Of a stretch of DNA of 64,000 nucleotides, positions 1 through 64,000 are shown in pieces. How positions within the stretch are numbered: position 1 is the stretch's first letter; each line of letters begins with the position of its first letter. Below the pieces are notes generated by a model, which was given only the letters and a program-made list of their open reading frames with translations, had not been told where the DNA came from and searched no databases. This DNA comes from an uncultured virus (IMG/VR IMGVR_UViG_3300002124_000007) (Duplodnaviria > Heunggongvirae > Uroviricota > Caudoviricetes), in the IMG/VR virus record IMGVR_UViG_3300002124_000007, positions 1 through 64,000 of that record; one strand, written 5' to 3'. A program made the translations under genes and the position numbers.

Positions 1-703
1 CGGTTTTGTTGGTCAAATCGCTGGCGGTTGACTGTAGTCTAAATTCGCCGTTGACGCCGACCATGTGCAATCCCGTCTCTGGAACAATGTTGATGCCAAC
101 CCTGCCAGGAGAATTCGTTGTGTCAACAATGAAGCGCAAAGTAGTTCCGTCCACCTTGTAAATCGAAAATGCGCTGGCGTTTGTGACATTGATCGTTGGT
201 GCGGCTGTAAATGTCTTTATTGCCGATATAGTCTGCGCCGTGCCAAGTAAATCAACCGTCCCCGTCGCCGGAACCGTCAGGGTGAAGCCGCCTAGAGATA
301 TTACTCCCCCACCTATAATCGTAGAGTTTGAATGATTTGTAAAAGTACCAGAATTATTTACAGACGTTCCTCCAAGACTTGCAACTAACGGAAAAGTCAA
401 AGCAGACTGTTTTCCATTAAATGTGTTCCAATCTTGAGCAGAAAGTGTCCCCGTAGAATTAGCTCCCGCTAAATTCATCGAGAGGGCTTGGCCTGCAAGA
501 ACTAATCCATTCGATATCCCCAAAGTAACAGGGGCATGAGTTGGGAAGTTTAGAGATAGTTTGCTTTCAACTATCCCTGCCGCTGCCGCAACATCGGCAT
601 TTTCAATTGATACTACATGATTATCATTCCAATCCGAAGGCTTTGTCCCAAGAAATCCTAGCTCATCTGCGATTGGATTGACAAATAAATGAGTAACAGA
701 CAT
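1..703 (-). CDS. Fibre-like virion structural protein (partial, runs off the window)
   Basis: Not in the ORF track. ATG at 701-703 overlaps the portal stop (TAATG) and the frame is open to position 1: MSVTHLFVNPIAD...DWNTFNGKQ...GRVGINIVPETGLH. G/T/S/A-rich, fibre-like. Confidence 0.7.
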   Translation of the reverse strand, partial: MSVTHLFVNPIADELGFLGTKPSDWNDNHVVSIENADVAAAAGIVESKLSLNFPTHAPVTLGISNGLVLAGQALSMNLAGANSTGTLSAQDWNTFNGKQSALTFPLVASLGGTSVNNSGTFTNHSNSTIIGGGVISLGGFTLTVPATGTVDLLGTAQTISAIKTFTAAPTINVTNASAFSIYKVDGTTLRFIVDTTNSPGRVGINIVPETGLHMVGVNGEFRLQSTASDLTNKT

Positions 704-3051
704 TAAGAATCAGTCGCCTCGCCTGTCCATGTATTTCCATCCTTACGAAGCGTGATTTTCTTTTTATCTCGCTTATCTTTAGGAACATTGACAGTATTTT
801 TGATTTCTACAGGGGTAGGCTCAACTGCAATATTCACCACAGGCGCAAGTTGTTCAGGGACATTCACGTTTACAACTGATACAGGCTGCTCAGGCATATT
901 GACTTGAATAGTGTTTGCACGCTCAGGCACAGCTACATTCACAACAGGCGGTTCCTGCTCAATGTTTACAATCGGTGATGCAACATTTACAATAGATGCT
1001 TCCTGTGCGGGGACGTTTACCGTAACATCCGTATTAGATGGAGGCACATCCACATTAATTTGAGATTTCTGCTCAGGCAGATTGATAGTGATTGGCTGAA
1101 CAACTTCCTTTCTCGGCTTAGGTAGTGATTTCATCCGTATAACTTCAGGCAACGAAGATGGAGTATTTAGAATTTCGTCCACAATGCTTTTTGCTTCTAT
1201 ATTCACAAAAGCATAAATATAATCAGGAAGCGTTGCATTTACTCGTTGCACAACATCATCAATCAACCCATCAGGCTCCACATTGGAAAGCATCGTTGTT
1301 ACAAGAGCCGCACGCCCAAGAAAATCTCCAACCCTCGATTTGATATTCGCTTTCAGACGATCAGCATATTTTTTAAGGTTAACGTGTTCATATCCCTCCC
1401 CAAGCAAAGACGCCAACTCTGTTTCTAAATCTCCAAATTCAAATGTGCCAAGAGATTTACTCTTAAGAAGTTCTGACAAAGAATGATAAATTCCTAATTC
1501 ATCCGTTTCATTTGTCACTTCTTCAATAAACATGGAGCGCATGACTTCCACATCATCTTCGCTAAGAGTAGAAAGAGATTCAAATATAAAGGGTGCAAAC
1601 TCACTAACAACACTCTGTACAAACGTATTTAGATTACGTATCTTGGGCTTGAATGACACCGTGTCAAGTGATTTCTTAATGTCGCCCTCTCCCCCACCAG
1701 AAGGAGCTTTCGGATTGCCAATCAGTTCTGGCTCGGTATTGCCGCCTTTATCATTATCCTTTTCTCCCTCATAGCGTACAGTTCTGGCAACAGGTGGTTC
1801 TGGCTTTGCATCGGGAGGAAGTTCATCTGGAAGCGAAATGGATACCAACCCGTCCACAATAGACTGACTCCGCAATTCTTGGGGCGAAAATAGTCCCATC
1901 ATACGGAAAGATGCAAATGCCTGTGATGTTGCCAATCTAGCGCGTCCAAGAGCTACATTCAACTCGTCATCATAATCAATCCAGTTAAATTCCAAAGTGG
2001 GAGGAAGTATTTGATCGAAGAACCATTTCGCTTTTGTCTTGGTGCGAGCATGTCCTGTTTTACGTGTCCTACGCTCCTGACGAATAGAGCCTGCCAATGT
2101 CTCACCTGAAGCACTTGTAGTTCCCAATCCGATATCTGAAAGAGACATCCCATAGGCCGCCGCCACAAGTGCTGCATATTTCAGCGTGATATGGTTGAAC
2201 ATAATATCATTTGGCACTTTTCCAAAAGGAATGAATTCTGTCTTGTTATTATGCTCATATAACACAGGGATTTTGAATGATGTCGTATTATCATTCACAA
2301 AGGACTTGAAGGCCGTAATCCATTCCTCTGCTGAAGATTTCTCCATATCTCCCAAATCCAAGATGCCTGCGGTTGGAATGTCCAGCAGGAGATTAGCATA
2401 GTATTTGTCGCCCTTCGTGAGTAAGTCTAAAGCAAAATAAACTTTTTCAGGAGGAGCCATGCCCCATCCTTCGCGAAGAATAAAAGAGTGGGGAGACATA
2501 TACGTTCTAGAAATCTCCCAAGGATGAAAGGTCACAATATCATTTGAATAATTTGGATAATATTGCACAATTGGAAAATTTTGATTGAGGGTTGGATAAA
2601 GTGTTCCACCGTCCAAAGGACGTATCCATTGCACACGCCCACTTTCGCTTCTCTCTTTTCTTCCAACCTCTGCTGCCCCACCAAAGGGAATATCCAACAA
2701 GTCCCCCACGATCCACTCCAACAAACCAGAAAAATCCAAACCTAATCCAGCATACTCCCCGCCACGAGCGAGCAATTTTGTATAGTGTCGAATTGTCGGC
2801 TCAAGTTCCTCTTTGTACTTACTATCGCGAGGCGTAATCTTCCAATCCAGAGAAAGAAGATTAGCAATCAGTGTCTCTCTACACACAATTGCCACAGGCT
2901 GATTAAGTACCCACGTCCTCCATATATTTGCAGGAAGTGATGCAGGACGTGACCAAGGGGGTGTAAATCTTGTTAAGAAAAGATCAGATACATCAATGGA
3001 CTTCTGACCTCTTGCATGTGTTGGAACGGGAATATTAAGAATTGATGTCAT
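703..3051 (-). CDS. Portal protein with long C-terminal extension
   Basis: Directly downstream of TerL. N-terminal ~420 aa is portal-like (RPLDGGTL, GWGMAPPE, VAAAYGMSLSDIG); C-terminus has V-N-V-x-x-P repeats. Confidence 0.8.
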   Translation of the reverse strand: MTSILNIPVPTHARGQKSIDVSDLFLTRFTPPWSRPASLPANIWRTWVLNQPVAIVCRETLIANLLSLDWKITPRDSKYKEELEPTIRHYTKLLARGGEYAGLGLDFSGLLEWIVGDLLDIPFGGAAEVGRKERSESGRVQWIRPLDGGTLYPTLNQNFPIVQYYPNYSNDIVTFHPWEISRTYMSPHSFILREGWGMAPPEKVYFALDLLTKGDKYYANLLLDIPTAGILDLGDMEKSSAEEWITAFKSFVNDNTTSFKIPVLYEHNNKTEFIPFGKVPNDIMFNHITLKYAALVAAAYGMSLSDIGLGTTSASGETLAGSIRQERRTRKTGHARTKTKAKWFFDQILPPTLEFNWIDYDDELNVALGRARLATSQAFASFRMMGLFSPQELRSQSIVDGLVSISLPDELPPDAKPEPPVARTVRYEGEKDNDKGGNTEPELIGNPKAPSGGGEGDIKKSLDTVSFKPKIRNLNTFVQSVVSEFAPFIFESLSTLSEDDVEVMRSMFIEEVTNETDELGIYHSLSELLKSKSLGTFEFGDLETELASLLGEGYEHVNLKKYADRLKANIKSRVGDFLGRAALVTTMLSNVEPDGLIDDVVQRVNATLPDYIYAFVNIEAKSIVDEILNTPSSLPEVIRMKSLPKPRKEVVQPITINLPEQKSQINVDVPPSNTDVTVNVPAQEASIVNVASPIVNIEQEPPVVNVAVPERANTIQVNMPEQPVSVVNVNVPEQLAPVVNIAVEPTPVEIKNTVNVPKDKRDKKKITLRKDGNTWTGEATDS

Positions 3052-3058
3052 AAATTAC

Positions 3059-4606
3059 TCATAGAGAAATAAAAGGAGTACGCACCCACGCCTTGAACGG
3101 CCTGAGATACGTCATTGCCCCTGTGGGTGATGTAACTCGATCATCATGAGTCACTTGTGTAAATCCATCCAATTGTGATAAAAATTTTTCATTCCAACTG
3201 CCCTTTACAAGCCAAATCTTCCCTTGCGCCGCAAGAGCAAACCAATGATTTGCCGCCATCACTCGATCACCAACATCACGAGCCTTTTGACCAATTACCT
3301 GATGAGTTTGCAGGTCAGGGAACCTTTTCAAATGCGTTTTCACAGCCGCTACTTGGTTCTTTCCGCCTGATCCTGGCTCCTCTTCAAGTACAATTGGAAC
3401 GAGTGGCCCATCTTGCCTTGCAGTATTCACAATGGCTTGCAATAAATCATCCCATTCCCAAAATCCGCCTACCTGATCTTCAAAGCACCAATTTGTATCT
3501 TTCTTATTCTTTCCGTCTTCTTCAAACTCTCGCATGAAGGAAGATGCCAATGTGCCAACCGATTCATCGGGATCATTCAATTCTTTTTTCTTTCCGACTC
3601 CCACTACCTTTTTTTCAGTAGCTGCCAAGTCCCAAAATCGTACACGCTTGAGAGAAGGACGAGGAGATTCAGAAAGAACTTTACCATTGAACCAGTTCCT
3701 ATCGCCAATCTTGCCGCCTTCGTTTGCAAATTCGCCATCAAACTCCTGCGCTCGCAAATGTCCCGAAGGATAGGTCAAAGCAAGATTGATATAATAAGTA
3801 GCGTCTAAATTTTTAAGGTTATCTTCACGAGTTGCATGAAAATACTCTACTAAAATTCTATCACCTTTAGTAGCTTCTTCAAACTCTTTCTTTAAATCTT
3901 CGGGGATATCCTGAGCAATAAAAAATTTGTATGACCAATGTTCTGTAGGACGCGGAGTCTCCGTACACCAAGCTTGCGGGTCTTTACCAATACGCACAGA
4001 TGCGTTAGCAAGCTGCCAAGCAAGTCCGGTTTCATCTCGCCCTCCTTCATCATACCAAAACCAATTCACGTTCGGGCCGCGGGTAGAGCCTGCTTCCCGT
4101 CCACCTTTGATATAAACCTTTGCCCCGTTATTGAATACCATCGTAAAAGGCTTGGATGGTTGCCACACATCTGATTGACGATGCCGCTGTGAAGGCACAA
4201 CCATTTTCCAAGGTATCCAGCGTTTGAATTCAGGCCATGTAGAAATCTTAAGATTTTCAAAATCAGGATTCATGATGACCCCAGGCTCCCCATTCATGAT
4301 TTTGAACATAGCCTTCTGCGAACCTGCGCCTGATTTTCCACACCCTCTTGGGCCATAGATCATTACATTACGTGCAGTTGATTTAATAAATCCAGCCTGC
4401 GCTTCTGATGCGACATAAGCATAGCCATCATCACGCACAAAGTACCCATTTTCTCCAACGGGCCACTCTGCTTTCTTTTTGTCCTGAAATACGTCTTGAT
4501 ACTCTTTAGGTAACTTTATCCCCCTCGCTTCAGCCTCTTGTAATAAAATTATCAGTTCATGTTTTTCTTGTTCGGTTAGTGGTTTTTTAGAAGCGATACG
4601 CGGCAA
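3059..4606 (-). CDS. terL: Terminase large subunit
   Basis: Walker A GPRGCGKS, Walker B WFWYDE, RNase H-like nuclease motifs RFWDLAAT and HDDRV. Confidence 0.92.
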   Translation of the reverse strand: MPRIASKKPLTEQEKHELIILLQEAEARGIKLPKEYQDVFQDKKKAEWPVGENGYFVRDDGYAYVASEAQAGFIKSTARNVMIYGPRGCGKSGAGSQKAMFKIMNGEPGVIMNPDFENLKISTWPEFKRWIPWKMVVPSQRHRQSDVWQPSKPFTMVFNNGAKVYIKGGREAGSTRGPNVNWFWYDEGGRDETGLAWQLANASVRIGKDPQAWCTETPRPTEHWSYKFFIAQDIPEDLKKEFEEATKGDRILVEYFHATREDNLKNLDATYYINLALTYPSGHLRAQEFDGEFANEGGKIGDRNWFNGKVLSESPRPSLKRVRFWDLAATEKKVVGVGKKKELNDPDESVGTLASSFMREFEEDGKNKKDTNWCFEDQVGGFWEWDDLLQAIVNTARQDGPLVPIVLEEEPGSGGKNQVAAVKTHLKRFPDLQTHQVIGQKARDVGDRVMAANHWFALAAQGKIWLVKGSWNEKFLSQLDGFTQVTHDDRVTSPTGAMTYLRPFKAWVRTPFISL

Positions 4607-5065
4607 TTAATTTCTCTGATGTGGGCAATATCCATAATGCCCATTAGATGAATTACAGTTATAACAAAGTATTCTATAAAAGTCTGGTTTATATTCTCTT
4701 ATAGCTCGTCTGTATGATGGCAATCCTCTGGCTTCTTTTTCTGTTTTTCCAAATCCATTCCTTCCGTGAATGTGGTCAAGAGTTAAAAATTCCAATATTG
4801 TTTCTCCACAACAAGCACATTTACCTCCATACATATCTACAAACAATTTTTTAATCTCTTTTTTCTTAGACTTTGCATATTGACTTTTTTGTGCAAGAAC
4901 TTTTTCTCTATTTTCTTTTACATATGATTTTTGATGCAAAGCTATTTTTGCGTAGTTTTTGATTCCATACTCATGATTATACTTCTGCACTTCTTCTTTC
5001 GTTAATACATTTTCTCTATACCATTTATCATAGGCCAGCTTTTCTTCATGATTCTTATAAGGCAT
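4607..5065 (-). CDS. HNH endonuclease, probably free-standing homing type
   Basis: YGGKCACCGE...LTLDHI...LCYNCN; basic helical N-terminus; lies between terS and terL. Confidence 0.85.
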   Translation of the reverse strand: MPYKNHEEKLAYDKWYRENVLTKEEVQKYNHEYGIKNYAKIALHQKSYVKENREKVLAQKSQYAKSKKKEIKKLFVDMYGGKCACCGETILEFLTLDHIHGRNGFGKTEKEARGLPSYRRAIREYKPDFYRILCYNCNSSNGHYGYCPHQRN

Positions 5066-5067
5066 CT

Positions 5068-5140
5068 CACACCTCCTAGTGTGTTTGGGGCAGAGCGATA
5101 TAGGAGTATCGCTTTTTCGGGCTTCCTACCCTAGCCCCAA
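5068..5140 (-). promoter_or_regulatory. Structured 5' leader of the HNH gene with anti-SD loop
   Basis: Minus strand: TTGGGGC/GCCCCAA stem, AGCGATA-CTCCTA-TATCGCT hairpin, CACAC-TAGGAG-GTGTG SD hairpin; TATACT -10 at 5144-5149. Confidence 0.65.
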
Positions 5141-5153
5141 TTTAGTATAGCAT

Positions 5154-5696
5154 TCATTCTTGGGATTCTATTTCCTCATCAAGCTCTTCCACATCTACTT
5201 CTATAATCTGATCGTTCTCTTTGATGCGATTGAACTTTTCGATAATAGCTCGTTCCACATCGTTATCGGTCATCTTATCCAAACGTTCAAGAAGATCAGA
5301 AAAACCTGCCGTTTTTCTTTGTTCCTCAGTCGATCTGAAATAGGCTTGCACCGCCGCAGATGAACTATCAAATCCTTCAGACAAGATATAATCTTTTGCT
5401 TTTTGTGCCAAAGAAACTGCATCTGCCTGATGCTTACGAAGCATCTCAGCCTTTTTATTTATAAGGCTATCATCAACAAGCACCATCGCTTTAGCATCTA
5501 GCTCGTCTGCCCAAGCATCCCACATTCCATCTATCATCCATCTGCGTAATTGTGCTGTAGATGGCCTGCCCCCTGTTGGCTCATACGCAGGAATAACCTG
5601 CTTTATGGCTTTTGGAAGGTTTGGACGCCCATTCAAGTACCAAGCATCAAAACACATCTTTATATAATTTTGATCGTAAATCTTAGTATAAGCCAC
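5154..5696 (-). CDS. Putative terminase small subunit
   Basis: HTH-like N-terminus (PSTAQLRRW), helical middle, acidic tail; upstream of terL. Confidence 0.6.
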   Translation of the reverse strand: MAYTKIYDQNYIKMCFDAWYLNGRPNLPKAIKQVIPAYEPTGGRPSTAQLRRWMIDGMWDAWADELDAKAMVLVDDSLINKKAEMLRKHQADAVSLAQKAKDYILSEGFDSSSAAVQAYFRSTEEQRKTAGFSDLLERLDKMTDNDVERAIIEKFNRIKENDQIIEVDVEELDEEIESQE

Positions 5697-6043
5697 TAGA
5701 TGTATTGCGCCCTATCCACAGATTTCAAATATTCCTTGCGCTGTTCTTGCATATTCTTGATTTTTTCAAGAGTCACGCCATTATGGTGAAATCCGTTCTG
5801 GCCTGTATGATGCTCTTGACACAGTGTCACTCTATTTCTCCAATCAAGAAGGGACTTCTTACTTCTGCCTCTTGGAACAATCTCATTGATTTCTGTTGCA
5901 GGTTTGCTACACATAATACAACGATAACGAAAGAGCCAATAAATAAAATGATCTGAAGGATTTGGCTCAACAAATTCATGTGCAATAGGCTGAATATGGG
6001 CAGGAGGAATATAATGTGTAATACGATTATAATTTGGAGACAT
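5696..6043 (-). CDS. HNH-like nuclease (possibly packaging-associated)
   Basis: YRCIMC...EINEIVPRG...NRVTLCQEHH; adjacent to terS. Confidence 0.65.
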   Translation of the reverse strand: MSPNYNRITHYIPPAHIQPIAHEFVEPNPSDHFIYWLFRYRCIMCSKPATEINEIVPRGRSKKSLLDWRNRVTLCQEHHTGQNGFHHNGVTLEKIKNMQEQRKEYLKSVDRAQYI

Positions 6044-6046
6044 TAA

Positions 6047-6409
6047 TTATAGCCATCCATTTTCTTTTAGAAATCGAATCCGCTTTGCGGCACTATTATG
6101 TTGCCAGGCAGAAGGCACTTTGACACGAATCATATCCAATTTCCATTCCCCATAGTTTGCATTTTCAACGTTCTGATTGACTATATTCCATGCGGCTTCT
6201 CGATTCTCTTTCATGGAAGCCCATCTCCACATAGCTTTCCAGATACCCATTTCCGTAGGTTCTTGGCCTGAAGAGGATTTCATACCCTCTAAAATTGCCC
6301 ACTCTGTCAAAAGGAGGATGGTTCTATTCTCCCCCATCTCGAAATATTTCCTGAATAGACGTTCTCCATCTAAATATTTTTCTCGTAAGTTAGGATTTCT
6401 ATTTGTCAT
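6047..6409 (-). CDS. Hypothetical protein, possibly DNA-binding
   Basis: First gene of the minus-strand packaging operon; TATAAT -10 at 6417-6422. Confidence 0.6.
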   Translation of the reverse strand: MTNRNPNLREKYLDGERLFRKYFEMGENRTILLLTEWAILEGMKSSSGQEPTEMGIWKAMWRWASMKENREAAWNIVNQNVENANYGEWKLDMIRVKVPSAWQHNSAAKRIRFLKENGWL

Positions 6410-6528
6410 ATGACTTATTATAGCACACTGTATATAAATTTACACATTAGAGTTTATTAATAAAAAAATCCCTGAACACCTTAATTAATATATTAACCTA
6501 TTTAAGTATTTAAGGATATTATAGACTC

Positions 6529-6548
6529 TACTTAATTTAAATTAAGTA
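6529..6548. repeat. Perfect 20-bp palindrome in AT-rich divergent intergenic region
   Basis: TACTTAATTTAAATTAAGTA is its own reverse complement. Confidence 0.9.
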
Positions 6549-6675
6549 TACAATTGGGTGAAATTTCTTGTCAATGGTAAATTGGAATGTTCTTAGATAA
6601 CTCTAATGTTGACCAATATTTGATTTTCTCATGATTCTCTAATGTCTGCGCTGTATATAAGTGATATAATTGTGA

Positions 6676-6927
6676 CACTTGAAGGTTTGGAAGCAATTTC
6701 AAATGCTAACTCGAAAATGATAGGAAGGGATTGTCCCTGTCTAAGTAGGTGTGTAAACAATGAGTGTGCTGAGGATGTTACCCTGAGTCCTGTGAAGCAC
6801 AAATATGGATGGCTGATACTTATGAGGCCGTTACACCCCTTCAAGCGTTTGGGACTTGGTAAGATCGTGGGCGACAACCCTTGACTGCTTGGTAAAGTAC
6901 GATGGTGATATCACACCACCAAGTCCC
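6676..6927 (+). ncRNA. Candidate structured ncRNA (two multi-stem domains)
   Basis: Begins ~7 nt after TATAAT (6665). Stems CTTGAAGG/CCTTCAAG, TTTGGAA-GCAA-TTTCAAA, GTGTAA/TTACAC, GGGACTTGGT/ACCAAGTCCC. Confidence 0.55.
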
Positions 6928-6978
6928 TTTACTTTCTGTAATGCAACTTTTACGCAAAAGTTCTGTCATGGAGATACA

Positions 6979-7128
6979 ATGAGTAATATTTCGATTTGGG
7001 CAGGCCTGTTTTCACTTATAGGGATGTTAGTTTCGATTTTCACACATCAAACATTAGGAACATCTGTTGTGCTTGGGATTTTTGGAGGGATTTTGCTAAT
7101 AGTCGGAATTGCAGGAGAGAAACCATGA
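6979..7128 (+). CDS. Small membrane protein
   Basis: GGAG SD; two hydrophobic helices; 49 aa. Confidence 0.6.
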   Translation: MSNISIWAGLFSLIGMLVSIFTHQTLGTSVVLGIFGGILLIVGIAGEKP

Positions 7129-7925
7129 CGTTAGCAGAGTTTTTTGATAAGCAGAGAGAGATTATCGAGGCGGCAGAAACACCATTTGCAAAACTCGCAA
7201 TTTTTGTCTTGCCAATTCTAGCCCCCATCGTCCCCGCATCTCTGACTGGATTGCACCTTTACAAGTTATTTTTGACTCTTTTTACTTTTACTTGGGCAGA
7301 TAAGTTGTCGGCCACTTTATCTATTCTAGTAGCTCTTGTACTTGAGATGTTGGGCTATGTAGGGGCTGTTTCTTTCATTCAGGCAATTTTTCGATGGGTC
7401 AAGACAGGAAATACTTTATATGCTCTGCCGTCCATTCTAAACGGACTCTCATATATTTTTTATCTTATTTTAATGTTTCTGGTCAACTATAAGTTGGGAG
7501 AATACTTCCAAACTCCCAATATCATAAATACCATTGTGGGGCTTCTTTCTTTTGTAACAGTTCCTACTGGACTGTTGGCTGCTAATTATCTTTCGCAAAA
7601 GGAATTGAAAGAAGAAGATTGGAAGGAAAGATCGGAACGAAAAGACGAAAGATTGAAAAAATATGCCATCAAGCATGGGAAAGTTTCAGAAAGTTCAGAG
7701 AGAATTTACCAAAAAGTTACCGAAAGTTCTGAAAATCTTTCCGAAAATTTACCGAAAGATTGGAGAAAGTTGCGTCCGATGTTACAACTTTCCGAAGTAA
7801 AGAGTTTGGCTAGTCTTTCTGCGGAAGGAATCAAGAAAGTTTCCAAAAAGTATAATGTAGATGAGCGTACTGTGATTAATTGGAGAATTTACGCTCGTAG
7901 AGAATTAGGAGGAAGTTATGAATAA
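7125..7925 (+). CDS. Multi-pass membrane protein with C-terminal HTH (DUF2637/Spd-like architecture)
   Basis: ATG at 7125 after GGAG; 4-5 TM segments, charged linker, HTH-like KKVSKKYNVDERTVINWR. Confidence 0.65.
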   Translation: MTLAEFFDKQREIIEAAETPFAKLAIFVLPILAPIVPASLTGLHLYKLFLTLFTFTWADKLSATLSILVALVLEMLGYVGAVSFIQAIFRWVKTGNTLYALPSILNGLSYIFYLILMFLVNYKLGEYFQTPNIINTIVGLLSFVTVPTGLLAANYLSQKELKEEDWKERSERKDERLKKYAIKHGKVSESSERIYQKVTESSENLSENLPKDWRKLRPMLQLSEVKSLASLSAEGIKKVSKKYNVDERTVINWRIYARRELGGSYE

Positions 7926-8541
7926 AAATGATGGGCGCATGAATAAAGCATTGCGACTGGTTGCCCTCTTTACAGGGGTAGCAGTTCTCATTATCTCGAT
8001 TTATTGGTCACAAGATGGGTTTAATTTTGGCATTGCTGGTGACAGCGGATATAACACTATGGCATATGTATTTGGTTATACTCTTGCTATCTCTGTCACA
8101 GTTATTCAATTTATCTTCAGCACCAATTTTCGTGAGTTGAATCCAAGCCTTATTCTATTTGGAGTTTTGGCTTATTTGTATTCTGTGTATACCAATCAAG
8201 AGGGGATTACACATTTTCAGGGCGCAAACACAAATCCTTTGGCCGCCTGGATTTTGGGATTCTGTATAGATGGAATTCCTGAGCCTCTAATCGCCTGGTC
8301 ACTTCGAGAGAGCTTGTCCGGCGACTTTGTTGGAAACATATTTCATATAGTTGGAAAAGTGTTTAGCTCGGTTCTAGACGGCAAGACTGAACAAAAACCA
8401 AAAATAGACACACAGCCTGCTATGCGTGTTCCTCCTTTTCGCCAGGATCAGCCAACAATTCATACTTCTAAGAAAGGTCATGGAAGACACTTCTTGGAGG
8501 AACAACGTAAAGAATCTTCCAACCGATTCTTTGGAGAATAG
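7918..8541 (+). CDS. Multi-pass membrane protein
   Basis: AGGAGG SD; ~4 hydrophobic segments and a hydrophilic tail. Confidence 0.7.
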   Translation: MNKNDGRMNKALRLVALFTGVAVLIISIYWSQDGFNFGIAGDSGYNTMAYVFGYTLAISVTVIQFIFSTNFRELNPSLILFGVLAYLYSVYTNQEGITHFQGANTNPLAAWILGFCIDGIPEPLIAWSLRESLSGDFVGNIFHIVGKVFSSVLDGKTEQKPKIDTQPAMRVPPFRQDQPTIHTSKKGHGRHFLEEQRKESSNRFFGE

Positions 8542-8582
8542 AATGCCGTCAGGCTCATTAAAGAAAAAGACCAAGAAATAAT

Positions 8583-9068
8583 ATGCCTTCTGGAAAAGTC
8601 CACTCCGCCCTCACGCTTGCAGCGGTTTCTGGCGTGATTGCTCCCTATGCAGTTGTGAACCTTGGTGGCAACGAATATATGTATCTGGCAGGATGTGTGG
8701 CTGGAATCATGGTCACGCCCGATATGGATGTAAATAATGGAAATATTTCTGACCACTATATTCGTAAATTCTCACGTCCTGCCCAATGGTTGTGGAGGCT
8801 GTTTTGGACACCCTATGCCTTACTTATACCGCATCGTTCAACTTTCAGTCATTTTCCATTCTTGGGAACTACTCTAAGAATTGGATATATATTCTTGGTA
8901 TTAAACCTTATCAATTTTATGTTTCGACTTTTTCTAAGCATATTTGACACTGTGTCATTTATCTGGCTATGGGACTGGTCTTTCTTCTTCGGTCTGTGCC
9001 ATGTCGATACAATACACTTTTTAGTAGATAATACGATCAAAGGAAAGGAAACATTGGAAAATGAGTGA
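8583..9068 (+). CDS. DUF2227-like putative metal-binding membrane protein
   Basis: MPSGKVH...TPDMD...WTPY...HRSTFSH...GTTLR pattern. Confidence 0.75.
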   Translation: MPSGKVHSALTLAAVSGVIAPYAVVNLGGNEYMYLAGCVAGIMVTPDMDVNNGNISDHYIRKFSRPAQWLWRLFWTPYALLIPHRSTFSHFPFLGTTLRIGYIFLVLNLINFMFRLFLSIFDTVSFIWLWDWSFFFGLCHVDTIHFLVDNTIKGKETLENE

Positions 9069-9282
9069 TAAAGAAGTAGAATATGAAATTAGAAAAAGCC
9101 TTCACAAGCATCTCCCCGATATAGTGTTTCAGGTTTCTTATGCTGATAAACATCTACATGTAGATTTCTTGGGAGGCAATTCGGGAAATTCCTATATAGA
9201 CATATCTAAAGAATTAAAAGATCGGGTGATGGAAGCGGTTTGGGAAGTTTATCCCAATATAGATTTGTGGTTTGATTTTTGA
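9061..9282 (+). CDS. Hypothetical protein
   Basis: Overlaps the preceding gene in the operon. Confidence 0.6.
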   Translation: MSDKEVEYEIRKSLHKHLPDIVFQVSYADKHLHVDFLGGNSGNSYIDISKELKDRVMEAVWEVYPNIDLWFDF

Positions 9283-9288
9283 GGAATT

Positions 9289-9486
9289 ATGCCTAGCTTC
9301 AAAAAACGACATGATGCAAAAAAGAAAAAAGAAACACTTGGGATGCTAAAAAACTTTTCTGATAAGATTAAAAATGGAGAGTTAGAAGTTGAAGTAGCAG
9401 GCTGGTGGCCAGGTGTAGCCGGAAGTTATACTTTAAGGGTAACAGTAAAGGAATCCGAAAATAGTCGAATATTAGACGAAAATTAG
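9289..9486 (+). CDS. Hypothetical protein
   Basis: GAGG SD; operon context. Confidence 0.6.
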   Translation: MPSFKKRHDAKKKKETLGMLKNFSDKIKNGELEVEVAGWWPGVAGSYTLRVTVKESENSRILDEN

Positions 9487-9506
9487 TCAAATATCATGAG
9501 TTTTGA

Positions 9507-9890
9507 TTGAACAATCGTACTTTTTTAAGGATTTTGGAAGAATTAGAATGGCCAAGAATTTATTTGGTATCTCCCAAGCAATTTTATCATGCAGAGGGAG
9601 ATAAGATAAAAGGTTCTTATGGGATGGCAGGATTAGGAGATTCAATCATTACTCTTGAAAAAGGGTTAAGAGGAAGAGTTTTAGCAAACACGATATACCA
9701 CGAGATAGCACATCATTTATTTCCACATCGCAAGCATTGGTGGATTGAATGTGCAGCAGAGAGATTGGCCAAAGGGGGAGGGAGAGGATATTGGTCAATT
9801 CAATCTAGACATACTGTAGATGAGATGCCTTCAAGGAACGAAATGTTAAAGTTATTTAGAAGGGCATCCAAAAGGTTTAATAATGGATAA
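9507..9890 (+). CDS. HExxH zinc metallopeptidase-like protein
   Basis: TIYHEIAHH motif and a downstream E (WWIECAA). Confidence 0.6.
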   Translation: MNNRTFLRILEELEWPRIYLVSPKQFYHAEGDKIKGSYGMAGLGDSIITLEKGLRGRVLANTIYHEIAHHLFPHRKHWWIECAAERLAKGGGRGYWSIQSRHTVDEMPSRNEMLKLFRRASKRFNNG

Positions 9891-10593
9891 TATTGTTGTA
9901 AAGGCTCCCATAAAACAAATAGAAGTTGAACGTCCCACATTAAAGCGCATTGTGGAGTGGCTTCTTCCGTTGCCTGAATATAGCGTACTCTTTGGAATGG
10001 CAGAGGATGGGCTTCCTATTCTGCTAGATGCCAAAGACACATTATCTCCCAACGTCATTGTATGGGATAAACTTGCTCGCCAAAGTTTGCATATCCTTAA
10101 AGTGATTTCGGAGTATTTATTTCAGCATCGCTCTCAAAATACTGAGATTGAATTTATTGTCCTAACCTTGTATCCTGAAGATTGGGGAGAATTAAATAAG
10201 TATGGGATGGGCGCACAGGGAAAAACATCTTGCATTGGAATCATTCCTTTTGGTTCTAAGTTAGCGGAGAAGGTAATGGAAGGTCTGGCCAAGTGGGTAA
10301 ATGAAAAGCACAAATCATCCAAGCAGCCCGTTATTGTGCTGGTTGATGGACTTGAAAATGTAAACAGGATGAGCAAGGATTTTCAGGATCATTTTCGATA
10401 TCTGCTTGATCTTGGACGAAAAAAGAATGTTTACATCATTGGAACTTCTCATAAGAGCCATTTTTTTCAGGTCTATAAGTGGTTAGATGGATTTCAGAGA
10501 GAAATATATGGAAGACAAATTGATTATGAATTTGAGTGGATAGATAGAAATAATACAGTTCTTTTTTATACCCCAAGAACGGAGTTGATATGA
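9883..10593 (+). CDS. Degenerate FtsK/SpoIIIE-like ATPase-fold protein
   Basis: FGMAEDGLPILLD..P N-terminus, Walker B-like IVLVDGL, GRKKNVYIIGT; Walker A absent (NVIVWDKLARQS). Confidence 0.55.
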   Translation: MDNIVVKAPIKQIEVERPTLKRIVEWLLPLPEYSVLFGMAEDGLPILLDAKDTLSPNVIVWDKLARQSLHILKVISEYLFQHRSQNTEIEFIVLTLYPEDWGELNKYGMGAQGKTSCIGIIPFGSKLAEKVMEGLAKWVNEKHKSSKQPVIVLVDGLENVNRMSKDFQDHFRYLLDLGRKKNVYIIGTSHKSHFFQVYKWLDGFQREIYGRQIDYEFEWIDRNNTVLFYTPRTELI

Positions 10594-10739
10594 ACGTAGA
10601 AGGTTTGGTAGGAGTATTTTTGACGAGTGCCTTAGTTTCCTTATATGCTCTATCTCGGAAACATTGGAATGAGGCAAGCATTTTTCTATTCTTTGTGATT
10701 GCATCTGTTTTGGGAATTGCATTCAAACTGCTTCAATGA
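10590..10739 (+). CDS. Small membrane protein
   Basis: Not in track; MNVEGLVGVFLTSALVSL..., ATGA overlap, GGAG SD. Confidence 0.55.
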   Translation: MNVEGLVGVFLTSALVSLYALSRKHWNEASIFLFFVIASVLGIAFKLLQ

Positions 10740-10847
10740 AGTGGTTAATTTTGTGTGACCTTGCCTGGGCGTTGTATGACAAGTCTTGTATCTCCGGCAA
10801 GTGGAGAAAATATATAAAACATAGAAAGGAATGCAAAGAGTGTAGAT

Positions 10848-10952
10848 ATGAAATACGATGAAGATGAAACCCCTGAGACAGAACCATCCGATGAGCCGCC
10901 CATTGTTCTAGATGGAGATGACGATACGGGTGAGGATACAGAGGAAGAATGA
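10848..10952 (+). CDS. Highly acidic 34-aa peptide
   Basis: MKYDEDETPETEPSDEPPIVLDGDDDTGEDTEEE; ATGA overlap with the next gene. Confidence 0.5.
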   Translation: MKYDEDETPETEPSDEPPIVLDGDDDTGEDTEEE

Positions 10953-11266
10953 GAATATTTTATGTGGCCTTCGGATTAATCTTCCTTGGATTTGTATTTG
11001 TAAACACGATGATTCCAAAGGAGTCCTGTATTGCAATTCCACTTGAAGTAGCTGTACCCATGTTTAGATGTATTGCAGGATTTCTTTTATTTGGTCTTTT
11101 TGGCACACTTGTCACTCCAAATAGAATCATAATGGGATATCCTAAAGGGTTGTTGATATTTGTATATGTCATTCTTTTACTTGGATTGTTTGTTTTTGGG
11201 AGTGCTGGAATGATAGCGACCCCAGAAAACGTGGCAAACTGTACAACTATATTTGGAAATTATTAA
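10949..11266 (+). CDS. Membrane protein
   Basis: Three hydrophobic helices; GAGG SD. Confidence 0.65.
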   Translation: MRIFYVAFGLIFLGFVFVNTMIPKESCIAIPLEVAVPMFRCIAGFLLFGLFGTLVTPNRIIMGYPKGLLIFVYVILLLGLFVFGSAGMIATPENVANCTTIFGNY

Positions 11267-11378
11267 AGAGATAAGATATGATTGCTAAATTCCTTTTCAT
11301 CATGTTCTTGATTTGTATTGCTCCAATCGCAAAGACTGTAATCTTAGAAACCTGGAAATATCTTAATGGTAGGTCATA

Positions 11379-11582
11379 ATGAACGTAAATTTACAAACGG
11401 AAACGGTCAAGCTTTATCCAAGGCGCATCTTCAAGTGTGTCCAAGAGAACAGAGTAATGGAACGTCAATATGTATCCAAGGATCACAAGGGCAATTATCG
11501 TTGCGGCTCATGTGGTTCTAATGTACAGGATGTAACTGATACGGAAACTGGCAGGGACTTCATGGAGATTCTTGCGATATGA
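11379..11582 (+). CDS. Small zinc-ribbon-like protein
   Basis: FKC...YRCGSCG. Confidence 0.6.
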   Translation: MNVNLQTETVKLYPRRIFKCVQENRVMERQYVSKDHKGNYRCGSCGSNVQDVTDTETGRDFMEILAI

Positions 11583-11827
11583 GTGGCCTTGATCTGGTTT
11601 ATGAAAATATGAAGAACTGGCGAGACAACTTTCCTGGCATCAATTGTGTGTCGGTATTCTTATTTGAGGATCAGTTACGGGTCAGGATAGATTGGCTGGA
11701 TGGGATGAGTTATACCTATGTTATTCCAAAACTCGCCTTAGAAATTCAAGAATTGGACATCTTTGGTGACATGATCTTATCTGAGGCAGAAAAAGCCTAT
11801 AAGATACATACAGTAGGAGAAGAATAA
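11579..11827 (+). CDS. Hypothetical protein
   Basis: ATGA coupling. Confidence 0.6.
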   Translation: MSGLDLVYENMKNWRDNFPGINCVSVFLFEDQLRVRIDWLDGMSYTYVIPKLALEIQELDIFGDMILSEAEKAYKIHTVGEE

Positions 11828-12021
11828 TGACAAGCAAAAAACTCTTGTGCGATCATATCTATAAGACTGTAACGAAAAAATACCTGCGGACAGAAAGAGA
11901 GCCTTATGGAAGAGAGCATCGTATAACTGTGTATAAAAATTTCGAGTATTTTTCTGAAAAACAAAGATGCATCCTATGTAGAGATGAAAGAATAGTAGAA
12001 AGAAAGTATTTTGCGTTTTGA
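11827..12021 (+). CDS. Hypothetical protein (CxH/CxxC)
   Basis: TAATG coupling; AGGAG SD. Confidence 0.6.
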   Translation: MTSKKLLCDHIYKTVTKKYLRTEREPYGREHRITVYKNFEYFSEKQRCILCRDERIVERKYFAF

Positions 12022-12173
12022 GTAGGGGATTTTATTTTGATTAGGCTATATACATGGATGAAGTTGTGGGAGCAGAACGTAAAAAATCGTCTTACGTGCT
12101 ATAGCGAACACCGGCATCCTCGTACATTAAATTTATATGAGAGAAGATGAGAGTTGGCTTAACCAGATGAGCA

Positions 12174-12312
12174 TACTCTCATCTATATCGTATACCAATC
12201 GTTCATTTCGCATATATTAATCATTAATTCTATATGAGAATGTGGGCATGTATTATGAGTGCATGATAATAGTTTGATTAGAGTATTCTTATACATATTG
12301 TATACCAATCGT
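12174..12312 (+). repeat. Degenerate 29-bp direct repeat pair
   Basis: 12174-12202 and 12284-12312 share the identical core GTATACCAATCGT, 110 bp apart. Confidence 0.7.
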
Positions 12313-12369
12313 ATGATGATTCTAATGTACTATTTCATGTATATGGTAATATGGATACATAGCAAGCCA

Positions 12370-12384
12370 GTGACACTGTGTCAC
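12370..12384. promoter_or_regulatory. Intergenic copy of the TGACACnGTGTCA palindrome (operator-like position)
   Basis: GTGACACTGTGTCAC just upstream of the SD of the first small early-type gene. Confidence 0.6.
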
Positions 12385-12410
12385 AATACTACTAATAAGG
12401 AGATTATCAA

Positions 12411-12653
12411 ATGAACGCTCAACCTAAGAATCGAATGTACGTACTAGTAATCGCTTTTGTCCTGTTTGTTGCCTTTGTTACGCTTGCATGTGATAGCGGG
12501 CCGTCCTGTGGTGATCTGTGGGGTGATACACCATGTGCCGATATCCATCCTGAGAATATCATTTTAGGTGACAAGTCCGACATCGAACAGGCCGTAAGTG
12601 ATGCGCTTGCTGGTGATAATCCGCAGAACGTACTCTCTGGTGGGCAGCCATAA
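12411..12653 (+). CDS. Putative lipoprotein
   Basis: Basic N-terminus, hydrophobic core, lipobox-like TLA-C; strong TAAGGAG SD. Confidence 0.65.
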   Translation: MNAQPKNRMYVLVIAFVLFVAFVTLACDSGPSCGDLWGDTPCADIHPENIILGDKSDIEQAVSDALAGDNPQNVLSGGQP

Positions 12654-12745
12654 GCTTATATAGTGTCACAGAGTAAGGGAGCATATGCTCCCTGTAATGT
12701 GCAGTACGGTTACAAGCCCGTACCACTAATATAAGGAGATATAAC

Positions 12746-12880
12746 ATGAATAAGTATTCTGAGCTAGAAGAGAACGATAAGGATGACAAATTTTGCCTGA
12801 TGTTTGTCTTGCCTGTTATTTTCATTCTGCTTGTCATTGCATCCACATGGACATATGTTAATTGGCTAAATGCGCTATAA
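12746..12880 (+). CDS. Small membrane protein
   Basis: Not in track; TAAGGAGATATAACATG leader; one TM helix. Confidence 0.6.
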   Translation: MNKYSELEENDKDDKFCLMFVLPVIFILLVIASTWTYVNWLNAL

Positions 12881-12923
12881 ATCACATTCTATTTTCCTAT
12901 ACATGATAAGGAGATAAATTACC

Positions 12924-13142
12924 ATGAAACACCAAATTTTCAAAAAGGTTAATGACTCGTACTTTTGGAATATTTGGCCCGCTAATACTTGGCTATTTGG
13001 GCATATTTCATTGGATATATGGATTAGAATAGATGATTGGAGATTTTATTCGATCAGCAAATCTAGCGCCAATGATGCAGAATACTACTGCATTATCTTC
13101 TATTTGGGTGCTTTGAATGTATCCTATACGTGGATGGCATAA
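12924..13142 (+). CDS. Hypothetical protein
   Basis: TAAGGAG SD. Confidence 0.6.
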   Translation: MKHQIFKKVNDSYFWNIWPANTWLFGHISLDIWIRIDDWRFYSISKSSANDAEYYCIIFYLGALNVSYTWMA

Positions 13143-13254
13143 CATGAACCTAGACACAATTCTCACTTGTCTTTTTGTCCTATTAGCATGGGCATTCTTT
13201 ACAGCACTACTCTATTTGATAGTTTTTGCCGTTGCTTGGCAGTAGGACTATACC

Positions 13255-13473
13255 ATGACTGCCGAAAATGAATCTACTTGGAATAGTGCATGGCAATACA
13301 TATTCTCTAATTGGGGATGCGTAGAATGGCGGCCTTTGCCAAGTACAATCAAGAAAACTCTTGGCTTGCATAATTCAATCGGCCTTTGTTCAAGTATGCT
13401 TATCACACGGACGGGTGCAAGCGGATTGAATGAGTTTATCTCAAGAATCAATAGCAAGCATGGCGGAGCATAG
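13255..13473 (+). CDS. Hypothetical protein
   Basis: AGGA SD; early-gene array. Confidence 0.5.
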   Translation: MTAENESTWNSAWQYIFSNWGCVEWRPLPSTIKKTLGLHNSIGLCSSMLITRTGASGLNEFISRINSKHGGA

Positions 13474-13474
13474 A

Positions 13475-13660
13475 ATGAGCATTGAACAACAAGCGGCCCA
13501 AAACNTTATAGAACGCGCTATGCATAGCACAGAGTACCATACTGCGGAACTATTGCTAAATTCTGCTCATAGGCTTGACTCTACACTAGATATAAACCGT
13601 CTAAAATCTGTATGGCTTGAAAATTGGTTGAAAGATAATCAGAATAGAAGTGTAAAATGA
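13475..13660 (+). CDS. Hypothetical protein
   Basis: GGAG SD before ATG 13475; contains one ambiguous base. Confidence 0.5.
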   Translation: MSIEQQAAQNXIERAMHSTEYHTAELLLNSAHRLDSTLDINRLKSVWLENWLKDNQNRSVK

Positions 13661-13845
13661 GCAAAAATTCTAATTTTGAAAAATGGACTGTAGAAGAGAT
13701 GCGGAAAGTACGCCGTGAATGGATTAGTTATTATCTCCAACAGGGATTTACTACACTTGGAATTATCAAGCGAACTGTCCGTAGGCGTGAATCATGGTTC
13801 TACGGTCTTGAATTGAAAAGGTACTACTACTATGAATATCATTAA
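13657..13845 (+). CDS. Hypothetical protein
   Basis: ATGA coupling. Confidence 0.5.
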   Translation: MSKNSNFEKWTVEEMRKVRREWISYYLQQGFTTLGIIKRTVRRRESWFYGLELKRYYYYEYH

Positions 13846-13994
13846 GATTATTAATAACGCTATTGTAACTATGCTTCGAGCTCTACGCCTACGCACTAAA
13901 AAATATCCGCCAAAACTCTACCATAAGACGCGGGCGGATTACATTGAAAAGATCAAAAAGATGAAAGATTCAGACAACAAAAAGGATAAATAAT

Positions 13995-14192
13995 ATGCAA
14001 AATTACATCATACAAGATGACACAGTGTTATTCAGACAGTCCTTCAATCGGGATGTCCTGCAAGGACTATTTGTAACCCTATATGCCCTAGAGATTACAA
14101 TCTATGATACTAACAGTAAACTCTATCCGCATAAAGTATATATGAGTGAATCAGAATTCATATCTATTCTAGAATTGGCGAAAGGAATATAA
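13995..14192 (+). CDS. Hypothetical protein
   Basis: AAGGA SD. Confidence 0.55.
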   Translation: MQNYIIQDDTVLFRQSFNRDVLQGLFVTLYALEITIYDTNSKLYPHKVYMSESEFISILELAKGI

Positions 14193-14193
14193 C

Positions 14194-14568
14194 ATGGAAG
14201 CTAGACTATATCAACATATTGCACGAAGACTAGAAGCTATTCAATCATGTAATGATGAGTGGATAGACAAACATGAACAGGCAATTGAATCTCTTGTAAT
14301 TGGCTATATGCCACATGGTTCTGGAATTGATAACGGTACATTTATAGATATTGTCAATAGCACGCCCAATAAACTTATATTCACATTTGGATACCACCAT
14401 ATGAATGAGAATGGCTATTATGATGGATGGACTGAGCATAAATTGATTGTAACTCCCTCCTTTGCTTTTGGTATAGATATACGGATTACAGGACGTAACA
14501 GGAATGATATCAAGGATTATCTATATCAAACATTTGAGTATGCTATAAATTTAGTTGTGGATGCGTAA
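14194..14568 (+). CDS. Phage hypothetical protein
   Basis: PHGSGID...HHMNENGYYDGWT pattern, recalled from phage early regions. Confidence 0.7.
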   Translation: MEARLYQHIARRLEAIQSCNDEWIDKHEQAIESLVIGYMPHGSGIDNGTFIDIVNSTPNKLIFTFGYHHMNENGYYDGWTEHKLIVTPSFAFGIDIRITGRNRNDIKDYLYQTFEYAINLVVDA

Positions 14569-14598
14569 TCCACAAAAAGAATAATAGGAGCGTGTACC

Positions 14599-14880
14599 AT
14601 GAATCTAATCAAATATGTATCACAGTATAAGAACGTTGAATTGTGCCAAAAATGGGATAATAATATTCCCGCCAATGAATTGCAGGACAGTGAACTAATG
14701 CTATTACTAGACTCTGAGATTAGGTACTTGCAAGATGCTTTCATGTTCTTGCAAGCCCAGGACATAACCGGAGCATTAGTAAGCATCAGAGACGGGGATT
14801 ATAAGGAAGTCTATGTCACTGAATCATCCCGCCCGTATGCCCTAACGTCCATCTATCATCCAATTGACTATTACCTATAG
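14599..14880 (+). CDS. Hypothetical protein
   Basis: AGGAG SD. Confidence 0.6.
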   Translation: MNLIKYVSQYKNVELCQKWDNNIPANELQDSELMLLLDSEIRYLQDAFMFLQAQDITGALVSIRDGDYKEVYVTESSRPYALTSIYHPIDYYL

Positions 14881-14969
14881 GAGATTATGACATGCCAAAA
14901 TACGCTACGATCCTTTTGATTATCCTACTAGTCGAATTCATCCTGATTAGGATGTTAGGAGTGTAAATT

Positions 14970-15023
14970 CTCACCATACTATAACCCCACATTAAAGCCA
15001 TTCTAATTAAAGACAAGTAAAAT
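14970..15023 (+). promoter_or_regulatory. Promoter with 11-bp-period repeats
   Basis: CTCAC(14970) ATAAC(14981) TTAAA(14992) CTAAT(15003), 10 bp, TAAAAT(15018). Confidence 0.65.
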
Positions 15024-15046
15024 TAAATTACAAAAAGGAGTATAAA

Positions 15047-15253
15047 ATGAGCAAAAAAGATTATATTAAGTTTGCAAAAATGATTAATGAACGTATTCAA
15101 GAGTTATATAGTGATCAAAATAATGATGTACCTAATATTCCGTCTCATATTTCGGAATTACAGACAATTTCCCTGCGTATGCTTGATATTTTCTCTAGTG
15201 ATAACCCAAACTTTGATCGTGAGAGATTCCTTGAAGCTTGTGGATTATCTTAA
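15047..15253 (+). CDS. Phage hypothetical protein
   Basis: MSKKDY...DNPNFDRERFLEAC pattern; AAGGAG SD. Confidence 0.7.
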   Translation: MSKKDYIKFAKMINERIQELYSDQNNDVPNIPSHISELQTISLRMLDIFSSDNPNFDRERFLEACGLS

Positions 15254-15283
15254 TAATAAACTTTCAAAAATAGGAGATATAAA

Positions 15284-16045
15284 ATGAAACACACTACAAT
15301 CAAATCATATCAGGACGCGAAAGAATATCTGCAAGGTAAGAAATCCCGACCCTATGCTCATAACACGAGAATCACAATCGACTCTCTTGACTTGGGCCAT
15401 GAAGTAATTACGGTTACATATCATGATAATCCGATTGTAAACTTCTATCCCGATGGAGTTGCATCCTTCTCATCCTGTGGATGGAAAACTCCTACAACCA
15501 AAGAGAGAATTAATTGGTTTTTACCCGATGGATTCAGTTTATATCAGGAAAAATCAGTATGGCATGTAGTGAAACATGGTACATCCTACAACTATATCAA
15601 CTATGTTTTTGCGGATGGCTTGGCTATAGACAAATTTGGGAATGTCTATAATGATGCGCCTGCCGATAACATAAAGGACACGATTAAAGCTATTAAGAAA
15701 TTTGTGGATGGCTATATTAAAGCTCTTCTAAGTGGAGAGATGGATTCCCCGTCCGGTGGAGACTGCTGGTATTGTTTGATGGAAAATGAGCAGGGAAAGA
15801 ACTTAGGGGAATTGACAAGTAATAATGAACATATTCTTTCACACTTTGAAGAGTCATATTATGTACCATCTATGCTATTGAATGCTTATAAATTCAACAA
15901 GCGGTTAAGCCAGTTCACAATGAATGCAGTTTATACGTTGTGGAGTGGGAGCAAAGTCTCAGAGTGGGAATCTTCTCTTGTTGCAAGAGATGTAAAATCC
16001 TGCCTGACTGCCTATCTTAAGCATCTATTAGGAATTGCACAATGA
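15284..16045 (+). CDS. Phage hypothetical protein
   Basis: YHDNPIV...GWKTPTTKERIN; AGGAG SD. Confidence 0.75.
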   Translation: MKHTTIKSYQDAKEYLQGKKSRPYAHNTRITIDSLDLGHEVITVTYHDNPIVNFYPDGVASFSSCGWKTPTTKERINWFLPDGFSLYQEKSVWHVVKHGTSYNYINYVFADGLAIDKFGNVYNDAPADNIKDTIKAIKKFVDGYIKALLSGEMDSPSGGDCWYCLMENEQGKNLGELTSNNEHILSHFEESYYVPSMLLNAYKFNKRLSQFTMNAVYTLWSGSKVSEWESSLVARDVKSCLTAYLKHLLGIAQ

Positions 16046-16236
16046 TTGACTCTAATTTTTATATCCTAAGAACAGCACGATTAAAGCCGCGTGAAAAAGC
16101 TAGGCGATTAAAGCATCTTGAGAATACCCTAGCAGCATTGGCACAATATCACAAAGTTTGTAAACCATTAAAGCGGCCTATAATTTTCCGCTTGATGGTA
16201 AATTATGAAACACTATTGAATTCAAAAGGAGAATAA
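16042..16236 (+). CDS. Basic hypothetical protein
   Basis: ATGA coupling. Confidence 0.5.
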   Translation: MIDSNFYILRTARLKPREKARRLKHLENTLAALAQYHKVCKPLKRPIIFRLMVNYETLLNSKGE

Positions 16237-16237
16237 A

Positions 16238-16663
16238 ATGTCTACAGATATTTCAAATCGTGATGACGTGATTGATTCTCGCGATGTTATTGAGAGAATC
16301 ACAGAACTAGAATCAGAAATGGAATCTTTTATGGAAGAGAACGAGATTCCAGATTCCGAACGTGGAAACGTCAATAATGAAAAATGGATGGATTGGGAGG
16401 AATCAGAATCAGGCACAGAACTTAAAGCGTTGCTAGACTTGCAGAGTGAAGCAGATTGTAGCCCTGATTGGATATATGGCGAGGCTCTAATCCGAGATTC
16501 TTATTTTGAGGAATATGCCAAAGAACTTGCAGAAGACATAGGTATGGTAAAAGATGTTACGTGGCCATATACTTGCATTGATTGGAAAAAGGCCGCAAGA
16601 GTACTACAACAAGACTATATGTCTGTTTCCTTTGATGACATCGATTACTGGATTAGGGCATAA
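16238..16663 (+). CDS. Acidic ArdA-like antirestriction protein (putative)
   Basis: Very acidic; C-terminal FEEYAKELAED...IDWKKAARVL resembles the ArdA C-terminal pattern. Confidence 0.5.
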   Translation: MSTDISNRDDVIDSRDVIERITELESEMESFMEENEIPDSERGNVNNEKWMDWEESESGTELKALLDLQSEADCSPDWIYGEALIRDSYFEEYAKELAEDIGMVKDVTWPYTCIDWKKAARVLQQDYMSVSFDDIDYWIRA

Positions 16664-16665
16664 AT

Positions 16666-16893
16666 ATGGATGAATTCCCAAATGCCAAAGGCTATACATT
16701 AACACAGTGTCACTTAGGGGGAGTGGCACGAGCAAAAACTGCCGGGCGTCATCCTGCTTATGGAATTTTCTTGCCCAATGTCATGCTGTGGGATAATCTA
16801 TATCCATCCACATATCAGCATGGTATAGCAGGCGGCAAAGCACGAGCGATTAAAGCCACTAGAGATACAAGAGGAAGGTTTACGAAGGATTAA
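16666..16893 (+). CDS. Hypothetical protein
   Basis: Operon position; C-terminal RDTRGRF. Confidence 0.5.
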   Translation: MDEFPNAKGYTLTQCHLGGVARAKTAGRHPAYGIFLPNVMLWDNLYPSTYQHGIAGGKARAIKATRDTRGRFTKD

Positions 16894-16910
16894 AGTCTTC
16901 ATACCTAATT

Positions 16911-16942
16911 TTCACGTCCTGCTAATTCAAATGTTATATAAT
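16911..16942 (+). promoter_or_regulatory. Promoter with 11-bp-period repeats
   Basis: TTCAC(16911) CTAAT(16922), 10 bp, TATAAT(16937). Confidence 0.65.
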
Positions 16943-16970
16943 AAATAAAAACAAAAAGGAGATTACGACT

Positions 16971-17552
16971 ATGAAAACAAAAACGATTGAATTGTACACG
17001 TTTGAAGAGCTTCCAGAAGACATTCAGGAGGATGTTTTAGACAAATATCGTGATATTAACGTTGAAGTTGAATGGTGGGATTATGACGGGAAAACCGGAT
17101 TCAACTCTACTGAGATTAAGAAATATCGTCTAGATATGGAATATTCCGATGATTTGCTTGACTATAAAAAGATTTATTTTGACTGTGGGCAGGGATGGTA
17201 CATTCAATTTGTGGATGCAGAATTTAAGCACGATGAGACTGCTCGTAAATTCCTAGGCGTGCCTAAGTCGTTATGGGATCAGGTAGAGTGGACAATTAAT
17301 GACCAACCTCATCGAGAAACGAGTACACGCTTAGAGTATGAATCTGGGTATGCAAGAGACTATAGGGACTTCACGCCCAAACAGAAAGCAATTCTTGACA
17401 GGGCGGTGGAGAGATTTTCTGACAAGATGGAAGAGGCCTTGAAAGGTCTAAGAGAAACTTATGAATACCTTTGCACAGATGATGCGGTAAAAGATACCAT
17501 CATTATCAATGAATATACGTTTACGATTGGTGGAAAAATGGACAATGGATAG
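16971..17552 (+). CDS. Phage hypothetical protein
   Basis: YTFEELPEDIQ...EYLCTD...INEYTFT; AAGGAG SD. Confidence 0.75.
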   Translation: MKTKTIELYTFEELPEDIQEDVLDKYRDINVEVEWWDYDGKTGFNSTEIKKYRLDMEYSDDLLDYKKIYFDCGQGWYIQFVDAEFKHDETARKFLGVPKSLWDQVEWTINDQPHRETSTRLEYESGYARDYRDFTPKQKAILDRAVERFSDKMEEALKGLRETYEYLCTDDAVKDTIIINEYTFTIGGKMDNG

Positions 17553-17706
17553 AATCGAATTCTACTCTGACCAAGATATTAAAGCCTGGATTGATGAATT
17601 TCAACGTTCAGAAAATCTAGAAAAAATTGTACTGCCTTCTGTGCCGTTTTCCTGGCATGAAATAATAAGAGAATGGCGCAAAAGGCAGGATTTGTACGAT
17701 CTATAG
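17545..17706 (+). CDS. Hypothetical protein
   Basis: Overlapping start in the operon. Confidence 0.45.
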   Translation: MDRIEFYSDQDIKAWIDEFQRSENLEKIVLPSVPFSWHEIIREWRKRQDLYDL

Positions 17707-17723
17707 GAAAGGAGATAAACCAA

Positions 17724-18374
17724 ATGAAAATTACATCTGTTGAAGATATCTTCAGCGACCCAAGTATTCGAGCAATTGGTATAATTGCTGATCCTAATAC
17801 CGGCAAGAGCAACACCATTTATCATTGCATTAAAGCCCTACAAGCTAAGTACACAGCGAAAATGTACGCCTACGGACTGCGCGTGATGTTTGAAGGTGTA
17901 CAACGAATCAACTCCATTGAAGAACTTGAAAAAATAACAAATTCGGTTATATTTCTTGATGAATTTCCAAGTCTCTTCAGCCTAAATAATCGCAGGCAGG
18001 TAGAAAAATTCGAGGAAAGTATGAGAAAAATCTACCATTCAAATAATATTGTGGTAGTTTGTGGCCTGCCACATAACTTCAACAAGTTTCTTTCATCTCT
18101 GCTGAATGCAATCATCTTTAAACAGTGTACGCTGGTAGACTTTATTCAACGCAGCCCTGCCGAACGCATCATAGCATCATTTAGCCCTGCCGTTGGAAGT
18201 ACCATTCAAAAAGGTAGTCGTATGCTCACCATGCCAAAAGATACCGCCCTGATTTATGATGGTGAGCATTACTACGATGTTGATGTTCCTTACATTGAAG
18301 AGGGAGATGCAAAGCGGTTCAATGTACCTATCCTTACGCCAAAACTTGCACCAGTCAAGATTAAAGCCCGATAA
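17724..18374 (+). CDS. P-loop ATPase
   Basis: Walker A ADPNTGKS, Walker B VIFLDE; AAGGAG SD before ATG 17724. Confidence 0.8.
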   Translation: MKITSVEDIFSDPSIRAIGIIADPNTGKSNTIYHCIKALQAKYTAKMYAYGLRVMFEGVQRINSIEELEKITNSVIFLDEFPSLFSLNNRRQVEKFEESMRKIYHSNNIVVVCGLPHNFNKFLSSLLNAIIFKQCTLVDFIQRSPAERIIASFSPAVGSTIQKGSRMLTMPKDTALIYDGEHYYDVDVPYIEEGDAKRFNVPILTPKLAPVKIKAR

Positions 18375-18437
18375 GGTCTTTCCATTCTTGAGTACAAACT
18401 TATGTCAATTCTTATGTACAAATAGGAGAAAAATAAA

Positions 18438-18638
18438 ATGAACAAACTTTCATTTATCACCATTACGCAGATCATTTCCTGGGCGAATGACACAATGTTA
18501 CTTAATAATATTCAATTTCTAGGGGGTAGTCGTTCCCTGCCATATATCTTTAGAAATAAAGCCTACTATTATTTCAAGACGACTGGCAGGGAGTATGAAT
18601 TGATTATGACAAGTGATAGAGATTTGGAGACATACTAA
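18438..18638 (+). CDS. Hypothetical protein
   Basis: AGGAG SD. Confidence 0.55.
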   Translation: MNKLSFITITQIISWANDTMLLNNIQFLGGSRSLPYIFRNKAYYYFKTTGREYELIMTSDRDLETY

Positions 18639-18639
18639 A

Positions 18640-18945
18640 ATGAAAAAATTAAATCCTCAACCGACCTGTCCTGAATGCGAGAAATTGTCAAAGGTATCAG
18701 AAGAATTTAATAAAATTGGGGCTTTTCTTGATTGGCTGTCTGAAAAAGAAATTGTCTTATGTAGATGGGAAGCAAATGACGATGAGAATACAAGAGAATA
18801 TCTTGATGATGTTCTTTTGCCTATTCGTAAATATCGTGGATATTCTGGCATTGAGCAATTGCTTGCTGATTATTTTGAGATCGATTTGGAAAAGGTAGAA
18901 AAAGAACGAAAACATCTTTTAGCTTGGATACAGGGGCAATCATGA
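18640..18945 (+). CDS. Phage hypothetical protein
   Basis: PECEKL...IGAFLDWL...LLADYFEIDL. Confidence 0.65.
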   Translation: MKKLNPQPTCPECEKLSKVSEEFNKIGAFLDWLSEKEIVLCRWEANDDENTREYLDDVLLPIRKYRGYSGIEQLLADYFEIDLEKVEKERKHLLAWIQGQS

Positions 18946-19184
18946 CAACTCTTACAGGCCTAAAAGATGCTGAATATATGGCACAGTTTCTCGGCAAAAA
19001 GATTGCTGTTAAGTCTTCAAAATACCCAAAAAGGTATTATCTCTATCCTATGCTGTATTCCATCAATGCAGATAGAGAAGCACAGGTGCTAGATACAGAC
19101 GACAACTTACATGTATTCCAGTGGGACGACTTGGAAAATCCTTATATCTTATTGATACAAGACGTGGAGGTAATTCTAAAATGA
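18942..19184 (+). CDS. Hypothetical protein
   Basis: ATGA coupling. Confidence 0.55.
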   Translation: MTTLTGLKDAEYMAQFLGKKIAVKSSKYPKRYYLYPMLYSINADREAQVLDTDDNLHVFQWDDLENPYILLIQDVEVILK

Positions 19185-19471
19185 CTACAAAACTTGTCTC
19201 AGCCAATATGGGAATTGTCTTGATTGTGGAAAAAGATGGAAAGCAGGAAACAAAACAATTTAGTTTGGAAATCCCTAGATGGGAAACATCTAATCCCCTA
19301 TATCTTGTGGATAATTTATTGGCATTTCTTAACACAGGACTAGAATGCAATGCATGTTTTGATTGGGTAAAATTTCCTGAAATCAAACTCGCCAAGTCCA
19401 AGAAGATTAAAGCCCGTCAGCCTGTTTCACAGAAGGAATTCAATAAAAAGATCAAGGAGTTGGGTTATTGA
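19181..19471 (+). CDS. Hypothetical protein
   Basis: GGAGG SD; ATGA coupling. Confidence 0.6.
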   Translation: MTTKLVSANMGIVLIVEKDGKQETKQFSLEIPRWETSNPLYLVDNLLAFLNTGLECNACFDWVKFPEIKLAKSKKIKARQPVSQKEFNKKIKELGY

Positions 19472-19476
19472 ATTTT

Positions 19477-19519
19477 CTCATCTTAATCTAAGGTAAAGCC
19501 AAAGTCTCCGATGTATAAT
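19477..19519 (+). promoter_or_regulatory. Promoter with 11-bp-period repeats
   Basis: CTCAT(19477) CTAAG(19488) CCAAA(19499), 10 bp, TATAAT(19514). Confidence 0.65.
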
Positions 19520-19604
19520 AAGTGCCATACATCGCCCCAAGATAATAAAAAACTTCGCCCAATATTAATTAAAGATTAGTCACAGTACCAGAAGGACGGC
19601 AAAG

Positions 19605-19856
19605 ATGATTTCAGTTCCTACATGGAAACAAGTTGAAGATTTGTATAAAGAAAATCAAAATATACATGATGAAAACGCATTGAAGCTCATACAAATTCTA
19701 GAATTGGAACAACTTCTGTATGATTGTAGGATATTAGAAATGAAGGATGGAAGTCCTTGTTGGTGTTGTGTAGATACAGAATTTTTTCCTCATGAAGATG
19801 CCTGCATTAAAGCTCGTCAAGCTACAGAGGCTTTCTGGAAGGGTGAGAAGAAATGA
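19605..19856 (+). CDS. Hypothetical protein
   Basis: AAGGA SD; CWC...H...C motif. Confidence 0.55.
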   Translation: MISVPTWKQVEDLYKENQNIHDENALKLIQILELEQLLYDCRILEMKDGSPCWCCVDTEFFPHEDACIKARQATEAFWKGEKK

Positions 19857-20032
19857 AGATGATTTTAGTGACTACGCGGGATGAAATAGAAGAAGGATGT
19901 CATCTTGTATCAGAAGAATTCTATAAAGAGGTTGCTCTATTGATACTCATTAGTAACTTATCTTGGGATGAAGAAGCAAAGAGCAAAGCTTTCCATGATG
20001 TTATCAATATGGTTGGGAACGAGAAGAAATGA
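19853..20032 (+). CDS. Hypothetical protein
   Basis: Not in track; MKMILVTTRDEIEEG..., ATGA overlaps at both ends. Confidence 0.55.
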   Translation: MKMILVTTRDEIEEGCHLVSEEFYKEVALLILISNLSWDEEAKSKAFHDVINMVGNEKK

Positions 20033-20295
20033 AAGCCCGTTCTGCTCACTCATACAAACAATCTTTTAAAGCCCTCTCCGACAAATTCAACTTTGGAAAA
20101 TACAAAGGCGATACAATCGAAGATATAATCAAGATCGACCCTGGCTATATTCTTTGGGCGCATGATGAAAAAGTTGCGAAGTTTACAGAAGAAATCTTGC
20201 AATATGCAGAAGAAGCAGAGGATGAAGAATATTACAATCAATCTATGGACTATAATGATCGTGGGATTGATATGTATGACTTCATGGCAGATTAA
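20029..20295 (+). CDS. DUF3820/exonuclease X C-terminal-like small protein
   Basis: FNFGKYKG.TI.DI...DPGYILW motif. Confidence 0.7.
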   Translation: MKARSAHSYKQSFKALSDKFNFGKYKGDTIEDIIKIDPGYILWAHDEKVAKFTEEILQYAEEAEDEEYYNQSMDYNDRGIDMYDFMAD

Positions 20296-20312
20296 AGCCC
20301 ATTCCTAAAATT

Positions 20313-20355
20313 CTAATCTGATTTTCATATAAATTTCACCTTCCTGATTTATAAT
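20313..20355 (+). promoter_or_regulatory. Promoter with Pho-box-like repeats
   Basis: TTCTAAT-ctga-TTTTCAT-ataa-ATTTCAC, 10 bp, TATAAT(20350). Confidence 0.7.
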
Positions 20356-20371
20356 GAATTTTGAGGAACTT

Positions 20372-21058
20372 ATGATGAACATGACTAACGAAGAACTAAA
20401 AAAGATTGTGAGTGATATACAAAAAATGGTGGATGAAAAAATGAAAGACGCATTTATCAATGGTAATTTTCCCACTTATGTTTCAAAAACACAATCATCT
20501 TGGGGAAATTCTACTGCTTCTTATTCAAGAATTTCCCCCACAGACGTAGAAGCAAGAGGCCTGTTTTCTTATCAAGAACCAGAGCAGGATGAGCAGGGAA
20601 CGTTTTATGGATATAAGGTGCTACATAGACATTGCAGAAGTTGTTGTGAATTGTCATCCCCAAGGTTTTATAGTGAATGGCATCATGGAGAATTGCATTC
20701 TGATAGAGTCCCTTCAGGAAGATCAATGCATGGAATTCATTTTACCAAGTGCCCTGACCATCCCGAATTAAGGCAATATATAGAATATTCGTATTTATAT
20801 TCGTATTCTGTCATAGTAAAGTGCGCTTTATCTGGAACGATTGTAGAAACGGAACAAGGATTTAGAGCTGAACATGCTCAAATCATAGGAGTATTAGAAG
20901 ATGGAAACTGGAAAAGTTATCAGGATTATCAAGAACGTTCCCGCACCTATTCCGATAGAAATAGGCAAGAAGAATGGGAAGAAGAATGGAGATTCTCCTT
21001 TGGAAATACCTCGAAGGGAATTTGGAACGCCTATTACAATCCCTCTGCCGACTCGTAA
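20372..21058 (+). CDS. Phage hypothetical protein
   Basis: GAGGA SD before ATG 20372; GIHF...GTIVETEQGFRAEHAQI. Confidence 0.7.
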   Translation: MMNMTNEELKKIVSDIQKMVDEKMKDAFINGNFPTYVSKTQSSWGNSTASYSRISPTDVEARGLFSYQEPEQDEQGTFYGYKVLHRHCRSCCELSSPRFYSEWHHGELHSDRVPSGRSMHGIHFTKCPDHPELRQYIEYSYLYSYSVIVKCALSGTIVETEQGFRAEHAQIIGVLEDGNWKSYQDYQERSRTYSDRNRQEEWEEEWRFSFGNTSKGIWNAYYNPSADS

Positions 21059-21073
21059 AGAAGAAGTGGAAGT

Positions 21074-21116
21074 CTAATCTTATTCCAAGGTTCTTCTCAT
21101 GTCTATGATTTATAAT
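21074..21116 (+). promoter_or_regulatory. Promoter with 11-bp-period repeats
   Basis: CTAAT(21074) CCAAG(21085) CTCAT(21096), 10 bp, TATAAT(21111). Confidence 0.7.
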
Positions 21117-21139
21117 GATAAAAGAAAAAAGGAGCAACC

Positions 21140-21346
21140 ATGAAATACTGCATTATGCATGAAACCGTCACAAATCTTCCGTTTGAAACATCTGAAAATT
21201 GCTTGTTTGTTGAATGTCCCCCTCCTGCTGAGTGGGATTTAGATGGATGGAAATGGATGTTTGGACTTCCTGAGCCTACAGAAGATGAACTTATTTTGAT
21301 GGATATGAACGCCGAAGTTTTTGAAGCAGATTTTATTGGAGAATAA
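21140..21346 (+). CDS. Acidic hypothetical protein
   Basis: AAGGAG SD. Confidence 0.6.
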   Translation: MKYCIMHETVTNLPFETSENCLFVECPPPAEWDLDGWKWMFGLPEPTEDELILMDMNAEVFEADFIGE

Positions 21347-21348
21347 TA

Positions 21349-21657
21349 ATGGTCAATGTGAGAACAGAAATCCTAAAAATTTACGGAACGCTTCATACCA
21401 ATTTTGGTGTATTTGAGTTGCTTATGCCTGCACCGCAAAAAATCTCATCTGTCGCATGGTGTACAGTGAAAGATACTTATTATTTCTATGTGAGAAACTT
21501 TCGAGGACGAGCCACATACATTTATCTTCATGGTGAGTTTTTGGTGGATTTCTCTACCGCAGGCGAGGAGAGAGAAATTAGCTATATAATTGACGATGAG
21601 AAAGGAGAGGCCGTAGAGATTAAAACTACCCTTGATACCTATTCAGTCATTGGATAA
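21349..21657 (+). CDS. Hypothetical protein
   Basis: GGAG SD. Confidence 0.6.
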   Translation: MVNVRTEILKIYGTLHTNFGVFELLMPAPQKISSVAWCTVKDTYYFYVRNFRGRATYIYLHGEFLVDFSTAGEEREISYIIDDEKGEAVEIKTTLDTYSVIG

Positions 21658-21697
21658 ATATATTTGACTTGCGCTTTAGGAGGCGCAGACTAAAATC

Positions 21698-22618
21698 ATG
21701 AAAGCTAAAACAAATACAGAGTTTGCAAAAAAATGGACAGGATGTGTTGAAATCAAGACAGGGGATAATGTTGCCAAGTTGACATCCATCCAGACCGACA
21801 AAGAAGGCAAGGTAAAAAAATTCCCTGGCGATTTGGAATCTATCAAAGTGAAGTTATCTGAACTTCCCAAAGTTGCACAGCGATTTATCAAGCCTAATAT
21901 GGAGAGCAAGAAATTCCGTGTGCGGCTGAATGATGATGGAGATGAGGTAGAGACTGTTACTCCGTATAGCGGAGTATTTCGTGGTCGGGCTACTGGACTT
22001 GGCCCGAAGACTCAAGAGGGCGATTTTAAACTTATCCATCGTGTCTACAATGAAGGCACAGAAAAAGAAAATCGCCACGATGAATTCATTTCCATCTATG
22101 AAATCACTAGCGACAAGCGTTTTGTGGGCGTCGAACTTCCTGCCTTCTATCTTCACTACAAGTTTGAAGAAGACCCTGAGAACGAAGGTTTTACGCAATA
22201 TAACACGGCGAATACCCCTCAAGCTACCCAACTTCATAAACTGATTGCGTGGGCAGAAGTGCATGGTGACATTCTTGATGAAGATGTACGTTGGCGTGAT
22301 GAAGATGATGGTACGATCCTCGAAACTCTTGAAGAGCGTTTGCTGGAAAATGATCGTGATGTCAACCTAGTGTTTGAGAAGGGCTACATCAAGTCTGTTC
22401 AACCTGTGGAAGATTACGAAGAAGTTGGAGACGAAGACGATGTGGAAAAAGTCCCTACTAAGGCAACTGTGAAAAGAATCGAGAAAGTTATTCGTTATGA
22501 AGATGATGAGCCTGATTTTATGAAGGAGCCTGAGCCTGTAAAGCCCGTCAAGAGTGTGGGCAAGAAAGTTCCTACCAAGAAGAACAAAAAAACATCTGAT
22601 GAGGATGATGATCTTTAA
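21698..22618 (+). CDS. Putative single-stranded DNA-binding/recombination protein
   Basis: AGGAGG SD; precedes primase/helicase; acidic tail ending DEDDDL. Function inferred. Confidence 0.45.
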   Translation: MKAKTNTEFAKKWTGCVEIKTGDNVAKLTSIQTDKEGKVKKFPGDLESIKVKLSELPKVAQRFIKPNMESKKFRVRLNDDGDEVETVTPYSGVFRGRATGLGPKTQEGDFKLIHRVYNEGTEKENRHDEFISIYEITSDKRFVGVELPAFYLHYKFEEDPENEGFTQYNTANTPQATQLHKLIAWAEVHGDILDEDVRWRDEDDGTILETLEERLLENDRDVNLVFEKGYIKSVQPVEDYEEVGDEDDVEKVPTKATVKRIEKVIRYEDDEPDFMKEPEPVKPVKSVGKKVPTKKNKKTSDEDDDL

Positions 22619-22624
22619 TTGAAA

Positions 22625-22866
22625 TGTGGTGTGGTCTAGCTTTAGTATGTGATACGGTAAATCTGCCTACCATACAGTAATCCCGTATGAAATCCTTACG
22701 ACAAGAACCTTAAATCGTTGCTCAATGAACGCAAAAGCAACAGCCACAAATTGACCAGACGTGTGTGAGTTGTTTCTGCCGATGCCTTTGTCGGGTTGCT
22801 CATCATAAGGCGTAGCGAAGATTTGAGACTAAGTATCGTTCTGGAACGGGAAACTACGGCACACAT
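22625..22866 (+). ncRNA. Candidate structured ncRNA(s)
   Basis: ORF-free; two multibranch domains closed by TGTGG/CCACA and GTGTGTG/CACACAT; loop-loop complementarity GCCTT/AAGGC. Confidence 0.5.
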
Positions 22867-22875
22867 TTAATTTGA

Positions 22876-22913
22876 CTGAGAGAGTGGAGGAACCATCGGA
22901 ACTACTCTCTCAG
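22876..22913 (+). terminator. Strong hairpin (terminator-like or processing site)
   Basis: CTGAGAGAGTGG/CTACTCTCTCAG 12-bp stem; only a weak U tract. Confidence 0.45.
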
Positions 22914-22935
22914 CCTTTCCCAAGGAGAAAATAAA

Positions 22936-23103
22936 ATGCCGACTACAGATGAAGTTGATCACCACGAAGAATCATTTAGAAACGCAGAATCACGCAGGCG
23001 CACAATCTTTAAGGTTATAGAAATCATTCTTTGGCTGATTGTGACTATAATTGTTGTTACCGCTTGTATTAGTTTTACAGTGTTAGCCGGATACTTTCAA
23101 TAA
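22936..23103 (+). CDS. Small membrane protein
   Basis: Not in track; AAGGAG SD; one TM helix. Confidence 0.6.
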   Translation: MPTTDEVDHHEESFRNAESRRRTIFKVIEIILWLIVTIIVVTACISFTVLAGYFQ

Positions 23104-23113
23104 GGAGATATAG

Positions 23114-23437
23114 ATGAATAAACCAATGACTCTTAGAGAAATTAGTAAGTTGATAGATGGTCTATCTGTTGAAGATGCGATGACAGATAAACGTGTCTTT
23201 GATTTTCTTGGTGCAGTACAAGAATCGGGAAAGGAATTATTGAAAGAACGAGGTGGAGCAAGTTATGTTAAAGATGCCGCTGATTTGCTCTGTGCGTCTG
23301 TTGTAGCAGAAATGATCGAGCAAGGTGATTTTGTGGAAGCCCTTGAATTGTTGTCTAATCCGCTAACACTAAAAAAGATTATGGGAATTGCCTTTATTTA
23401 TTCTGTTGGAATCGGCATAGTTGAAGAACTTCATTAG
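23114..23437 (+). CDS. Hypothetical protein
   Basis: TAAGGAG SD. Confidence 0.65.
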   Translation: MNKPMTLREISKLIDGLSVEDAMTDKRVFDFLGAVQESGKELLKERGGASYVKDAADLLCASVVAEMIEQGDFVEALELLSNPLTLKKIMGIAFIYSVGIGIVEELH

Positions 23438-24280
23438 ATGCCAAATCTTTATGATACATTGCTCGAACGAATGGAAGGCAGGAGTTATGGACATTATTTC
23501 TCCTGCTTTTGTGTCTTTGATGTGCATAAAAGCCCCGCCATGTTGGTATATGAAGATGGGATGTTCGTTTGTTTATCCTGTGGCAAAAAAGGAAATCTAA
23601 AATATCTAGATAAGGTAACAGGATCACATTTTATTCCACAACGTAATAACACTGTGTCACGAGTCCTTCCTCGTTGGCGCAAGTGGGAAGAAAAATATGG
23701 AGACTTGGAAGGTATCATATTTGCGGCGCATAGAACATTAAAGCGATATCCAAAGTTTCAGGAATATTTCAAAAAGAGAAAAATCTATGAATACATTGAT
23801 GAAGGTAACATTGGTTACTTGGATGGTTGGGCTACTTTTCCTGTTTATTCCTCCGAACATAAGATTATTGATGTCGTGGTCAGGACAATCTCTGGAAAGG
23901 GTGATGTTCGCTATGTTGTTCATCCTGATACTTCTGAGATGCGCCCGTTATATGTTCCTTCGTGGGATAAGGTAAACCAGTCTCAAACAGTTTATGTGGT
24001 CTACGGGATAATTGATGCTATCTCTTTGTATCTTGCAGGTCTTCCAAGCGTGACGGGTGTGACCGGAAAAAGTCTGAAAGCGGAGTTATTAAAGCCCCTT
24101 GGGAAAAGATTTATTATTGTACCTGATGCAGATGAGGAAAAAGAGGCATATAAACTGGCAAATAAACTAGGATGGCGTGGACGTGTCCAAAAGATAGATT
24201 ACCCATCAAATTGCAAAGACCCCGATGACATAAGAAAAGAATATGGGAACACAGCCTTATTAAATCTTTTAGGAGCCTAG
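23438..24280 (+). CDS. DNA primase-like protein (Zn finger + TOPRIM)
   Basis: CVFDVH...CLSCG zinc finger; VYGIIDA, PDAD and KDPDD TOPRIM motifs; next to the helicase. Confidence 0.85.
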   Translation: MPNLYDTLLERMEGRSYGHYFSCFCVFDVHKSPAMLVYEDGMFVCLSCGKKGNLKYLDKVTGSHFIPQRNNTVSRVLPRWRKWEEKYGDLEGIIFAAHRTLKRYPKFQEYFKKRKIYEYIDEGNIGYLDGWATFPVYSSEHKIIDVVVRTISGKGDVRYVVHPDTSEMRPLYVPSWDKVNQSQTVYVVYGIIDAISLYLAGLPSVTGVTGKSLKAELLKPLGKRFIIVPDADEEKEAYKLANKLGWRGRVQKIDYPSNCKDPDDIRKEYGNTALLNLLGA

Positions 24281-24284
24281 TACA

Positions 24285-25514
24285 ATGAATCTTCGTGAGC
24301 TATCTGAAGTCAACTTTGGTCTGGTTATGGATGGAAGGCTTCCAGTAAGCATGTACAAGCCAGAATGGTTCGAGACGCCCTTCAATGATGGAATTGAGAT
24401 TTTGCTCAAGCCAGGAAGCACAAAAGAGGATGTAGCCAAATGCTTATCAAGTGCTTATATCAGCGATGCTCATGATGCTGTAGCACATTGGAACGGAATA
24501 GGTGAAACGGAAAATTTTGACTGGCCAAAGTCACTAAGAGTTGCCTATGAAAATTTTCAGCGGGGAAAGAAGTTAGAGAAGTTATCCAAAAAACTGAAAG
24601 AGAACGAAGAAGTTGACATACTACCTTTGTATGGAGAATTAGGCGCGGCAATTGCTAATGAATCGTTTGGATTAAAGCCTGCATCTGAAATTGACTACAA
24701 AACCTATAAACCATTCAAGCCGTGTGGTTATGCTCCTATTGATAACACACTTGGCGGTATCCCATCGGACGGCCCAATTATCATCTATGGACTAACGGGC
24801 GTGGGCAAGTCCAAATTTGCTACGGCTATTATCAACGGGTTACTTCATAAATATCCAAATGAAACAGCCGCAATCTACACTTTGGAGATGAACGAAAAGC
24901 ATTGGTTGTGGCGCACAATGAATTTATTTCCGAGTATGAAAGACGTCCTGCCACGTTTGCATGTCTCTGGAAGTGTAAAAGATATCGAAGAATTGATTGC
25001 AGAGGTTACGGCCAAGAAAGTTGATTATGTTGTTCTGGACGATATGGACAATATGGTGAAATCCTCGGACGCTTCAGAGTATGAAAGAATTTATCGACGT
25101 GTGAAGGAAGTATGCCGGTTCATGTCCATCCCATTCTTTGTGCTTGGTCAGCCTAATCGTAATGCCAAGTTTGCTGTAGAAAGCGGAGAACGATTTTTGG
25201 GAAGGTTTGATGTGGCATGGTCAGGAAGTGCAGAGAATAGTGCAGCACTTCAAATTGCTCTACAAACGGCAAACGCTCTGGATATGAAAGCAGAAACATT
25301 TCCAACTACAGATAACGATATGGATTACATTGTATTTTGGAAATCACGTGACGGGTGGCCTGGCGATTATGATCCATCTAAGGCAGTTGGCCCAGGAGCG
25401 GTTGTGATGGAACATTCTGCGAATTGGAATGGCAAGCCATATGCAGGCAGATGGAAATTGTGGCCTGTTGCATCTGGCAGCAAGAAAATGAGTAAAAAGA
25501 AAAGAGATGAATAA
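24285..25514 (+). CDS. DnaB-like replicative helicase
   Basis: Walker A GLTGVGKS, TLEM, VVLDD, QPNR, KSRDG. Confidence 0.88.
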   Translation: MNLRELSEVNFGLVMDGRLPVSMYKPEWFETPFNDGIEILLKPGSTKEDVAKCLSSAYISDAHDAVAHWNGIGETENFDWPKSLRVAYENFQRGKKLEKLSKKLKENEEVDILPLYGELGAAIANESFGLKPASEIDYKTYKPFKPCGYAPIDNTLGGIPSDGPIIIYGLTGVGKSKFATAIINGLLHKYPNETAAIYTLEMNEKHWLWRTMNLFPSMKDVLPRLHVSGSVKDIEELIAEVTAKKVDYVVLDDMDNMVKSSDASEYERIYRRVKEVCRFMSIPFFVLGQPNRNAKFAVESGERFLGRFDVAWSGSAENSAALQIALQTANALDMKAETFPTTDNDMDYIVFWKSRDGWPGDYDPSKAVGPGAVVMEHSANWNGKPYAGRWKLWPVASGSKKMSKKKRDE

Positions 25515-25726
25515 TGACATATATGCTTTGGCAAATATTGGACATGAAAGCCCCACTCTCTGCAAATATTCTTCAAGCTCTGGATTATCATACGAAGAAG
25601 TATGGCACGCATCCCAATATTTTAGAGCATTCTAAGCATCTCTCAGGTGTGCCTAATGTTGATGGTGTAGAATTTATGCCAGTGAGCGTCCCAAAGAACA
25701 TTCTGCTGATCGGAGTAAAGATATGA
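25514..25726 (+). CDS. Hypothetical protein
   Basis: TAATG coupling. Confidence 0.6.
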   Translation: MTYMLWQILDMKAPLSANILQALDYHTKKYGTHPNILEHSKHLSGVPNVDGVEFMPVSVPKNILLIGVKI

Positions 25727-25917
25727 ATGATGTTATTGAAGTGAAACCCTATTCTATGGATGATGTTATGTGTGTTTGGATAGAGCAAGAAGATGATGGA
25801 TATGGATATTGGGATACGGGGTGTGGAGAAAGCCATTTATTCTTTGGAGGCACTTCCTCTGATAATCATTATAAGTTCTGTCCCTATTGTGGCAAGCCTA
25901 TCAAAGAGGAAAAATGA
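25723..25917 (+). CDS. Small zinc-ribbon protein
   Basis: WDTGCG...YKFCPYCGKPI. Confidence 0.7.
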   Translation: MNDVIEVKPYSMDDVMCVWIEQEDDGYGYWDTGCGESHLFFGGTSSDNHYKFCPYCGKPIKEEK

Positions 25918-25981
25918 AACATCGTCGCTTCGCCTACTGCTGGAAGCGAAACCGTTCACGATTTATTTATAGGCATAGATA

Positions 25982-26167
25982 ATGAGTGAATATTCTAATT
26001 TTCCTTTTCAAGAATTTTCTACCGAAGAATTAGGTAAGATGATGGTCGAATCTATTCTTCTTGGTGATGATGAATTTGCGATTGCTTGCCGAGAAGAAAT
26101 CAAAAAACGTCTTACTATAGAAGATAAAAATGAATATAGCCAATCCCAAAAATCTGAAAATCATTAA
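25982..26167 (+). CDS. Hypothetical protein
   Basis: ORF upstream of the polymerase. Confidence 0.5.
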   Translation: MSEYSNFPFQEFSTEELGKMMVESILLGDDEFAIACREEIKKRLTIEDKNEYSQSQKSENH

Positions 26168-27797
26168 AGGCTTGCCGCCTGTCGCCAAGAAGGGGGATAA
26201 GGTATCTATTGATACTGAATTCTTTGGTATGGATAAAAAACGTCTTCATAGGCCACATGGAATATTTGCCTATATGGGATGCTCCTTTGATGGTGTGACT
26301 GTTTACTATATTGACGACGAATCAGATATTAAAGCCTTCCTTGATCGATTGGAAGATGGGGTATGGATTTTTGCTCATGCCAAATTCGACATCACACAAT
26401 TACGCCGATATACTGAAATCACATCCCGTAAGAATTTATGGGATGTGATTTTAATCGAGCAGATTCAGTATTCTGGCTATTATTCTGATTTCTCTCTACA
26501 AGACCTTGTGCGCCGATATCTAGATACATATATGCCCAAGGAAGAACGTAAATCGTTCTCTGACACTGTATCACTTACAAAAGAGCAAATCGAGTATGCT
26601 TCAATTGATGTTGCATATACATGGCAGGTTTGGCAGAAGCAAAAGGAAAAAATTTGCGATGATGACCTTCAAATTTGGCGGGAAATAGAGCTTCCTTTCC
26701 TGTGGACACTTCTTTCAATGTCTGGTGTGCGATTGGATACAGAAAAATGGATTGCTTTGGCAAGAAAAAATGAAGCAAGGGCTAAAGAGATTCAAGCAGA
26801 GTATCCTGATATTAATCTTAACTCTCCTAAGCAAGTAAAAGAATATCTTGCAGGGATGGGATATAAAGTTAAGAGTACAGATGTTGAAGCCCTTACAGAA
26901 TTAGCAGAGGATCATGTTCAATTTGCTACAGATATGCTTACCTATCGAACCTATGCCAAACGCTCATCCACCTATGGAGAAAAGTTTGTTACAGATTATG
27001 TAGAATCGGACGGAAAAGTTTATGCAGATTTGTATCAGATAGGCGCAGAAACCGGAAGAACATCTTGTCGTGCGCCCAACCTGCAAAATCAGCCTCACGA
27101 AGTTGAATATCGTGAATGCTTTATTGCAGATGAAGGGGAATGTATTATCGTAGCAGATTGGGGAAGTCAGGAGCCTAAGTTTGCGGCACACTTTTCACAA
27201 GATGCGGGGTTGATTGATGCACTCAACTCAGATGAGAAGTTGTATGTCCGTATCGCACGAGAAGCCTTAGATATTCATATCACAAAGCAAAGCCCCGAAT
27301 ATACTCACATTAAATCTACCATCCTTGGATTGTTCTATGGTATGTCCGCAAAAGGGTTGGCAGCACGAATTGGGTGCGAAGAAGATGATGCACAGAATAT
27401 GATTGACAGCATTTTGGACACTTACCCTGGCATTGCTGAATATATGCGGCAGCAAAAACGTGTCAAGGATTATGTGACAACTGTTAGTGGGCGCAAGATT
27501 TGGCTGAATAAATATTCTTTCCAGTGGGAGCGCAATGCTTTGAATGCTCCCATCCAAGGCTCTGCGGCAGATGCTATGAAAATTGCATCTCGTAGATTTA
27601 TCCAACAGAAGAAACCTGCTTGGAGATTGCTGTTGCTGGTTCATGATGAATTGGTAATTGCTGTTCCCATAGCAGATTGTGAAGAAGCAAAAAAAGTTCT
27701 TGCATCTTGCATGATTGAAGTGGCAGAAGAACTTCATGTCGGTATTAAAGGCTCTGCTGAAGTATTTCATGGAAACTCATGGGCCTGCAAGCCATAG
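26130..27797 (+). CDS. polA: Family A DNA polymerase with 3'-5' exonuclease domain
   Basis: Exo motifs DTE, AKFD, YASID; TGRTS..PNLQN; motif A ADWGSQE; motif B K...LG..YG; NAPIQGSAAD; motif C VHDE. Confidence 0.95.
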   Translation: MNIANPKNLKIIKGLPPVAKKGDKVSIDTEFFGMDKKRLHRPHGIFAYMGCSFDGVTVYYIDDESDIKAFLDRLEDGVWIFAHAKFDITQLRRYTEITSRKNLWDVILIEQIQYSGYYSDFSLQDLVRRYLDTYMPKEERKSFSDTVSLTKEQIEYASIDVAYTWQVWQKQKEKICDDDLQIWREIELPFLWTLLSMSGVRLDTEKWIALARKNEARAKEIQAEYPDINLNSPKQVKEYLAGMGYKVKSTDVEALTELAEDHVQFATDMLTYRTYAKRSSTYGEKFVTDYVESDGKVYADLYQIGAETGRTSCRAPNLQNQPHEVEYRECFIADEGECIIVADWGSQEPKFAAHFSQDAGLIDALNSDEKLYVRIAREALDIHITKQSPEYTHIKSTILGLFYGMSAKGLAARIGCEEDDAQNMIDSILDTYPGIAEYMRQQKRVKDYVTTVSGRKIWLNKYSFQWERNALNAPIQGSAADAMKIASRRFIQQKKPAWRLLLLVHDELVIAVPIADCEEAKKVLASCMIEVAEELHVGIKGSAEVFHGNSWACKP

Positions 27798-27807
27798 GAG
27801 ATATAGA

Positions 27808-27990
27808 ATGAGAGAGATGTTAGGTAGATTAATGTTTGTGCTTTGGATATTATCGGGGGCATTGGCTAGCATTTTCGGTCTTGGGGGACAAGATGACATC
27901 GCGTTGATATTTGCAACAGTGTTTGTAAGTCCAATTATTCTGTATTTTGTATGCATAATTATTATATGGATTGTCAAAGGCGAATCCTGA
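27808..27990 (+). CDS. Small membrane protein
   Basis: AGGAG SD; two TM helices. Confidence 0.6.
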   Translation: MREMLGRLMFVLWILSGALASIFGLGGQDDIALIFATVFVSPIILYFVCIIIIWIVKGES

Positions 27991-28029
27991 TACTATTTTC
28001 ACCTTCTATTAATATTCATAGGATAAAAT
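27987..28029 (+). promoter_or_regulatory. Promoter with 11-bp-period repeats
   Basis: CTGAT(27987) TTCAC(27998) TTAAT(28009), 10 bp, TAAAAT(28024). Confidence 0.65.
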
Positions 28030-28051
28030 ATACATTAAAAGGAGATATGAG

Positions 28052-28222
28052 ATGGATAATAAAGAACTACAGAATGTTAAAATAACGGGATTAGATATTC
28101 CATTCTTTAATTTAGCAAATTTTGTTTTGAAACTCTATTTTGCATGGTTACTTGCCACAATTATCATGCTTCCAATCATATTTATTATATCTTTATTTGT
28201 TTTTATTATTTTTGGCAACTAA
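28052..28222 (+). CDS. Small membrane protein
   Basis: Not in track; AAGGAG SD; MDNKELQNVKITGLDIPFFNL... Confidence 0.65.
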   Translation: MDNKELQNVKITGLDIPFFNLANFVLKLYFAWLLATIIMLPIIFIISLFVFIIFGN

Positions 28223-28226
28223 GAAC

Positions 28227-28736
28227 ATGAAACAACACTGTCCTGTCTGTGCCGAACCCGTTTGTTCTCCCACTGGACGCTCTCAAGAACTGCTCATTGT
28301 GGGGGAGTTCCCAGGGCGTGAAGAAATGATTCAAGGCCGCCCGTTTGCTTCCAATCCAAACTTCATGACCGCTGGACGTATCTTGAAAAAGGAATTGGAG
28401 CGATGTGGTGTATCTCTGTCTGATTTTCGCATCTGCAACTTGTGGCTTCACGAGCCAAACAAAAATGAGAACTGTTTCAAGGCGGGATATAATAATGTAT
28501 TAGATGAGGCTAAAGGCAAGCAAGCTATCCTGCTTGTAGGTTCAGACACAGTAGAAACCTTCACAGGCTACAAGGTGAGCGATGTCACTGGATTGCAAGT
28601 AGATTCAAATGTATTGAGTGCGCCCATTATCTATGCATCTGTAAATCCTGCCCTTGCTCAACATAGGTCGCTTGGGGAAGTACGATTTGCAATTGAAAAA
28701 TTTGTTCGCAGATTGGAAATAGAAAATCTATTATGA
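28227..28736 (+). CDS. Uracil-DNA glycosylase family 4-like protein
   Basis: LLIVGEFPGREE...GRPF....AGRIL; C-terminal NPA in place of HPA; real start probably ATG 28227. Confidence 0.8.
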   Translation: MKQHCPVCAEPVCSPTGRSQELLIVGEFPGREEMIQGRPFASNPNFMTAGRILKKELERCGVSLSDFRICNLWLHEPNKNENCFKAGYNNVLDEAKGKQAILLVGSDTVETFTGYKVSDVTGLQVDSNVLSAPIIYASVNPALAQHRSLGEVRFAIEKFVRRLEIENLL

Positions 28737-29383
28737 ATAAATCTATAGCTATTATTGATGGACAAGTCCTGTCTCGCAAGAACTTTCTATCTGCTATTGA
28801 CCAAGAGATAATTCATCTCCATGATACAGGCGATATTCAGCAAGTAATGAATGTATTGAATGGGTTGGGTGCTTTGGAAGATGTGTCAGGACACGCAAAG
28901 GCTAAGTTGTTATGGGCTTCAAGCGAGTGGTATAGGCAGAATGTTTCTAATGAAAACTTTGCTGACCATGTGACATCCACGACTGCCATCAAAAAGATCA
29001 CAGTGGATAGATATGTCTCCACTTGGCAATACATAGAGGAATGTGTCATTCCTAAGCAGATTGCAGAACGCGCTATGCGAGACTTAGTTCCTATCGCTAT
29101 GACGTTGAAGCAGGGTTATGACATCTCCAAAGAACAGTGGCGTAAGATTGATCTATGCGCCAGTGATGGAGAATTGCGAGACATTCTGCGGAAGATCAAA
29201 GGCAAAGCAGAGCGAAAGAACGCACGAGTAATCAAAATGGCACGTGATGGCTCTCTATATGGATATAAAGGCAAGCAACAATACTTTCTTGGCTATCTAA
29301 ATATCAAGGAAGCTGAAAACAATGTTGTTCTGGCCGAGTTTATTGAGAAGATAAAGATTAGTGTAGGAGTGATTGAAGAATGA
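28733..29383 (+). CDS. Hypothetical protein
   Basis: ATGA coupling; 216 aa. Confidence 0.7.
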   Translation: MNKSIAIIDGQVLSRKNFLSAIDQEIIHLHDTGDIQQVMNVLNGLGALEDVSGHAKAKLLWASSEWYRQNVSNENFADHVTSTTAIKKITVDRYVSTWQYIEECVIPKQIAERAMRDLVPIAMTLKQGYDISKEQWRKIDLCASDGELRDILRKIKGKAERKNARVIKMARDGSLYGYKGKQQYFLGYLNIKEAENNVVLAEFIEKIKISVGVIEE

Positions 29384-29571
29384 ATATTCTAGAGAGATGG
29401 CAAAAAGGTAAGCCTGAAAACAAGACAGATGAAGCAGTGTTTGTATTTCTGGACGAACTTATTGATCGGAAGGGGTTTGATGATTGGTGGAACGGTATAG
29501 ATGAATCTACACAAATTGAAATCTTAGAGTCTCTTGTAGAATCTATAGGAAAGATACATCATGATAAATAA
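29380..29571 (+). CDS. Hypothetical protein
   Basis: AGGAG SD; DRKGFDDWW. Confidence 0.65.
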   Translation: MNILERWQKGKPENKTDEAVFVFLDELIDRKGFDDWWNGIDESTQIEILESLVESIGKIHHDK

Positions 29572-29899
29572 ACCAAAAGTTTATGTGGCTGGCCCTTATA
29601 CCAATGGAAATGTGATGAGGAATATCAGCAGAGCAGTTATGGAGGGTAATTATTTACTGGCTCGTGGATTTATTCCTTTTGTTCCTCATCTTACAGGGTT
29701 TTGGGATTTGCTAAGAGGCCATGATTATGAAGAGTGGATGAGATACGACCTAGAGTGGCTAAAGTCTTGTGATGCCCTTCTTCGTATGCAGGGAGAGAGC
29801 AGTGGAGCAGACCTAGAAGTACAAGAAGCAGTTCGACTAGGAATTCCTGTGTTCTTTAATAACTCTGATTTATTTGAGCATTTTAAGGGCAGATCATAA
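29561..29899 (+). CDS. DUF4406/nucleoside 2-deoxyribosyltransferase-like protein
   Basis: VYVAGPY...CDALL...ESSGADLE...A...GIPVF. Confidence 0.8.
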   Translation: MINKPKVYVAGPYTNGNVMRNISRAVMEGNYLLARGFIPFVPHLTGFWDLLRGHDYEEWMRYDLEWLKSCDALLRMQGESSGADLEVQEAVRLGIPVFFNNSDLFEHFKGRS

Positions 29900-30918
29900 T
29901 GCCAATCACATTCACAGGCGATACATTTGAATCTACCAACCGTATTGTGACACAGTGTCATTCTTTGGATTGGGCATTGGGCGATAGGTTAGGTAATGTG
30001 GGTATCCCTTCTCGCTCTACAATCGAGGTTTATGGCGGTAAGAATGTAGGCAAGACAACTTTCTGCGTCTCTTTGATGGGAATTATCGGAGCAAAATTGG
30101 GGAAGAATATTACCTTTCTGGATTGGGAAGGGCAAAGCAAGGAAACCATTGAAGGCATCTTGGATGCACAAAGTTTCTTTGGCTCTGTCAATTATATGCT
30201 CAACAAGGGAGATGAATCATCTGAAGATACTCTGGAACGATTTGTAGAAGCACTCACAAATGATAACCAAAATGTTGCAACGATGGATAGTATTGGAGCT
30301 TTTCGTCCTACCGCTTTACTTGAGGGTAAGATTGGCGATGCGAATATGGGTGTGTTTGCTCGTGAGACAGGACAATTTGTTAATAAAGTGACACATATCT
30401 CTCTACGTGCTGATGAGCCAGGAGTTGTATTCTTAACCAACCATGTCCATCCTACCATTGGCTCAATGGTACAAGGACAAACAACATCAGGAGGCGAGAA
30501 GAAAAAGTATCTTTCTCATATTCGGATTGATCTGAAACGTGCTTACATTGGCAACTCACCTGTCAATTTTGGAGAGAGCTATTTATTACGAGGCAAGATA
30601 GATAGTAATCGTTTTGGCTTCTCTGGACGTGAATTTTATGTGTTCATCGTAGGTGGGGAGGGCATCAATATTGGACTAACTGCTCTATGGGATTGCGTGA
30701 TTGCTGGACATGCTACGCTCTCTGCCAAGAGTATCAAGGATAGTGTTGTCATAAGTATGGATGATGTAAGTTATGGAAAATTTCGCACGATTTTTGGAGA
30801 AAGACATAACAAGGAATTTTTTGCCCCTTTTATCAACAAACTTCGTGAAGAGAATGACATAATGTCAGAAGATGTAGAGGAAGTAGAAGAACCTAAAAAG
30901 AAAAGAGGAAAGAAATGA
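29899..30918 (+). CDS. RecA/UvsX-like recombinase
   Basis: SLDWALG...GIP, Walker A GGKNVGKT, MDSIGA, TSGG. Confidence 0.88.
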   Translation: MPITFTGDTFESTNRIVTQCHSLDWALGDRLGNVGIPSRSTIEVYGGKNVGKTTFCVSLMGIIGAKLGKNITFLDWEGQSKETIEGILDAQSFFGSVNYMLNKGDESSEDTLERFVEALTNDNQNVATMDSIGAFRPTALLEGKIGDANMGVFARETGQFVNKVTHISLRADEPGVVFLTNHVHPTIGSMVQGQTTSGGEKKKYLSHIRIDLKRAYIGNSPVNFGESYLLRGKIDSNRFGFSGREFYVFIVGGEGINIGLTALWDCVIAGHATLSAKSIKDSVVISMDDVSYGKFRTIFGERHNKEFFAPFINKLREENDIMSEDVEEVEEPKKKRGKK

Positions 30919-31080
30919 CTATTCTAGATTGGTTACTATTTATATTTTTTGTATTGCCTATCGGGATTATCCTATGGATGGGAGTTTTACTCATTATAAA
31001 AACATATAGAGGAAATAAATGAAAGGCACTATCTTTTTATCTATTATTTTGTTTCTTATCTATGCTTTGGAAAAAATGTT

Positions 31081-31392
31081 TTGATGATCTTGCCACGACC
31101 TGCAACATTAAAGAAATATGGATTGACTGAGCGAGATTGGAAAGAGTTGTACAACCTCGCTAATGGTATCTGTCCTATCTGCAAACGCTCAATGGAAAAG
31201 CCTGTCATTGACCATTTGCACACAAGAGGGTGGAGAAAAATGAAGGCAGAGAAGCGCAAGCGGTATGTAAGAGGAATTTGTTGTAATTATTGCAACAGGC
31301 GCAGGATTGGGCGAGGCATGAACTTGGAGATTGCTAGGAACATTGTGGAATATCTGGAACGATTTGAAAAAAGGATGAACAATGAAGTATAA
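31081..31392 (+). CDS. Endonuclease VII-like nuclease
   Basis: KYGLT...CPIC...IDHLH...VRGICCNYCN. Confidence 0.85.
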   Translation: MMILPRPATLKKYGLTERDWKELYNLANGICPICKRSMEKPVIDHLHTRGWRKMKAEKRKRYVRGICCNYCNRRRIGRGMNLEIARNIVEYLERFEKRMNNEV

Positions 31393-31522
31393 GATTTATA
31401 ACCAAGATGTCATGGAATGGGCCGAACAATGTCAGAAGGGAAAATTTCATGCCTTGATTTCTGATACAGAGAATGGTTATGTAGATTTGGCGCATAAGAG
31501 AATGGAGCATTGGACAAAATGA
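31382..31522 (+). pseudogene. Internally deleted DNA methyltransferase remnant
   Basis: MKYKIYNQDVMEWA...FHALISD joined directly to TENGYVDLAHKRMEHW, i.e. both termini of an N6/N4 MTase without DPPY and the SAM-binding motif. Confidence 0.55.
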
Positions 31523-31845
31523 GCAGAAGATACTACACCGAGCCGCCTACACAGGGCAACATCCCCGACTTCTTGAAGAAGGCTTATCTTGCTGACCATA
31601 TGCACAATCTTATTCAGTGGGCAAAATTAGAATACACGGCAGGTATGAACTATCTCAATGCTCACGCCTCCATGAGAACCATTATGTATTTTCAGCAAGA
31701 GGTATCTGCTATGCGAGTTTTAGCAGAGAGTGAAGCCTTCCGTGAGTTGTTGGAGTTATTGAACGAGCAAAATTATAATAAACTCTCACACAGAGAGCGA
31801 GCTTTTATCCGTCGAGCGTTTGAATTATTTAGGGCTTTGAGTTAG
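31519..31845 (+). CDS. Hypothetical protein
   Basis: ATGA coupling; last plus-strand gene. Confidence 0.6.
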   Translation: MSRRYYTEPPTQGNIPDFLKKAYLADHMHNLIQWAKLEYTAGMNYLNAHASMRTIMYFQQEVSAMRVLAESEAFRELLELLNEQNYNKLSHRERAFIRRAFELFRALS

Positions 31846-32058
31846 ATACCTAGCTAGGTCTTTTACAAAATCTTGCCACGCATCCGCCAAATCCTCCTGT
31901 GACATCTTGTTAAGTATCAAGTGTACAGTTTCTCCACCTTCGGACATCTTGAATTTATCCGCATAGACTGAGCGAATGTATGCGCCAAAGGCACTCTTGA
32001 TTTGATCTGAAACGCCTAGTTTAGCACAAAACTCTGAAATTGGTGATCTAATAGACAT
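31825..32058 (-). CDS. Hypothetical protein
   Basis: End of the minus-strand late operon. Confidence 0.6.
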   Translation of the reverse strand: MSIRSPISEFCAKLGVSDQIKSAFGAYIRSVYADKFKMSEGGETVHLILNKMSQEDLADAWQDFVKDLARYLTQSPK

Positions 32059-32878
32059 AGGGGGTAGGTACTACACTTTCTGAAAAACTTACCAATCGAG
32101 ATGTAGTAATATAGTTTCTAGCATAATGTACACCATCTCGCTCGTAAGTATAATCTGATTTATTCCCGTTTGTTCTTAGAGGTATAAGAGTATCCACGCT
32201 TTTGCTGGTAGGGATACCCCAAATATTCGGGAAAGGGTCTGCTTTTACTCTGCCTTGATTGATCCCATTGGACACAATCAAAGGATATTCTACTCCTGAT
32301 ACCTTGAGACCAGGAATATTGACAGCGCAAAATATTAGGTCGGGACGGGTCAGGCGGTTGACTTTCTCAATCGGTGGGGGAGGATACCTACCATCCAATG
32401 TCTCGATGGGCGTCCCTTTGAGAGTAGAGCCTCCAATTATCCTGTGAATATTACCACAACAAGTGATGGCTCCTTGACGTGGTAAAGCTTTATTCAAATT
32501 CTCTTGGTTGATATAATCCTTATACAACTCAGTTCCATAATTATTAGTGAAGGCTTTTGCTCCATGTGTCAAACTCCCCCACTCAGAACACAGTCTATCT
32601 CGTTCCCAAGATTCCAAGAGCGTTTCATCCCAATGTTTATAGCCTGTATAGGGATGAACTAATCCCACTCTAAACCAATACCATTGCCATGCTTCTGTTA
32701 GGTCTGTATATTCGACCCAATATAGAGGCCAAACTTCAGGCGCACGAATTCTTTGACCCTTAATGTCTTTGGCTAAGTCGTCATGTTGAATGAATTTGTA
32801 TATTCCGCCTGCTGGAAGAGGAATTCCTATAGGTGGTGGGGCGGGGGGTCTAACAACAATGCTGATTGGAAGGTTCAT
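32048..32878 (-). CDS. Hypothetical protein in lysis module
   Basis: Coupled to the endolysin gene. Confidence 0.65.
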   Translation of the reverse strand: MNLPISIVVRPPAPPPIGIPLPAGGIYKFIQHDDLAKDIKGQRIRAPEVWPLYWVEYTDLTEAWQWYWFRVGLVHPYTGYKHWDETLLESWERDRLCSEWGSLTHGAKAFTNNYGTELYKDYINQENLNKALPRQGAITCCGNIHRIIGGSTLKGTPIETLDGRYPPPPIEKVNRLTRPDLIFCAVNIPGLKVSGVEYPLIVSNGINQGRVKADPFPNIWGIPTSKSVDTLIPLRTNGNKSDYTYERDGVHYARNYITTSRLVSFSESVVPTPYVY

Positions 32879-34053
32879 TTGGGAACGGGTCTGAGCGTGC
32901 CTACAATCGTTTCTTTGTAATAATTGATATCATCCCCCAAAATCACCACATAAGGCAGTTCTGGAAGCGTGGGGGGCTGTGTAGGGGTATCTACGGGCGT
33001 AACCGTCAACAGTTTTTGCCCTTTATGGATTTCTGCAATCCAACCCTCTTGTCCATTGAACAATACCTTCCACCATTTGTCTCCTGCATAGGCTTGTACA
33101 ACGCCATTGTAGCTAATATTACTGACATATACATAGGCATCGTTTGGGCCTGTGCTGATGGATGTTCCCGCCAGAAGACTTCCAAAGGATGTTCCTATAA
33201 TATGTGGCGTTTGTGGATAGGCCGTAGGCTTGCGGATAGAGCGATTTGTGAATGTGTTAGGCTTAAGTTCTACATGATCTATAGGCATGGGAGGTTCTCC
33301 TGTATCTCCATAACGAGTGTCAAATTCTTGCTTTGTTCCATTGAAAAAGTTCATATCTAGTTCTTTTGTCTGTTGCCCCCAATCTACAATAGGCGTTCCA
33401 AATTGCCAGTGGGTTAGGCTTGTCCAAGGGGCAGGGATTAGGACATTGATGGGGTCACTCGTATACCATGCTTCCCACAAGGGCCTGCTTTTGAGATAGT
33501 TATATTGATTTGCATTGGTAACAGAGTTAGAGTTGCCGCGAAAGAAATAATATCCGGTATAAAGACCTACTCGATACCCCGCTTGTTCTACTAACTGCAT
33601 CATGGCCACGACATTGGCAAGTCCTTCGTGTTGGCCGCCGTAATTTTTCTCCCAATCTATGAAGACTTCCATATCAATCTTCTTACCCGATAAAAGATTG
33701 ATAAGAATTTCGGCTTGCTTGCCGGGGGATGCTCGCCCATCATAAAACCAATAGATGCCGATCTTCTTGTTACATTTTCTAGCTTCCAAATAATTTCTTT
33801 CAAACTTTGTGTCTGTCCATGTATTCTGTCCCGCCCGAATGATGATAGCCTCGGTCTGCATACACATGACAGAATAAACAATATCCCCTTGATAAAAACT
33901 GACATCGGGGAATTGAACTACTCGTGTAATGGTTGCAGATGGATGGAAGGAGACGGGGTGAGTAGTCAAATAATTCAAGAGTGTGTGAAAATTTAGGCTT
34001 GGTCTTGTTTGGAGGAATTCCCCCATTTGTGCTTCGTCTCGATATTCAATCAT
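32875..34053 (-). CDS. Endolysin, GH25 muramidase with C-terminal SH3-like region
   Basis: DVSFYQG, IIRAG, GIYWF, FIDWE, GLYTG, WQF, LDMN; KWWKV...EGWIA. Confidence 0.9.
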   Translation of the reverse strand: MIEYRDEAQMGEFLQTRPSLNFHTLLNYLTTHPVSFHPSATITRVVQFPDVSFYQGDIVYSVMCMQTEAIIIRAGQNTWTDTKFERNYLEARKCNKKIGIYWFYDGRASPGKQAEILINLLSGKKIDMEVFIDWEKNYGGQHEGLANVVAMMQLVEQAGYRVGLYTGYYFFRGNSNSVTNANQYNYLKSRPLWEAWYTSDPINVLIPAPWTSLTHWQFGTPIVDWGQQTKELDMNFFNGTKQEFDTRYGDTGEPPMPIDHVELKPNTFTNRSIRKPTAYPQTPHIIGTSFGSLLAGTSISTGPNDAYVYVSNISYNGVVQAYAGDKWWKVLFNGQEGWIAEIHKGQKLLTVTPVDTPTQPPTLPELPYVVILGDDINYYKETIVGTLRPVPK

Positions 34054-34439
34054 GGCTTATTTGCTAACCTTTCGAGTACAGGCAAAAATCGTACAAGAGC
34101 TACAATAATTCCTATAAAGAACGAAATTGTCTGGACAACTAATGCGCCCCCCACAAACCTACCCCAAAAATTCATAGAGTCAATGAATTTTTCCACGTTT
34201 CTTATACGTTCGGGGATAGGTAGTTCTCCATTGCCTGTTATCAATAATTTATCATGAACATTTACATCATGCTGTATATCATTCAAAGCAGTATTGATGG
34301 ATGTAATATTCTGTAAAATTCTTATATGTGTTTTTTGGCTATCTGTAAGATTAGCTAAAATATCTGGTGTGAGGTCGCTATTAGGCATGATGTCATCTTT
34401 CCTTCGGCCATAATTAGTCATGGGAATTTCATCTTTCAT
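34050..34439 (-). CDS. Holin-like/membrane-anchored protein
   Basis: Coiled coil plus C-terminal TM helix, immediately upstream of the lysin. Confidence 0.5.
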   Translation of the reverse strand: MKDEIPMTNYGRRKDDIMPNSDLTPDILANLTDSQKTHIRILQNITSINTALNDIQHDVNVHDKLLITGNGELPIPERIRNVEKFIDSMNFWGRFVGGALVVQTISFFIGIIVALVRFLPVLERLANKP

Positions 34440-34495
34440 AAATAGAATCTCCCTGTACTTCTAATTATATAGGGAGTTGGGATAGGTATCCACTT

Positions 34496-35404
34496 CTAGT
34501 TTGTGACGTTCACACCTTTTATCTTATTCAATTTTCCTTTCCCTCTACCAACGGCTCCGCAGGCTTCACATCTAAAACCTTCCCAAAGTCCGGCAGGAGT
34601 TGGATATGTCTCACCCCATTTTAGGCTCTGGCTCTCACATTTGGGACATACATCAGCGTCATGGTCAGTATATAAACCAAGGTTAGGGTGGTTTGGTATC
34701 CAGGGAAGCATGCGAAGATATACCTCTTCGAGCAAGGGTGCAACATCCCGCTTGCAATATTCAAACATCTTTGTGAGATGCTCTTGGCTTCCTTCAGAGC
34801 AGTAAATCCAGTCTTCAATTTCCATATCAGATTTCCTGCCAATTCCAAACTTCATTCCCAAAGCATCTAAGCGGTTGTATGACCAGCCAAATACTTCTCT
34901 TGAAACCTTTAGAGTATCTACATTCATAAAGGGAGATGGCGGACTATATCCAGCCAAAAGAAATCGACTTTTCAGCTTCTTTATGTCAAAGTTTATTCCG
35001 TTTTGTGTTATTACTATATCGGCTTGATTTATCAAATCCCATATCCCACCTAAAATACTGTCGTCCTTTCTCATTATAGCTTCCTGCGGTGTAACTGATT
35101 GCCCCATAACTTCTGACTCAAATAACCACTTCGCTCCCCAACACAGAATACTCCAATCCATTATCATAAGTTCATGTGGGACGTATTCCATCTTTGGACT
35201 AAACCCATAGAACTTCATGAGTGAAGTCTCGATGTCCAACAATAAAATTCGAGCCGATCTATATTTATTGTTTGCCCCCGTTGTCTGAAACTCTACTATC
35301 CTGCTATATTTACCGCACTCCGCACACTGTATTTTTATTTTCCCCTGCCCCCCATTTCCTCGTCTTTGAATCCTAGATGAACCACAATGTTTGCACACTG
35401 GCAT
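34496..35404 (-). CDS. RNase H-fold 3'-5' exonuclease with zinc ribbons
   Basis: LLDIET, QNGINFD, DTL, YCKRDV; CxxC pairs at both ends. Confidence 0.85.
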   Translation of the reverse strand: MPVCKHCGSSRIQRRGNGGQGKIKIQCAECGKYSRIVEFQTTGANNKYRSARILLLDIETSLMKFYGFSPKMEYVPHELMIMDWSILCWGAKWLFESEVMGQSVTPQEAIMRKDDSILGGIWDLINQADIVITQNGINFDIKKLKSRFLLAGYSPPSPFMNVDTLKVSREVFGWSYNRLDALGMKFGIGRKSDMEIEDWIYCSEGSQEHLTKMFEYCKRDVAPLLEEVYLRMLPWIPNHPNLGLYTDHDADVCPKCESQSLKWGETYPTPAGLWEGFRCEACGAVGRGKGKLNKIKGVNVTN

Positions 35405-35452
35405 GAGATTTGTCTCCTATTGATAACGAGAAACACGCCACTTTTACTGGCA

Positions 35453-35484
35453 ATTATACCCGACTAAGATTAAAATTTCATGAG
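35453..35484 (-). promoter_or_regulatory. Promoter with 11-bp-period repeats
   Basis: Minus strand CTCAT(35484) TTAAT(35473), 10 bp, TATAAT(35458). Confidence 0.65.
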
Positions 35485-37620
35485 TTAGCGTTGGATGTTA
35501 ACGCCTTTGATACGAATACCAATAGTGCTTGATCCAGCATTTTGAGTCGTAACATATTGAAGGGAACTACCTGTCAGTTTCATTTCAGATGCAGGCAAGA
35601 AGAGTGTAGCAGATGCACCTGCATTTGCATTATTGAGCCTAACATTTATCTCACCAGCATTTACAGACGAAACTTCTGGCGGGAGAGTGTCTCCTATAGC
35701 TGCACTTAAATCTGCACTAGCTCCAAGAGTTACAGTTAATTGTGCTAGAAGACCATTAAATGCTCCCACAACAGGTATAAGATGGGTGATAGGTAAGGTG
35801 ACAGGCGTATCTGATGCTCCACCTAACAACACACGGAACGGAAATATTGTTGGAGATGTGGGAAGCCAGTTCATCTTCAATATATTTCCATGCACCGCAG
35901 ATGTAAACTTAAATAAAAATCCTCCCGCATCACAATAGACACTTCCCAAGTATCTCCGGCTGGTATCTCCTGTCTTTGTCCTAGCTGCCCCCGCATAGGG
36001 AGATGCTGGCAGGGTTGTGCTAATCTCTAAAGTAGGCCCCGAAGAATCATACAAATAAACATGCTGCCAACTTCCAGAGTTGTTGGTCGCTGTGGGCGTA
36101 AAACTTGCAGATAAAGTGCCTGGAACAACAAGAAGTCTTTCTGAAAATGGGATATAAGCATTTCCTGGTGATACAGATAAAGAACCAGATGTGAGATAAC
36201 TAATATTCAATCCGTCAATATAAGATGCGGGGAATGAATACATAGCCACATCTTCAACGGTCATCCTAACTGATTGAAAGGCTATACCTGCAACTCCCAA
36301 AATAAAATCTGTACCAGTAATGTTGGATTGGGGAGGAGCATTGATAGGAGAAACCGCCAACCCTGTAGCATTGAAGTATCCCCAATGAGTGGCCATTCCA
36401 TCAACTTGCAAGGCATTAGATTGTGCCAGGCTAGTAACAAACAAGTTGTCATAAATTCTAACCCGCCTATCTCCTGAGCCTGTGCCTGCGCCTATGATGT
36501 CGAAGTCATTATCATAAAGCTGGTATCCTACATAGCCTGCATTGAATACCTTGCCGACAACGTTTGCGCCAAACTCCAAAAACCCGTCTGTTCCAACAAG
36601 TCCCCAAGCCAATGAAGGCTCAGTTGTTAGAAATCCAGAGCTATTTGTCAGGGCGACTTTGTTGGGCAGTCCAATGGACGATCCGGTTAGATTGGAAACC
36701 CCTGCGCCAGATGAACCTGTAATGAATACTCTTGCTGTACCTCCCGCAAGAGTTACGCTTACGGGCGTGCCTACAAAGTTTAGAGTAGAAGCACTTCCCA
36801 GGCTCACGCCCTCATCTTGAATGGCGACGGTGCTTTCTACACCTGTAATATTATAATAATATTGTCTTACATCATAGATATTGTTCCACCCAATTGTATT
36901 GGTTCCCGTTACCATGCGTATTGCTGCCAAAGGAATGTGATCTAGATTTGGAACAGACGGAACATACGACATTATCTGCGCTGTTCCTGTAATACTTTCG
37001 GGGAAATAACTTCCACTTCCAACTACAAAATATGGATTGCCTGACACTGTGTCAAGATACACCAAGGCCATAACTGCCTGTGTCCCCGTTGCAGGTTTAT
37101 ACGGCGTAAGGTTTTGTGTCCCTGTATTTCCCACATACTTCCAAGTACCATTTATATTCTTTAAGGCATAGCCTGTCATCAACACGTTAGGCGCACCCAA
37201 TGTCCCTGACGGCGTAATTAGAGAGGGCATGAATTGTCTTCCATGCACCCAGACTATGTCTCCCCCACCACCTAAGGATGTGTCAAAAGAGTGAGTGCTT
37301 CCGTGACGAGGAAGATAAGATGCAAAACTATTCCAATCATTCTGGTAACGAATTGTATCTACACCAAGAACTACATAACGATTGTGCTTATACTCCACAA
37401 TAACAGGCAACCCATAAGAAGGAGCTACTTGATTGTTATAGGCCTGAATGACTTCGTTTTGATTATCACGAAGCTTTACATATACAAACGAGTTTCGATT
37501 AGGGACTTCGACAAGTCTTTGACCACCAATGGGAATACCGAGTGTACCAGAGATTTGTAGTTGTTTTTGTTGTGTAGATTTCTTTTGCTCTTTGAGAGCG
37601 TCTGTAAGCTGCTTGGTCAT
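35485..37620 (-). CDS. Tail fibre/receptor-binding protein
   Basis: Last tail gene; G/S/T-rich; IQDEG...TLNFVG and SRRYLGS motifs. Confidence 0.7.
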   Translation of the reverse strand: MTKQLTDALKEQKKSTQQKQLQISGTLGIPIGGQRLVEVPNRNSFVYVKLRDNQNEVIQAYNNQVAPSYGLPVIVEYKHNRYVVLGVDTIRYQNDWNSFASYLPRHGSTHSFDTSLGGGGDIVWVHGRQFMPSLITPSGTLGAPNVLMTGYALKNINGTWKYVGNTGTQNLTPYKPATGTQAVMALVYLDTVSGNPYFVVGSGSYFPESITGTAQIMSYVPSVPNLDHIPLAAIRMVTGTNTIGWNNIYDVRQYYYNITGVESTVAIQDEGVSLGSASTLNFVGTPVSVTLAGGTARVFITGSSGAGVSNLTGSSIGLPNKVALTNSSGFLTTEPSLAWGLVGTDGFLEFGANVVGKVFNAGYVGYQLYDNDFDIIGAGTGSGDRRVRIYDNLFVTSLAQSNALQVDGMATHWGYFNATGLAVSPINAPPQSNITGTDFILGVAGIAFQSVRMTVEDVAMYSFPASYIDGLNISYLTSGSLSVSPGNAYIPFSERLLVVPGTLSASFTPTATNNSGSWQHVYLYDSSGPTLEISTTLPASPYAGAARTKTGDTSRRYLGSVYCDAGGFLFKFTSAVHGNILKMNWLPTSPTIFPFRVLLGGASDTPVTLPITHLIPVVGAFNGLLAQLTVTLGASADLSAAIGDTLPPEVSSVNAGEINVRLNNANAGASATLFLPASEMKLTGSSLQYVTTQNAGSSTIGIRIKGVNIQR

Positions 37621-39986
37621 GCAGAAATCCTAAAGGCATTAACAGCAAAATTTATAGGATTACTTGTTACAACTCCATTAAGATCGCCGCATGAAACTTG
37701 AACGATATAACTTGGACTCATTGCTAAAATCATACCAACAGATTGGCTTACAGTAGTTCCCCCACTAACGGGGTCTTCTCGATCTTGTGCTGTTGCTCTC
37801 TGAACGCCCAAAACATCTATTGTTAATAAAAAATCTGAAAAAGTAGACTCTGCATCGTCAAAACTACATTGTGCCTGTATATAGTAGACACCCTCTGGAA
37901 AATCATCCAAAATAATTAAGTTAGGCGTTCGAGTCGCGCTTACAAAAATGGTGGATGGGTTTGCAACTAAACTAAAAGTGTTATCATACCATCCTACTCC
38001 GATGTAAGAATTCAGGAAGGAATTAATTTGAGTAGTAACAATTTGGCTAATTGTCCCTGTAGGAATAGAATAGGCAGGAATAGTAAGTGGAGGAATAGGT
38101 GGAATTTGTAAGCCGGGGACTTCAAAGCCCCCGCCTTCTGTATCTACAGGAGGGATAGTAATTGTTTCACCAGCTTCACCGTCCACCAACTCTTTAAATC
38201 CAATTCGGGGAAGCAAAATAAAATCTTGAGAGGTATATACCCAATCGAAATTATTAGGTATATATAGCTCATTGATGGCGAGATTTCTAACTGTATCGCT
38301 CGCAAGAATGCTCATCTGAACAGTCTCTTGTGGAGCAATATCCAGATTAGATGCATTGATTCCCATCTCCACGTCTATATTTGGAAATGGAGAATTTTTA
38401 TTGGCCAGAACATTTCCTGCTAGCTGATTTAATTGAGTCTGTCCAAGAAGTGCCAAGCCCTCATGCGTTTCCATTGCTCCATGAAACCCAGGCGCATTAC
38501 CAGGAGCCGACGCCAATAGAGCAGAGAATGTGCCAGTTACTACACCACTATAAGCAATCCCGCCCATCTCAATAAAGGCAACTTCTTCAGATAGTCTTTC
38601 TTCAATGGATGGCTCATTCATCCAATCTCGTTTTGTGAGCGTCATCACAGAAGGAAAAGATGTAGATGGCGTAGTATAGGCTTCGGCATTGACTTCCATC
38701 CACACTTTCCCCTGACGATCTGATACTACCTTACCCCATAGCGTCCCACGCATAAGATTGTCTATAGCATCATACATGCTCTCACGATCAGCATCAAAGA
38801 ATTGTATCTTTCGATCATCTCCCACAAATTGAAAGTCAGAGATGTTGAGCGCGGTAGTGTGCCACCGTAGATAGTGATAAATAGCCCTACGACAATCTAA
38901 ATCTAACAGTTCATACCATTTGGAAGGAGATGCTTTACTCTCTACGCTAACAGAAAAGCCGGAGGATTCACGCATCATCCCTGTAATGGAGTGAGCATCA
39001 AAAGTTATCTCGCTATGTTGATAGTCATAATTTATGGAGTCTCTATCCACATATCCGACCCAAAAGATGTCAGAGCCATTGGGATAATTTCCTCCCAAAC
39101 TTTGCCTCGTGCTACCATACCAATTCTCTCCATAGATGACCACTACAGCATGTTCTTGAATAGGGATATCCTCAAACACTTTGAAGGATGCTGTATATCC
39201 TCCCTCATCTCGTGAGCCATTCAAAGAAGTGAGTTGCCATTTTTGGATTGATGGATCAGATGCGTCATGAATACGAACAGTTCGATATGTGGTATCTATT
39301 GCCCCGTTAGAGCCAGAAACCGTTAGGCGAGTAATATAATTTCCTGGCGTGTTGTATGTCACATAGCCAGGATTTGCGGATGAAGACGATGAGGGAGTAC
39401 CCCCCTCAAATGCCCAATTGTAATTGAGCGAGTTTCCTAAAAGATTGTATGTGCCTGTAGATGAATAATAAAGTTGTGCCTGTCCACTTGCGGGATCAAG
39501 ATTTGCTGCTCGATGCGGCCCAATATTAACAAATGTACCAAGAATTGAATTTTGATTGGTATAAGCCACATCATAATCTTTATAAAAAATTACATTCTCA
39601 TCGTCGGCAGGGTCAGCAATGATGCGGGGAAAAACAGGCCACAGCTCAAAATAATAAAAGACAGTTAGAAATAAATTATCAGCCCATGCTATATTTGAAT
39701 TCTCAGAAACAGTAATCACAGACGATGTAGCAGAACGCACACGGATTTTGCCTACATCCATTGCTCCTGCGGTTGAGCCAATCCACATTGTTGCCCCTGC
39801 TCGAATATCCGTGAAACTTCCCAATGACACTGTGTCATAAGTAATTTCACGTTCCCCACGTGCGATGGATGCATCATTGATTCGGGCTTGAAAAACGATT
39901 TGTGGCTCAAAGATAGAGAGATATAATTTTGTTTGTTGTGGGCGTTTGCGTAAAGTTTCTAGGGCAACGCTGGATAATGTTGTCAT
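37617..39986 (-). CDS. Minor tail/hub protein with PKD-like domain
   Basis: YNWAFEGG...YNTPGNYITRLTV; position after the tape measure gene. Confidence 0.7.
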   Translation of the reverse strand: MTTLSSVALETLRKRPQQTKLYLSIFEPQIVFQARINDASIARGEREITYDTVSLGSFTDIRAGATMWIGSTAGAMDVGKIRVRSATSSVITVSENSNIAWADNLFLTVFYYFELWPVFPRIIADPADDENVIFYKDYDVAYTNQNSILGTFVNIGPHRAANLDPASGQAQLYYSSTGTYNLLGNSLNYNWAFEGGTPSSSSSANPGYVTYNTPGNYITRLTVSGSNGAIDTTYRTVRIHDASDPSIQKWQLTSLNGSRDEGGYTASFKVFEDIPIQEHAVVVIYGENWYGSTRQSLGGNYPNGSDIFWVGYVDRDSINYDYQHSEITFDAHSITGMMRESSGFSVSVESKASPSKWYELLDLDCRRAIYHYLRWHTTALNISDFQFVGDDRKIQFFDADRESMYDAIDNLMRGTLWGKVVSDRQGKVWMEVNAEAYTTPSTSFPSVMTLTKRDWMNEPSIEERLSEEVAFIEMGGIAYSGVVTGTFSALLASAPGNAPGFHGAMETHEGLALLGQTQLNQLAGNVLANKNSPFPNIDVEMGINASNLDIAPQETVQMSILASDTVRNLAINELYIPNNFDWVYTSQDFILLPRIGFKELVDGEAGETITIPPVDTEGGGFEVPGLQIPPIPPLTIPAYSIPTGTISQIVTTQINSFLNSYIGVGWYDNTFSLVANPSTIFVSATRTPNLIILDDFPEGVYYIQAQCSFDDAESTFSDFLLTIDVLGVQRATAQDREDPVSGGTTVSQSVGMILAMSPSYIVQVSCGDLNGVVTSNPINFAVNAFRISA

Positions 39987-40354
39987 GTAGTGTTCACATT
40001 CAAAACGATCAATCGAAGTTCTTCAATGAATCCCATAAAATAGCCCTGCATCTGCGGCTCTTCTAGAGTCGTGCCTGAATAGTTCTTGAAACGATAGTCC
40101 ACCTGTCCCCACTCAGGCAAGCAAGTTGTAACTGTTCCAGTATTCCCAACCAGATTATAGAAATTTATAATCTGTTGTGCGTTCTCGATAGAAATCAGAT
40201 TCCATGTCATCTCATAGGAACGATTTTGAGCATAAACAGGATGTGCGCCACCATCTATGCCATACTGTGTTCTCTCGACCCATCGGTGAGTAGTTGGATA
40301 TTGATTGAAGTTTGTGCCATTGAAGGCGAATGTTCCGCTGAGTCCTGTGGTCAT
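39983..40354 (-). CDS. Distal tail-like protein
   Basis: Directly after the tape measure gene. Confidence 0.55.
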   Translation of the reverse strand: MTTGLSGTFAFNGTNFNQYPTTHRWVERTQYGIDGGAHPVYAQNRSYEMTWNLISIENAQQIINFYNLVGNTGTVTTCLPEWGQVDYRFKNYSGTTLEEPQMQGYFMGFIEELRLIVLNVNTT

Positions 40355-42831
40355 TTTGTTTTGCTCACTCTGGTAAGTACATCGGCTACACCGTTCATAG
40401 ATTGCTCCACAATACGCCCCTCAAGGTCGGGAGAAAGGTCTACCGCAATTTTGATTTGCCCATTGACTCCGCCGCCCATACCTGAAGCGTCTCCAAATAT
40501 TTTATTGATGTTCTTCCCAATCCTATTCAAAGGAGTAAAGTTTACCAACTCTGGCCCACCTTCTCCAAACACGGCTTTTGTAGGACGTGTAGCAAGCAAA
40601 GAACCGCCTTCGGCAAATCCCATATTCCGACCACCCACTGTGCCTTGATTGGTAAGATTAGATATAGCAGTTTGAGATGCAAGCGGTACAGTATGCCCTC
40701 CCCCACCAATCCCGCCGCCGATTGACCCCATTGCTCCCATTGCAGCAGTAATCGCTCCTTGTGTAGAAGCAATCATACTGCTCATCATATATTGGTATAA
40801 GGAGTCAGTTAGACCACCAGGGCCAAAATATTTAAGTAAGATACCATAGACTTCTGCAGCATTGGCTTCTGTAATTTTCTTTTCGTCCATCCAGCCCTTG
40901 ATGAGCGTTTCCAATTTTCTTTGCATTGCCAATTCAATATCTGCTTGTTCGCGCTCATACCATTTTTGTAAATCTTCTTGCTCTCTTTGCTTGGCAATTC
41001 TTAGATCGGCAAGTTTTTGCTCATATTCCAATCTAGCATCAGCCAAACGTTCCTGCCGCCGTTGTTCGAGGTCTTCCAGTTCTGTACGCTGCCCCTGCTC
41101 ACGCTCTCTACCTTCCAACTCATGCTTACGTCTGAGAGCTTCTTTATCAAGTGCGTATTGTTTTTGTAGACGAAGAACCTGGCGAGCATCACGAGCATGA
41201 AGCGCATCGTCCAAATCCATGAGAAACTTTTGACGAAGCTCCCACAACGCAAGTTGGTATTTGGCTTCATCCTTTTCGTCTTCTTCTCTATGCCTGCGGC
41301 GCAGGTCTGCAACATCTCTCTCATAATCTCGATTGATATCTTCCTGTTTGCGAAGGAAATCTACTTCGGCATCGTTAGCCTTACGCCGATATTCTTCGTC
41401 TAAGTCGTTCAACTTGCGGGACAAGTTTTCAGAAAGGTCTTCACGAGCATCGGCAGTATCCGAAATGATGTCTTCAATTTTATCTTTAAGTTCTTCAAGA
41501 TTTGCTAAAGCCTCACCCGTATCTACTTCAGGAGTAATAACAGTAGGAGTATCTGCTATCTCGTCCAAGCCTTTGAATGATTCCATTACAGCATCAAAAT
41601 TCTCTTTGAAATTTTTTAGAAGATCGGCTCCTCCACCCAATTTAAAATATTGTGGAATATTACGCATAGTATCAACTAAAGCCACAGTTAAAGCTACCCA
41701 CCTTTGAATAATAGGTAATCCTGCTTCTAACAATGCAATAACAGTTCTTAAAGCTTGGGCAATTACTTCAAACCCCTGCCCAATTATAGGCCCAAACGCT
41801 TTTCCTAAAATAGTTAGGAAGTCATTCCACTGCTTATTAGCTTCTCCAATTTCTGCTGTAGCTGTCTGTAAAAATTTAGGAAGATTTTCTAATTCTTTAT
41901 TTCTATTCTCCTCCAATATTGCAATAATAGAAAGAGCAGTTATATGTTCTTTTTGAGCCGCATCCAAATCATTATAAGCATCTTTAGTTTCTATAAGGTT
42001 CAATTCTACGGCTTTTTCTTTAACTGCTAATTCAGTAATCTTTGCTCCAAGTTGATTGATTCCCTGTGTAACCTTTCCAGACAATAGCCCCGTTTCAACT
42101 TGAGACATGACTTCATCAAAAGATTTCCCCATAGCCATATTACGAACACTCAATAATGCTACCGATACAGAAAGACTTTCAATTTCTTTTTGTCCCAATC
42201 CCAATGCAGGAGCAACTTTTGTAGCAATAGATGAGACAAGTTCCTCTGCTTGTATCTGAGTTAATAAAGGGTTTATCTCTTGTAGTTTTTGAATAAGCTC
42301 ATCTAATCCCTTAGGAGTTATGTCTATTCCCTGTTCAGATAGTTTCTGNTCCGCATTGATTAAATTAAACATTGCGGTTTCCGCTTCTTTGAGATTATCT
42401 ATCATTGTGCGGAAAGTGTTTTGAATTGCTGCAATTAAATTGAAGATGAGCATAGAAACAAGCACACCCAAAGCAAGTCGCACAACATTAATTGCGCGAG
42501 TTGCTCGATTCATTCCAGCTTCCATTTTGGAGCCTGCATCATTCGTTTTTGATCCGGCATCAACTGCCCCCTTTCCAACTTCTTTCCATACCCTATCAGT
42601 ATCAGAACCAAATGTTTTAAAAGTTTGATCTATTTCTCCAAGTCTTTTTGCGGACTGTGTAGTTGTCATTCCAAATTGTCTTGAAAACTCGTTGGCTTTT
42701 GCTTTAGCAATCTCTATTTTTTGTGAAAATGTAGTTGCTTGCGTAGACAATTCTTTAAGACTTTTTATGGCCTCTATAGCTTGAATATAGATAGCATATT
42801 CAACAGAATCTTCATTTATCGGGGTTGGCAT
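40351..42831 (-). CDS. Tail tape measure protein
   Basis: Long helical/coiled-coil protein; FAEGG...GEGGPE C-terminal motif. Confidence 0.85.
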   Translation of the reverse strand: MPTPINEDSVEYAIYIQAIEAIKSLKELSTQATTFSQKIEIAKAKANEFSRQFGMTTTQSAKRLGEIDQTFKTFGSDTDRVWKEVGKGAVDAGSKTNDAGSKMEAGMNRATRAINVVRLALGVLVSMLIFNLIAAIQNTFRTMIDNLKEAETAMFNLINAXQKLSEQGIDITPKGLDELIQKLQEINPLLTQIQAEELVSSIATKVAPALGLGQKEIESLSVSVALLSVRNMAMGKSFDEVMSQVETGLLSGKVTQGINQLGAKITELAVKEKAVELNLIETKDAYNDLDAAQKEHITALSIIAILEENRNKELENLPKFLQTATAEIGEANKQWNDFLTILGKAFGPIIGQGFEVIAQALRTVIALLEAGLPIIQRWVALTVALVDTMRNIPQYFKLGGGADLLKNFKENFDAVMESFKGLDEIADTPTVITPEVDTGEALANLEELKDKIEDIISDTADAREDLSENLSRKLNDLDEEYRRKANDAEVDFLRKQEDINRDYERDVADLRRRHREEDEKDEAKYQLALWELRQKFLMDLDDALHARDARQVLRLQKQYALDKEALRRKHELEGREREQGQRTELEDLEQRRQERLADARLEYEQKLADLRIAKQREQEDLQKWYEREQADIELAMQRKLETLIKGWMDEKKITEANAAEVYGILLKYFGPGGLTDSLYQYMMSSMIASTQGAITAAMGAMGSIGGGIGGGGHTVPLASQTAISNLTNQGTVGGRNMGFAEGGSLLATRPTKAVFGEGGPELVNFTPLNRIGKNINKIFGDASGMGGGVNGQIKIAVDLSPDLEGRIVEQSMNGVADVLTRVSKTK

Positions 42832-43096
42832 ATAATCCTTCTAAAACATCTACAAACGCCAAAAAATCATTGTTGATAAGTCCTTTAGAGAACAACAATG
42901 CCACATCTAATGGATTATCAAATTTTGAATCTCCATACATAATCTGTATGGATTTTTTAATAGTGAAAGAATTGTTCATTTGCATAATATAAATAACTTC
43001 ATCAATAAGATAGGTATCTCTATCTTTCCTAATGCCAGACTTTAATGTATTATATAAATTCCACATCTCAAAAAGATTTAATTTTTTAGGCTTCAA
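42812..43096 (-). CDS. Hypothetical protein (tail chaperone position)
   Basis: Between the major tail and tape measure genes. Confidence 0.5.
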   Translation of the reverse strand: MKPKKLNLFEMWNLYNTLKSGIRKDRDTYLIDEVIYIMQMNNSFTIKKSIQIMYGDSKFDNPLDVALLFSKGLINNDFLAFVDVLEGLYANPDK

Positions 43097-43761
43097 TGTA
43101 GGATTTCCTTTGGCATCAAATCTTCAGGAAGCACTCCGTCTGCAATTACCACACCCATAGGCAACAAGGCTTTTGGAATAAGAGATTTCTTGATGGGCTG
43201 TATCTTTGTTCGCATCCAATGTGGGCGCGGCAGGGGAACAAATTTGCTTGTCTTGGAGTGCTTATCGTAATGGTATGCCACTTCTGACAGCCCATATTCA
43301 AATTCCCTACTCAACTGATCATCCACAATTATCTCTTGTATTTTAGCCAATGCCTCCTCTACTTGCAAGCATGAGATATATTCCAATTCCCATCCATAAG
43401 TTTTAGCCAATAGGTGTGAATATAGATGCCAGTTTCTTTCTGGATAATCCCATGATTCTTCTTTAGATGATTCGTTGGAAGGGGTTGTAATGGGTAATTT
43501 TACTTGTGGAGATTTAGAAAGGCAAAAATAAAAAGCCTCGATAATTAATGTCCAATCGGACTGATCGTACTGCTTGGAACTAACCCCCAAGAAGGCGGCA
43601 AGGTACTGAAACAACTCACTCGGAAAGTCGTTCCCACCTTCAACCGCCTTCACAATCTTTTCTTTTTGCGTTTCCAGCCTTATCCATTCCTTCAGTCTAG
43701 GCGATTTCCCCCTATTCCACCACATCAGGAAACGAAGTATTAAGTTGTGGAGAATTCTCAC
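43093..43761 (-). CDS. Putative tail assembly chaperone
   Basis: Position; HLLAKTYGWELEYI..L pattern typical of gpGT-like C-domains. Confidence 0.55.
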   Translation of the reverse strand: MRILHNLILRFLMWWNRGKSPRLKEWIRLETQKEKIVKAVEGGNDFPSELFQYLAAFLGVSSKQYDQSDWTLIIEAFYFCLSKSPQVKLPITTPSNESSKEESWDYPERNWHLYSHLLAKTYGWELEYISCLQVEEALAKIQEIIVDDQLSREFEYGLSEVAYHYDKHSKTSKFVPLPRPHWMRTKIQPIKKSLIPKALLPMGVVIADGVLPEDLMPKEILH

Positions 43762-43764
43762 ATC

Positions 43765-44397
43765 TTATGACAAGTCAGGGTCAAACCGCTTGATGACGCC
43801 AAAAATCTGATTGGCAGGCATTGTGTCTTTTGCATAGGCACGAATCTTGATGCCAGTCAATGTCCAAGGGCCGCCATAAACCGTATTCAAAGTCCAAGCA
43901 TCCACAAATTTTGCTCTATGCAAATGGAACAGGAGCCATCCTGCCGCGCTCTCGTCATACACCTTTGGCGCATACACATGGTAGAAGATGCTGTTGTTGA
44001 TTTGCGGAATACCCACAGTCTCAAATCCTGAGCCTGTAGATGGAGCAGACAGATTCATGACGTGACGAATAACTGCCAAGGGCAATTGTGAAAGAATTGT
44101 CAGTTGGAATTCTACATAATCCCGCTTCTGAATAGTGTCCTTGACGCCAATCGTATCACAACGAACATCATTCATCGTGATACCTTCAGTTAGAGACACG
44201 TCCTGCACACATCCAAGCAAATATGCGGGGTATGTAGTAGTTCCCGACAATCCCCAATAAAAAGTTTGGGCATCAGGATTGAACAACGGATTAGCTCTAT
44301 CATCCTGAAAATAAATATAGGGCGCACCTTCAAGGTACAATTCCTCCTGAAGGATTTCATTGCCAACTACTGATCCAGTTACTAACGAAGCCACCAT
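43765..44397 (-). CDS. Major tail tube protein
   Basis: Position, size, beta-rich composition, AGGAGG SD. Confidence 0.7.
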   Translation of the reverse strand: MVASLVTGSVVGNEILQEELYLEGAPYIYFQDDRANPLFNPDAQTFYWGLSGTTTYPAYLLGCVQDVSLTEGITMNDVRCDTIGVKDTIQKRDYVEFQLTILSQLPLAVIRHVMNLSAPSTGSGFETVGIPQINNSIFYHVYAPKVYDESAAGWLLFHLHRAKFVDAWTLNTVYGGPWTLTGIKIRAYAKDTMPANQIFGVIKRFDPDLS

Positions 44398-44409
44398 AAT
44401 AGCCTCCTA

Positions 44410-44691
44410 CTATGCTAATTGAAAAATTTTGTTCCGATCATGATTGCCACAACAAGTCTTTTTTCCTAGACGCTTGGCAAGCAATTCGGGAACATCTTGC
44501 TCATCTACCTCAACAATCGCTCCTGCTTTCATCCATTCATACTGTCTACCGCTTTCGCGCCCTGTATAATAGAGATGAGCATCAATTAGCGATTGAATTT
44601 TGACGTTATTATTAATTGTAACAGTGGGTGTAGTTTCTTCAACTATACGTTTTACACGCCCTGGCAGAATATCTTTACGGTTGTCAACCAT
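44410..44691 (-). CDS. Small Cys-motif protein
   Basis: VDEQDVPELL...KTCCG. Confidence 0.6.
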   Translation of the reverse strand: MVDNRKDILPGRVKRIVEETTPTVTINNNVKIQSLIDAHLYYTGRESGRQYEWMKAGAIVEVDEQDVPELLAKRLGKKTCCGNHDRNKIFQLA

Positions 44692-45047
44692 GCGAAAATG
44701 CTCCTTTCTGGCTTAGTAACTTCTCTCACAATAACTGTACTAAAATTGATTCCATTGGCTGTGAAAGGATGTCCATGATATAAATCAAAAATTATGCTGG
44801 CTATGTGAGAAGCCTGCTTGCTGGATTTCTCTGCGGAATAAACTTCCAAATCAACATCAGCATCATCCGGCCCACAGCGGTTGATGGATGGGCGAAAAGC
44901 TAAAGCCACACGCACATTGGGATATACCCAATCAGTCGATTGGTATTCCACTTCTCGTATCTCATCTCCCACCAAAGCTACAAGAGTTGTTCTAGTTTTT
45001 AGATTGGCAATCCAAGCTTCCTTGAATGTCTCCGGTGTAGCACTCAT
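44652..45047 (-). CDS. Tail terminator-like protein
   Basis: LVALVG...YP...EVYS pattern; position. Confidence 0.65.
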   Translation of the reverse strand: MSATPETFKEAWIANLKTRTTLVALVGDEIREVEYQSTDWVYPNVRVALAFRPSINRCGPDDADVDLEVYSAEKSSKQASHIASIIFDLYHGHPFTANGINFSTVIVREVTKPERSIFAWLTTVKIFCQGV

Positions 45048-45586
45048 CTAGTTTTCCTCCCAAAACTTTCTCGCAAATCTCCCACAATTGCATTTCGTAT
45101 TTCCAGAGATAAATCTGCTTTGGCTCTTTTGCGAAGTTCCTTCATGGCGGGAGCAATATAACCCTTTCCAGCATTTGCCGCTTGAATGCCTGGATGTTGT
45201 ACAGATGGAAGCAATACTCGACCATCAGGAGCAAACACAAAGCGTTCTGGATTAGCATTAGCCACGTCCCAATCAAAGGCAAGCACCTTTTTATTCTTAG
45301 GAAGAATTGGATACTTTTGTTTTGTTCCACGCCTAGCCCTAAGACCAGAGCCAAATTCCTGCGCTCGTGCATCACTACTTCCATAATTAGGATGTCCAGG
45401 GCCAGTAGGATTTGCAAATCTATCTGCAGTAGTCCTGATAATAAAAGTTCCATCCCCTTTATCTTCTACTTTGCTTGAAATATAAGGCTTGATATGGTCA
45501 GGAGCAAAAGACTTGGCAAGCAAAGTAAGCTGCCCCGCCCAAGCCCTTGCTCGTTTGATTAGGTTACTTTTTAGTCTAGCACTCAT
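45044..45586 (-). CDS. HK97 gp10-like neck/tail completion protein
   Basis: AKSFAP, QEFGS, ILPKNKKVLAF, VQHPG, YIAPA. Confidence 0.75.
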   Translation of the reverse strand: MSARLKSNLIKRARAWAGQLTLLAKSFAPDHIKPYISSKVEDKGDGTFIIRTTADRFANPTGPGHPNYGSSDARAQEFGSGLRARRGTKQKYPILPKNKKVLAFDWDVANANPERFVFAPDGRVLLPSVQHPGIQAANAGKGYIAPAMKELRKRAKADLSLEIRNAIVGDLRESFGRKTR

Positions 45587-45984
45587 TGTAGATTGTTTGG
45601 ATTAGCTGTCTCAAGCCTGCGAAGTGTCACTTGTAAGAACCGTCTATCATCGTTATACGAGACAGGGCGAATTCCTATAATGACAAACTTCTTGCCATAA
45701 TATCCAGAGATGGGAGGATGTGTCACCTCGTACTGATCGTTGTGCAAAACATCGAACGAGCCAGTAGGAGAATATGTAGCATAAGAAAATGTGGCCGTAA
45801 ATATTTCTGGCGTCTCCAAGCCCTGCTCAAGCAGAGCAAGTGTGGGCTTTTCTGATCGGATACGTGACCAGACAGGCTCATATAAAATTGTACCTGTAGG
45901 AACTGCGCCTCCTACAGAATCATCGGCAGGGGTTGTTAGCCGCCAAATCCTTCCTTTAAGGTTTAATCCCGCAATATTTGTCAT
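45583..45984 (-). CDS. Head closure-like protein
   Basis: DDSVGG motif; position. Confidence 0.6.
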   Translation of the reverse strand: MTNIAGLNLKGRIWRLTTPADDSVGGAVPTGTILYEPVWSRIRSEKPTLALLEQGLETPEIFTATFSYATYSPTGSFDVLHNDQYEVTHPPISGYYGKKFVIIGIRPVSYNDDRRFLQVTLRRLETANPNNLQ

Positions 45985-46700
45985 GCAAACAAGACTCTAC
46001 GAGCTTTTTTCACGGACATATCAATCAACTTCTTTGCGCGCTGGCTTCTAGCATCGTCCCCAAGAGCAGTTTTTACTAAAGCATGTTCAGCACGTTTTTC
46101 TGAATAGTCTAATGATTTGAATTCTTGTATCCCTACAGCCCCCACACTTTCGTTCTGTCCCACCTCACCTGGGAACATATCGTCCAAAGCAATTTGCGCC
46201 ACAATCGTCAAAGCCCTCAAAATTCCTGGCTGTGTAGATGTGCCTGTGGGAAGCCCCGCTTGATACGCTAATTGAATTTGGTATGGCGCATACATAGAGA
46301 CATAAGGCGAAGAAGGATAACCCCACCAAGACCAGCCACAAGCAGACGATAATTGCCTGAAGTCTATATAGCCAAACGTGTCCTGATAGATGTATCCACA
46401 CCCATCATTAGCGGTCAGGCTACAATCGTTGCAACTCTGTTTGGTCAGGATGCTTACGCTCAACAATTGCTGGACATATCCATAATCAGTAGCAAGCCTG
46501 TTTTGATGCATAAATGGATATGTGCCAGTCATAGTGACAGGAAGCAGAGGCGCACCAATATAGCTTGTAGCCTGCATCTCTGCCATCAGGTAAGCATTTT
46601 GCAGGATGGCAGAAGCAAAAGTGCCAGTCCCATTCCCGCCATATTGGGAAAACACTGTGTCATTCAAGATGATTGGAGAATTAAATGGATATACTTGCAT
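45981..46700 (-). CDS. Head-tail adaptor-like protein
   Basis: AEMQATSYIG...YQAG pattern; first neck gene. Confidence 0.65.
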   Translation of the reverse strand: MQVYPFNSPIILNDTVFSQYGGNGTGTFASAILQNAYLMAEMQATSYIGAPLLPVTMTGTYPFMHQNRLATDYGYVQQLLSVSILTKQSCNDCSLTANDGCGYIYQDTFGYIDFRQLSSACGWSWWGYPSSPYVSMYAPYQIQLAYQAGLPTGTSTQPGILRALTIVAQIALDDMFPGEVGQNESVGAVGIQEFKSLDYSEKRAEHALVKTALGDDARSQRAKKLIDMSVKKARRVLFA

Positions 46701-46742
46701 GTAATAATTCTACTTCCTTACTCCCCTTCTCACAAATAACTC

Positions 46743-47588
46743 TTACCAGAAGTCGCCCGATGTCCAAGCCATAAGACCTGTTGCCGCCCACTTGGATTGA
46801 AAGATCATTTTGTTGTGCTGAAGGGGAAACGGTCTGCGCTTCTTCTCTGCCGTTCCACCAACATAATGATATCCTGTGGCATGAGTATTTACATAGTTTC
46901 TAAGTCCTGCCGCACGAACCTTGAAGCACAAGTCCACATCTTCCCATGTCCCCAAACCATAGACAGGATCAAAACCCTGCAACTTATTGAATAGATTTCT
47001 GCGAATAGTCAAGCAAGCTCCGGTAATCGCAATCACATCTCGATTGATACAGGTTCTTGGATTCTCTGGACTCCATCCCACTAAAGGATGTTCTGCATCA
47101 CCACGAATATTTAGAGCCATGCCCACGTGCTGAACCTTACCCGCTGGACGAATAGGTGACGTGGAATCTGGTGGGAAGATCAGCTTGATTCCTACTGTCC
47201 CTACCGTTTCATCTTTGAATGTATCTACCACCTTTTGAATTGTGCCTTCGTGAATCTCAACATCATCATTCAAAAACATAATGAGGGGCGCAGACCCCAT
47301 TCTTGCTCCTTCATTATTTGATTGTGAAAATCCCAATTCTTGCTTGAAGTGCTTGACTTGCAAGGATAATACAGAACTTCCTTCGCGCTTGAAAAACAAT
47401 TCACTGTTGTCTCGATATTCTTCGGCGGGAGATGCATTGTCCATAATATAAATAGAAAGTGGAACGCTTTCTGCTTCTCGATACAAAGCATCAAGACACT
47501 TGGAGAGCATATCAAATCTGCCGCCAGTAACGATAACTACATCTAACACAGATTTTTGGCTACTCTGATGCTTCTGTTTTCGGCTCAT
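46743..47588 (-). CDS. Glycosyltransferase family 2
   Basis: DNAS, GFSQSNN, FLNDD, TGACL, EDVDLC. Confidence 0.92.
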   Translation of the reverse strand: MSRKQKHQSSQKSVLDVVIVTGGRFDMLSKCLDALYREAESVPLSIYIMDNASPAEEYRDNSELFFKREGSSVLSLQVKHFKQELGFSQSNNEGARMGSAPLIMFLNDDVEIHEGTIQKVVDTFKDETVGTVGIKLIFPPDSTSPIRPAGKVQHVGMALNIRGDAEHPLVGWSPENPRTCINRDVIAITGACLTIRRNLFNKLQGFDPVYGLGTWEDVDLCFKVRAAGLRNYVNTHATGYHYVGGTAEKKRRPFPLQHNKMIFQSKWAATGLMAWTSGDFW

Positions 47589-48735
47589 CTTTTGTTATCT
47601 CCACAATTTTATCGTGCAACTGTTTGGCAGGAATATCCCATGTGCGCTTGGATACATAATCATATGCATTGTCTATAATTCGTGTGTGTGTCGTAGATAG
47701 ATTTTCTTTGCTCGATAAGGCCCATTGCATGTCTCTTAGTGTAGATGCGGTTTCAGAACGATTAAGCATATCCCGCTTAGAATTGCCCCACACATCTGTA
47801 AAAGTATATTCAGAATTAATGAGCCATCCTCTATGCTCAGACAACAACTCATGCATTGCCCCTGTATCAGTTGCCACAACAGGAATTCTCATGCACATAG
47901 CGTCCAGTACAGGAAGCCCTAAGCCTTCTGCTTTAGACGGTTGCAAATACACATCAGCAATTGCATATAAAGCCCACAAATCTTTCTGTGGCATCCCTCG
48001 CTCATATGGAGTATATTCTTGATTGATCCCTAACTTTGTGGCAAGATCACGGAGCTTGAAACCATACGGATTTTGCTCACGAGTAACAATAACATATTTG
48101 ATAGGGCGAGTGATTTCCTTTTTCAGTTTGGAAATAGCATCCATCCCCGCCCACAAATTTTTACGCTCCTGATTATCAGCAACGGTTAGTACAACAAAAG
48201 CATCCTGCGGAATTCCTAATCCGTCTCGAAATCTTTTCTTTTCTTCGGACGTAGCCGGATGCCATGACACCGTGTCAACGCCTATCTGAAGATGTTCTGC
48301 CTTGGTCACACCTGCCAGATGAGCCTCATCTGTTCCCAACTGTGAAATAAAGAATACACCATCCATATTGATAAGGGGTGCTGCCCAAGTCATACAGAGC
48401 GGCCCATTCTCAAGAGGAGTGATAGCAATATATTTCTTTCCAAATTTAGCAAACGTCTCATATAGACGAGATTGAATAGGTAAATCCATTCCCACAATCA
48501 GCGCATCAGGATTCCAAAGTTGAATAAGATTAGTGGCTATGACCGAGGCTTCTTCGATTGTTGCAGTAGGAATAACCGAGAAAGGATAGTTATGCTCCTC
48601 CCCTTGATACATAAATCCGATTAATTTAGTTTCATAATCATCTATTTTCTGTAGTTCCGTAAGTAGAGGAGCCATGATATGTTTATACCCACTACCTACA
48701 GAATCAAAATCAGTAATAACTAATATCTTTTTCAC
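47560..48735 (-). CDS. Glycosyltransferase family 4 (GT-B)
   Basis: NQERKN, PSKAEGLGLPVLDAM; probable GTG start at 48735. Confidence 0.9.
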   Translation of the reverse strand: MKKILVITDFDSVGSGYKHIMAPLLTELQKIDDYETKLIGFMYQGEEHNYPFSVIPTATIEEASVIATNLIQLWNPDALIVGMDLPIQSRLYETFAKFGKKYIAITPLENGPLCMTWAAPLINMDGVFFISQLGTDEAHLAGVTKAEHLQIGVDTVSWHPATSEEKKRFRDGLGIPQDAFVVLTVADNQERKNLWAGMDAISKLKKEITRPIKYVIVTREQNPYGFKLRDLATKLGINQEYTPYERGMPQKDLWALYAIADVYLQPSKAEGLGLPVLDAMCMRIPVVATDTGAMHELLSEHRGWLINSEYTFTDVWGNSKRDMLNRSETASTLRDMQWALSSKENLSTTHTRIIDNAYDYVSKRTWDIPAKQLHDKIVEITKDEPKTEASE

Positions 48736-49769
48736 GAGAAGACTTTCTCCTCCCAAGTATTCAGAATAGTCTCTACACTAAATCGTTTCTTGGCAACCTC
48801 ACGCACCCATTCTTGTTTTTGTACCAATTTTGGGTCGGTCAATAACTCTATAGCGTTCTTTACAAATATGTCCTGCCATCTTGGGTCTTGAGCATTGCCA
48901 TGAAGCACTCTCCCCATATTTGTAGTCTTTAAGGCTCCTGCATCCGTTGAGATTGGAAACACACCCGCTACCTGACTTTCTGCCACAGAGATACAAAACT
49001 GCTCATCAAAAATACATGGGTAAAGATGAATATCAGCTTCTTGTTGAATTTTTACTAGTTCACTTCTCTTGATAGCTCCGTGATAAATCACATTTGGATG
49101 GTGAGCATAAGATAATTTGAAATGCCGAATTTGTTCTTCTGTACACCAGTCAGCCCATAATCTCCAATCCGATGTAATGACAAGAGATGCTTCTGGAACT
49201 TCAACATGAATACGTGGCCATGCCGCATGAAGCTCCATTACTCCCCTATCAGGGATAGATGTAAAGATGCACCGCTTAGGGATTTTTTGTACAGATTCCG
49301 AATACTCCCATGTGCGTACTGGCAAATCAATCGCAATTCCATCTGTGATACCATACATCTCTTTAAAATAATTGGCGTGATGCGAGGATATATTCACTAC
49401 CTTTTCTACATGACCGCGAAACTCTTTGAAGTCATCTACTGTATAACTATCACATGACCACCAAATTTTCTTGCCATTAGCTCCATCTATTCTTCTATTG
49501 GGAGAGCGAAAGACAATCAATATATCTCTTTCATCTGATGGATTGAATTCTCCAAGCGTCTTTTGTTTGAAAGAAGATGCCCCGCCTTCCTTGGGATCAT
49601 TATACAATGTGACATCGTTACCGTAATACTGCCACGCTCCACACATCGTCAGCAAGGCAAGCTCCGCCCCACCTACTCCCATGCGCCCATCTTCACCACG
49701 CATAGTTTTTTCTGTTACCCCTAATGGCGAACCGTCGTTACATAGAACGTGAATAATTCTTCCTGTCAT
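48732..49769 (-). CDS. Glycosyltransferase family 4-like
   Basis: GGAE, SIPDRG, YP..FDEQFCISVAESQ. Confidence 0.88.
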   Translation of the reverse strand: MTGRIIHVLCNDGSPLGVTEKTMRGEDGRMGVGGAELALLTMCGAWQYYGNDVTLYNDPKEGGASSFKQKTLGEFNPSDERDILIVFRSPNRRIDGANGKKIWWSCDSYTVDDFKEFRGHVEKVVNISSHHANYFKEMYGITDGIAIDLPVRTWEYSESVQKIPKRCIFTSIPDRGVMELHAAWPRIHVEVPEASLVITSDWRLWADWCTEEQIRHFKLSYAHHPNVIYHGAIKRSELVKIQQEADIHLYPCIFDEQFCISVAESQVAGVFPISTDAGALKTTNMGRVLHGNAQDPRWQDIFVKNAIELLTDPKLVQKQEWVREVAKKRFSVETILNTWEEKVFS

Positions 49770-49966
49770 TCTACAATCTTTCTTCTAATAATAACCTGAA
49801 GCGTAATCCCCTCGGTCAATTCTTTTTCATCTCTTGATAAAGGAAGTTTATATATTTCATCCAAAGCTCGCTTTAGGTCATCTAGATTATCTATATAATT
49901 AGTTCCCAAGGCAACTGTATCCCTTTTCTCGTTTAGACTATAAATTGAATAATTCCAATATCTCAT
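49766..49966 (-). CDS. Hypothetical protein
   Basis: Coupled at both ends. Confidence 0.55.
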   Translation of the reverse strand: MRYWNYSIYSLNEKRDTVALGTNYIDNLDDLKRALDEIYKLPLSRDEKELTEGITLQVIIRRKIVE

Positions 49967-51213
49967 TTTGATATTCCTTCTTCTTCTAATTCTTTATTGA
50001 GTTTGTGCCAAAAGTCATCAATCTCCTGCACCGAGACTTTTGATGTGGAGACAAATGAATGGTTCATATCATTCTTGCCCATATAGAACCAATCATCTGA
50101 AACATTATGCTCTATTCTAATATCGTAATTTTCTGGATGATTCCCCAAGGGTGTTCCAGGGAACGGTATAAGTCTTCCAACTTGCACTCTATCAGGTCTA
50201 TACTCAAGTATCCACTTCCTAGTTTCTTGCATGGTAGCCAACGATTCCCCTGGGAGTCCGAGTATAAAGGATGTTTTACACCGTATCCCAAGTTCTTTGC
50301 ACCACCTAACAATATTCGTATCCTGTTCAATCGTAGTCTTTTTGGTAATATTGTTCTTGATTTCGTTAGAAGCACTCTCCACTCCAACAAAAATTTCAAC
50401 CAATCCGCCATCTCTTAGTTCTTTAAGATAGTCATATCCGCCCTGATTGTTGATGATATCACTCCGCAGGAAGCATCGCCAGATCATATTATATTTTCTA
50501 TGTAGCTTCATTAATTCCAGCGTACGTTTTTTGTACAATGGAAGGATGTCATCGTAGTACGCAAGAGCCTGATAGCCTAAAGATTGTGCTTCTTTGATTT
50601 GATACTCCACTACATCCAAAGGTTCATAACGTGTAAGCCTGTCCCAAATGACGCCATGCCTTCCTGACTCACAAAATGCACATTCCAACGGACATCCACG
50701 AGAGGTGAACATAGTCGTGCAATCTATCTTTGTTCCATCTAAGTCTGTGAGTTGAGAAGAATACTTGCGTGACCATCTACGAACAGGAGGGATTACCCAA
50801 TCCAATGTACGAGAGATAGGAACAGAAAGATAAGGATTATCGTAATCTGGATTATGTAAAATTGTATGTATACTTTCTGGACTATCTGACTCTCCTCCTA
50901 CAATCAAATCGTAATCTAAGTCTTTACAACTATCAGGATTTGCCCATACAGATGCCCCACCAAGAATCAATCTAGCATCATATCCGCCTAAAGACTTAGC
51001 AAGAGATTTAATTTCTTTCATCTGTGGGCTGGTAGCAGAAATCCAAATCTCATCATATACGTTAGAAGGTAATTCATCTACGTTCAAATCAAAAAATTCT
51101 GTTGTATGTCCTAATGATTCTAAACGGGCCGCAAGATAAAAAAGTCCCAACGGCTGAAAAACCATAGGCATTTCAAGAAAAGTGCTTTTAGGCATTACCA
51201 AGGCAATGTTCAT
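49963..51213 (-). CDS. B12-binding radical SAM protein
   Basis: PLGLFYLAA N-domain, SRGCPLECAFC, GVES, FILGLPGE, PFPGT. Confidence 0.92.
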   Translation of the reverse strand: MNIALVMPKSTFLEMPMVFQPLGLFYLAARLESLGHTTEFFDLNVDELPSNVYDEIWISATSPQMKEIKSLAKSLGGYDARLILGGASVWANPDSCKDLDYDLIVGGESDSPESIHTILHNPDYDNPYLSVPISRTLDWVIPPVRRWSRKYSSQLTDLDGTKIDCTTMFTSRGCPLECAFCESGRHGVIWDRLTRYEPLDVVEYQIKEAQSLGYQALAYYDDILPLYKKRTLELMKLHRKYNMIWRCFLRSDIINNQGGYDYLKELRDGGLVEIFVGVESASNEIKNNITKKTTIEQDTNIVRWCKELGIRCKTSFILGLPGESLATMQETRKWILEYRPDRVQVGRLIPFPGTPLGNHPENYDIRIEHNVSDDWFYMGKNDMNHSFVSTSKVSVQEIDDFWHKLNKELEEEGISK

Positions 51214-51902
51214 TCTTGCGCCCAATCCGGTAAATCTCTCAACTCTCCATTGGTTTCCAACGGATGTAACATAGGAAGTCCAAGAGCATTATACCGTTTC
51301 AACTTGGCATATATCGTGTCTGGCCCATAAGATTTATGCAGAAGACAGTACGGAGGCTTTAATTTCATGGTCACAGACTCATCCGCCAATCCAAGAAGCG
51401 TCCCATGTCGTACTGACATGTCAGCATAAATATCTACTACATCAGGACGCCAAGCCCATAGAGAACGATAATCTTCATGGAAATCCCTATTCATATAAGG
51501 AAAGTATTTATCATCTCCCCATAGATATAGACGGAAGGTATTTATTTGATGATATTGAAACATGTGTGCATATTTAAATATCGCCCTAGCCTCTTGTCTT
51601 AGAGTAAATGTTGGCACATCATCCATATCGTCAAAGATAATCCAATCTGGCTTCAATTCTTTTGCGGCATCTAACACAAAATTCATGTGTGGCGCATCTG
51701 GATTCCAAGTCTGCCCATCTACTGTTTCTTGCTCTGTAAAGTGTAATAATTTCACTTTGGGATATTTCTTTAACATTTCCACAGAGTTGTCGGTTGAGCC
51801 TCCATCAGAGACTACAATCATATCTGCAAAATCATAGCCACGCATGAAGCGTTCAATGTTCTTCTCTTCATTGTAACAGCGTACAGCCACTACAATTTTC
51901 AT
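51210..51902 (-). CDS. Glycosyltransferase family 2
   Basis: YNEE, DGGSTD, DMDD. Confidence 0.85.
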   Translation of the reverse strand: MKIVVAVRCYNEEKNIERFMRGYDFADMIVVSDGGSTDNSVEMLKKYPKVKLLHFTEQETVDGQTWNPDAPHMNFVLDAAKELKPDWIIFDDMDDVPTFTLRQEARAIFKYAHMFQYHQINTFRLYLWGDDKYFPYMNRDFHEDYRSLWAWRPDVVDIYADMSVRHGTLLGLADESVTMKLKPPYCLLHKSYGPDTIYAKLKRYNALGLPMLHPLETNGELRDLPDWAQE

Positions 51903-52570
51903 ATAATGGGTTCCCATACTACAGGAAAGCCGTTTGCCTTCCTAGCTTCATATACTATTCCATCATACATTGCCAAAGAATTTTCGTCTTTCCACTTATC
52001 ATGGACATCATAAGGTCGTTTTCCATGAGCCGAATGTACATGCTCTACGATTGCCCTTTTGTCCCAATAAAACTTATTGAATAGCTTTGCTGTCTCATTA
52101 ATTTCAGCATCTACACACAAATACTCATAGACAGGCGGAGCAATCACTCCTCCCATATACTCTTTGCAATACCTTCTATCAAACATAAATTGTGTAGCAA
52201 CTTGTAGATTTCCGTCATAAGCCAAATCATTGAAGCCAACAACCCCACACCTGCCTAGCTTTTCTGCATGACTTTCTAATCCATACCTGAGCCAGTTCTC
52301 GTGGTATATCAAATCATCCATAGAGGGGTGAATCATATCACCTGTAGACAACTTCAAACCCTTATTCCAAAGAGATAAAACGTTCCTACGATAATCACTA
52401 TAATCTACAATACACCCATAATCTAAAGCAATTTGGCAAGATTCTAAATCATCATCTATCAACACAATGGTTTCTATATCATAGTCATGAGTAGTTGCAA
52501 CAAGACTATCCAGCATCGTTTTCAAAATTGTTGGACGTTTACAAGTGGGCAGAATAACAGAAACTTTCAT
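51899..52570 (-). CDS. Glycosyltransferase family 2
   Basis: VSVILPT, WNKG, MDDL, VEHVH. Confidence 0.85.
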   Translation of the reverse strand: MKVSVILPTCKRPTILKTMLDSLVATTHDYDIETIVLIDDDLESCQIALDYGCIVDYSDYRRNVLSLWNKGLKLSTGDMIHPSMDDLIYHENWLRYGLESHAEKLGRCGVVGFNDLAYDGNLQVATQFMFDRRYCKEYMGGVIAPPVYEYLCVDAEINETAKLFNKFYWDKRAIVEHVHSAHGKRPYDVHDKWKDENSLAMYDGIVYEARKANGFPVVWEPII

Positions 52571-53505
52571 CGTTCTAACAACTTCCTTTCAAAATTCTCA
52601 CGAACATCTTCTACAGCATGAGTTCTATAATACCAGTCTACTGTATTTTGCACTCCCTGATCGAATGAGAAGTTTCTTTCCCATCCCAAAGAATGTATTT
52701 TTGTAGTATCTGCAATTTTGATTGGGCCAATAGGCATATCGGAACGAAAAACAATTTTTTTAGGACTCCAACCTACATAATACCAGATGACATCTAAAGC
52801 ATCCATAGGAGTATATAGCTTTCCAGAGCCTATATCGACTTCTCCATCATCCATTTTCTCGGCGGCTAACAAGACTCCTTCAACCAAATCCTTTACATAA
52901 ATCCAGTCTATCTTTTGATTTCCATCTCCCCAAACTTCAAAGGGGTCTTGCTGGATAAAAGTCTTGGCGATCAGCGCACCAATGGCTCTATTCTCTTTCA
53001 TTCGAGGGCCATATACGGTATAGGGACGGACAGAAATTCCACTAAATGAATTTTCAATGCTGAAGTCCTTCAACATTTGCTCACCCAACGATTTTTCCAG
53101 TCCATACACACCATCAATTTCTCCAACAGCGCAAGCACTACTAAAAAATACAACCTTTTCAACCTGTTCACACGCCCTAAAAATAGTAGTATCCAGTTCC
53201 AAATTTCCCCACATTCTAGCATTATGATTTGTAAAATATCCCCTTCCCCCATTATCCGAGGCTAGATGAAATATGATATCAGACCCTTTCATAGCATGAA
53301 CACATGAACTAAAGTTCCTCAAATCTGCTTGATAAATATATGCATCTTTGGGAATGTTTTTGTATAAGCCTGCTGAAAAGTCATCTACTACAATGACACT
53401 TTTTGCGACATTCAATAAAGATTCTGTAAGATGAGAACCAATAAATCCTGCCCCTCCAAGGACACACACCTGCTTGGATTTCCAAAAATCGTTCAATTTA
53501 TTCAT
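52567..53505 (-). CDS. NAD-dependent nucleotide-sugar epimerase/dehydratase
   Basis: GGAGFIG, SSAC, YGLEK, VYGP, WGDG. Confidence 0.92.
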   Translation of the reverse strand: MNKLNDFWKSKQVCVLGGAGFIGSHLTESLLNVAKSVIVVDDFSAGLYKNIPKDAYIYQADLRNFSSCVHAMKGSDIIFHLASDNGGRGYFTNHNARMWGNLELDTTIFRACEQVEKVVFFSSACAVGEIDGVYGLEKSLGEQMLKDFSIENSFSGISVRPYTVYGPRMKENRAIGALIAKTFIQQDPFEVWGDGNQKIDWIYVKDLVEGVLLAAEKMDDGEVDIGSGKLYTPMDALDVIWYYVGWSPKKIVFRSDMPIGPIKIADTTKIHSLGWERNFSFDQGVQNTVDWYYRTHAVEDVRENFERKLLER

Positions 53506-54088
53506 ATCTTAATAAATTCAAAAAAGTATTTCTATTCTCATCTAAATCTTTGTATGTCATACTCTTTATCTGCTCGATTGAGTATGAAAGCAAATTGATT
53601 TGTGTATCTTTTCTGACAATGCCAATTCCACAATCTAAATCATGCACAGTAACATATAAATCAGGACGAGTTCTTAATGTAAGAATTGTTTTCCAAACTT
53701 CCCCACACCAGTCAGGAGATGCCTCTATGTATTTAGGAGTTGCCATCTCTGCTTTTGTGGGATTGCAATCATGAAGAAGAATAACTCCATTAGGGTTCAT
53801 CCAACGCAAACAATTTTCTACGTCTCTTAGAGATTGTTCATAAGTATGATCCCCATCTATAAAAGCCGCATCAAAATGAGATGGGTGATAGAAAAAATAA
53901 TCATCGCTAGACATCTCATAAAACGTATCATTCTCATGATTTACAGGAACCGGAAAGTGAACATCTACCCCAATTTTATTCTTGCAGAGGATTGGAAAGA
54001 ATGAATCTCCATTTCTAACCCCGATTTCAAGATAGGTTTCTGCATCCAAAAAATCAATAAACCATTGGATTACATCAACCCTATTCAT
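53498..54088 (-). CDS. Class I SAM methyltransferase (Methyltransf_24-like)
   Basis: YLEIGV, FIDGDH, HDCNP. Confidence 0.88.
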   Translation of the reverse strand: MNRVDVIQWFIDFLDAETYLEIGVRNGDSFFPILCKNKIGVDVHFPVPVNHENDTFYEMSSDDYFFYHPSHFDAAFIDGDHTYEQSLRDVENCLRWMNPNGVILLHDCNPTKAEMATPKYIEASPDWCGEVWKTILTLRTRPDLYVTVHDLDCGIGIVRKDTQINLLSYSIEQIKSMTYKDLDENRNTFLNLLRYE

Positions 54089-54285
54089 CCTATCATCTCT
54101 TTCATTAAGCCTTTCAAACTAGACAATTCAGCTTTCAATTCTATTTCAGGTAATTTTGCTAAATCAAATGGAAACATGTGTGGATTTGAATATGCCGCAA
54201 TCAGGGTTGCCAGGACATATAATGTTTCATTCATTTCATTCTCATCAAAAAGTTCCATTGCCATGCCTAAATTGAGGACAGACAA
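54085..54285 (-). CDS. Hypothetical protein
   Basis: Operon context. Confidence 0.45.
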   Translation of the reverse strand: MSVLNLGMAMELFDENEMNETLYVLATLIAAYSNPHMFPFDLAKLPEIELKAELSSLKGLMKEMIG

Positions 54286-54478
54286 ATTTCTTGTTGTTTT
54301 CAGTTAATCCACAGGCAATACATTGAGATGTAAACCATTCCTCTAACGTACCAAAATTGTAAGTATAAGAATGATCTTTCAATTCGTGTCCACATTCTGT
54401 ACAAGTAAGTTCTATCATTCTTGACACTGTGTCATTTACTTCTAGTCGTATAATCTTTCCATTTGCTTCTACTATCAT
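54245..54478 (-). CDS. Small zinc-finger protein
   Basis: CTECGH...H...CIAC...C. Confidence 0.55.
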   Translation of the reverse strand: MIVEANGKIIRLEVNDTVSRMIELTCTECGHELKDHSYTYNFGTLEEWFTSQCIACGLTENNKKFVCPQFRHGNGTF

Positions 54479-55077
54479 CTTTTCTTCTCGCTCATAATCC
54501 AATACTCGTTCGGACGAAGCTCATTATTTTCTTCATTCCACGTCAGAATATTTATGTGTTCCCACATAACATTCCAGCCAGAGACTTTTAAAAGGTTTTT
54601 GATTTGCTCCATATTCATAACACTATAATGGTTTTTACCTACATAGGTATACCACTCAGGGGCAGGCAAAACCAGCCCAAGCCAGTTTTTAGAAACTCTT
54701 GCCCATTCCATTAGGGTTAATAACGGCATTGGAGAATGTTCTAAAGAGTGCCTGGAAAATACCAAATCAAATGAATCATCCTTATAATCCAAGAAGTTGA
54801 AGTCCATCCTCTTGACGTTGCGTCCATGATTTTGTGCATCAATATAATCTTCCCCCATACATATCCCATCGTATTTTACATCCCATTTTTCAAACATTGG
54901 CTGGCAAAATCCTGTGCCACATCCTACATCAAGAACGGATTTACAGGTCGCCATTCTACTCATCCAATAATCAATTACTTGGCGTGCAAGCTCGGTATGG
55001 CCGCTATCATCCGGTTGAGGATAAATATCCCCATATAATTTTGTAACATATTGATCGTGATGTTTCCAATCTCTCAT
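54475..55077 (-). CDS. Class I SAM methyltransferase
   Basis: VLDVGCGTG, FDLVFSRHSLEH. Confidence 0.9.
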   Translation of the reverse strand: MRDWKHHDQYVTKLYGDIYPQPDDSGHTELARQVIDYWMSRMATCKSVLDVGCGTGFCQPMFEKWDVKYDGICMGEDYIDAQNHGRNVKRMDFNFLDYKDDSFDLVFSRHSLEHSPMPLLTLMEWARVSKNWLGLVLPAPEWYTYVGKNHYSVMNMEQIKNLLKVSGWNVMWEHINILTWNEENNELRPNEYWIMSEKKR

Positions 55078-55385
55078 TTCTCAAATACCAACTTTCTCAT
55101 GTCTTCAAGATGCTTTTGTGTTGCGGCCAATGCCCCTGCCGAGCCTGTACCTTCTGATGGTCGCAATCCGCAGTTCCATAGATCGTCCATCAAAGCTTGA
55201 GCATCAGAATAATCCAAAGTAAACGAAGGGTTTATATATTCTACAAAACTTTTTTCATCATAAGTTGTCATAATCAAATCAGAGACAAGTGCATATAGTC
55301 TTCCCTCCCTAACTTCTGCCAAATAAAATTGTATTGACCTATGCCAAGGAGATGATATCCTAGCTTCTGCTTTTATTACAGTCAT
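55074..55385 (-). CDS. Phage hypothetical protein
   Basis: AQALMDDLWNCGLRP...HLEDMRKL. Confidence 0.7.
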   Translation of the reverse strand: MTVIKAEARISSPWHRSIQFYLAEVREGRLYALVSDLIMTTYDEKSFVEYINPSFTLDYSDAQALMDDLWNCGLRPSEGTGSAGALAATQKHLEDMRKLVFEK

Positions 55386-55386
55386 T

Positions 55387-55620
55387 TTATTCTCCCAAAT
55401 AAAACTTAATTGGTAAATGCCCTATATCTAATTTTGTATGAGGAATTTTTTGTCCCTCTATATAAAAATTAAACCTAGCAGAGCCATCACCATCGACTTT
55501 CACCCTAAGTTCTCTACTTGCCCCCACCGCCCCAAGATATTGAATAGCGCCACATATCGTTACAAAGTCTTGCAAGTCAGTATCATCTGCCTCAATCCTC
55601 ATATCTATGTATTTTTTCAT
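55387..55620 (-). CDS. Hypothetical protein
   Basis: LGAVGASR...VDGDG. Confidence 0.6.
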   Translation of the reverse strand: MKKYIDMRIEADDTDLQDFVTICGAIQYLGAVGASRELRVKVDGDGSARFNFYIEGQKIPHTKLDIGHLPIKFYLGE

Positions 55621-56927
55621 TTCATTTTTCCTTCAATAAACTCATCAAATACAGAAAGCATGTAGGCAAGTCGTTCATCATCTATACTAGGATGTACACC
55701 AATCCAAAAAGAATAATTCATTACCACATCTGAATTTATCAAGGGCTGAAAAACCTTACATTGGATAGATGAATATGCGGGTTGTCTAAGAAGATTTCCA
55801 GCAAATACCAGACGTGTGCCAATCTTCCTGCTCTCCAAAAAGTCAATCAACTCTCGCCTCGTGAATGGCGCAGATTCTTTCACGGTAATCAGGAAGCCAA
55901 ACCATGACGGATTTGCGCCTTCAATATGCTGCATAAAGCGGAAATACTTTTTGTATTTATCTAATCCTTCGCGAAGAACTTGCCAATTATGTCTACGTCT
56001 TTCCACGAAAAAAGGCAACTTCTTCAATTGTGATACTAAAAGTGATGCCTGCATGTCAGTTGCCTTCAGATTATATCCGATACGGGAAAAAGTATATTTA
56101 TGGTCATAACCTTCTGGCAACTCACCTTCCTGCCAACAGAATCGTTTTCCACAAGTATTATCTTTTCCTGGCTCACACCAACAAGATTTTCCCCAATCTC
56201 TAAAACTTTGCAAAACCTTCTTCACCATAGGAGATTGGATTAGACACGCTCCCCCCTCCCCTGCCGTGATGTGATGAGCAGGGTAGAAACTGAGCGTACT
56301 AATATCACCAAAAGAGCCAAGTTGCTTACCACGAAGGCTACCCCCCAAACCGTCACAATTATCTTCGATAAGCCAGATTCCATATTCATTACAAATATCA
56401 CGTAATGTTTCTGCATCGAAAGGATTACCGAGAGGATGAGCAAGAACCACACCTTTAGTTCGTCCCTCCACAATTGCATTTTCAATTATCTCCATACTCG
56501 GATTGAGTGTATTTAGGTCTACGTCCACGAAAACGGGAACAAGCCCGTTTTGGATAATAGGATTGAGAGTTGTTGGAAATCCCACTCCCACTGTAATGAT
56601 TTCATCTCCAACATTTGCGCTTCGTGAGCCAAATGCCTTATCCGTAATTGTTGTGACAGCAAGTAAACTGGCAGAACTGCCACTATTAGTAAGCACAACA
56701 TTACGTATTGTATGTTTGTAAAAAGTACGCAAATCTTTTTCAAATGTGTGAGCATATTTTCCTTCTGCATACCATTGTCCCAAAGCGCACTCTACAAGAG
56801 ATGCTACATCATCACCGTCAAAATACTGTCCAGAGGATGTGATATAAGTTTCGCCTGGGATGAACTGTTTCTTTTTCTGACCATCAATGTTCTTTCTGAC
56901 TCGCTCTATGATTTGTGCTTTGTTCAT
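55617..56927 (-). CDS. rfbH: CDP-4-keto-6-deoxyglucose 3-dehydrase (E1)
   Basis: DegT fold with SFYPAHHIT (His in place of the PLP Lys) and Fe-S motif CWC...DNTC; PEGYDHKY. Confidence 0.9.
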   Translation of the reverse strand: MNKAQIIERVRKNIDGQKKKQFIPGETYITSSGQYFDGDDVASLVECALGQWYAEGKYAHTFEKDLRTFYKHTIRNVVLTNSGSSASLLAVTTITDKAFGSRSANVGDEIITVGVGFPTTLNPIIQNGLVPVFVDVDLNTLNPSMEIIENAIVEGRTKGVVLAHPLGNPFDAETLRDICNEYGIWLIEDNCDGLGGSLRGKQLGSFGDISTLSFYPAHHITAGEGGACLIQSPMVKKVLQSFRDWGKSCWCEPGKDNTCGKRFCWQEGELPEGYDHKYTFSRIGYNLKATDMQASLLVSQLKKLPFFVERRRHNWQVLREGLDKYKKYFRFMQHIEGANPSWFGFLITVKESAPFTRRELIDFLESRKIGTRLVFAGNLLRQPAYSSIQCKVFQPLINSDVVMNYSFWIGVHPSIDDERLAYMLSVFDEFIEGKMK

Positions 56928-57781
56928 CCGTTGAATTCACTGGCAAGAAACTTTACCAATCCTTGCTCAAATGGCGGCACAAACAATCCCAATTCCTTTA
57001 ACCCCGCACAATTCAGACATCCATTTTTAGGGCGGGGAGCTTTCTGCTGCATTTCTTCAGTCGTCTTAGGAATAATCAACTTTTGCAATCCAAACTGTGT
57101 GGCAATCTTTACAGCAAAATCATATTTAGATAAGCACGTATCGCCTGCCACATGGAATAATCCTTGATATTTATCTGCCAATCCAATAGATAATCTAGCA
57201 AGATCATTTGATAATATAGGATTCATAATTTGGTCAGTAGGAACAAATACTTTCTTTGCTTGAAAAATGGCAGAGATAACCTGCTTGGCAAAATTCTTTT
57301 TTAGCCTCTCTGTGCCATATACTCCCACTGTTCGTACAATCACATATTTGGCATCCGATGTCAGGATGGTTTTTTCGACTGTTTCTTTTTGCACACCATA
57401 TTTGTTTATAGGATGTGTCTCATCCTGTATTGTATAAGGCTCCTTCTTTGTCCCATCAAATACATAGGAAGATGAAAAATATACCAATTTGGCATTGAAT
57501 GATTCGCACAAACGTAATACAGTAATCGCACCCCTAACGTTCACTACATCTGTTCCGGCTGATTCTTCACACTTATCTACATGAGCAATTGCCGCTGGAA
57601 GATACACCACATCAGGGCGATCTTTGCTGAATACCTTGAAAAGAGTTTCATACTTTGTCAGGTCTGTATAACGCTCATTTGGATGTTTTGCTTCAACAGG
57701 TATGCCAAGGATAGCATCTGGAATTTGCCTTGCAAGGGCTGATCCCACTAAACCACGTGCGCCAATAATCAAGGATTTCAC
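56924..57781 (-). CDS. RmlD-like NDP-4-keto-sugar reductase
   Basis: GARGLVG, VDKCE, SSYVFDG, YGVQK, APRP. Confidence 0.88.
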   Translation of the reverse strand: MKSLIIGARGLVGSALARQIPDAILGIPVEAKHPNERYTDLTKYETLFKVFSKDRPDVVYLPAAIAHVDKCEESAGTDVVNVRGAITVLRLCESFNAKLVYFSSSYVFDGTKKEPYTIQDETHPINKYGVQKETVEKTILTSDAKYVIVRTVGVYGTERLKKNFAKQVISAIFQAKKVFVPTDQIMNPILSNDLARLSIGLADKYQGLFHVAGDTCLSKYDFAVKIATQFGLQKLIIPKTTEEMQQKAPRPKNGCLNCAGLKELGLFVPPFEQGLVKFLASEFNG

Positions 57782-57966
57782 TCAAAATTCTCCAACGTTT
57801 TCCAATGTGGATTATATCTATAAAAAATATTTGATAGATACTGCTTAACTATTTTTCCGTTCCTAATAAATCCAATGTGACTTTTAGAAATAACCACATC
57901 ATCCGCCCATACATACTCGGCCTCAGTTTCAGATGTCCATATGGTGTATTTATTCGTGGCTTCCAT
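57778..57966 (-). CDS. Hypothetical protein
   Basis: Operon context. Confidence 0.5.
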   Translation of the reverse strand: MEATNKYTIWTSETEAEYVWADDVVISKSHIGFIRNGKIVKQYLSNIFYRYNPHWKTLENFE

Positions 57967-58267
57967 CGGCATGTTTTCCATATTGAATTAGGTAATGACA
58001 AGAAATAACTTCATTCCCAATGAAAGCATTATATCTTTTGTATGCACCATAACCAACAATAATTCCAGGCGCACCGCAAGTACAAAATAATGTAGAACCT
58101 CGTGCATGACTCGCATCTCGAAAACAAAAATGCATAGAAGTTTGCAATACAGGAAACCATTGTTTGTATGACGGGAGGAAGATTTCTTTTTCCCGCTGAA
58201 CGGAGACACCATTCAAAGTCGTAGCATGGTTAGGGTCATTATGATTACGAATTATATTGTTTGGCAT
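57950..58267 (-). CDS. Hypothetical Cys/His-rich protein
   Basis: CTCG...C...H. Confidence 0.6.
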   Translation of the reverse strand: MPNNIIRNHNDPNHATTLNGVSVQREKEIFLPSYKQWFPVLQTSMHFCFRDASHARGSTLFCTCGAPGIIVGYGAYKRYNAFIGNEVISCHYLIQYGKHADGSHE

Positions 58268-58731
58268 TAGTCATACCATAGATAAGTAGCTGTATTCAAA
58301 AGGATTTGTTTCAACTGCGGATCAATCTTGAAACGTCCTGCATTGATTTCGATGGATTGAAAGATGTCGATGGGTTTTAGATTATGCCTCTCCCCTGCTG
58401 CCTTCCAATCACAAAGCATCTCGATTAGATCAACCAAGTTCATTGCATTGATTCCATCAGGAAAATATTCAGGATGATGACGGTTATTGGTGTAGTGGTG
58501 ATCGACTCCGACTTTCATCTTGGATATAGTCTCACGATACACAGGGGAGCCATATTCCATTCCATTTAGTAGGGGAGTATATTTGTCGTAGATTTCTTTT
58601 TCAGGAGCCTCTAATTTGCTCATATCGTGCAGAAGAGAACGTCGAAGCAAATCTTCCACTACCTTATAAATCTTCAAACGCACATTTTGGATATGGTCTA
58701 ATGTACCTTTCCAACTATCGTAATTCACCAA
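58267..58731 (-). CDS. DUF5662-like HD-superfamily protein
   Basis: H...HDMSK...HHY..NRHHPEY...EMLCDW. Confidence 0.8.
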   Translation of the reverse strand: MVNYDSWKGTLDHIQNVRLKIYKVVEDLLRRSLLHDMSKLEAPEKEIYDKYTPLLNGMEYGSPVYRETISKMKVGVDHHYTNNRHHPEYFPDGINAMNLVDLIEMLCDWKAAGERHNLKPIDIFQSIEINAGRFKIDPQLKQILLNTATYLWYD

Positions 58732-59200
58732 ATACCTCTTTATAATAACTTTCTAAATATTTCCAGAGCGCGTCTTCTCCAAAATCTACTAGCAATCTAA
58801 ATGCTCTATCTTTTGCTACTAACCCATCATCATCTGTATATTTATAACCATAAAAACAGGGGGAATTATCAAAAACATAAGATACTCCACTATCAAAAAA
58901 AGCATCATCTTCACTCATTCTGGTTAAGCTATAATAACAAACATCTGCTGGATACGGAGCATTAAAATGTCTAACCAAATAATCTTCCTTCCCCGAAATA
59001 ATATCTATCTTTATACGAGCAAATCTTCTATTTTCAACCTGCTCATTGTACCAATTTGTTAACAATTGAAACTCAACAATTCCTCTTTCTCCAAGCACCA
59101 AAAATCTTAATTCTAAACAATTAACTCCATAATTTTTCTTTGGGTCTGGATGAGTTCTATCATAAGCAGGAAAAAACTTTATTTCTCTTTTCATATACAA
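58715..59200 (-). CDS. Hypothetical protein
   Basis: 161-aa ORF in the operon. Confidence 0.65.
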   Translation of the reverse strand: MYMKREIKFFPAYDRTHPDPKKNYGVNCLELRFLVLGERGIVEFQLLTNWYNEQVENRRFARIKIDIISGKEDYLVRHFNAPYPADVCYYSLTRMSEDDAFFDSGVSYVFDNSPCFYGYKYTDDDGLVAKDRAFRLLVDFGEDALWKYLESYYKEVFGELR

Positions 59201-59208
59201 CCATTATA

Positions 59209-60138
59209 TCAGGAAATGAATCCACATTCTTTCAATATCATTGCGACACGGGCATCATAATCTTGACCTTGAACCAACTGGTAAGCTTCTTCTGCATTTG
59301 CTTCAGCCTTTTCAGGATTGTTCTTGGCCCACAACACAGCATCAATAGCTTCCTGCATGTTGTTAAATATATGATGATGATGTAAAGATTCGTGTTTCCA
59401 CCAGTCAGTGACATTATTTATTATAGGATAAAGTTTCATGGCAGGAAGTTCAAACGCTCGACAATTCAAATCGTCCATACTTGACCAATTCAACCCAATC
59501 CTACCCTTATTGTACAAGGCTCGTGCTTCATCGAACACAGGCCCATTCTCAAATATCACACTCACACCTCGCTTACGAAGATCGTTTACCCATTGCACAC
59601 GATTTTCATAAGGCATTCCTATCATAACAGCATCTACCATATCGTCTGGATTTGGAATATCTTTGGGATAAAAGTCATATTTACTATAAGCATACGGAAG
59701 GTAAATATCTCCATCCTTTGAATACACCGCCTGCATGTTGAAGAACTTATCGGAGTATTTGCGAGGAGTATCATAAAACTCATTCAGCACATGCGGGTCA
59801 GTTCCTACCGTCACAACCATTCCATCCGAAGGCTTATACTTGGCATGAAATCCTGCATCCACTTGGATAATCAAATCGGGCTTCCAGTCTCCTAACTGCC
59901 CTTTGATAAGCTCATAAGGATATTCATTTGTGCCGAGAGTCAGAGGAAGTGGAACGTCGGGCGGAATAGCATACTTTTCTGGAAGGTTCATACCTCCAAG
60001 CCAGGGAATCCAACTCCCTGTATAAATTCCCGCCACTTTCAAATCCACATCTTCCCGATGCTCCAAGGCCTTCTTGAAATAAGTAGCCATAGCAAGAGGG
60101 TATACAAGATATGTAAGTAAGACTTTTATTTTATTCAT
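59209..60138 (-). CDS. CgeB-like glycosyltransferase
   Basis: DPH, YLPYA, LNWS..DDLNCRAFE, YDARV. Confidence 0.82.
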   Translation of the reverse strand: MNKIKVLLTYLVYPLAMATYFKKALEHREDVDLKVAGIYTGSWIPWLGGMNLPEKYAIPPDVPLPLTLGTNEYPYELIKGQLGDWKPDLIIQVDAGFHAKYKPSDGMVVTVGTDPHVLNEFYDTPRKYSDKFFNMQAVYSKDGDIYLPYAYSKYDFYPKDIPNPDDMVDAVMIGMPYENRVQWVNDLRKRGVSVIFENGPVFDEARALYNKGRIGLNWSSMDDLNCRAFELPAMKLYPIINNVTDWWKHESLHHHHIFNNMQEAIDAVLWAKNNPEKAEANAEEAYQLVQGQDYDARVAMILKECGFIS

Positions 60139-60541
60139 AGCAACTCTGGTTTAGAATAGTATCAACAACTTCGCCTCGCAACATAATTACATCGCTTCTC
60201 AACAACTGCGGCAAAAACGGCATGAAGACATTGTGATAATATACAACGTCCACCTTTACGGCCTTCCCTTCACACAAAGAATTATCAGGATAAGAGATAA
60301 AAATCTCCACTTCGGGATTGCTCAGATCGATTGGTGAATGTGAAGAATTACGAACACGCTCCTCAATTGACACTGTGTCATAAGGATACATGCTTCCATA
60401 CAATGCGCCTTCTTGTGCGGCATCCTGAAGCTGAACATATTGAAAAAACATAATACCAAATTCAACTGCCCCACTTAGCAGAAACATCAACATAAGAAAA
60501 CTAATTCCTAACTCAACTAAACTTTGACCTTTATTTTTCAT
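60131..60541 (-). CDS. TadE-like minor pilin
   Basis: Real start ATG 60541: MKNKG|QSLVE prepilin motif, hydrophobic helix, AAQEGA. Confidence 0.85.
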   Translation of the reverse strand: MKNKGQSLVELGISFLMLMFLLSGAVEFGIMFFQYVQLQDAAQEGALYGSMYPYDTVSIEERVRNSSHSPIDLSNPEVEIFISYPDNSLCEGKAVKVDVVYYHNVFMPFLPQLLRSDVIMLRGEVVDTILNQSCYE

Positions 60542-61211
60542 TCTCAGTCCATTTCTTACGAAACTTTTCTTTATTTGCAATAGTAATTGCCTCTCTGGCA
60601 CTTCCATACGAGATACTTTGTGCCCCAATATGAGTTGTACAATCTTGTGTGAGAGCCACAAGATCAAATCCCAAGCTCTTTGCGGTTGTACAAATATCAA
60701 CATCTTCCATGTCTGATGGGGCATACCTCTCATCAAAATATCCAAGCTCTTCCCAATGTTCCTTGCGTGTGGCAAGTAACCAACCTTCCAAATATGGAAA
60801 TATCTTCTTATTAAATGTGTTCCATCCCGTATCCCAATCTAAATAACGGCCTCCTACAATCGTTCTATTATAGGTCGTAGGTTGTAATGCAATAGAGATA
60901 GGAGACACGATGTCTTTATGAATTCTAACATCATTACTAATCGTGATAATCACATCCCCCGTACAAGCCTTAATAGCGATATTGGACGCCTTCAAGAACA
61001 TCACATTTTCATCCAATTTGATGACTTTTATGGGAAGCATCCCATTCCCCTGCCACCACTTCAGGCCATCCAAAACATCTTGGTCGTTGCAATTATCGTT
61101 TACCACAACAACTTCATGAACATCCGAACACTTCTGATATACGTCGAATAGAAGTTGGTGTGTAAGATGCCACTTACTATAAATAGGAATTGCAAAAGAA
61201 AATGTTTTCAT
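60531..61211 (-). CDS. Glycosyltransferase family 2
   Basis: VVVVND, ISNDV, GYFDERY...EDVD. Confidence 0.88.
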   Translation of the reverse strand: MKTFSFAIPIYSKWHLTHQLLFDVYQKCSDVHEVVVVNDNCNDQDVLDGLKWWQGNGMLPIKVIKLDENVMFLKASNIAIKACTGDVIITISNDVRIHKDIVSPISIALQPTTYNRTIVGGRYLDWDTGWNTFNKKIFPYLEGWLLATRKEHWEELGYFDERYAPSDMEDVDICTTAKSLGFDLVALTQDCTTHIGAQSISYGSAREAITIANKEKFRKKWTENEK

Positions 61212-62032
61212 CTGTAATAATCCGCAATCTCGAATATAGATTTTTGAATATCGTATTGGGACTGAAATCCCAAGCCGTGAATCTTGGATACATCCAAATA
61301 GAAATCTTTTGCCTGAATTAATTTATGGAATTCTGGAATAGGAATTCTCTTAATGCTGCCTGTTCCTAGATACTTCTGCACAGAATACACAATTTCTTCA
61401 AAGCTATATCCTATTCCATTGCCTACATTGTATATCTCATTTAGATTTCCGTAAACAAGGACGTGATAAATAGCATCAACCGCATCTCTCACATCAATCA
61501 AGTCACGAAGTATTTTTCCTTCATACAGAGAGACTTCTTCTCCTTGAACCAATTGCTGTATCATGTATTGCAGAGCGTTCTTCTTTTTGGAAACTTTGTG
61601 GTCATTGATCCCTATCACATTAGACATACGAAGAATACGATAAGGAATATTACATGTTTGGCAATAGGAAATCAGTAATTGTTCCGCACATCGTTTGGTT
61701 ATTGAATAAAATCCTGTGGGAAAGCAGGGTGAATCTTCTCGTGCAGGAATTTCAACCTTTCCATATACAAACCAAGATGAGATAAAGTTGAATTCAAATT
61801 CATTGCCATATTCTTTACGACAATTTTCAAGAACATCTATCAATAAAGATAAGTTTGTATCAATGTCTAAATGTGGATTGGTATGAATATTATAATTGTC
61901 TACAGTAGATATAAAGTATAAAATCTTGGGAGATTTGGGATAATAATCATCTCTCCCATTTGAAATAACACCATATCTACCACAAAACTCTCCCCCGATA
62001 AATCCTTTTCCAAACACGTTTATTATGCTCAT
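61208..62032 (-). CDS. NAD-dependent nucleotide-sugar epimerase/reductase
   Basis: GKGFIG, SSWFVYG, YSITK, RDLIDV. Confidence 0.88.
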   Translation of the reverse strand: MSIINVFGKGFIGGEFCGRYGVISNGRDDYYPKSPKILYFISTVDNYNIHTNPHLDIDTNLSLLIDVLENCRKEYGNEFEFNFISSWFVYGKVEIPAREDSPCFPTGFYSITKRCAEQLLISYCQTCNIPYRILRMSNVIGINDHKVSKKKNALQYMIQQLVQGEEVSLYEGKILRDLIDVRDAVDAIYHVLVYGNLNEIYNVGNGIGYSFEEIVYSVQKYLGTGSIKRIPIPEFHKLIQAKDFYLDVSKIHGLGFQSQYDIQKSIFEIADYYR

Positions 62033-62847
62033 TTTCCTGTCTCTTTCATCTCCTGCAATCCTTCAAGATGCCCGTATTGCAGTAGTCCTAACTTCTTACT
62101 CAAGTTTACATTCAGTCCTGCTTTATAAGGACGGGGTGCAACATCCATATCAAGTTCTTTATTTCTAGGCCCCACTAAAGACTCATCCAAACAATATTCC
62201 TTTGCCATATCCACAATAAACTCGTACCAAGAAACAGTTCGTGACCCACTGATATGTAAAATATTCGGCATCTCATCAAATCTCAAAAGATATTGATAGA
62301 AGGCTTCTGCAAAATGTGGAAGGTACATGAATGAGCGTTCGATAAAGGTAGGATATGAATAAGACTGCCCTGCTCGCAGAGGATAAAGATGTTTGAATAT
62401 TCGTTCGTGGTCAAAAAGATAAGATGTACGCACTACCTTCATAAATGGGAAAACTTCTCTAAGCCCCTCAGCCGCCAACTTAGTCAGTCCATAAAAGTTC
62501 TTAGGATTTGGCTTGCTATTTTCCTTATAATTTCCCCACTTACCATCAAAAACTTGTGCTGTGGACATAAGAACCATTCCACAACCATACATCTCTGCCA
62601 CTTCTGCTACATGGAAGGTTCCAATAACATTTATATCTTTGACTCTTTTTTCGTTTTCTTTCTTCTCACAAACATCTACATCAGAAATAGAAGCAAGGTG
62701 GACTATTATATCCACCTTGGTACTTCGTACAGCCAAATCAACTTCTTTCAAATTGCGAACATCGCAGGCTAATGGAACAACCTCCCCATATCTCATTAGC
62801 TCCTGTCCTACATGACCAGCATAACCCGTTAATCCATATGTTGTCAT
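62029..62847 (-). CDS. RmlD-like NDP-4-keto-sugar reductase
   Basis: GYAGHVG, VDVCE, STAQVFDG, YGLTK, APRP. Confidence 0.88.
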   Translation of the reverse strand: MTTYGLTGYAGHVGQELMRYGEVVPLACDVRNLKEVDLAVRSTKVDIIVHLASISDVDVCEKKENEKRVKDINVIGTFHVAEVAEMYGCGMVLMSTAQVFDGKWGNYKENSKPNPKNFYGLTKLAAEGLREVFPFMKVVRTSYLFDHERIFKHLYPLRAGQSYSYPTFIERSFMYLPHFAEAFYQYLLRFDEMPNILHISGSRTVSWYEFIVDMAKEYCLDESLVGPRNKELDMDVAPRPYKAGLNVNLSKKLGLLQYGHLEGLQEMKETGK

Positions 62848-62877
62848 CTATCTTCTTTTCTTTTTTAGCCTAGGAAA

Positions 62878-63072
62878 CTATCGAATTCCAGCAACTCCCT
62901 GCTTACGAAGAGCTTGCACTACATCTACATTCAATGCAGCAAGAATGCTAAGAACAAGCCAAAGTACCTGCTCCTCAGTCAGAGGCAAATCAGGAACATA
63001 GTTATTGATGACCGCATAAATAAATCCCGCGGCAAGAACTACAAGGTAATAAGGTACGGAAATATACATCAC
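62878..63072 (-). CDS. Small membrane protein (holin-like)
   Basis: Two TM helices, basic C-terminus; AAGGAG SD. Confidence 0.55.
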   Translation of the reverse strand: MMYISVPYYLVVLAAGFIYAVINNYVPDLPLTEEQVLWLVLSILAALNVDVVQALRKQGVAGIR

Positions 63073-63287
63073 TCACTCTCCTTTGATTCTAAATTCACAA
63101 TATAATACGCCAGAGCTTTCTCCAAGTCAGTATAGAGAACTGCCCAACGTCTAGCCACAACTCCTCCTTGATTTTCAGAAGCAACCGCTTTTTCTGTATT
63201 ACATTCAAACATCAAGGCGGTCAATTTTTCTCTAAAATTCTCTTCCAATCTATACCTCCATCCAGGTTCGTTCCACACCATTTCCAT
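63069..63287 (-). CDS. Hypothetical protein
   Basis: RRWAVLYTDLEKA. Confidence 0.55.
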   Translation of the reverse strand: MEMVWNEPGWRYRLEENFREKLTALMFECNTEKAVASENQGGVVARRWAVLYTDLEKALAYYIVNLESKESE

Positions 63288-63549
63288 GTCTATCCCCTGT
63301 CATCCATAAATTTACATCCAATAAGTTAGCATATTCAAATGCTTGCTTGAATGTTCCATTATTACAGTTACAAGTTTTTTCTTTCTTTGTAAGCAGAGCC
63401 GGAGCATCTGACAAATCAACCCAAGCCATTACCACATGAAACTTGGGTTGAAATACATAGAACCTGTTTGTCTCCCCCATCCGAACGGTCTTGCCATTTG
63501 GGTTTATCGTCCACTTGAGAGCAATTTGACCCGACGTGTTCTTAATCAT
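63250..63549 (-). CDS. Small Cys-motif protein
   Basis: VDLSDAPALL...KTCNCN. Confidence 0.6.
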   Translation of the reverse strand: MIKNTSGQIALKWTINPNGKTVRMGETNRFYVFQPKFHVVMAWVDLSDAPALLTKKEKTCNCNNGTFKQAFEYANLLDVNLWMTGDRHGNGVERTWMEV

Positions 63550-63596
63550 TACTCACAATTATACACTAAACTGTATATAAATTGTGTAGGAATTTT

Positions 63597-63872
63597 TTAC
63601 TTACTATGAATCACGGCCTTGAGCCTTTGCAGAGCATCTTTGTACTGAACTGCATTGACCATAACACACCCATTTACCCAATCCCCTTCAATCTTTTCCA
63701 GGTCTTGACCATCTATATTGATAGAAGTTCCAGACAGCGTTCCCGTTTCAAATAAAGGCTTAGGCGAAAAGAAAAACTCCATATGTCGAATATCCGTTTT
63801 GTCTGTACGTTCGTGCTTTGCTCCTAATGTCAACCAAGTTGCCGCTAAATAAATATCTTTTGTCGATTTCAT
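63597..63872 (-). CDS. Hypothetical protein (DUF5659-like)
   Basis: TKDIYLAA.L..LG...FFF...LKAVIH; GGAG SD. Confidence 0.65.
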   Translation of the reverse strand: MKSTKDIYLAATWLTLGAKHERTDKTDIRHMEFFFSPKPLFETGTLSGTSINIDGQDLEKIEGDWVNGCVMVNAVQYKDALQRLKAVIHSK

Positions 63873-63896
63873 AATATATGTTCTCCTCCCTTAAGT

Positions 63897-63935
63897 ATAA
63901 AAGAGAAATGACACGGAATCAACCATGTCATTTCT
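63897..63935 (-). terminator. Rho-independent terminator
   Basis: Minus strand AGAAATGACATGG-ttgatt-CCGTGTCATTTCT followed by CTTTT. Confidence 0.65.
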
Positions 63936-64000
63936 GTTCTCAATAGGAGCGTGATGTGCTTACAGTATATGGTGGAGAAGTTTCTTTCTGTGGCATCTTA

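What the first reader, a model, noticed from the sequence alone, without database searches (positions are those of the whole stretch)
6676..6962. Highly structured ~290-nt non-coding RNA candidate at the head of the plus-strand operon
Seen: starts where a TSS is expected after TATAAT(6665). Domain 1 (6678-6845) is closed by CUUGAAGG/CCUUCAAG and holds a GNRA hairpin (UUUGGAA-GCAA-UUUCAAA), AGGGA/UCCCU, and nested GUGUAA/UUACAC, GUGCU/AGCAC, AGGA/UCCU, GGCU/GGCC. Domain 2 (6851-6927) has a perfect 10-bp stem GGGACUUGGU/ACCAAGUCCC enclosing AUCGU/ACGAU, GGG/CCC, ACU/AGU, GGUG/CACC. A last hairpin AACUUUU/AAAAGUU precedes the SD. I do not recognise it as tRNA, tmRNA, SRP, RNase P or a riboswitch. 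Inference: one or two phage ncRNAs or a complex regulatory leader.
Basis: partly seen in the sequence, partly recalled or inferred. Interest (0 to 1): 0.7.

Follow-up and report, generated by a model that had tools for sequence, protein, structure and literature searches.

The report
Phage two-slot small-RNA cassette
A gene-free stretch of an uncultured soil phage encodes two small folded RNAs in a row; related phages keep the same outer frame but hold completely different RNAs inside it, some shaped like tRNA, and what these RNAs do is not yet known.

Summary
The feature is real, but it is two modules rather than one ornate RNA. Module A (6678-6845) and module B (6851-6927) are each shut by a perfect stem. 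They start 7 nt after an extended -10 box and end in a U-rich tail.

Folding alone is weak for A (z about -1.5) and good for B (z -3.3 to -3.7). No Rfam family matches.

The main evidence is comparative. Five related phage contigs (four lineages) keep the same frame at this slot: promoter spacing, stem A, a 5-nt linker, stem B and the U-tail, with compensatory changes in both stems. The contents differ entirely (A 39-168 nt, B 77-151 nt) and none is homologous to the window's. One relative holds a tRNA-Ser look-alike in slot B. More distant kin have arrays of tRNAs and stem-closed RNAs here; others have nothing.

Best reading: a dispensable cassette of small stable phage RNAs, like T4 RNAC/RNAD, whose cargo is exchanged inside a kept frame. 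A decoy role against host RNA-binding or RNA-cutting proteins is inferred, not shown. Expression is untested, and the internal folds of the window's own cargo are unverified.

The parts
6662..6670 (+). Extended -10 promoter box (TG-n-TATAAT), no clear -35
   Evidence: Sequence. A -10-like hexamer lies 7-8 nt before stem A in 6 of 6 framed loci. Not listed by the consensus scan, which needs a -35. The start site is inferred.
6678..6845 (+). Module A: 168-nt RNA shut by an 8-bp stem; interior unique to this phage
   Evidence: Closing stem kept in relatives with changes on both sides. Folding z about -1.5. No homologue of the interior.
6766..6800 (+). Kink-turn-like motif in module A (tandem GA pairs at 6771 and 6794, 3-nt bulge)
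   Evidence: Pattern found in 2.1% of 2000 shuffles (0.85% with a 5-bp arm), post hoc. Flanking helices 0.66-0.94. The k-turn rules are recalled.
6811..6829 (+). K-loop-like hairpin in module A
   Evidence: Alone it occurs in 18% of shuffles; together with the k-turn in 0.25%. Stem 0.91-0.99.
6846..6850 (+). 5-nt linker ending in UUU; candidate cut site between the modules
   Evidence: Junction TCAA-NN-GTTTGG-R-ACTTGG kept in 6 of 6 framed loci. Cleavage is inferred.
6851..6927 (+). Module B: 77-nt multi-arm RNA shut by a 10-bp stem; interior unique to this phage
   Evidence: z -3.3 and -3.7. 59 of 60 cells paired over the first 10 pairs in 6 loci, with changes on both sides at pairs 3 and 10.
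6928..6937 (+). U-rich tail (7 U in 10 nt); candidate 3' end or leaky terminator
   Evidence: 5-8 U in 10 nt in all 6 framed loci. Not called a terminator by the scan, which allows only short loops.
6945..6962 (+). Weak A-U hairpin; probably not part of the cassette
   Evidence: Pair probability 0.47-0.63. Not formed in L014/L017 although the flank is homologous.
6970..7128 (+). Shine-Dalgarno and first gene of the plus-strand operon (49-aa hydrophobic peptide, ATG at 6979)
   Evidence: Similar 47-48-aa peptides follow the cassette in L014 and L017. No Pfam or PHROG family.
6047..6409 (-). Divergent conserved 120-aa gene heading the HNH / terminase / portal operon; anchor used to find relatives
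   Evidence: 57 homologues among 58 candidates. Sigma-70-like promoter at 6574-6545 on the minus strand. Terminase and portal matches.

Best explanation
The stretch is a dispensable two-slot cassette of small structured RNAs at the very start of the phage's plus-strand operon.

Shown by comparison: the frame (promoter spacing, stem A, UUU linker, stem B, U-tail) is conserved and covaries, while the contents of both slots are replaced between close relatives.

Inferred: host RNA polymerase starts at about 6677. Stem A shields the 5' end, a host nuclease cuts the single-stranded linker, and stem B plus the U-tail makes the 3' end by partial termination or trimming. This frees two stable RNAs (about 170 and 80 nt) while read-through serves the genes behind. 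Cargo is swapped by recombination between the kept frames or by internal replacement.

Most likely job (about 0.35 within this reading): protein-binding mimics or decoys that occupy host tRNA- or RNA-handling proteins, including defence nucleases. Module A would present k-turns to L7Ae-family proteins (recalled knowledge).
For: Of the 17 loci, L011 is the same phage, 5 keep the frame (L012, L013, L014, L017, L019; L014 and L017 are nearly identical), 3 hold other stem-closed modules (L024-L026), 2 have no cassette (L020, L021), 5 end before or at the slot, and 1 is unrelated.

Stem B pair 3 is G-C or A-U, and pair 10 is U-A, G-C or A-U. Stem A pair 1 is C-G, G-C or G-U, and pair 6 is A-U or G-C. 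The window's cargo scores at shuffle level against every relative's (z -0.7 to 0.8) while the flanks are homologous. The upstream flank groups window + L014/L017 against L012/L013/L019, but cargo B groups L012 + L014/L017 (z about 8).

Stable tetraloop or T-loop hairpins: 8 on the promoter strand, 2 on the other, 1.7 expected, over 10 modules. Slot-mates are tRNA-like: L019 slot B (tRNA model 22.4 bits, E 3.3, below cut-off), L024 (ARAGORN tRNA-Ser), L026 (34.1 bits) and L062 tRNA-Arg (73.2 bits). Other cargo families show double-sided changes: 7 of 38 pairs and 3 of 18 pairs, three sequences each.
Against: There is no expression evidence. No homologue exists for either of the window's interiors, so their folds are unverified. 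Module A folds no better than shuffles.

Covariation rests on five related lineages. Stem B has no G-U pair, and its one mismatch (A-C in L017) would be G-U on the opposite strand. In L014/L017 stem A is short and opens with a C-A mismatch. The window's modules have no T-loop or tRNA signal.

The decoy role is an analogy only. The split between flanks and cargo could also come from an ancestral cargo kept in two lineages, and the downstream flank of L012 also resembles that of L014/L017 (z about 5.5).
Confidence: 0.6

Rival explanations
1. A cis-acting leader only. Stem A protects the mRNA 5' end, stem B plus the U-tail tunes read-through into the operon, and the interiors are neutral filler or decaying tRNA-like relics.
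For: Only the frame is conserved. Stem A starts at the inferred +1, and a U-rich tail follows stem B in 6 of 6 loci. Module A has z about -1.5.
Against: Interiors are structured: z -2.0 to -4.4 for slot B, double-sided changes in two cargo families and strand-biased tetraloops and T-loops. A terminator needs no 57-131-nt interior. Relatives without the cassette run the same promoter straight into a gene.
Confidence: 0.24
2. Module A or B is an undescribed riboswitch or self-cleaving ribozyme that controls the operon or cuts the transcript.
For: It sits in a 5' leader. The k-turn-like motif resembles those of SAM-I, T-box and c-di-GMP-II RNAs (recalled). The phage carries a twister ribozyme elsewhere.
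Against: No Rfam match of this type down to E 10. The interiors are not conserved even in relatives with homologous flanks and first gene. No hairpin clearly covers the ribosome site.
Confidence: 0.07
3. The frames work as DNA: terminal inverted repeats of miniature mobile elements, or attC-like recombination sites with variable interiors.
For: Perfect inverted repeats with variable interiors. Folding scores are alike on both strands. Stem B has no G-U pair.
Against: There is one copy in the genome, always at the same slot right behind a promoter. Pfam found no integrase or transposase among the 76 ORFs scanned (not every ORF was scanned). Stem A has G-U pairs in three relatives, and the loops are RNA-type and on the transcribed strand.
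Confidence: 0.05
4. Chance stems in a spacer, or a small protein gene (ORF 6642-6884).
For: Whole-region z -1.49. The 80-aa ORF is open across module A.
Against: The frame is conserved and covaries in five other contigs. The ORF has no Pfam or PHROG match and no counterpart in relatives, where this interval varies by more than 100 nt.
Confidence: 0.04

Closest known systems
Phage T4 small RNAs RNAC and RNAD
   Same: Small non-coding phage RNAs of unknown role. T4's are transcribed from its tRNA region (PMC3014915, passage; PMC9697503, passages). Here the same slot holds tRNAs and tRNA look-alikes in relatives.
   Different: No sequence link was found (no such record among the phage matches). 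This genome has no tRNA gene. The RNAs head a protein operon, and a conserved frame with swapped contents is not mentioned in the passages I read.
PeSL cassettes of T4-type phages
   Same: Short conserved promoter-plus-stem elements that bound exchangeable, non-essential material (PMC2839356, abstract and outline).
   Different: PeSLs are multi-copy and shuffle protein genes between them. Here there is one site, and the exchanged material is RNA lying inside the stems.
Bacterial and phage Y RNAs (YrlA/YrlB)
   Same: RNAs closed by a long 5'-3' stem with a variable or tRNA-like interior, often two per locus (PMC4201824, parts 1-2 of 5). By eye, L013 slot A has T-arm, closed-stem and D-arm-like parts in YrlA order.
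   Different: No Ro60/TROVE gene in the genome, no tRNA-like domain in the window's modules, and no Rfam YrlA match for the window or L013.
Phage tRNAs that counter tRNA-cutting defences (PARIS, retrons)
   Same: Phage RNAs of a variable tRNA region act against host defence (PMC11464382, PMC10264068, PMC11555353; search listing and abstract starts only).
   Different: Those are functional tRNAs that replace cut ones. The window's modules cannot decode.

Membership tests
Any Rfam 15 family | Covariance-model score at the gathering cut-off | tested here: not met
   Whole window: only Twister-P5 and int-alpA, both elsewhere. 6300-7300 down to E 10: two chance-level hits, E 1.1 and 6.1.
T4 RNAC/RNAD-type small phage RNAs (a loose kind, not a defined family) | Lies in the phage's tRNA region | tested here: inconclusive
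   No tRNA in this genome, but the same slot holds tRNA or tRNA-like RNAs in L019, L024, L026 and L062.
T4 RNAC/RNAD-type small phage RNAs (a loose kind, not a defined family) | Accumulates as a discrete stable RNA during infection | not testable with these tools
   No RNA run was listed among the holders.
Y RNA (YrlA) | Ro60/TROVE gene within about 4 kb | tested here: not met
   No TROVE match in G000, a 92% complete record; controls rang in 2 of 14 genomes.
Y RNA (YrlA) | tRNA-like domain with T and D arms | tested here: not met
   No T-loop hairpin in the window's modules and no YrlA match.
tRNA / tmRNA | Cloverleaf with T-loop; tag frame | tested here: not met
   ARAGORN found 0 genes; RF00005 found 0 matches at E <= 1.
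K-turn riboswitches (SAM-I clan, T-box, c-di-GMP-II) | Conserved ligand-binding core in the family's order | tested here: not met
   No match down to E 10. Only an isolated k-turn-like pattern.
PeSL shuffling cassette | Multiple copies per genome | tested here: not met
   One match in the own genome.
PeSL shuffling cassette | Exchange of material between conserved bounds | tested here: inconclusive
   Cargo B does not follow the upstream flank. The recombination itself was not observed.

The most novel reading that the evidence does not exclude
The two stems are relic tRNA acceptor stems turned into general expression frames, into which this phage family loads a fast-changing library of RNA mimics (tRNA-like, permuted-tRNA-like, k-turn-bearing) as RNA-only counter-defence, made first on infection. 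Lead for the origin: in distant relative L062 this slot holds a tRNA-Arg whose 7-bp acceptor stem equals 6852-6858/6920-6926 of stem B, followed at once by a tRNA-like RNA whose closing stem resembles stem A. That is 1 of the 9 family tRNA hits printed, and it was noticed post hoc.
Probability: 0.2. Interest if true: 0.85.

Novelty: new variant of a known kind. Interest (0 to 1): 0.55.

Why it matters
The roles of T4 RNAC and RNAD are still called unknown in the passages read. Here close relatives give a natural swap series: same promoter, same frame, different RNA inside, or no cassette at all. That makes it possible to test whether the frame or the cargo matters. It also shows why covariation surveys can miss such RNAs, since only about 40 nt are alignable. 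If the cargo is a set of decoys, it would be an exchangeable RNA-only anti-defence module.

Tried and rejected
Homologues of the window's own cargo: none found.
- Cultured phages: one 27-nt chance match. Plasmids: none.
- 33 related virus records: 4 short matches of 14-19 nt. Family loci: nothing beyond the frame.
- Stem-B pattern in viral contigs: 6 hits, none homologous.
- Junction pattern: 16 hits, 0 of 16 with the second stem arm.
- K-turn pattern: 5 hits, none homologous beyond the pattern; the best-looking ones (L095/L096, L097) lie antisense to ORFs.
- L012 cargo against cultured phages: no match.

Expression: no RNA holder listed. Contigs of 4 of the 13 listed DNA runs showed no variants or joints, and only one run covered the cassette.

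Protein scans that added nothing: viral scans with the 120-aa gene, its alignment and the 207-aa gene. The one genome scan gave a weak Streptomyces match, so no host genome could serve as a centre for a wider search. The host is unknown; Chloroflexota is only a lead (Atlas row at 0.89). The Atlas search with the 120-aa protein gave no usable hit.

Resemblances seen by eye to SAM-I, TPP, FMN, hatchet, hairpin, hammerhead and c-di-GMP-II motifs (recalled) were dropped: wrong order or no Rfam support. A possible 5-bp loop-loop contact between modules and an 8-codon ORF at 6760 could not be tested without homologues. MAFFT misaligned slot A because of the length differences, so pairs were counted by anchoring.

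Literature: searches showed no paper on this element, judged from listings and abstract starts. The frame words were absent from 6 supplementary files of the Fremin phage RNA survey (PMC10690425), but 3 files, including two very large ones, could not be searched, so a listing there is not excluded.

Full report
Setting. The window is almost all of a 64.7-kb virus record with terminase, portal, DNA polymerase A, RecA and many sugar-modifying genes. The best-covered holders are soil metagenomes, some possibly the source, and the host is unknown. The finding lies in a divergent spacer. To the left a conserved 120-aa gene heads the packaging operon; to the right an extended -10 box at 6662-6670 faces an operon of small membrane proteins that starts at 6979.

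Checking the observation. The stems exist as described. The whole 287 nt fold only slightly better than shuffles (z -1.49; 16 of 200 as good). Module A scores about -1.5 and module B -3.3 to -3.7, with similar values on the opposite strand. Both closing stems and six inner helices have high pair probability. The GNRA hairpin, GUGUAA/UUACAC and AUCGU/ACGAU do not. Rfam has nothing here down to E 10, and ARAGORN finds nothing.

Relatives. An alignment of the 120-aa protein (53 sequences) retrieved 17 metagenome loci. One is the same phage. Five (L012, L013, L014, L017, L019) carry the same layout: a -10-like box, 7-8 nt, stem A, a 5-nt linker ending in UUU, stem B of 10-12 bp and a U-rich tail. 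L014 and L017 are nearly identical; the terminases of L012, L013 and L019 are 79-83% identical to the window's. Three more distant loci (L024-L026) carry 2-4 other stem-closed modules at the slot. Two have no cassette, five end before or at the slot, and one is unrelated. A further relative, L002, has the same kind of promoter followed directly by a gene.

The frame is conserved and the cargo is not. Over the first ten pairs of stem B, 59 of 60 cells pair; pair 3 is G-C or A-U and pair 10 is U-A, G-C or A-U. In stem A, pair 1 is C-G, G-C or G-U (C-A in L014/L017) and pair 6 is A-U or G-C. These are few, related sequences. Module lengths run from 39 to 168 nt (A) and 77 to 151 nt (B). The window's interiors align with no relative's above shuffle level, while the flanks do. 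The upstream flank groups the window with L014/L017, and L012 with L013/L019, yet cargo B is shared by L012 and L014/L017. Exchange, or repeated replacement of an ancestral cargo, would explain this.

What the cargo looks like. Stable tetraloop or T-loop hairpins number 8 on the promoter strand against 2 on the other and 1.7 expected, over ten modules (L017 left out as a near-duplicate). L019 slot B is a tRNA-Ser look-alike with a large insert (below the cut-off). L013 slot A has a T-loop hairpin. L024 and L026 hold tRNA-like units. Two cargo families show double-sided changes on three sequences each.

The wider family. A terminase alignment gave 47 viral loci; I screened the upstream DNA of 20 and read ten slots. 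L062 has an array of a tRNA-Arg, tRNA-like and stem-closed RNAs. L076, L080, L052 and, by eye, L049 have a single module. L047 and L060 have none, and three are unclear. tRNAs occur in 7 of 23 family records but not in this one. The window's module A has a k-turn-like and a k-loop-like motif (together in 0.25% of shuffles, post hoc). No homologue of either window interior was found, so their folds stay predictions.

Mechanism. Shown: a conserved, covarying two-stem frame at a fixed distance from a promoter; replaced interiors; absence in some relatives. Inferred: transcription from about 6677, protection of the 5' end by stem A, a cut in the UUU linker, and a 3' end at the U-tail, giving two small stable RNAs (0.6). 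Inferred further, and weaker: the RNAs act as mimics or decoys for host RNA-binding or tRNA-cutting proteins, because the slot turns over fast and its contents in relatives imitate tRNA. The main rival (0.24) is a purely cis role for the frame with neutral filler. Riboswitch or ribozyme, DNA element and chance are less likely, for the reasons listed under the rivals.

Comparison with what is known. It works like the small RNAs of phage tRNA regions, such as T4 RNAC and RNAD, whose role is stated as unknown (PMC3014915 and PMC9697503, passages). Its exchange between conserved bounds recalls PeSL cassettes (PMC2839356, abstract). It fails membership tests for Y RNA (PMC4201824, parts 1-2 of 5; no Ro60), tRNA, tmRNA and Rfam riboswitches. 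Unchecked notes from this scan describe similar arrays in other phages; I treat them as leads only, and they suggest the layout is not rare. The literature searches named under Tried and rejected did not show this element, but three supplementary files of the largest phage RNA survey could not be searched.

Verdict. A real non-coding feature and a new variant of a known but unexplained kind. The notable point is the wholesale swapping of RNA cargo inside a kept frame among close relatives. Interest 0.55.

Noticed in passing
window 12667-12721 (+): Type-P5 twister ribozyme above the Rfam cut-off (43 bits) in an intergenic gap, just before a ribosome-binding site.
   Followed up: partly
window 5072-5141 (-): int-alpA RNA motif (40.6 bits) directly ahead of an HNH/endonuclease VII gene (4607-5065) that sits between the small and large terminase genes. 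No match to this HNH gene was seen in L012, L013 or L019.
   Followed up: partly
L012-L017, L019-L021, L024-L026, upstream of the -10 box: A 13-bp palindrome of the type TGACAC-N-GTGTCA (up to 2 mismatches) in 12 of 14 relatives examined; the two misses are short contigs. It is not found in the window even with 3 mismatches. Candidate operator or packaging signal.
   Followed up: partly
window 6428-6437 and 6651-6660: A 10-nt direct repeat near both divergent promoters; similar TGTATA-type words precede the -10 box in relatives.
   Followed up: no
L024 886-946, L025 3702-3762, L026 2008-2070 (-): A conserved ~55-nt module: long closing stem, U-rich arms and a hairpin with a box-C-like AGUGAUGA loop; 3 of 18 pairs change on both sides; no Rfam match at the cut-off.
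   Followed up: partly
L012 3903-4053, L014 194-322, L017 337-465 (-): A shared slot-B cargo family with double-sided changes; no Rfam match and no cultured-phage match.
   Followed up: partly
L062 6420-7255 (-): An array of about six RNAs: tRNA-Arg(UCU), two tRNA-like RNAs with large inserts, and several stem-closed units including one of about 195 nt.
   Followed up: partly
L076 6931-7017, L078 2399-2485, L080 6950-7037 (-): Two interleaved 11-17-bp stems right behind the promoter and before the ribosome site: a pseudoknot or a two-state switch.
   Followed up: no
L013 4650-4723 (-): Slot A reads by eye like a circularly permuted tRNA (T arm, closed stem, D-like arm), in YrlA order; no Rfam YrlA match.
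   Followed up: partly
window 46743-62847 (-): A cluster of about 16 kb of glycosyltransferase, epimerase, aminotransferase, methyltransferase and radical-SAM genes, perhaps for modifying the virion or the DNA.
   Followed up: no
window 6757-6765 and 6976-6984: A 9-nt repeat: the sequence round the first gene's start codon recurs inside module A, behind a weak ribosome-site-like word, opening an 8-codon frame.
   Followed up: no
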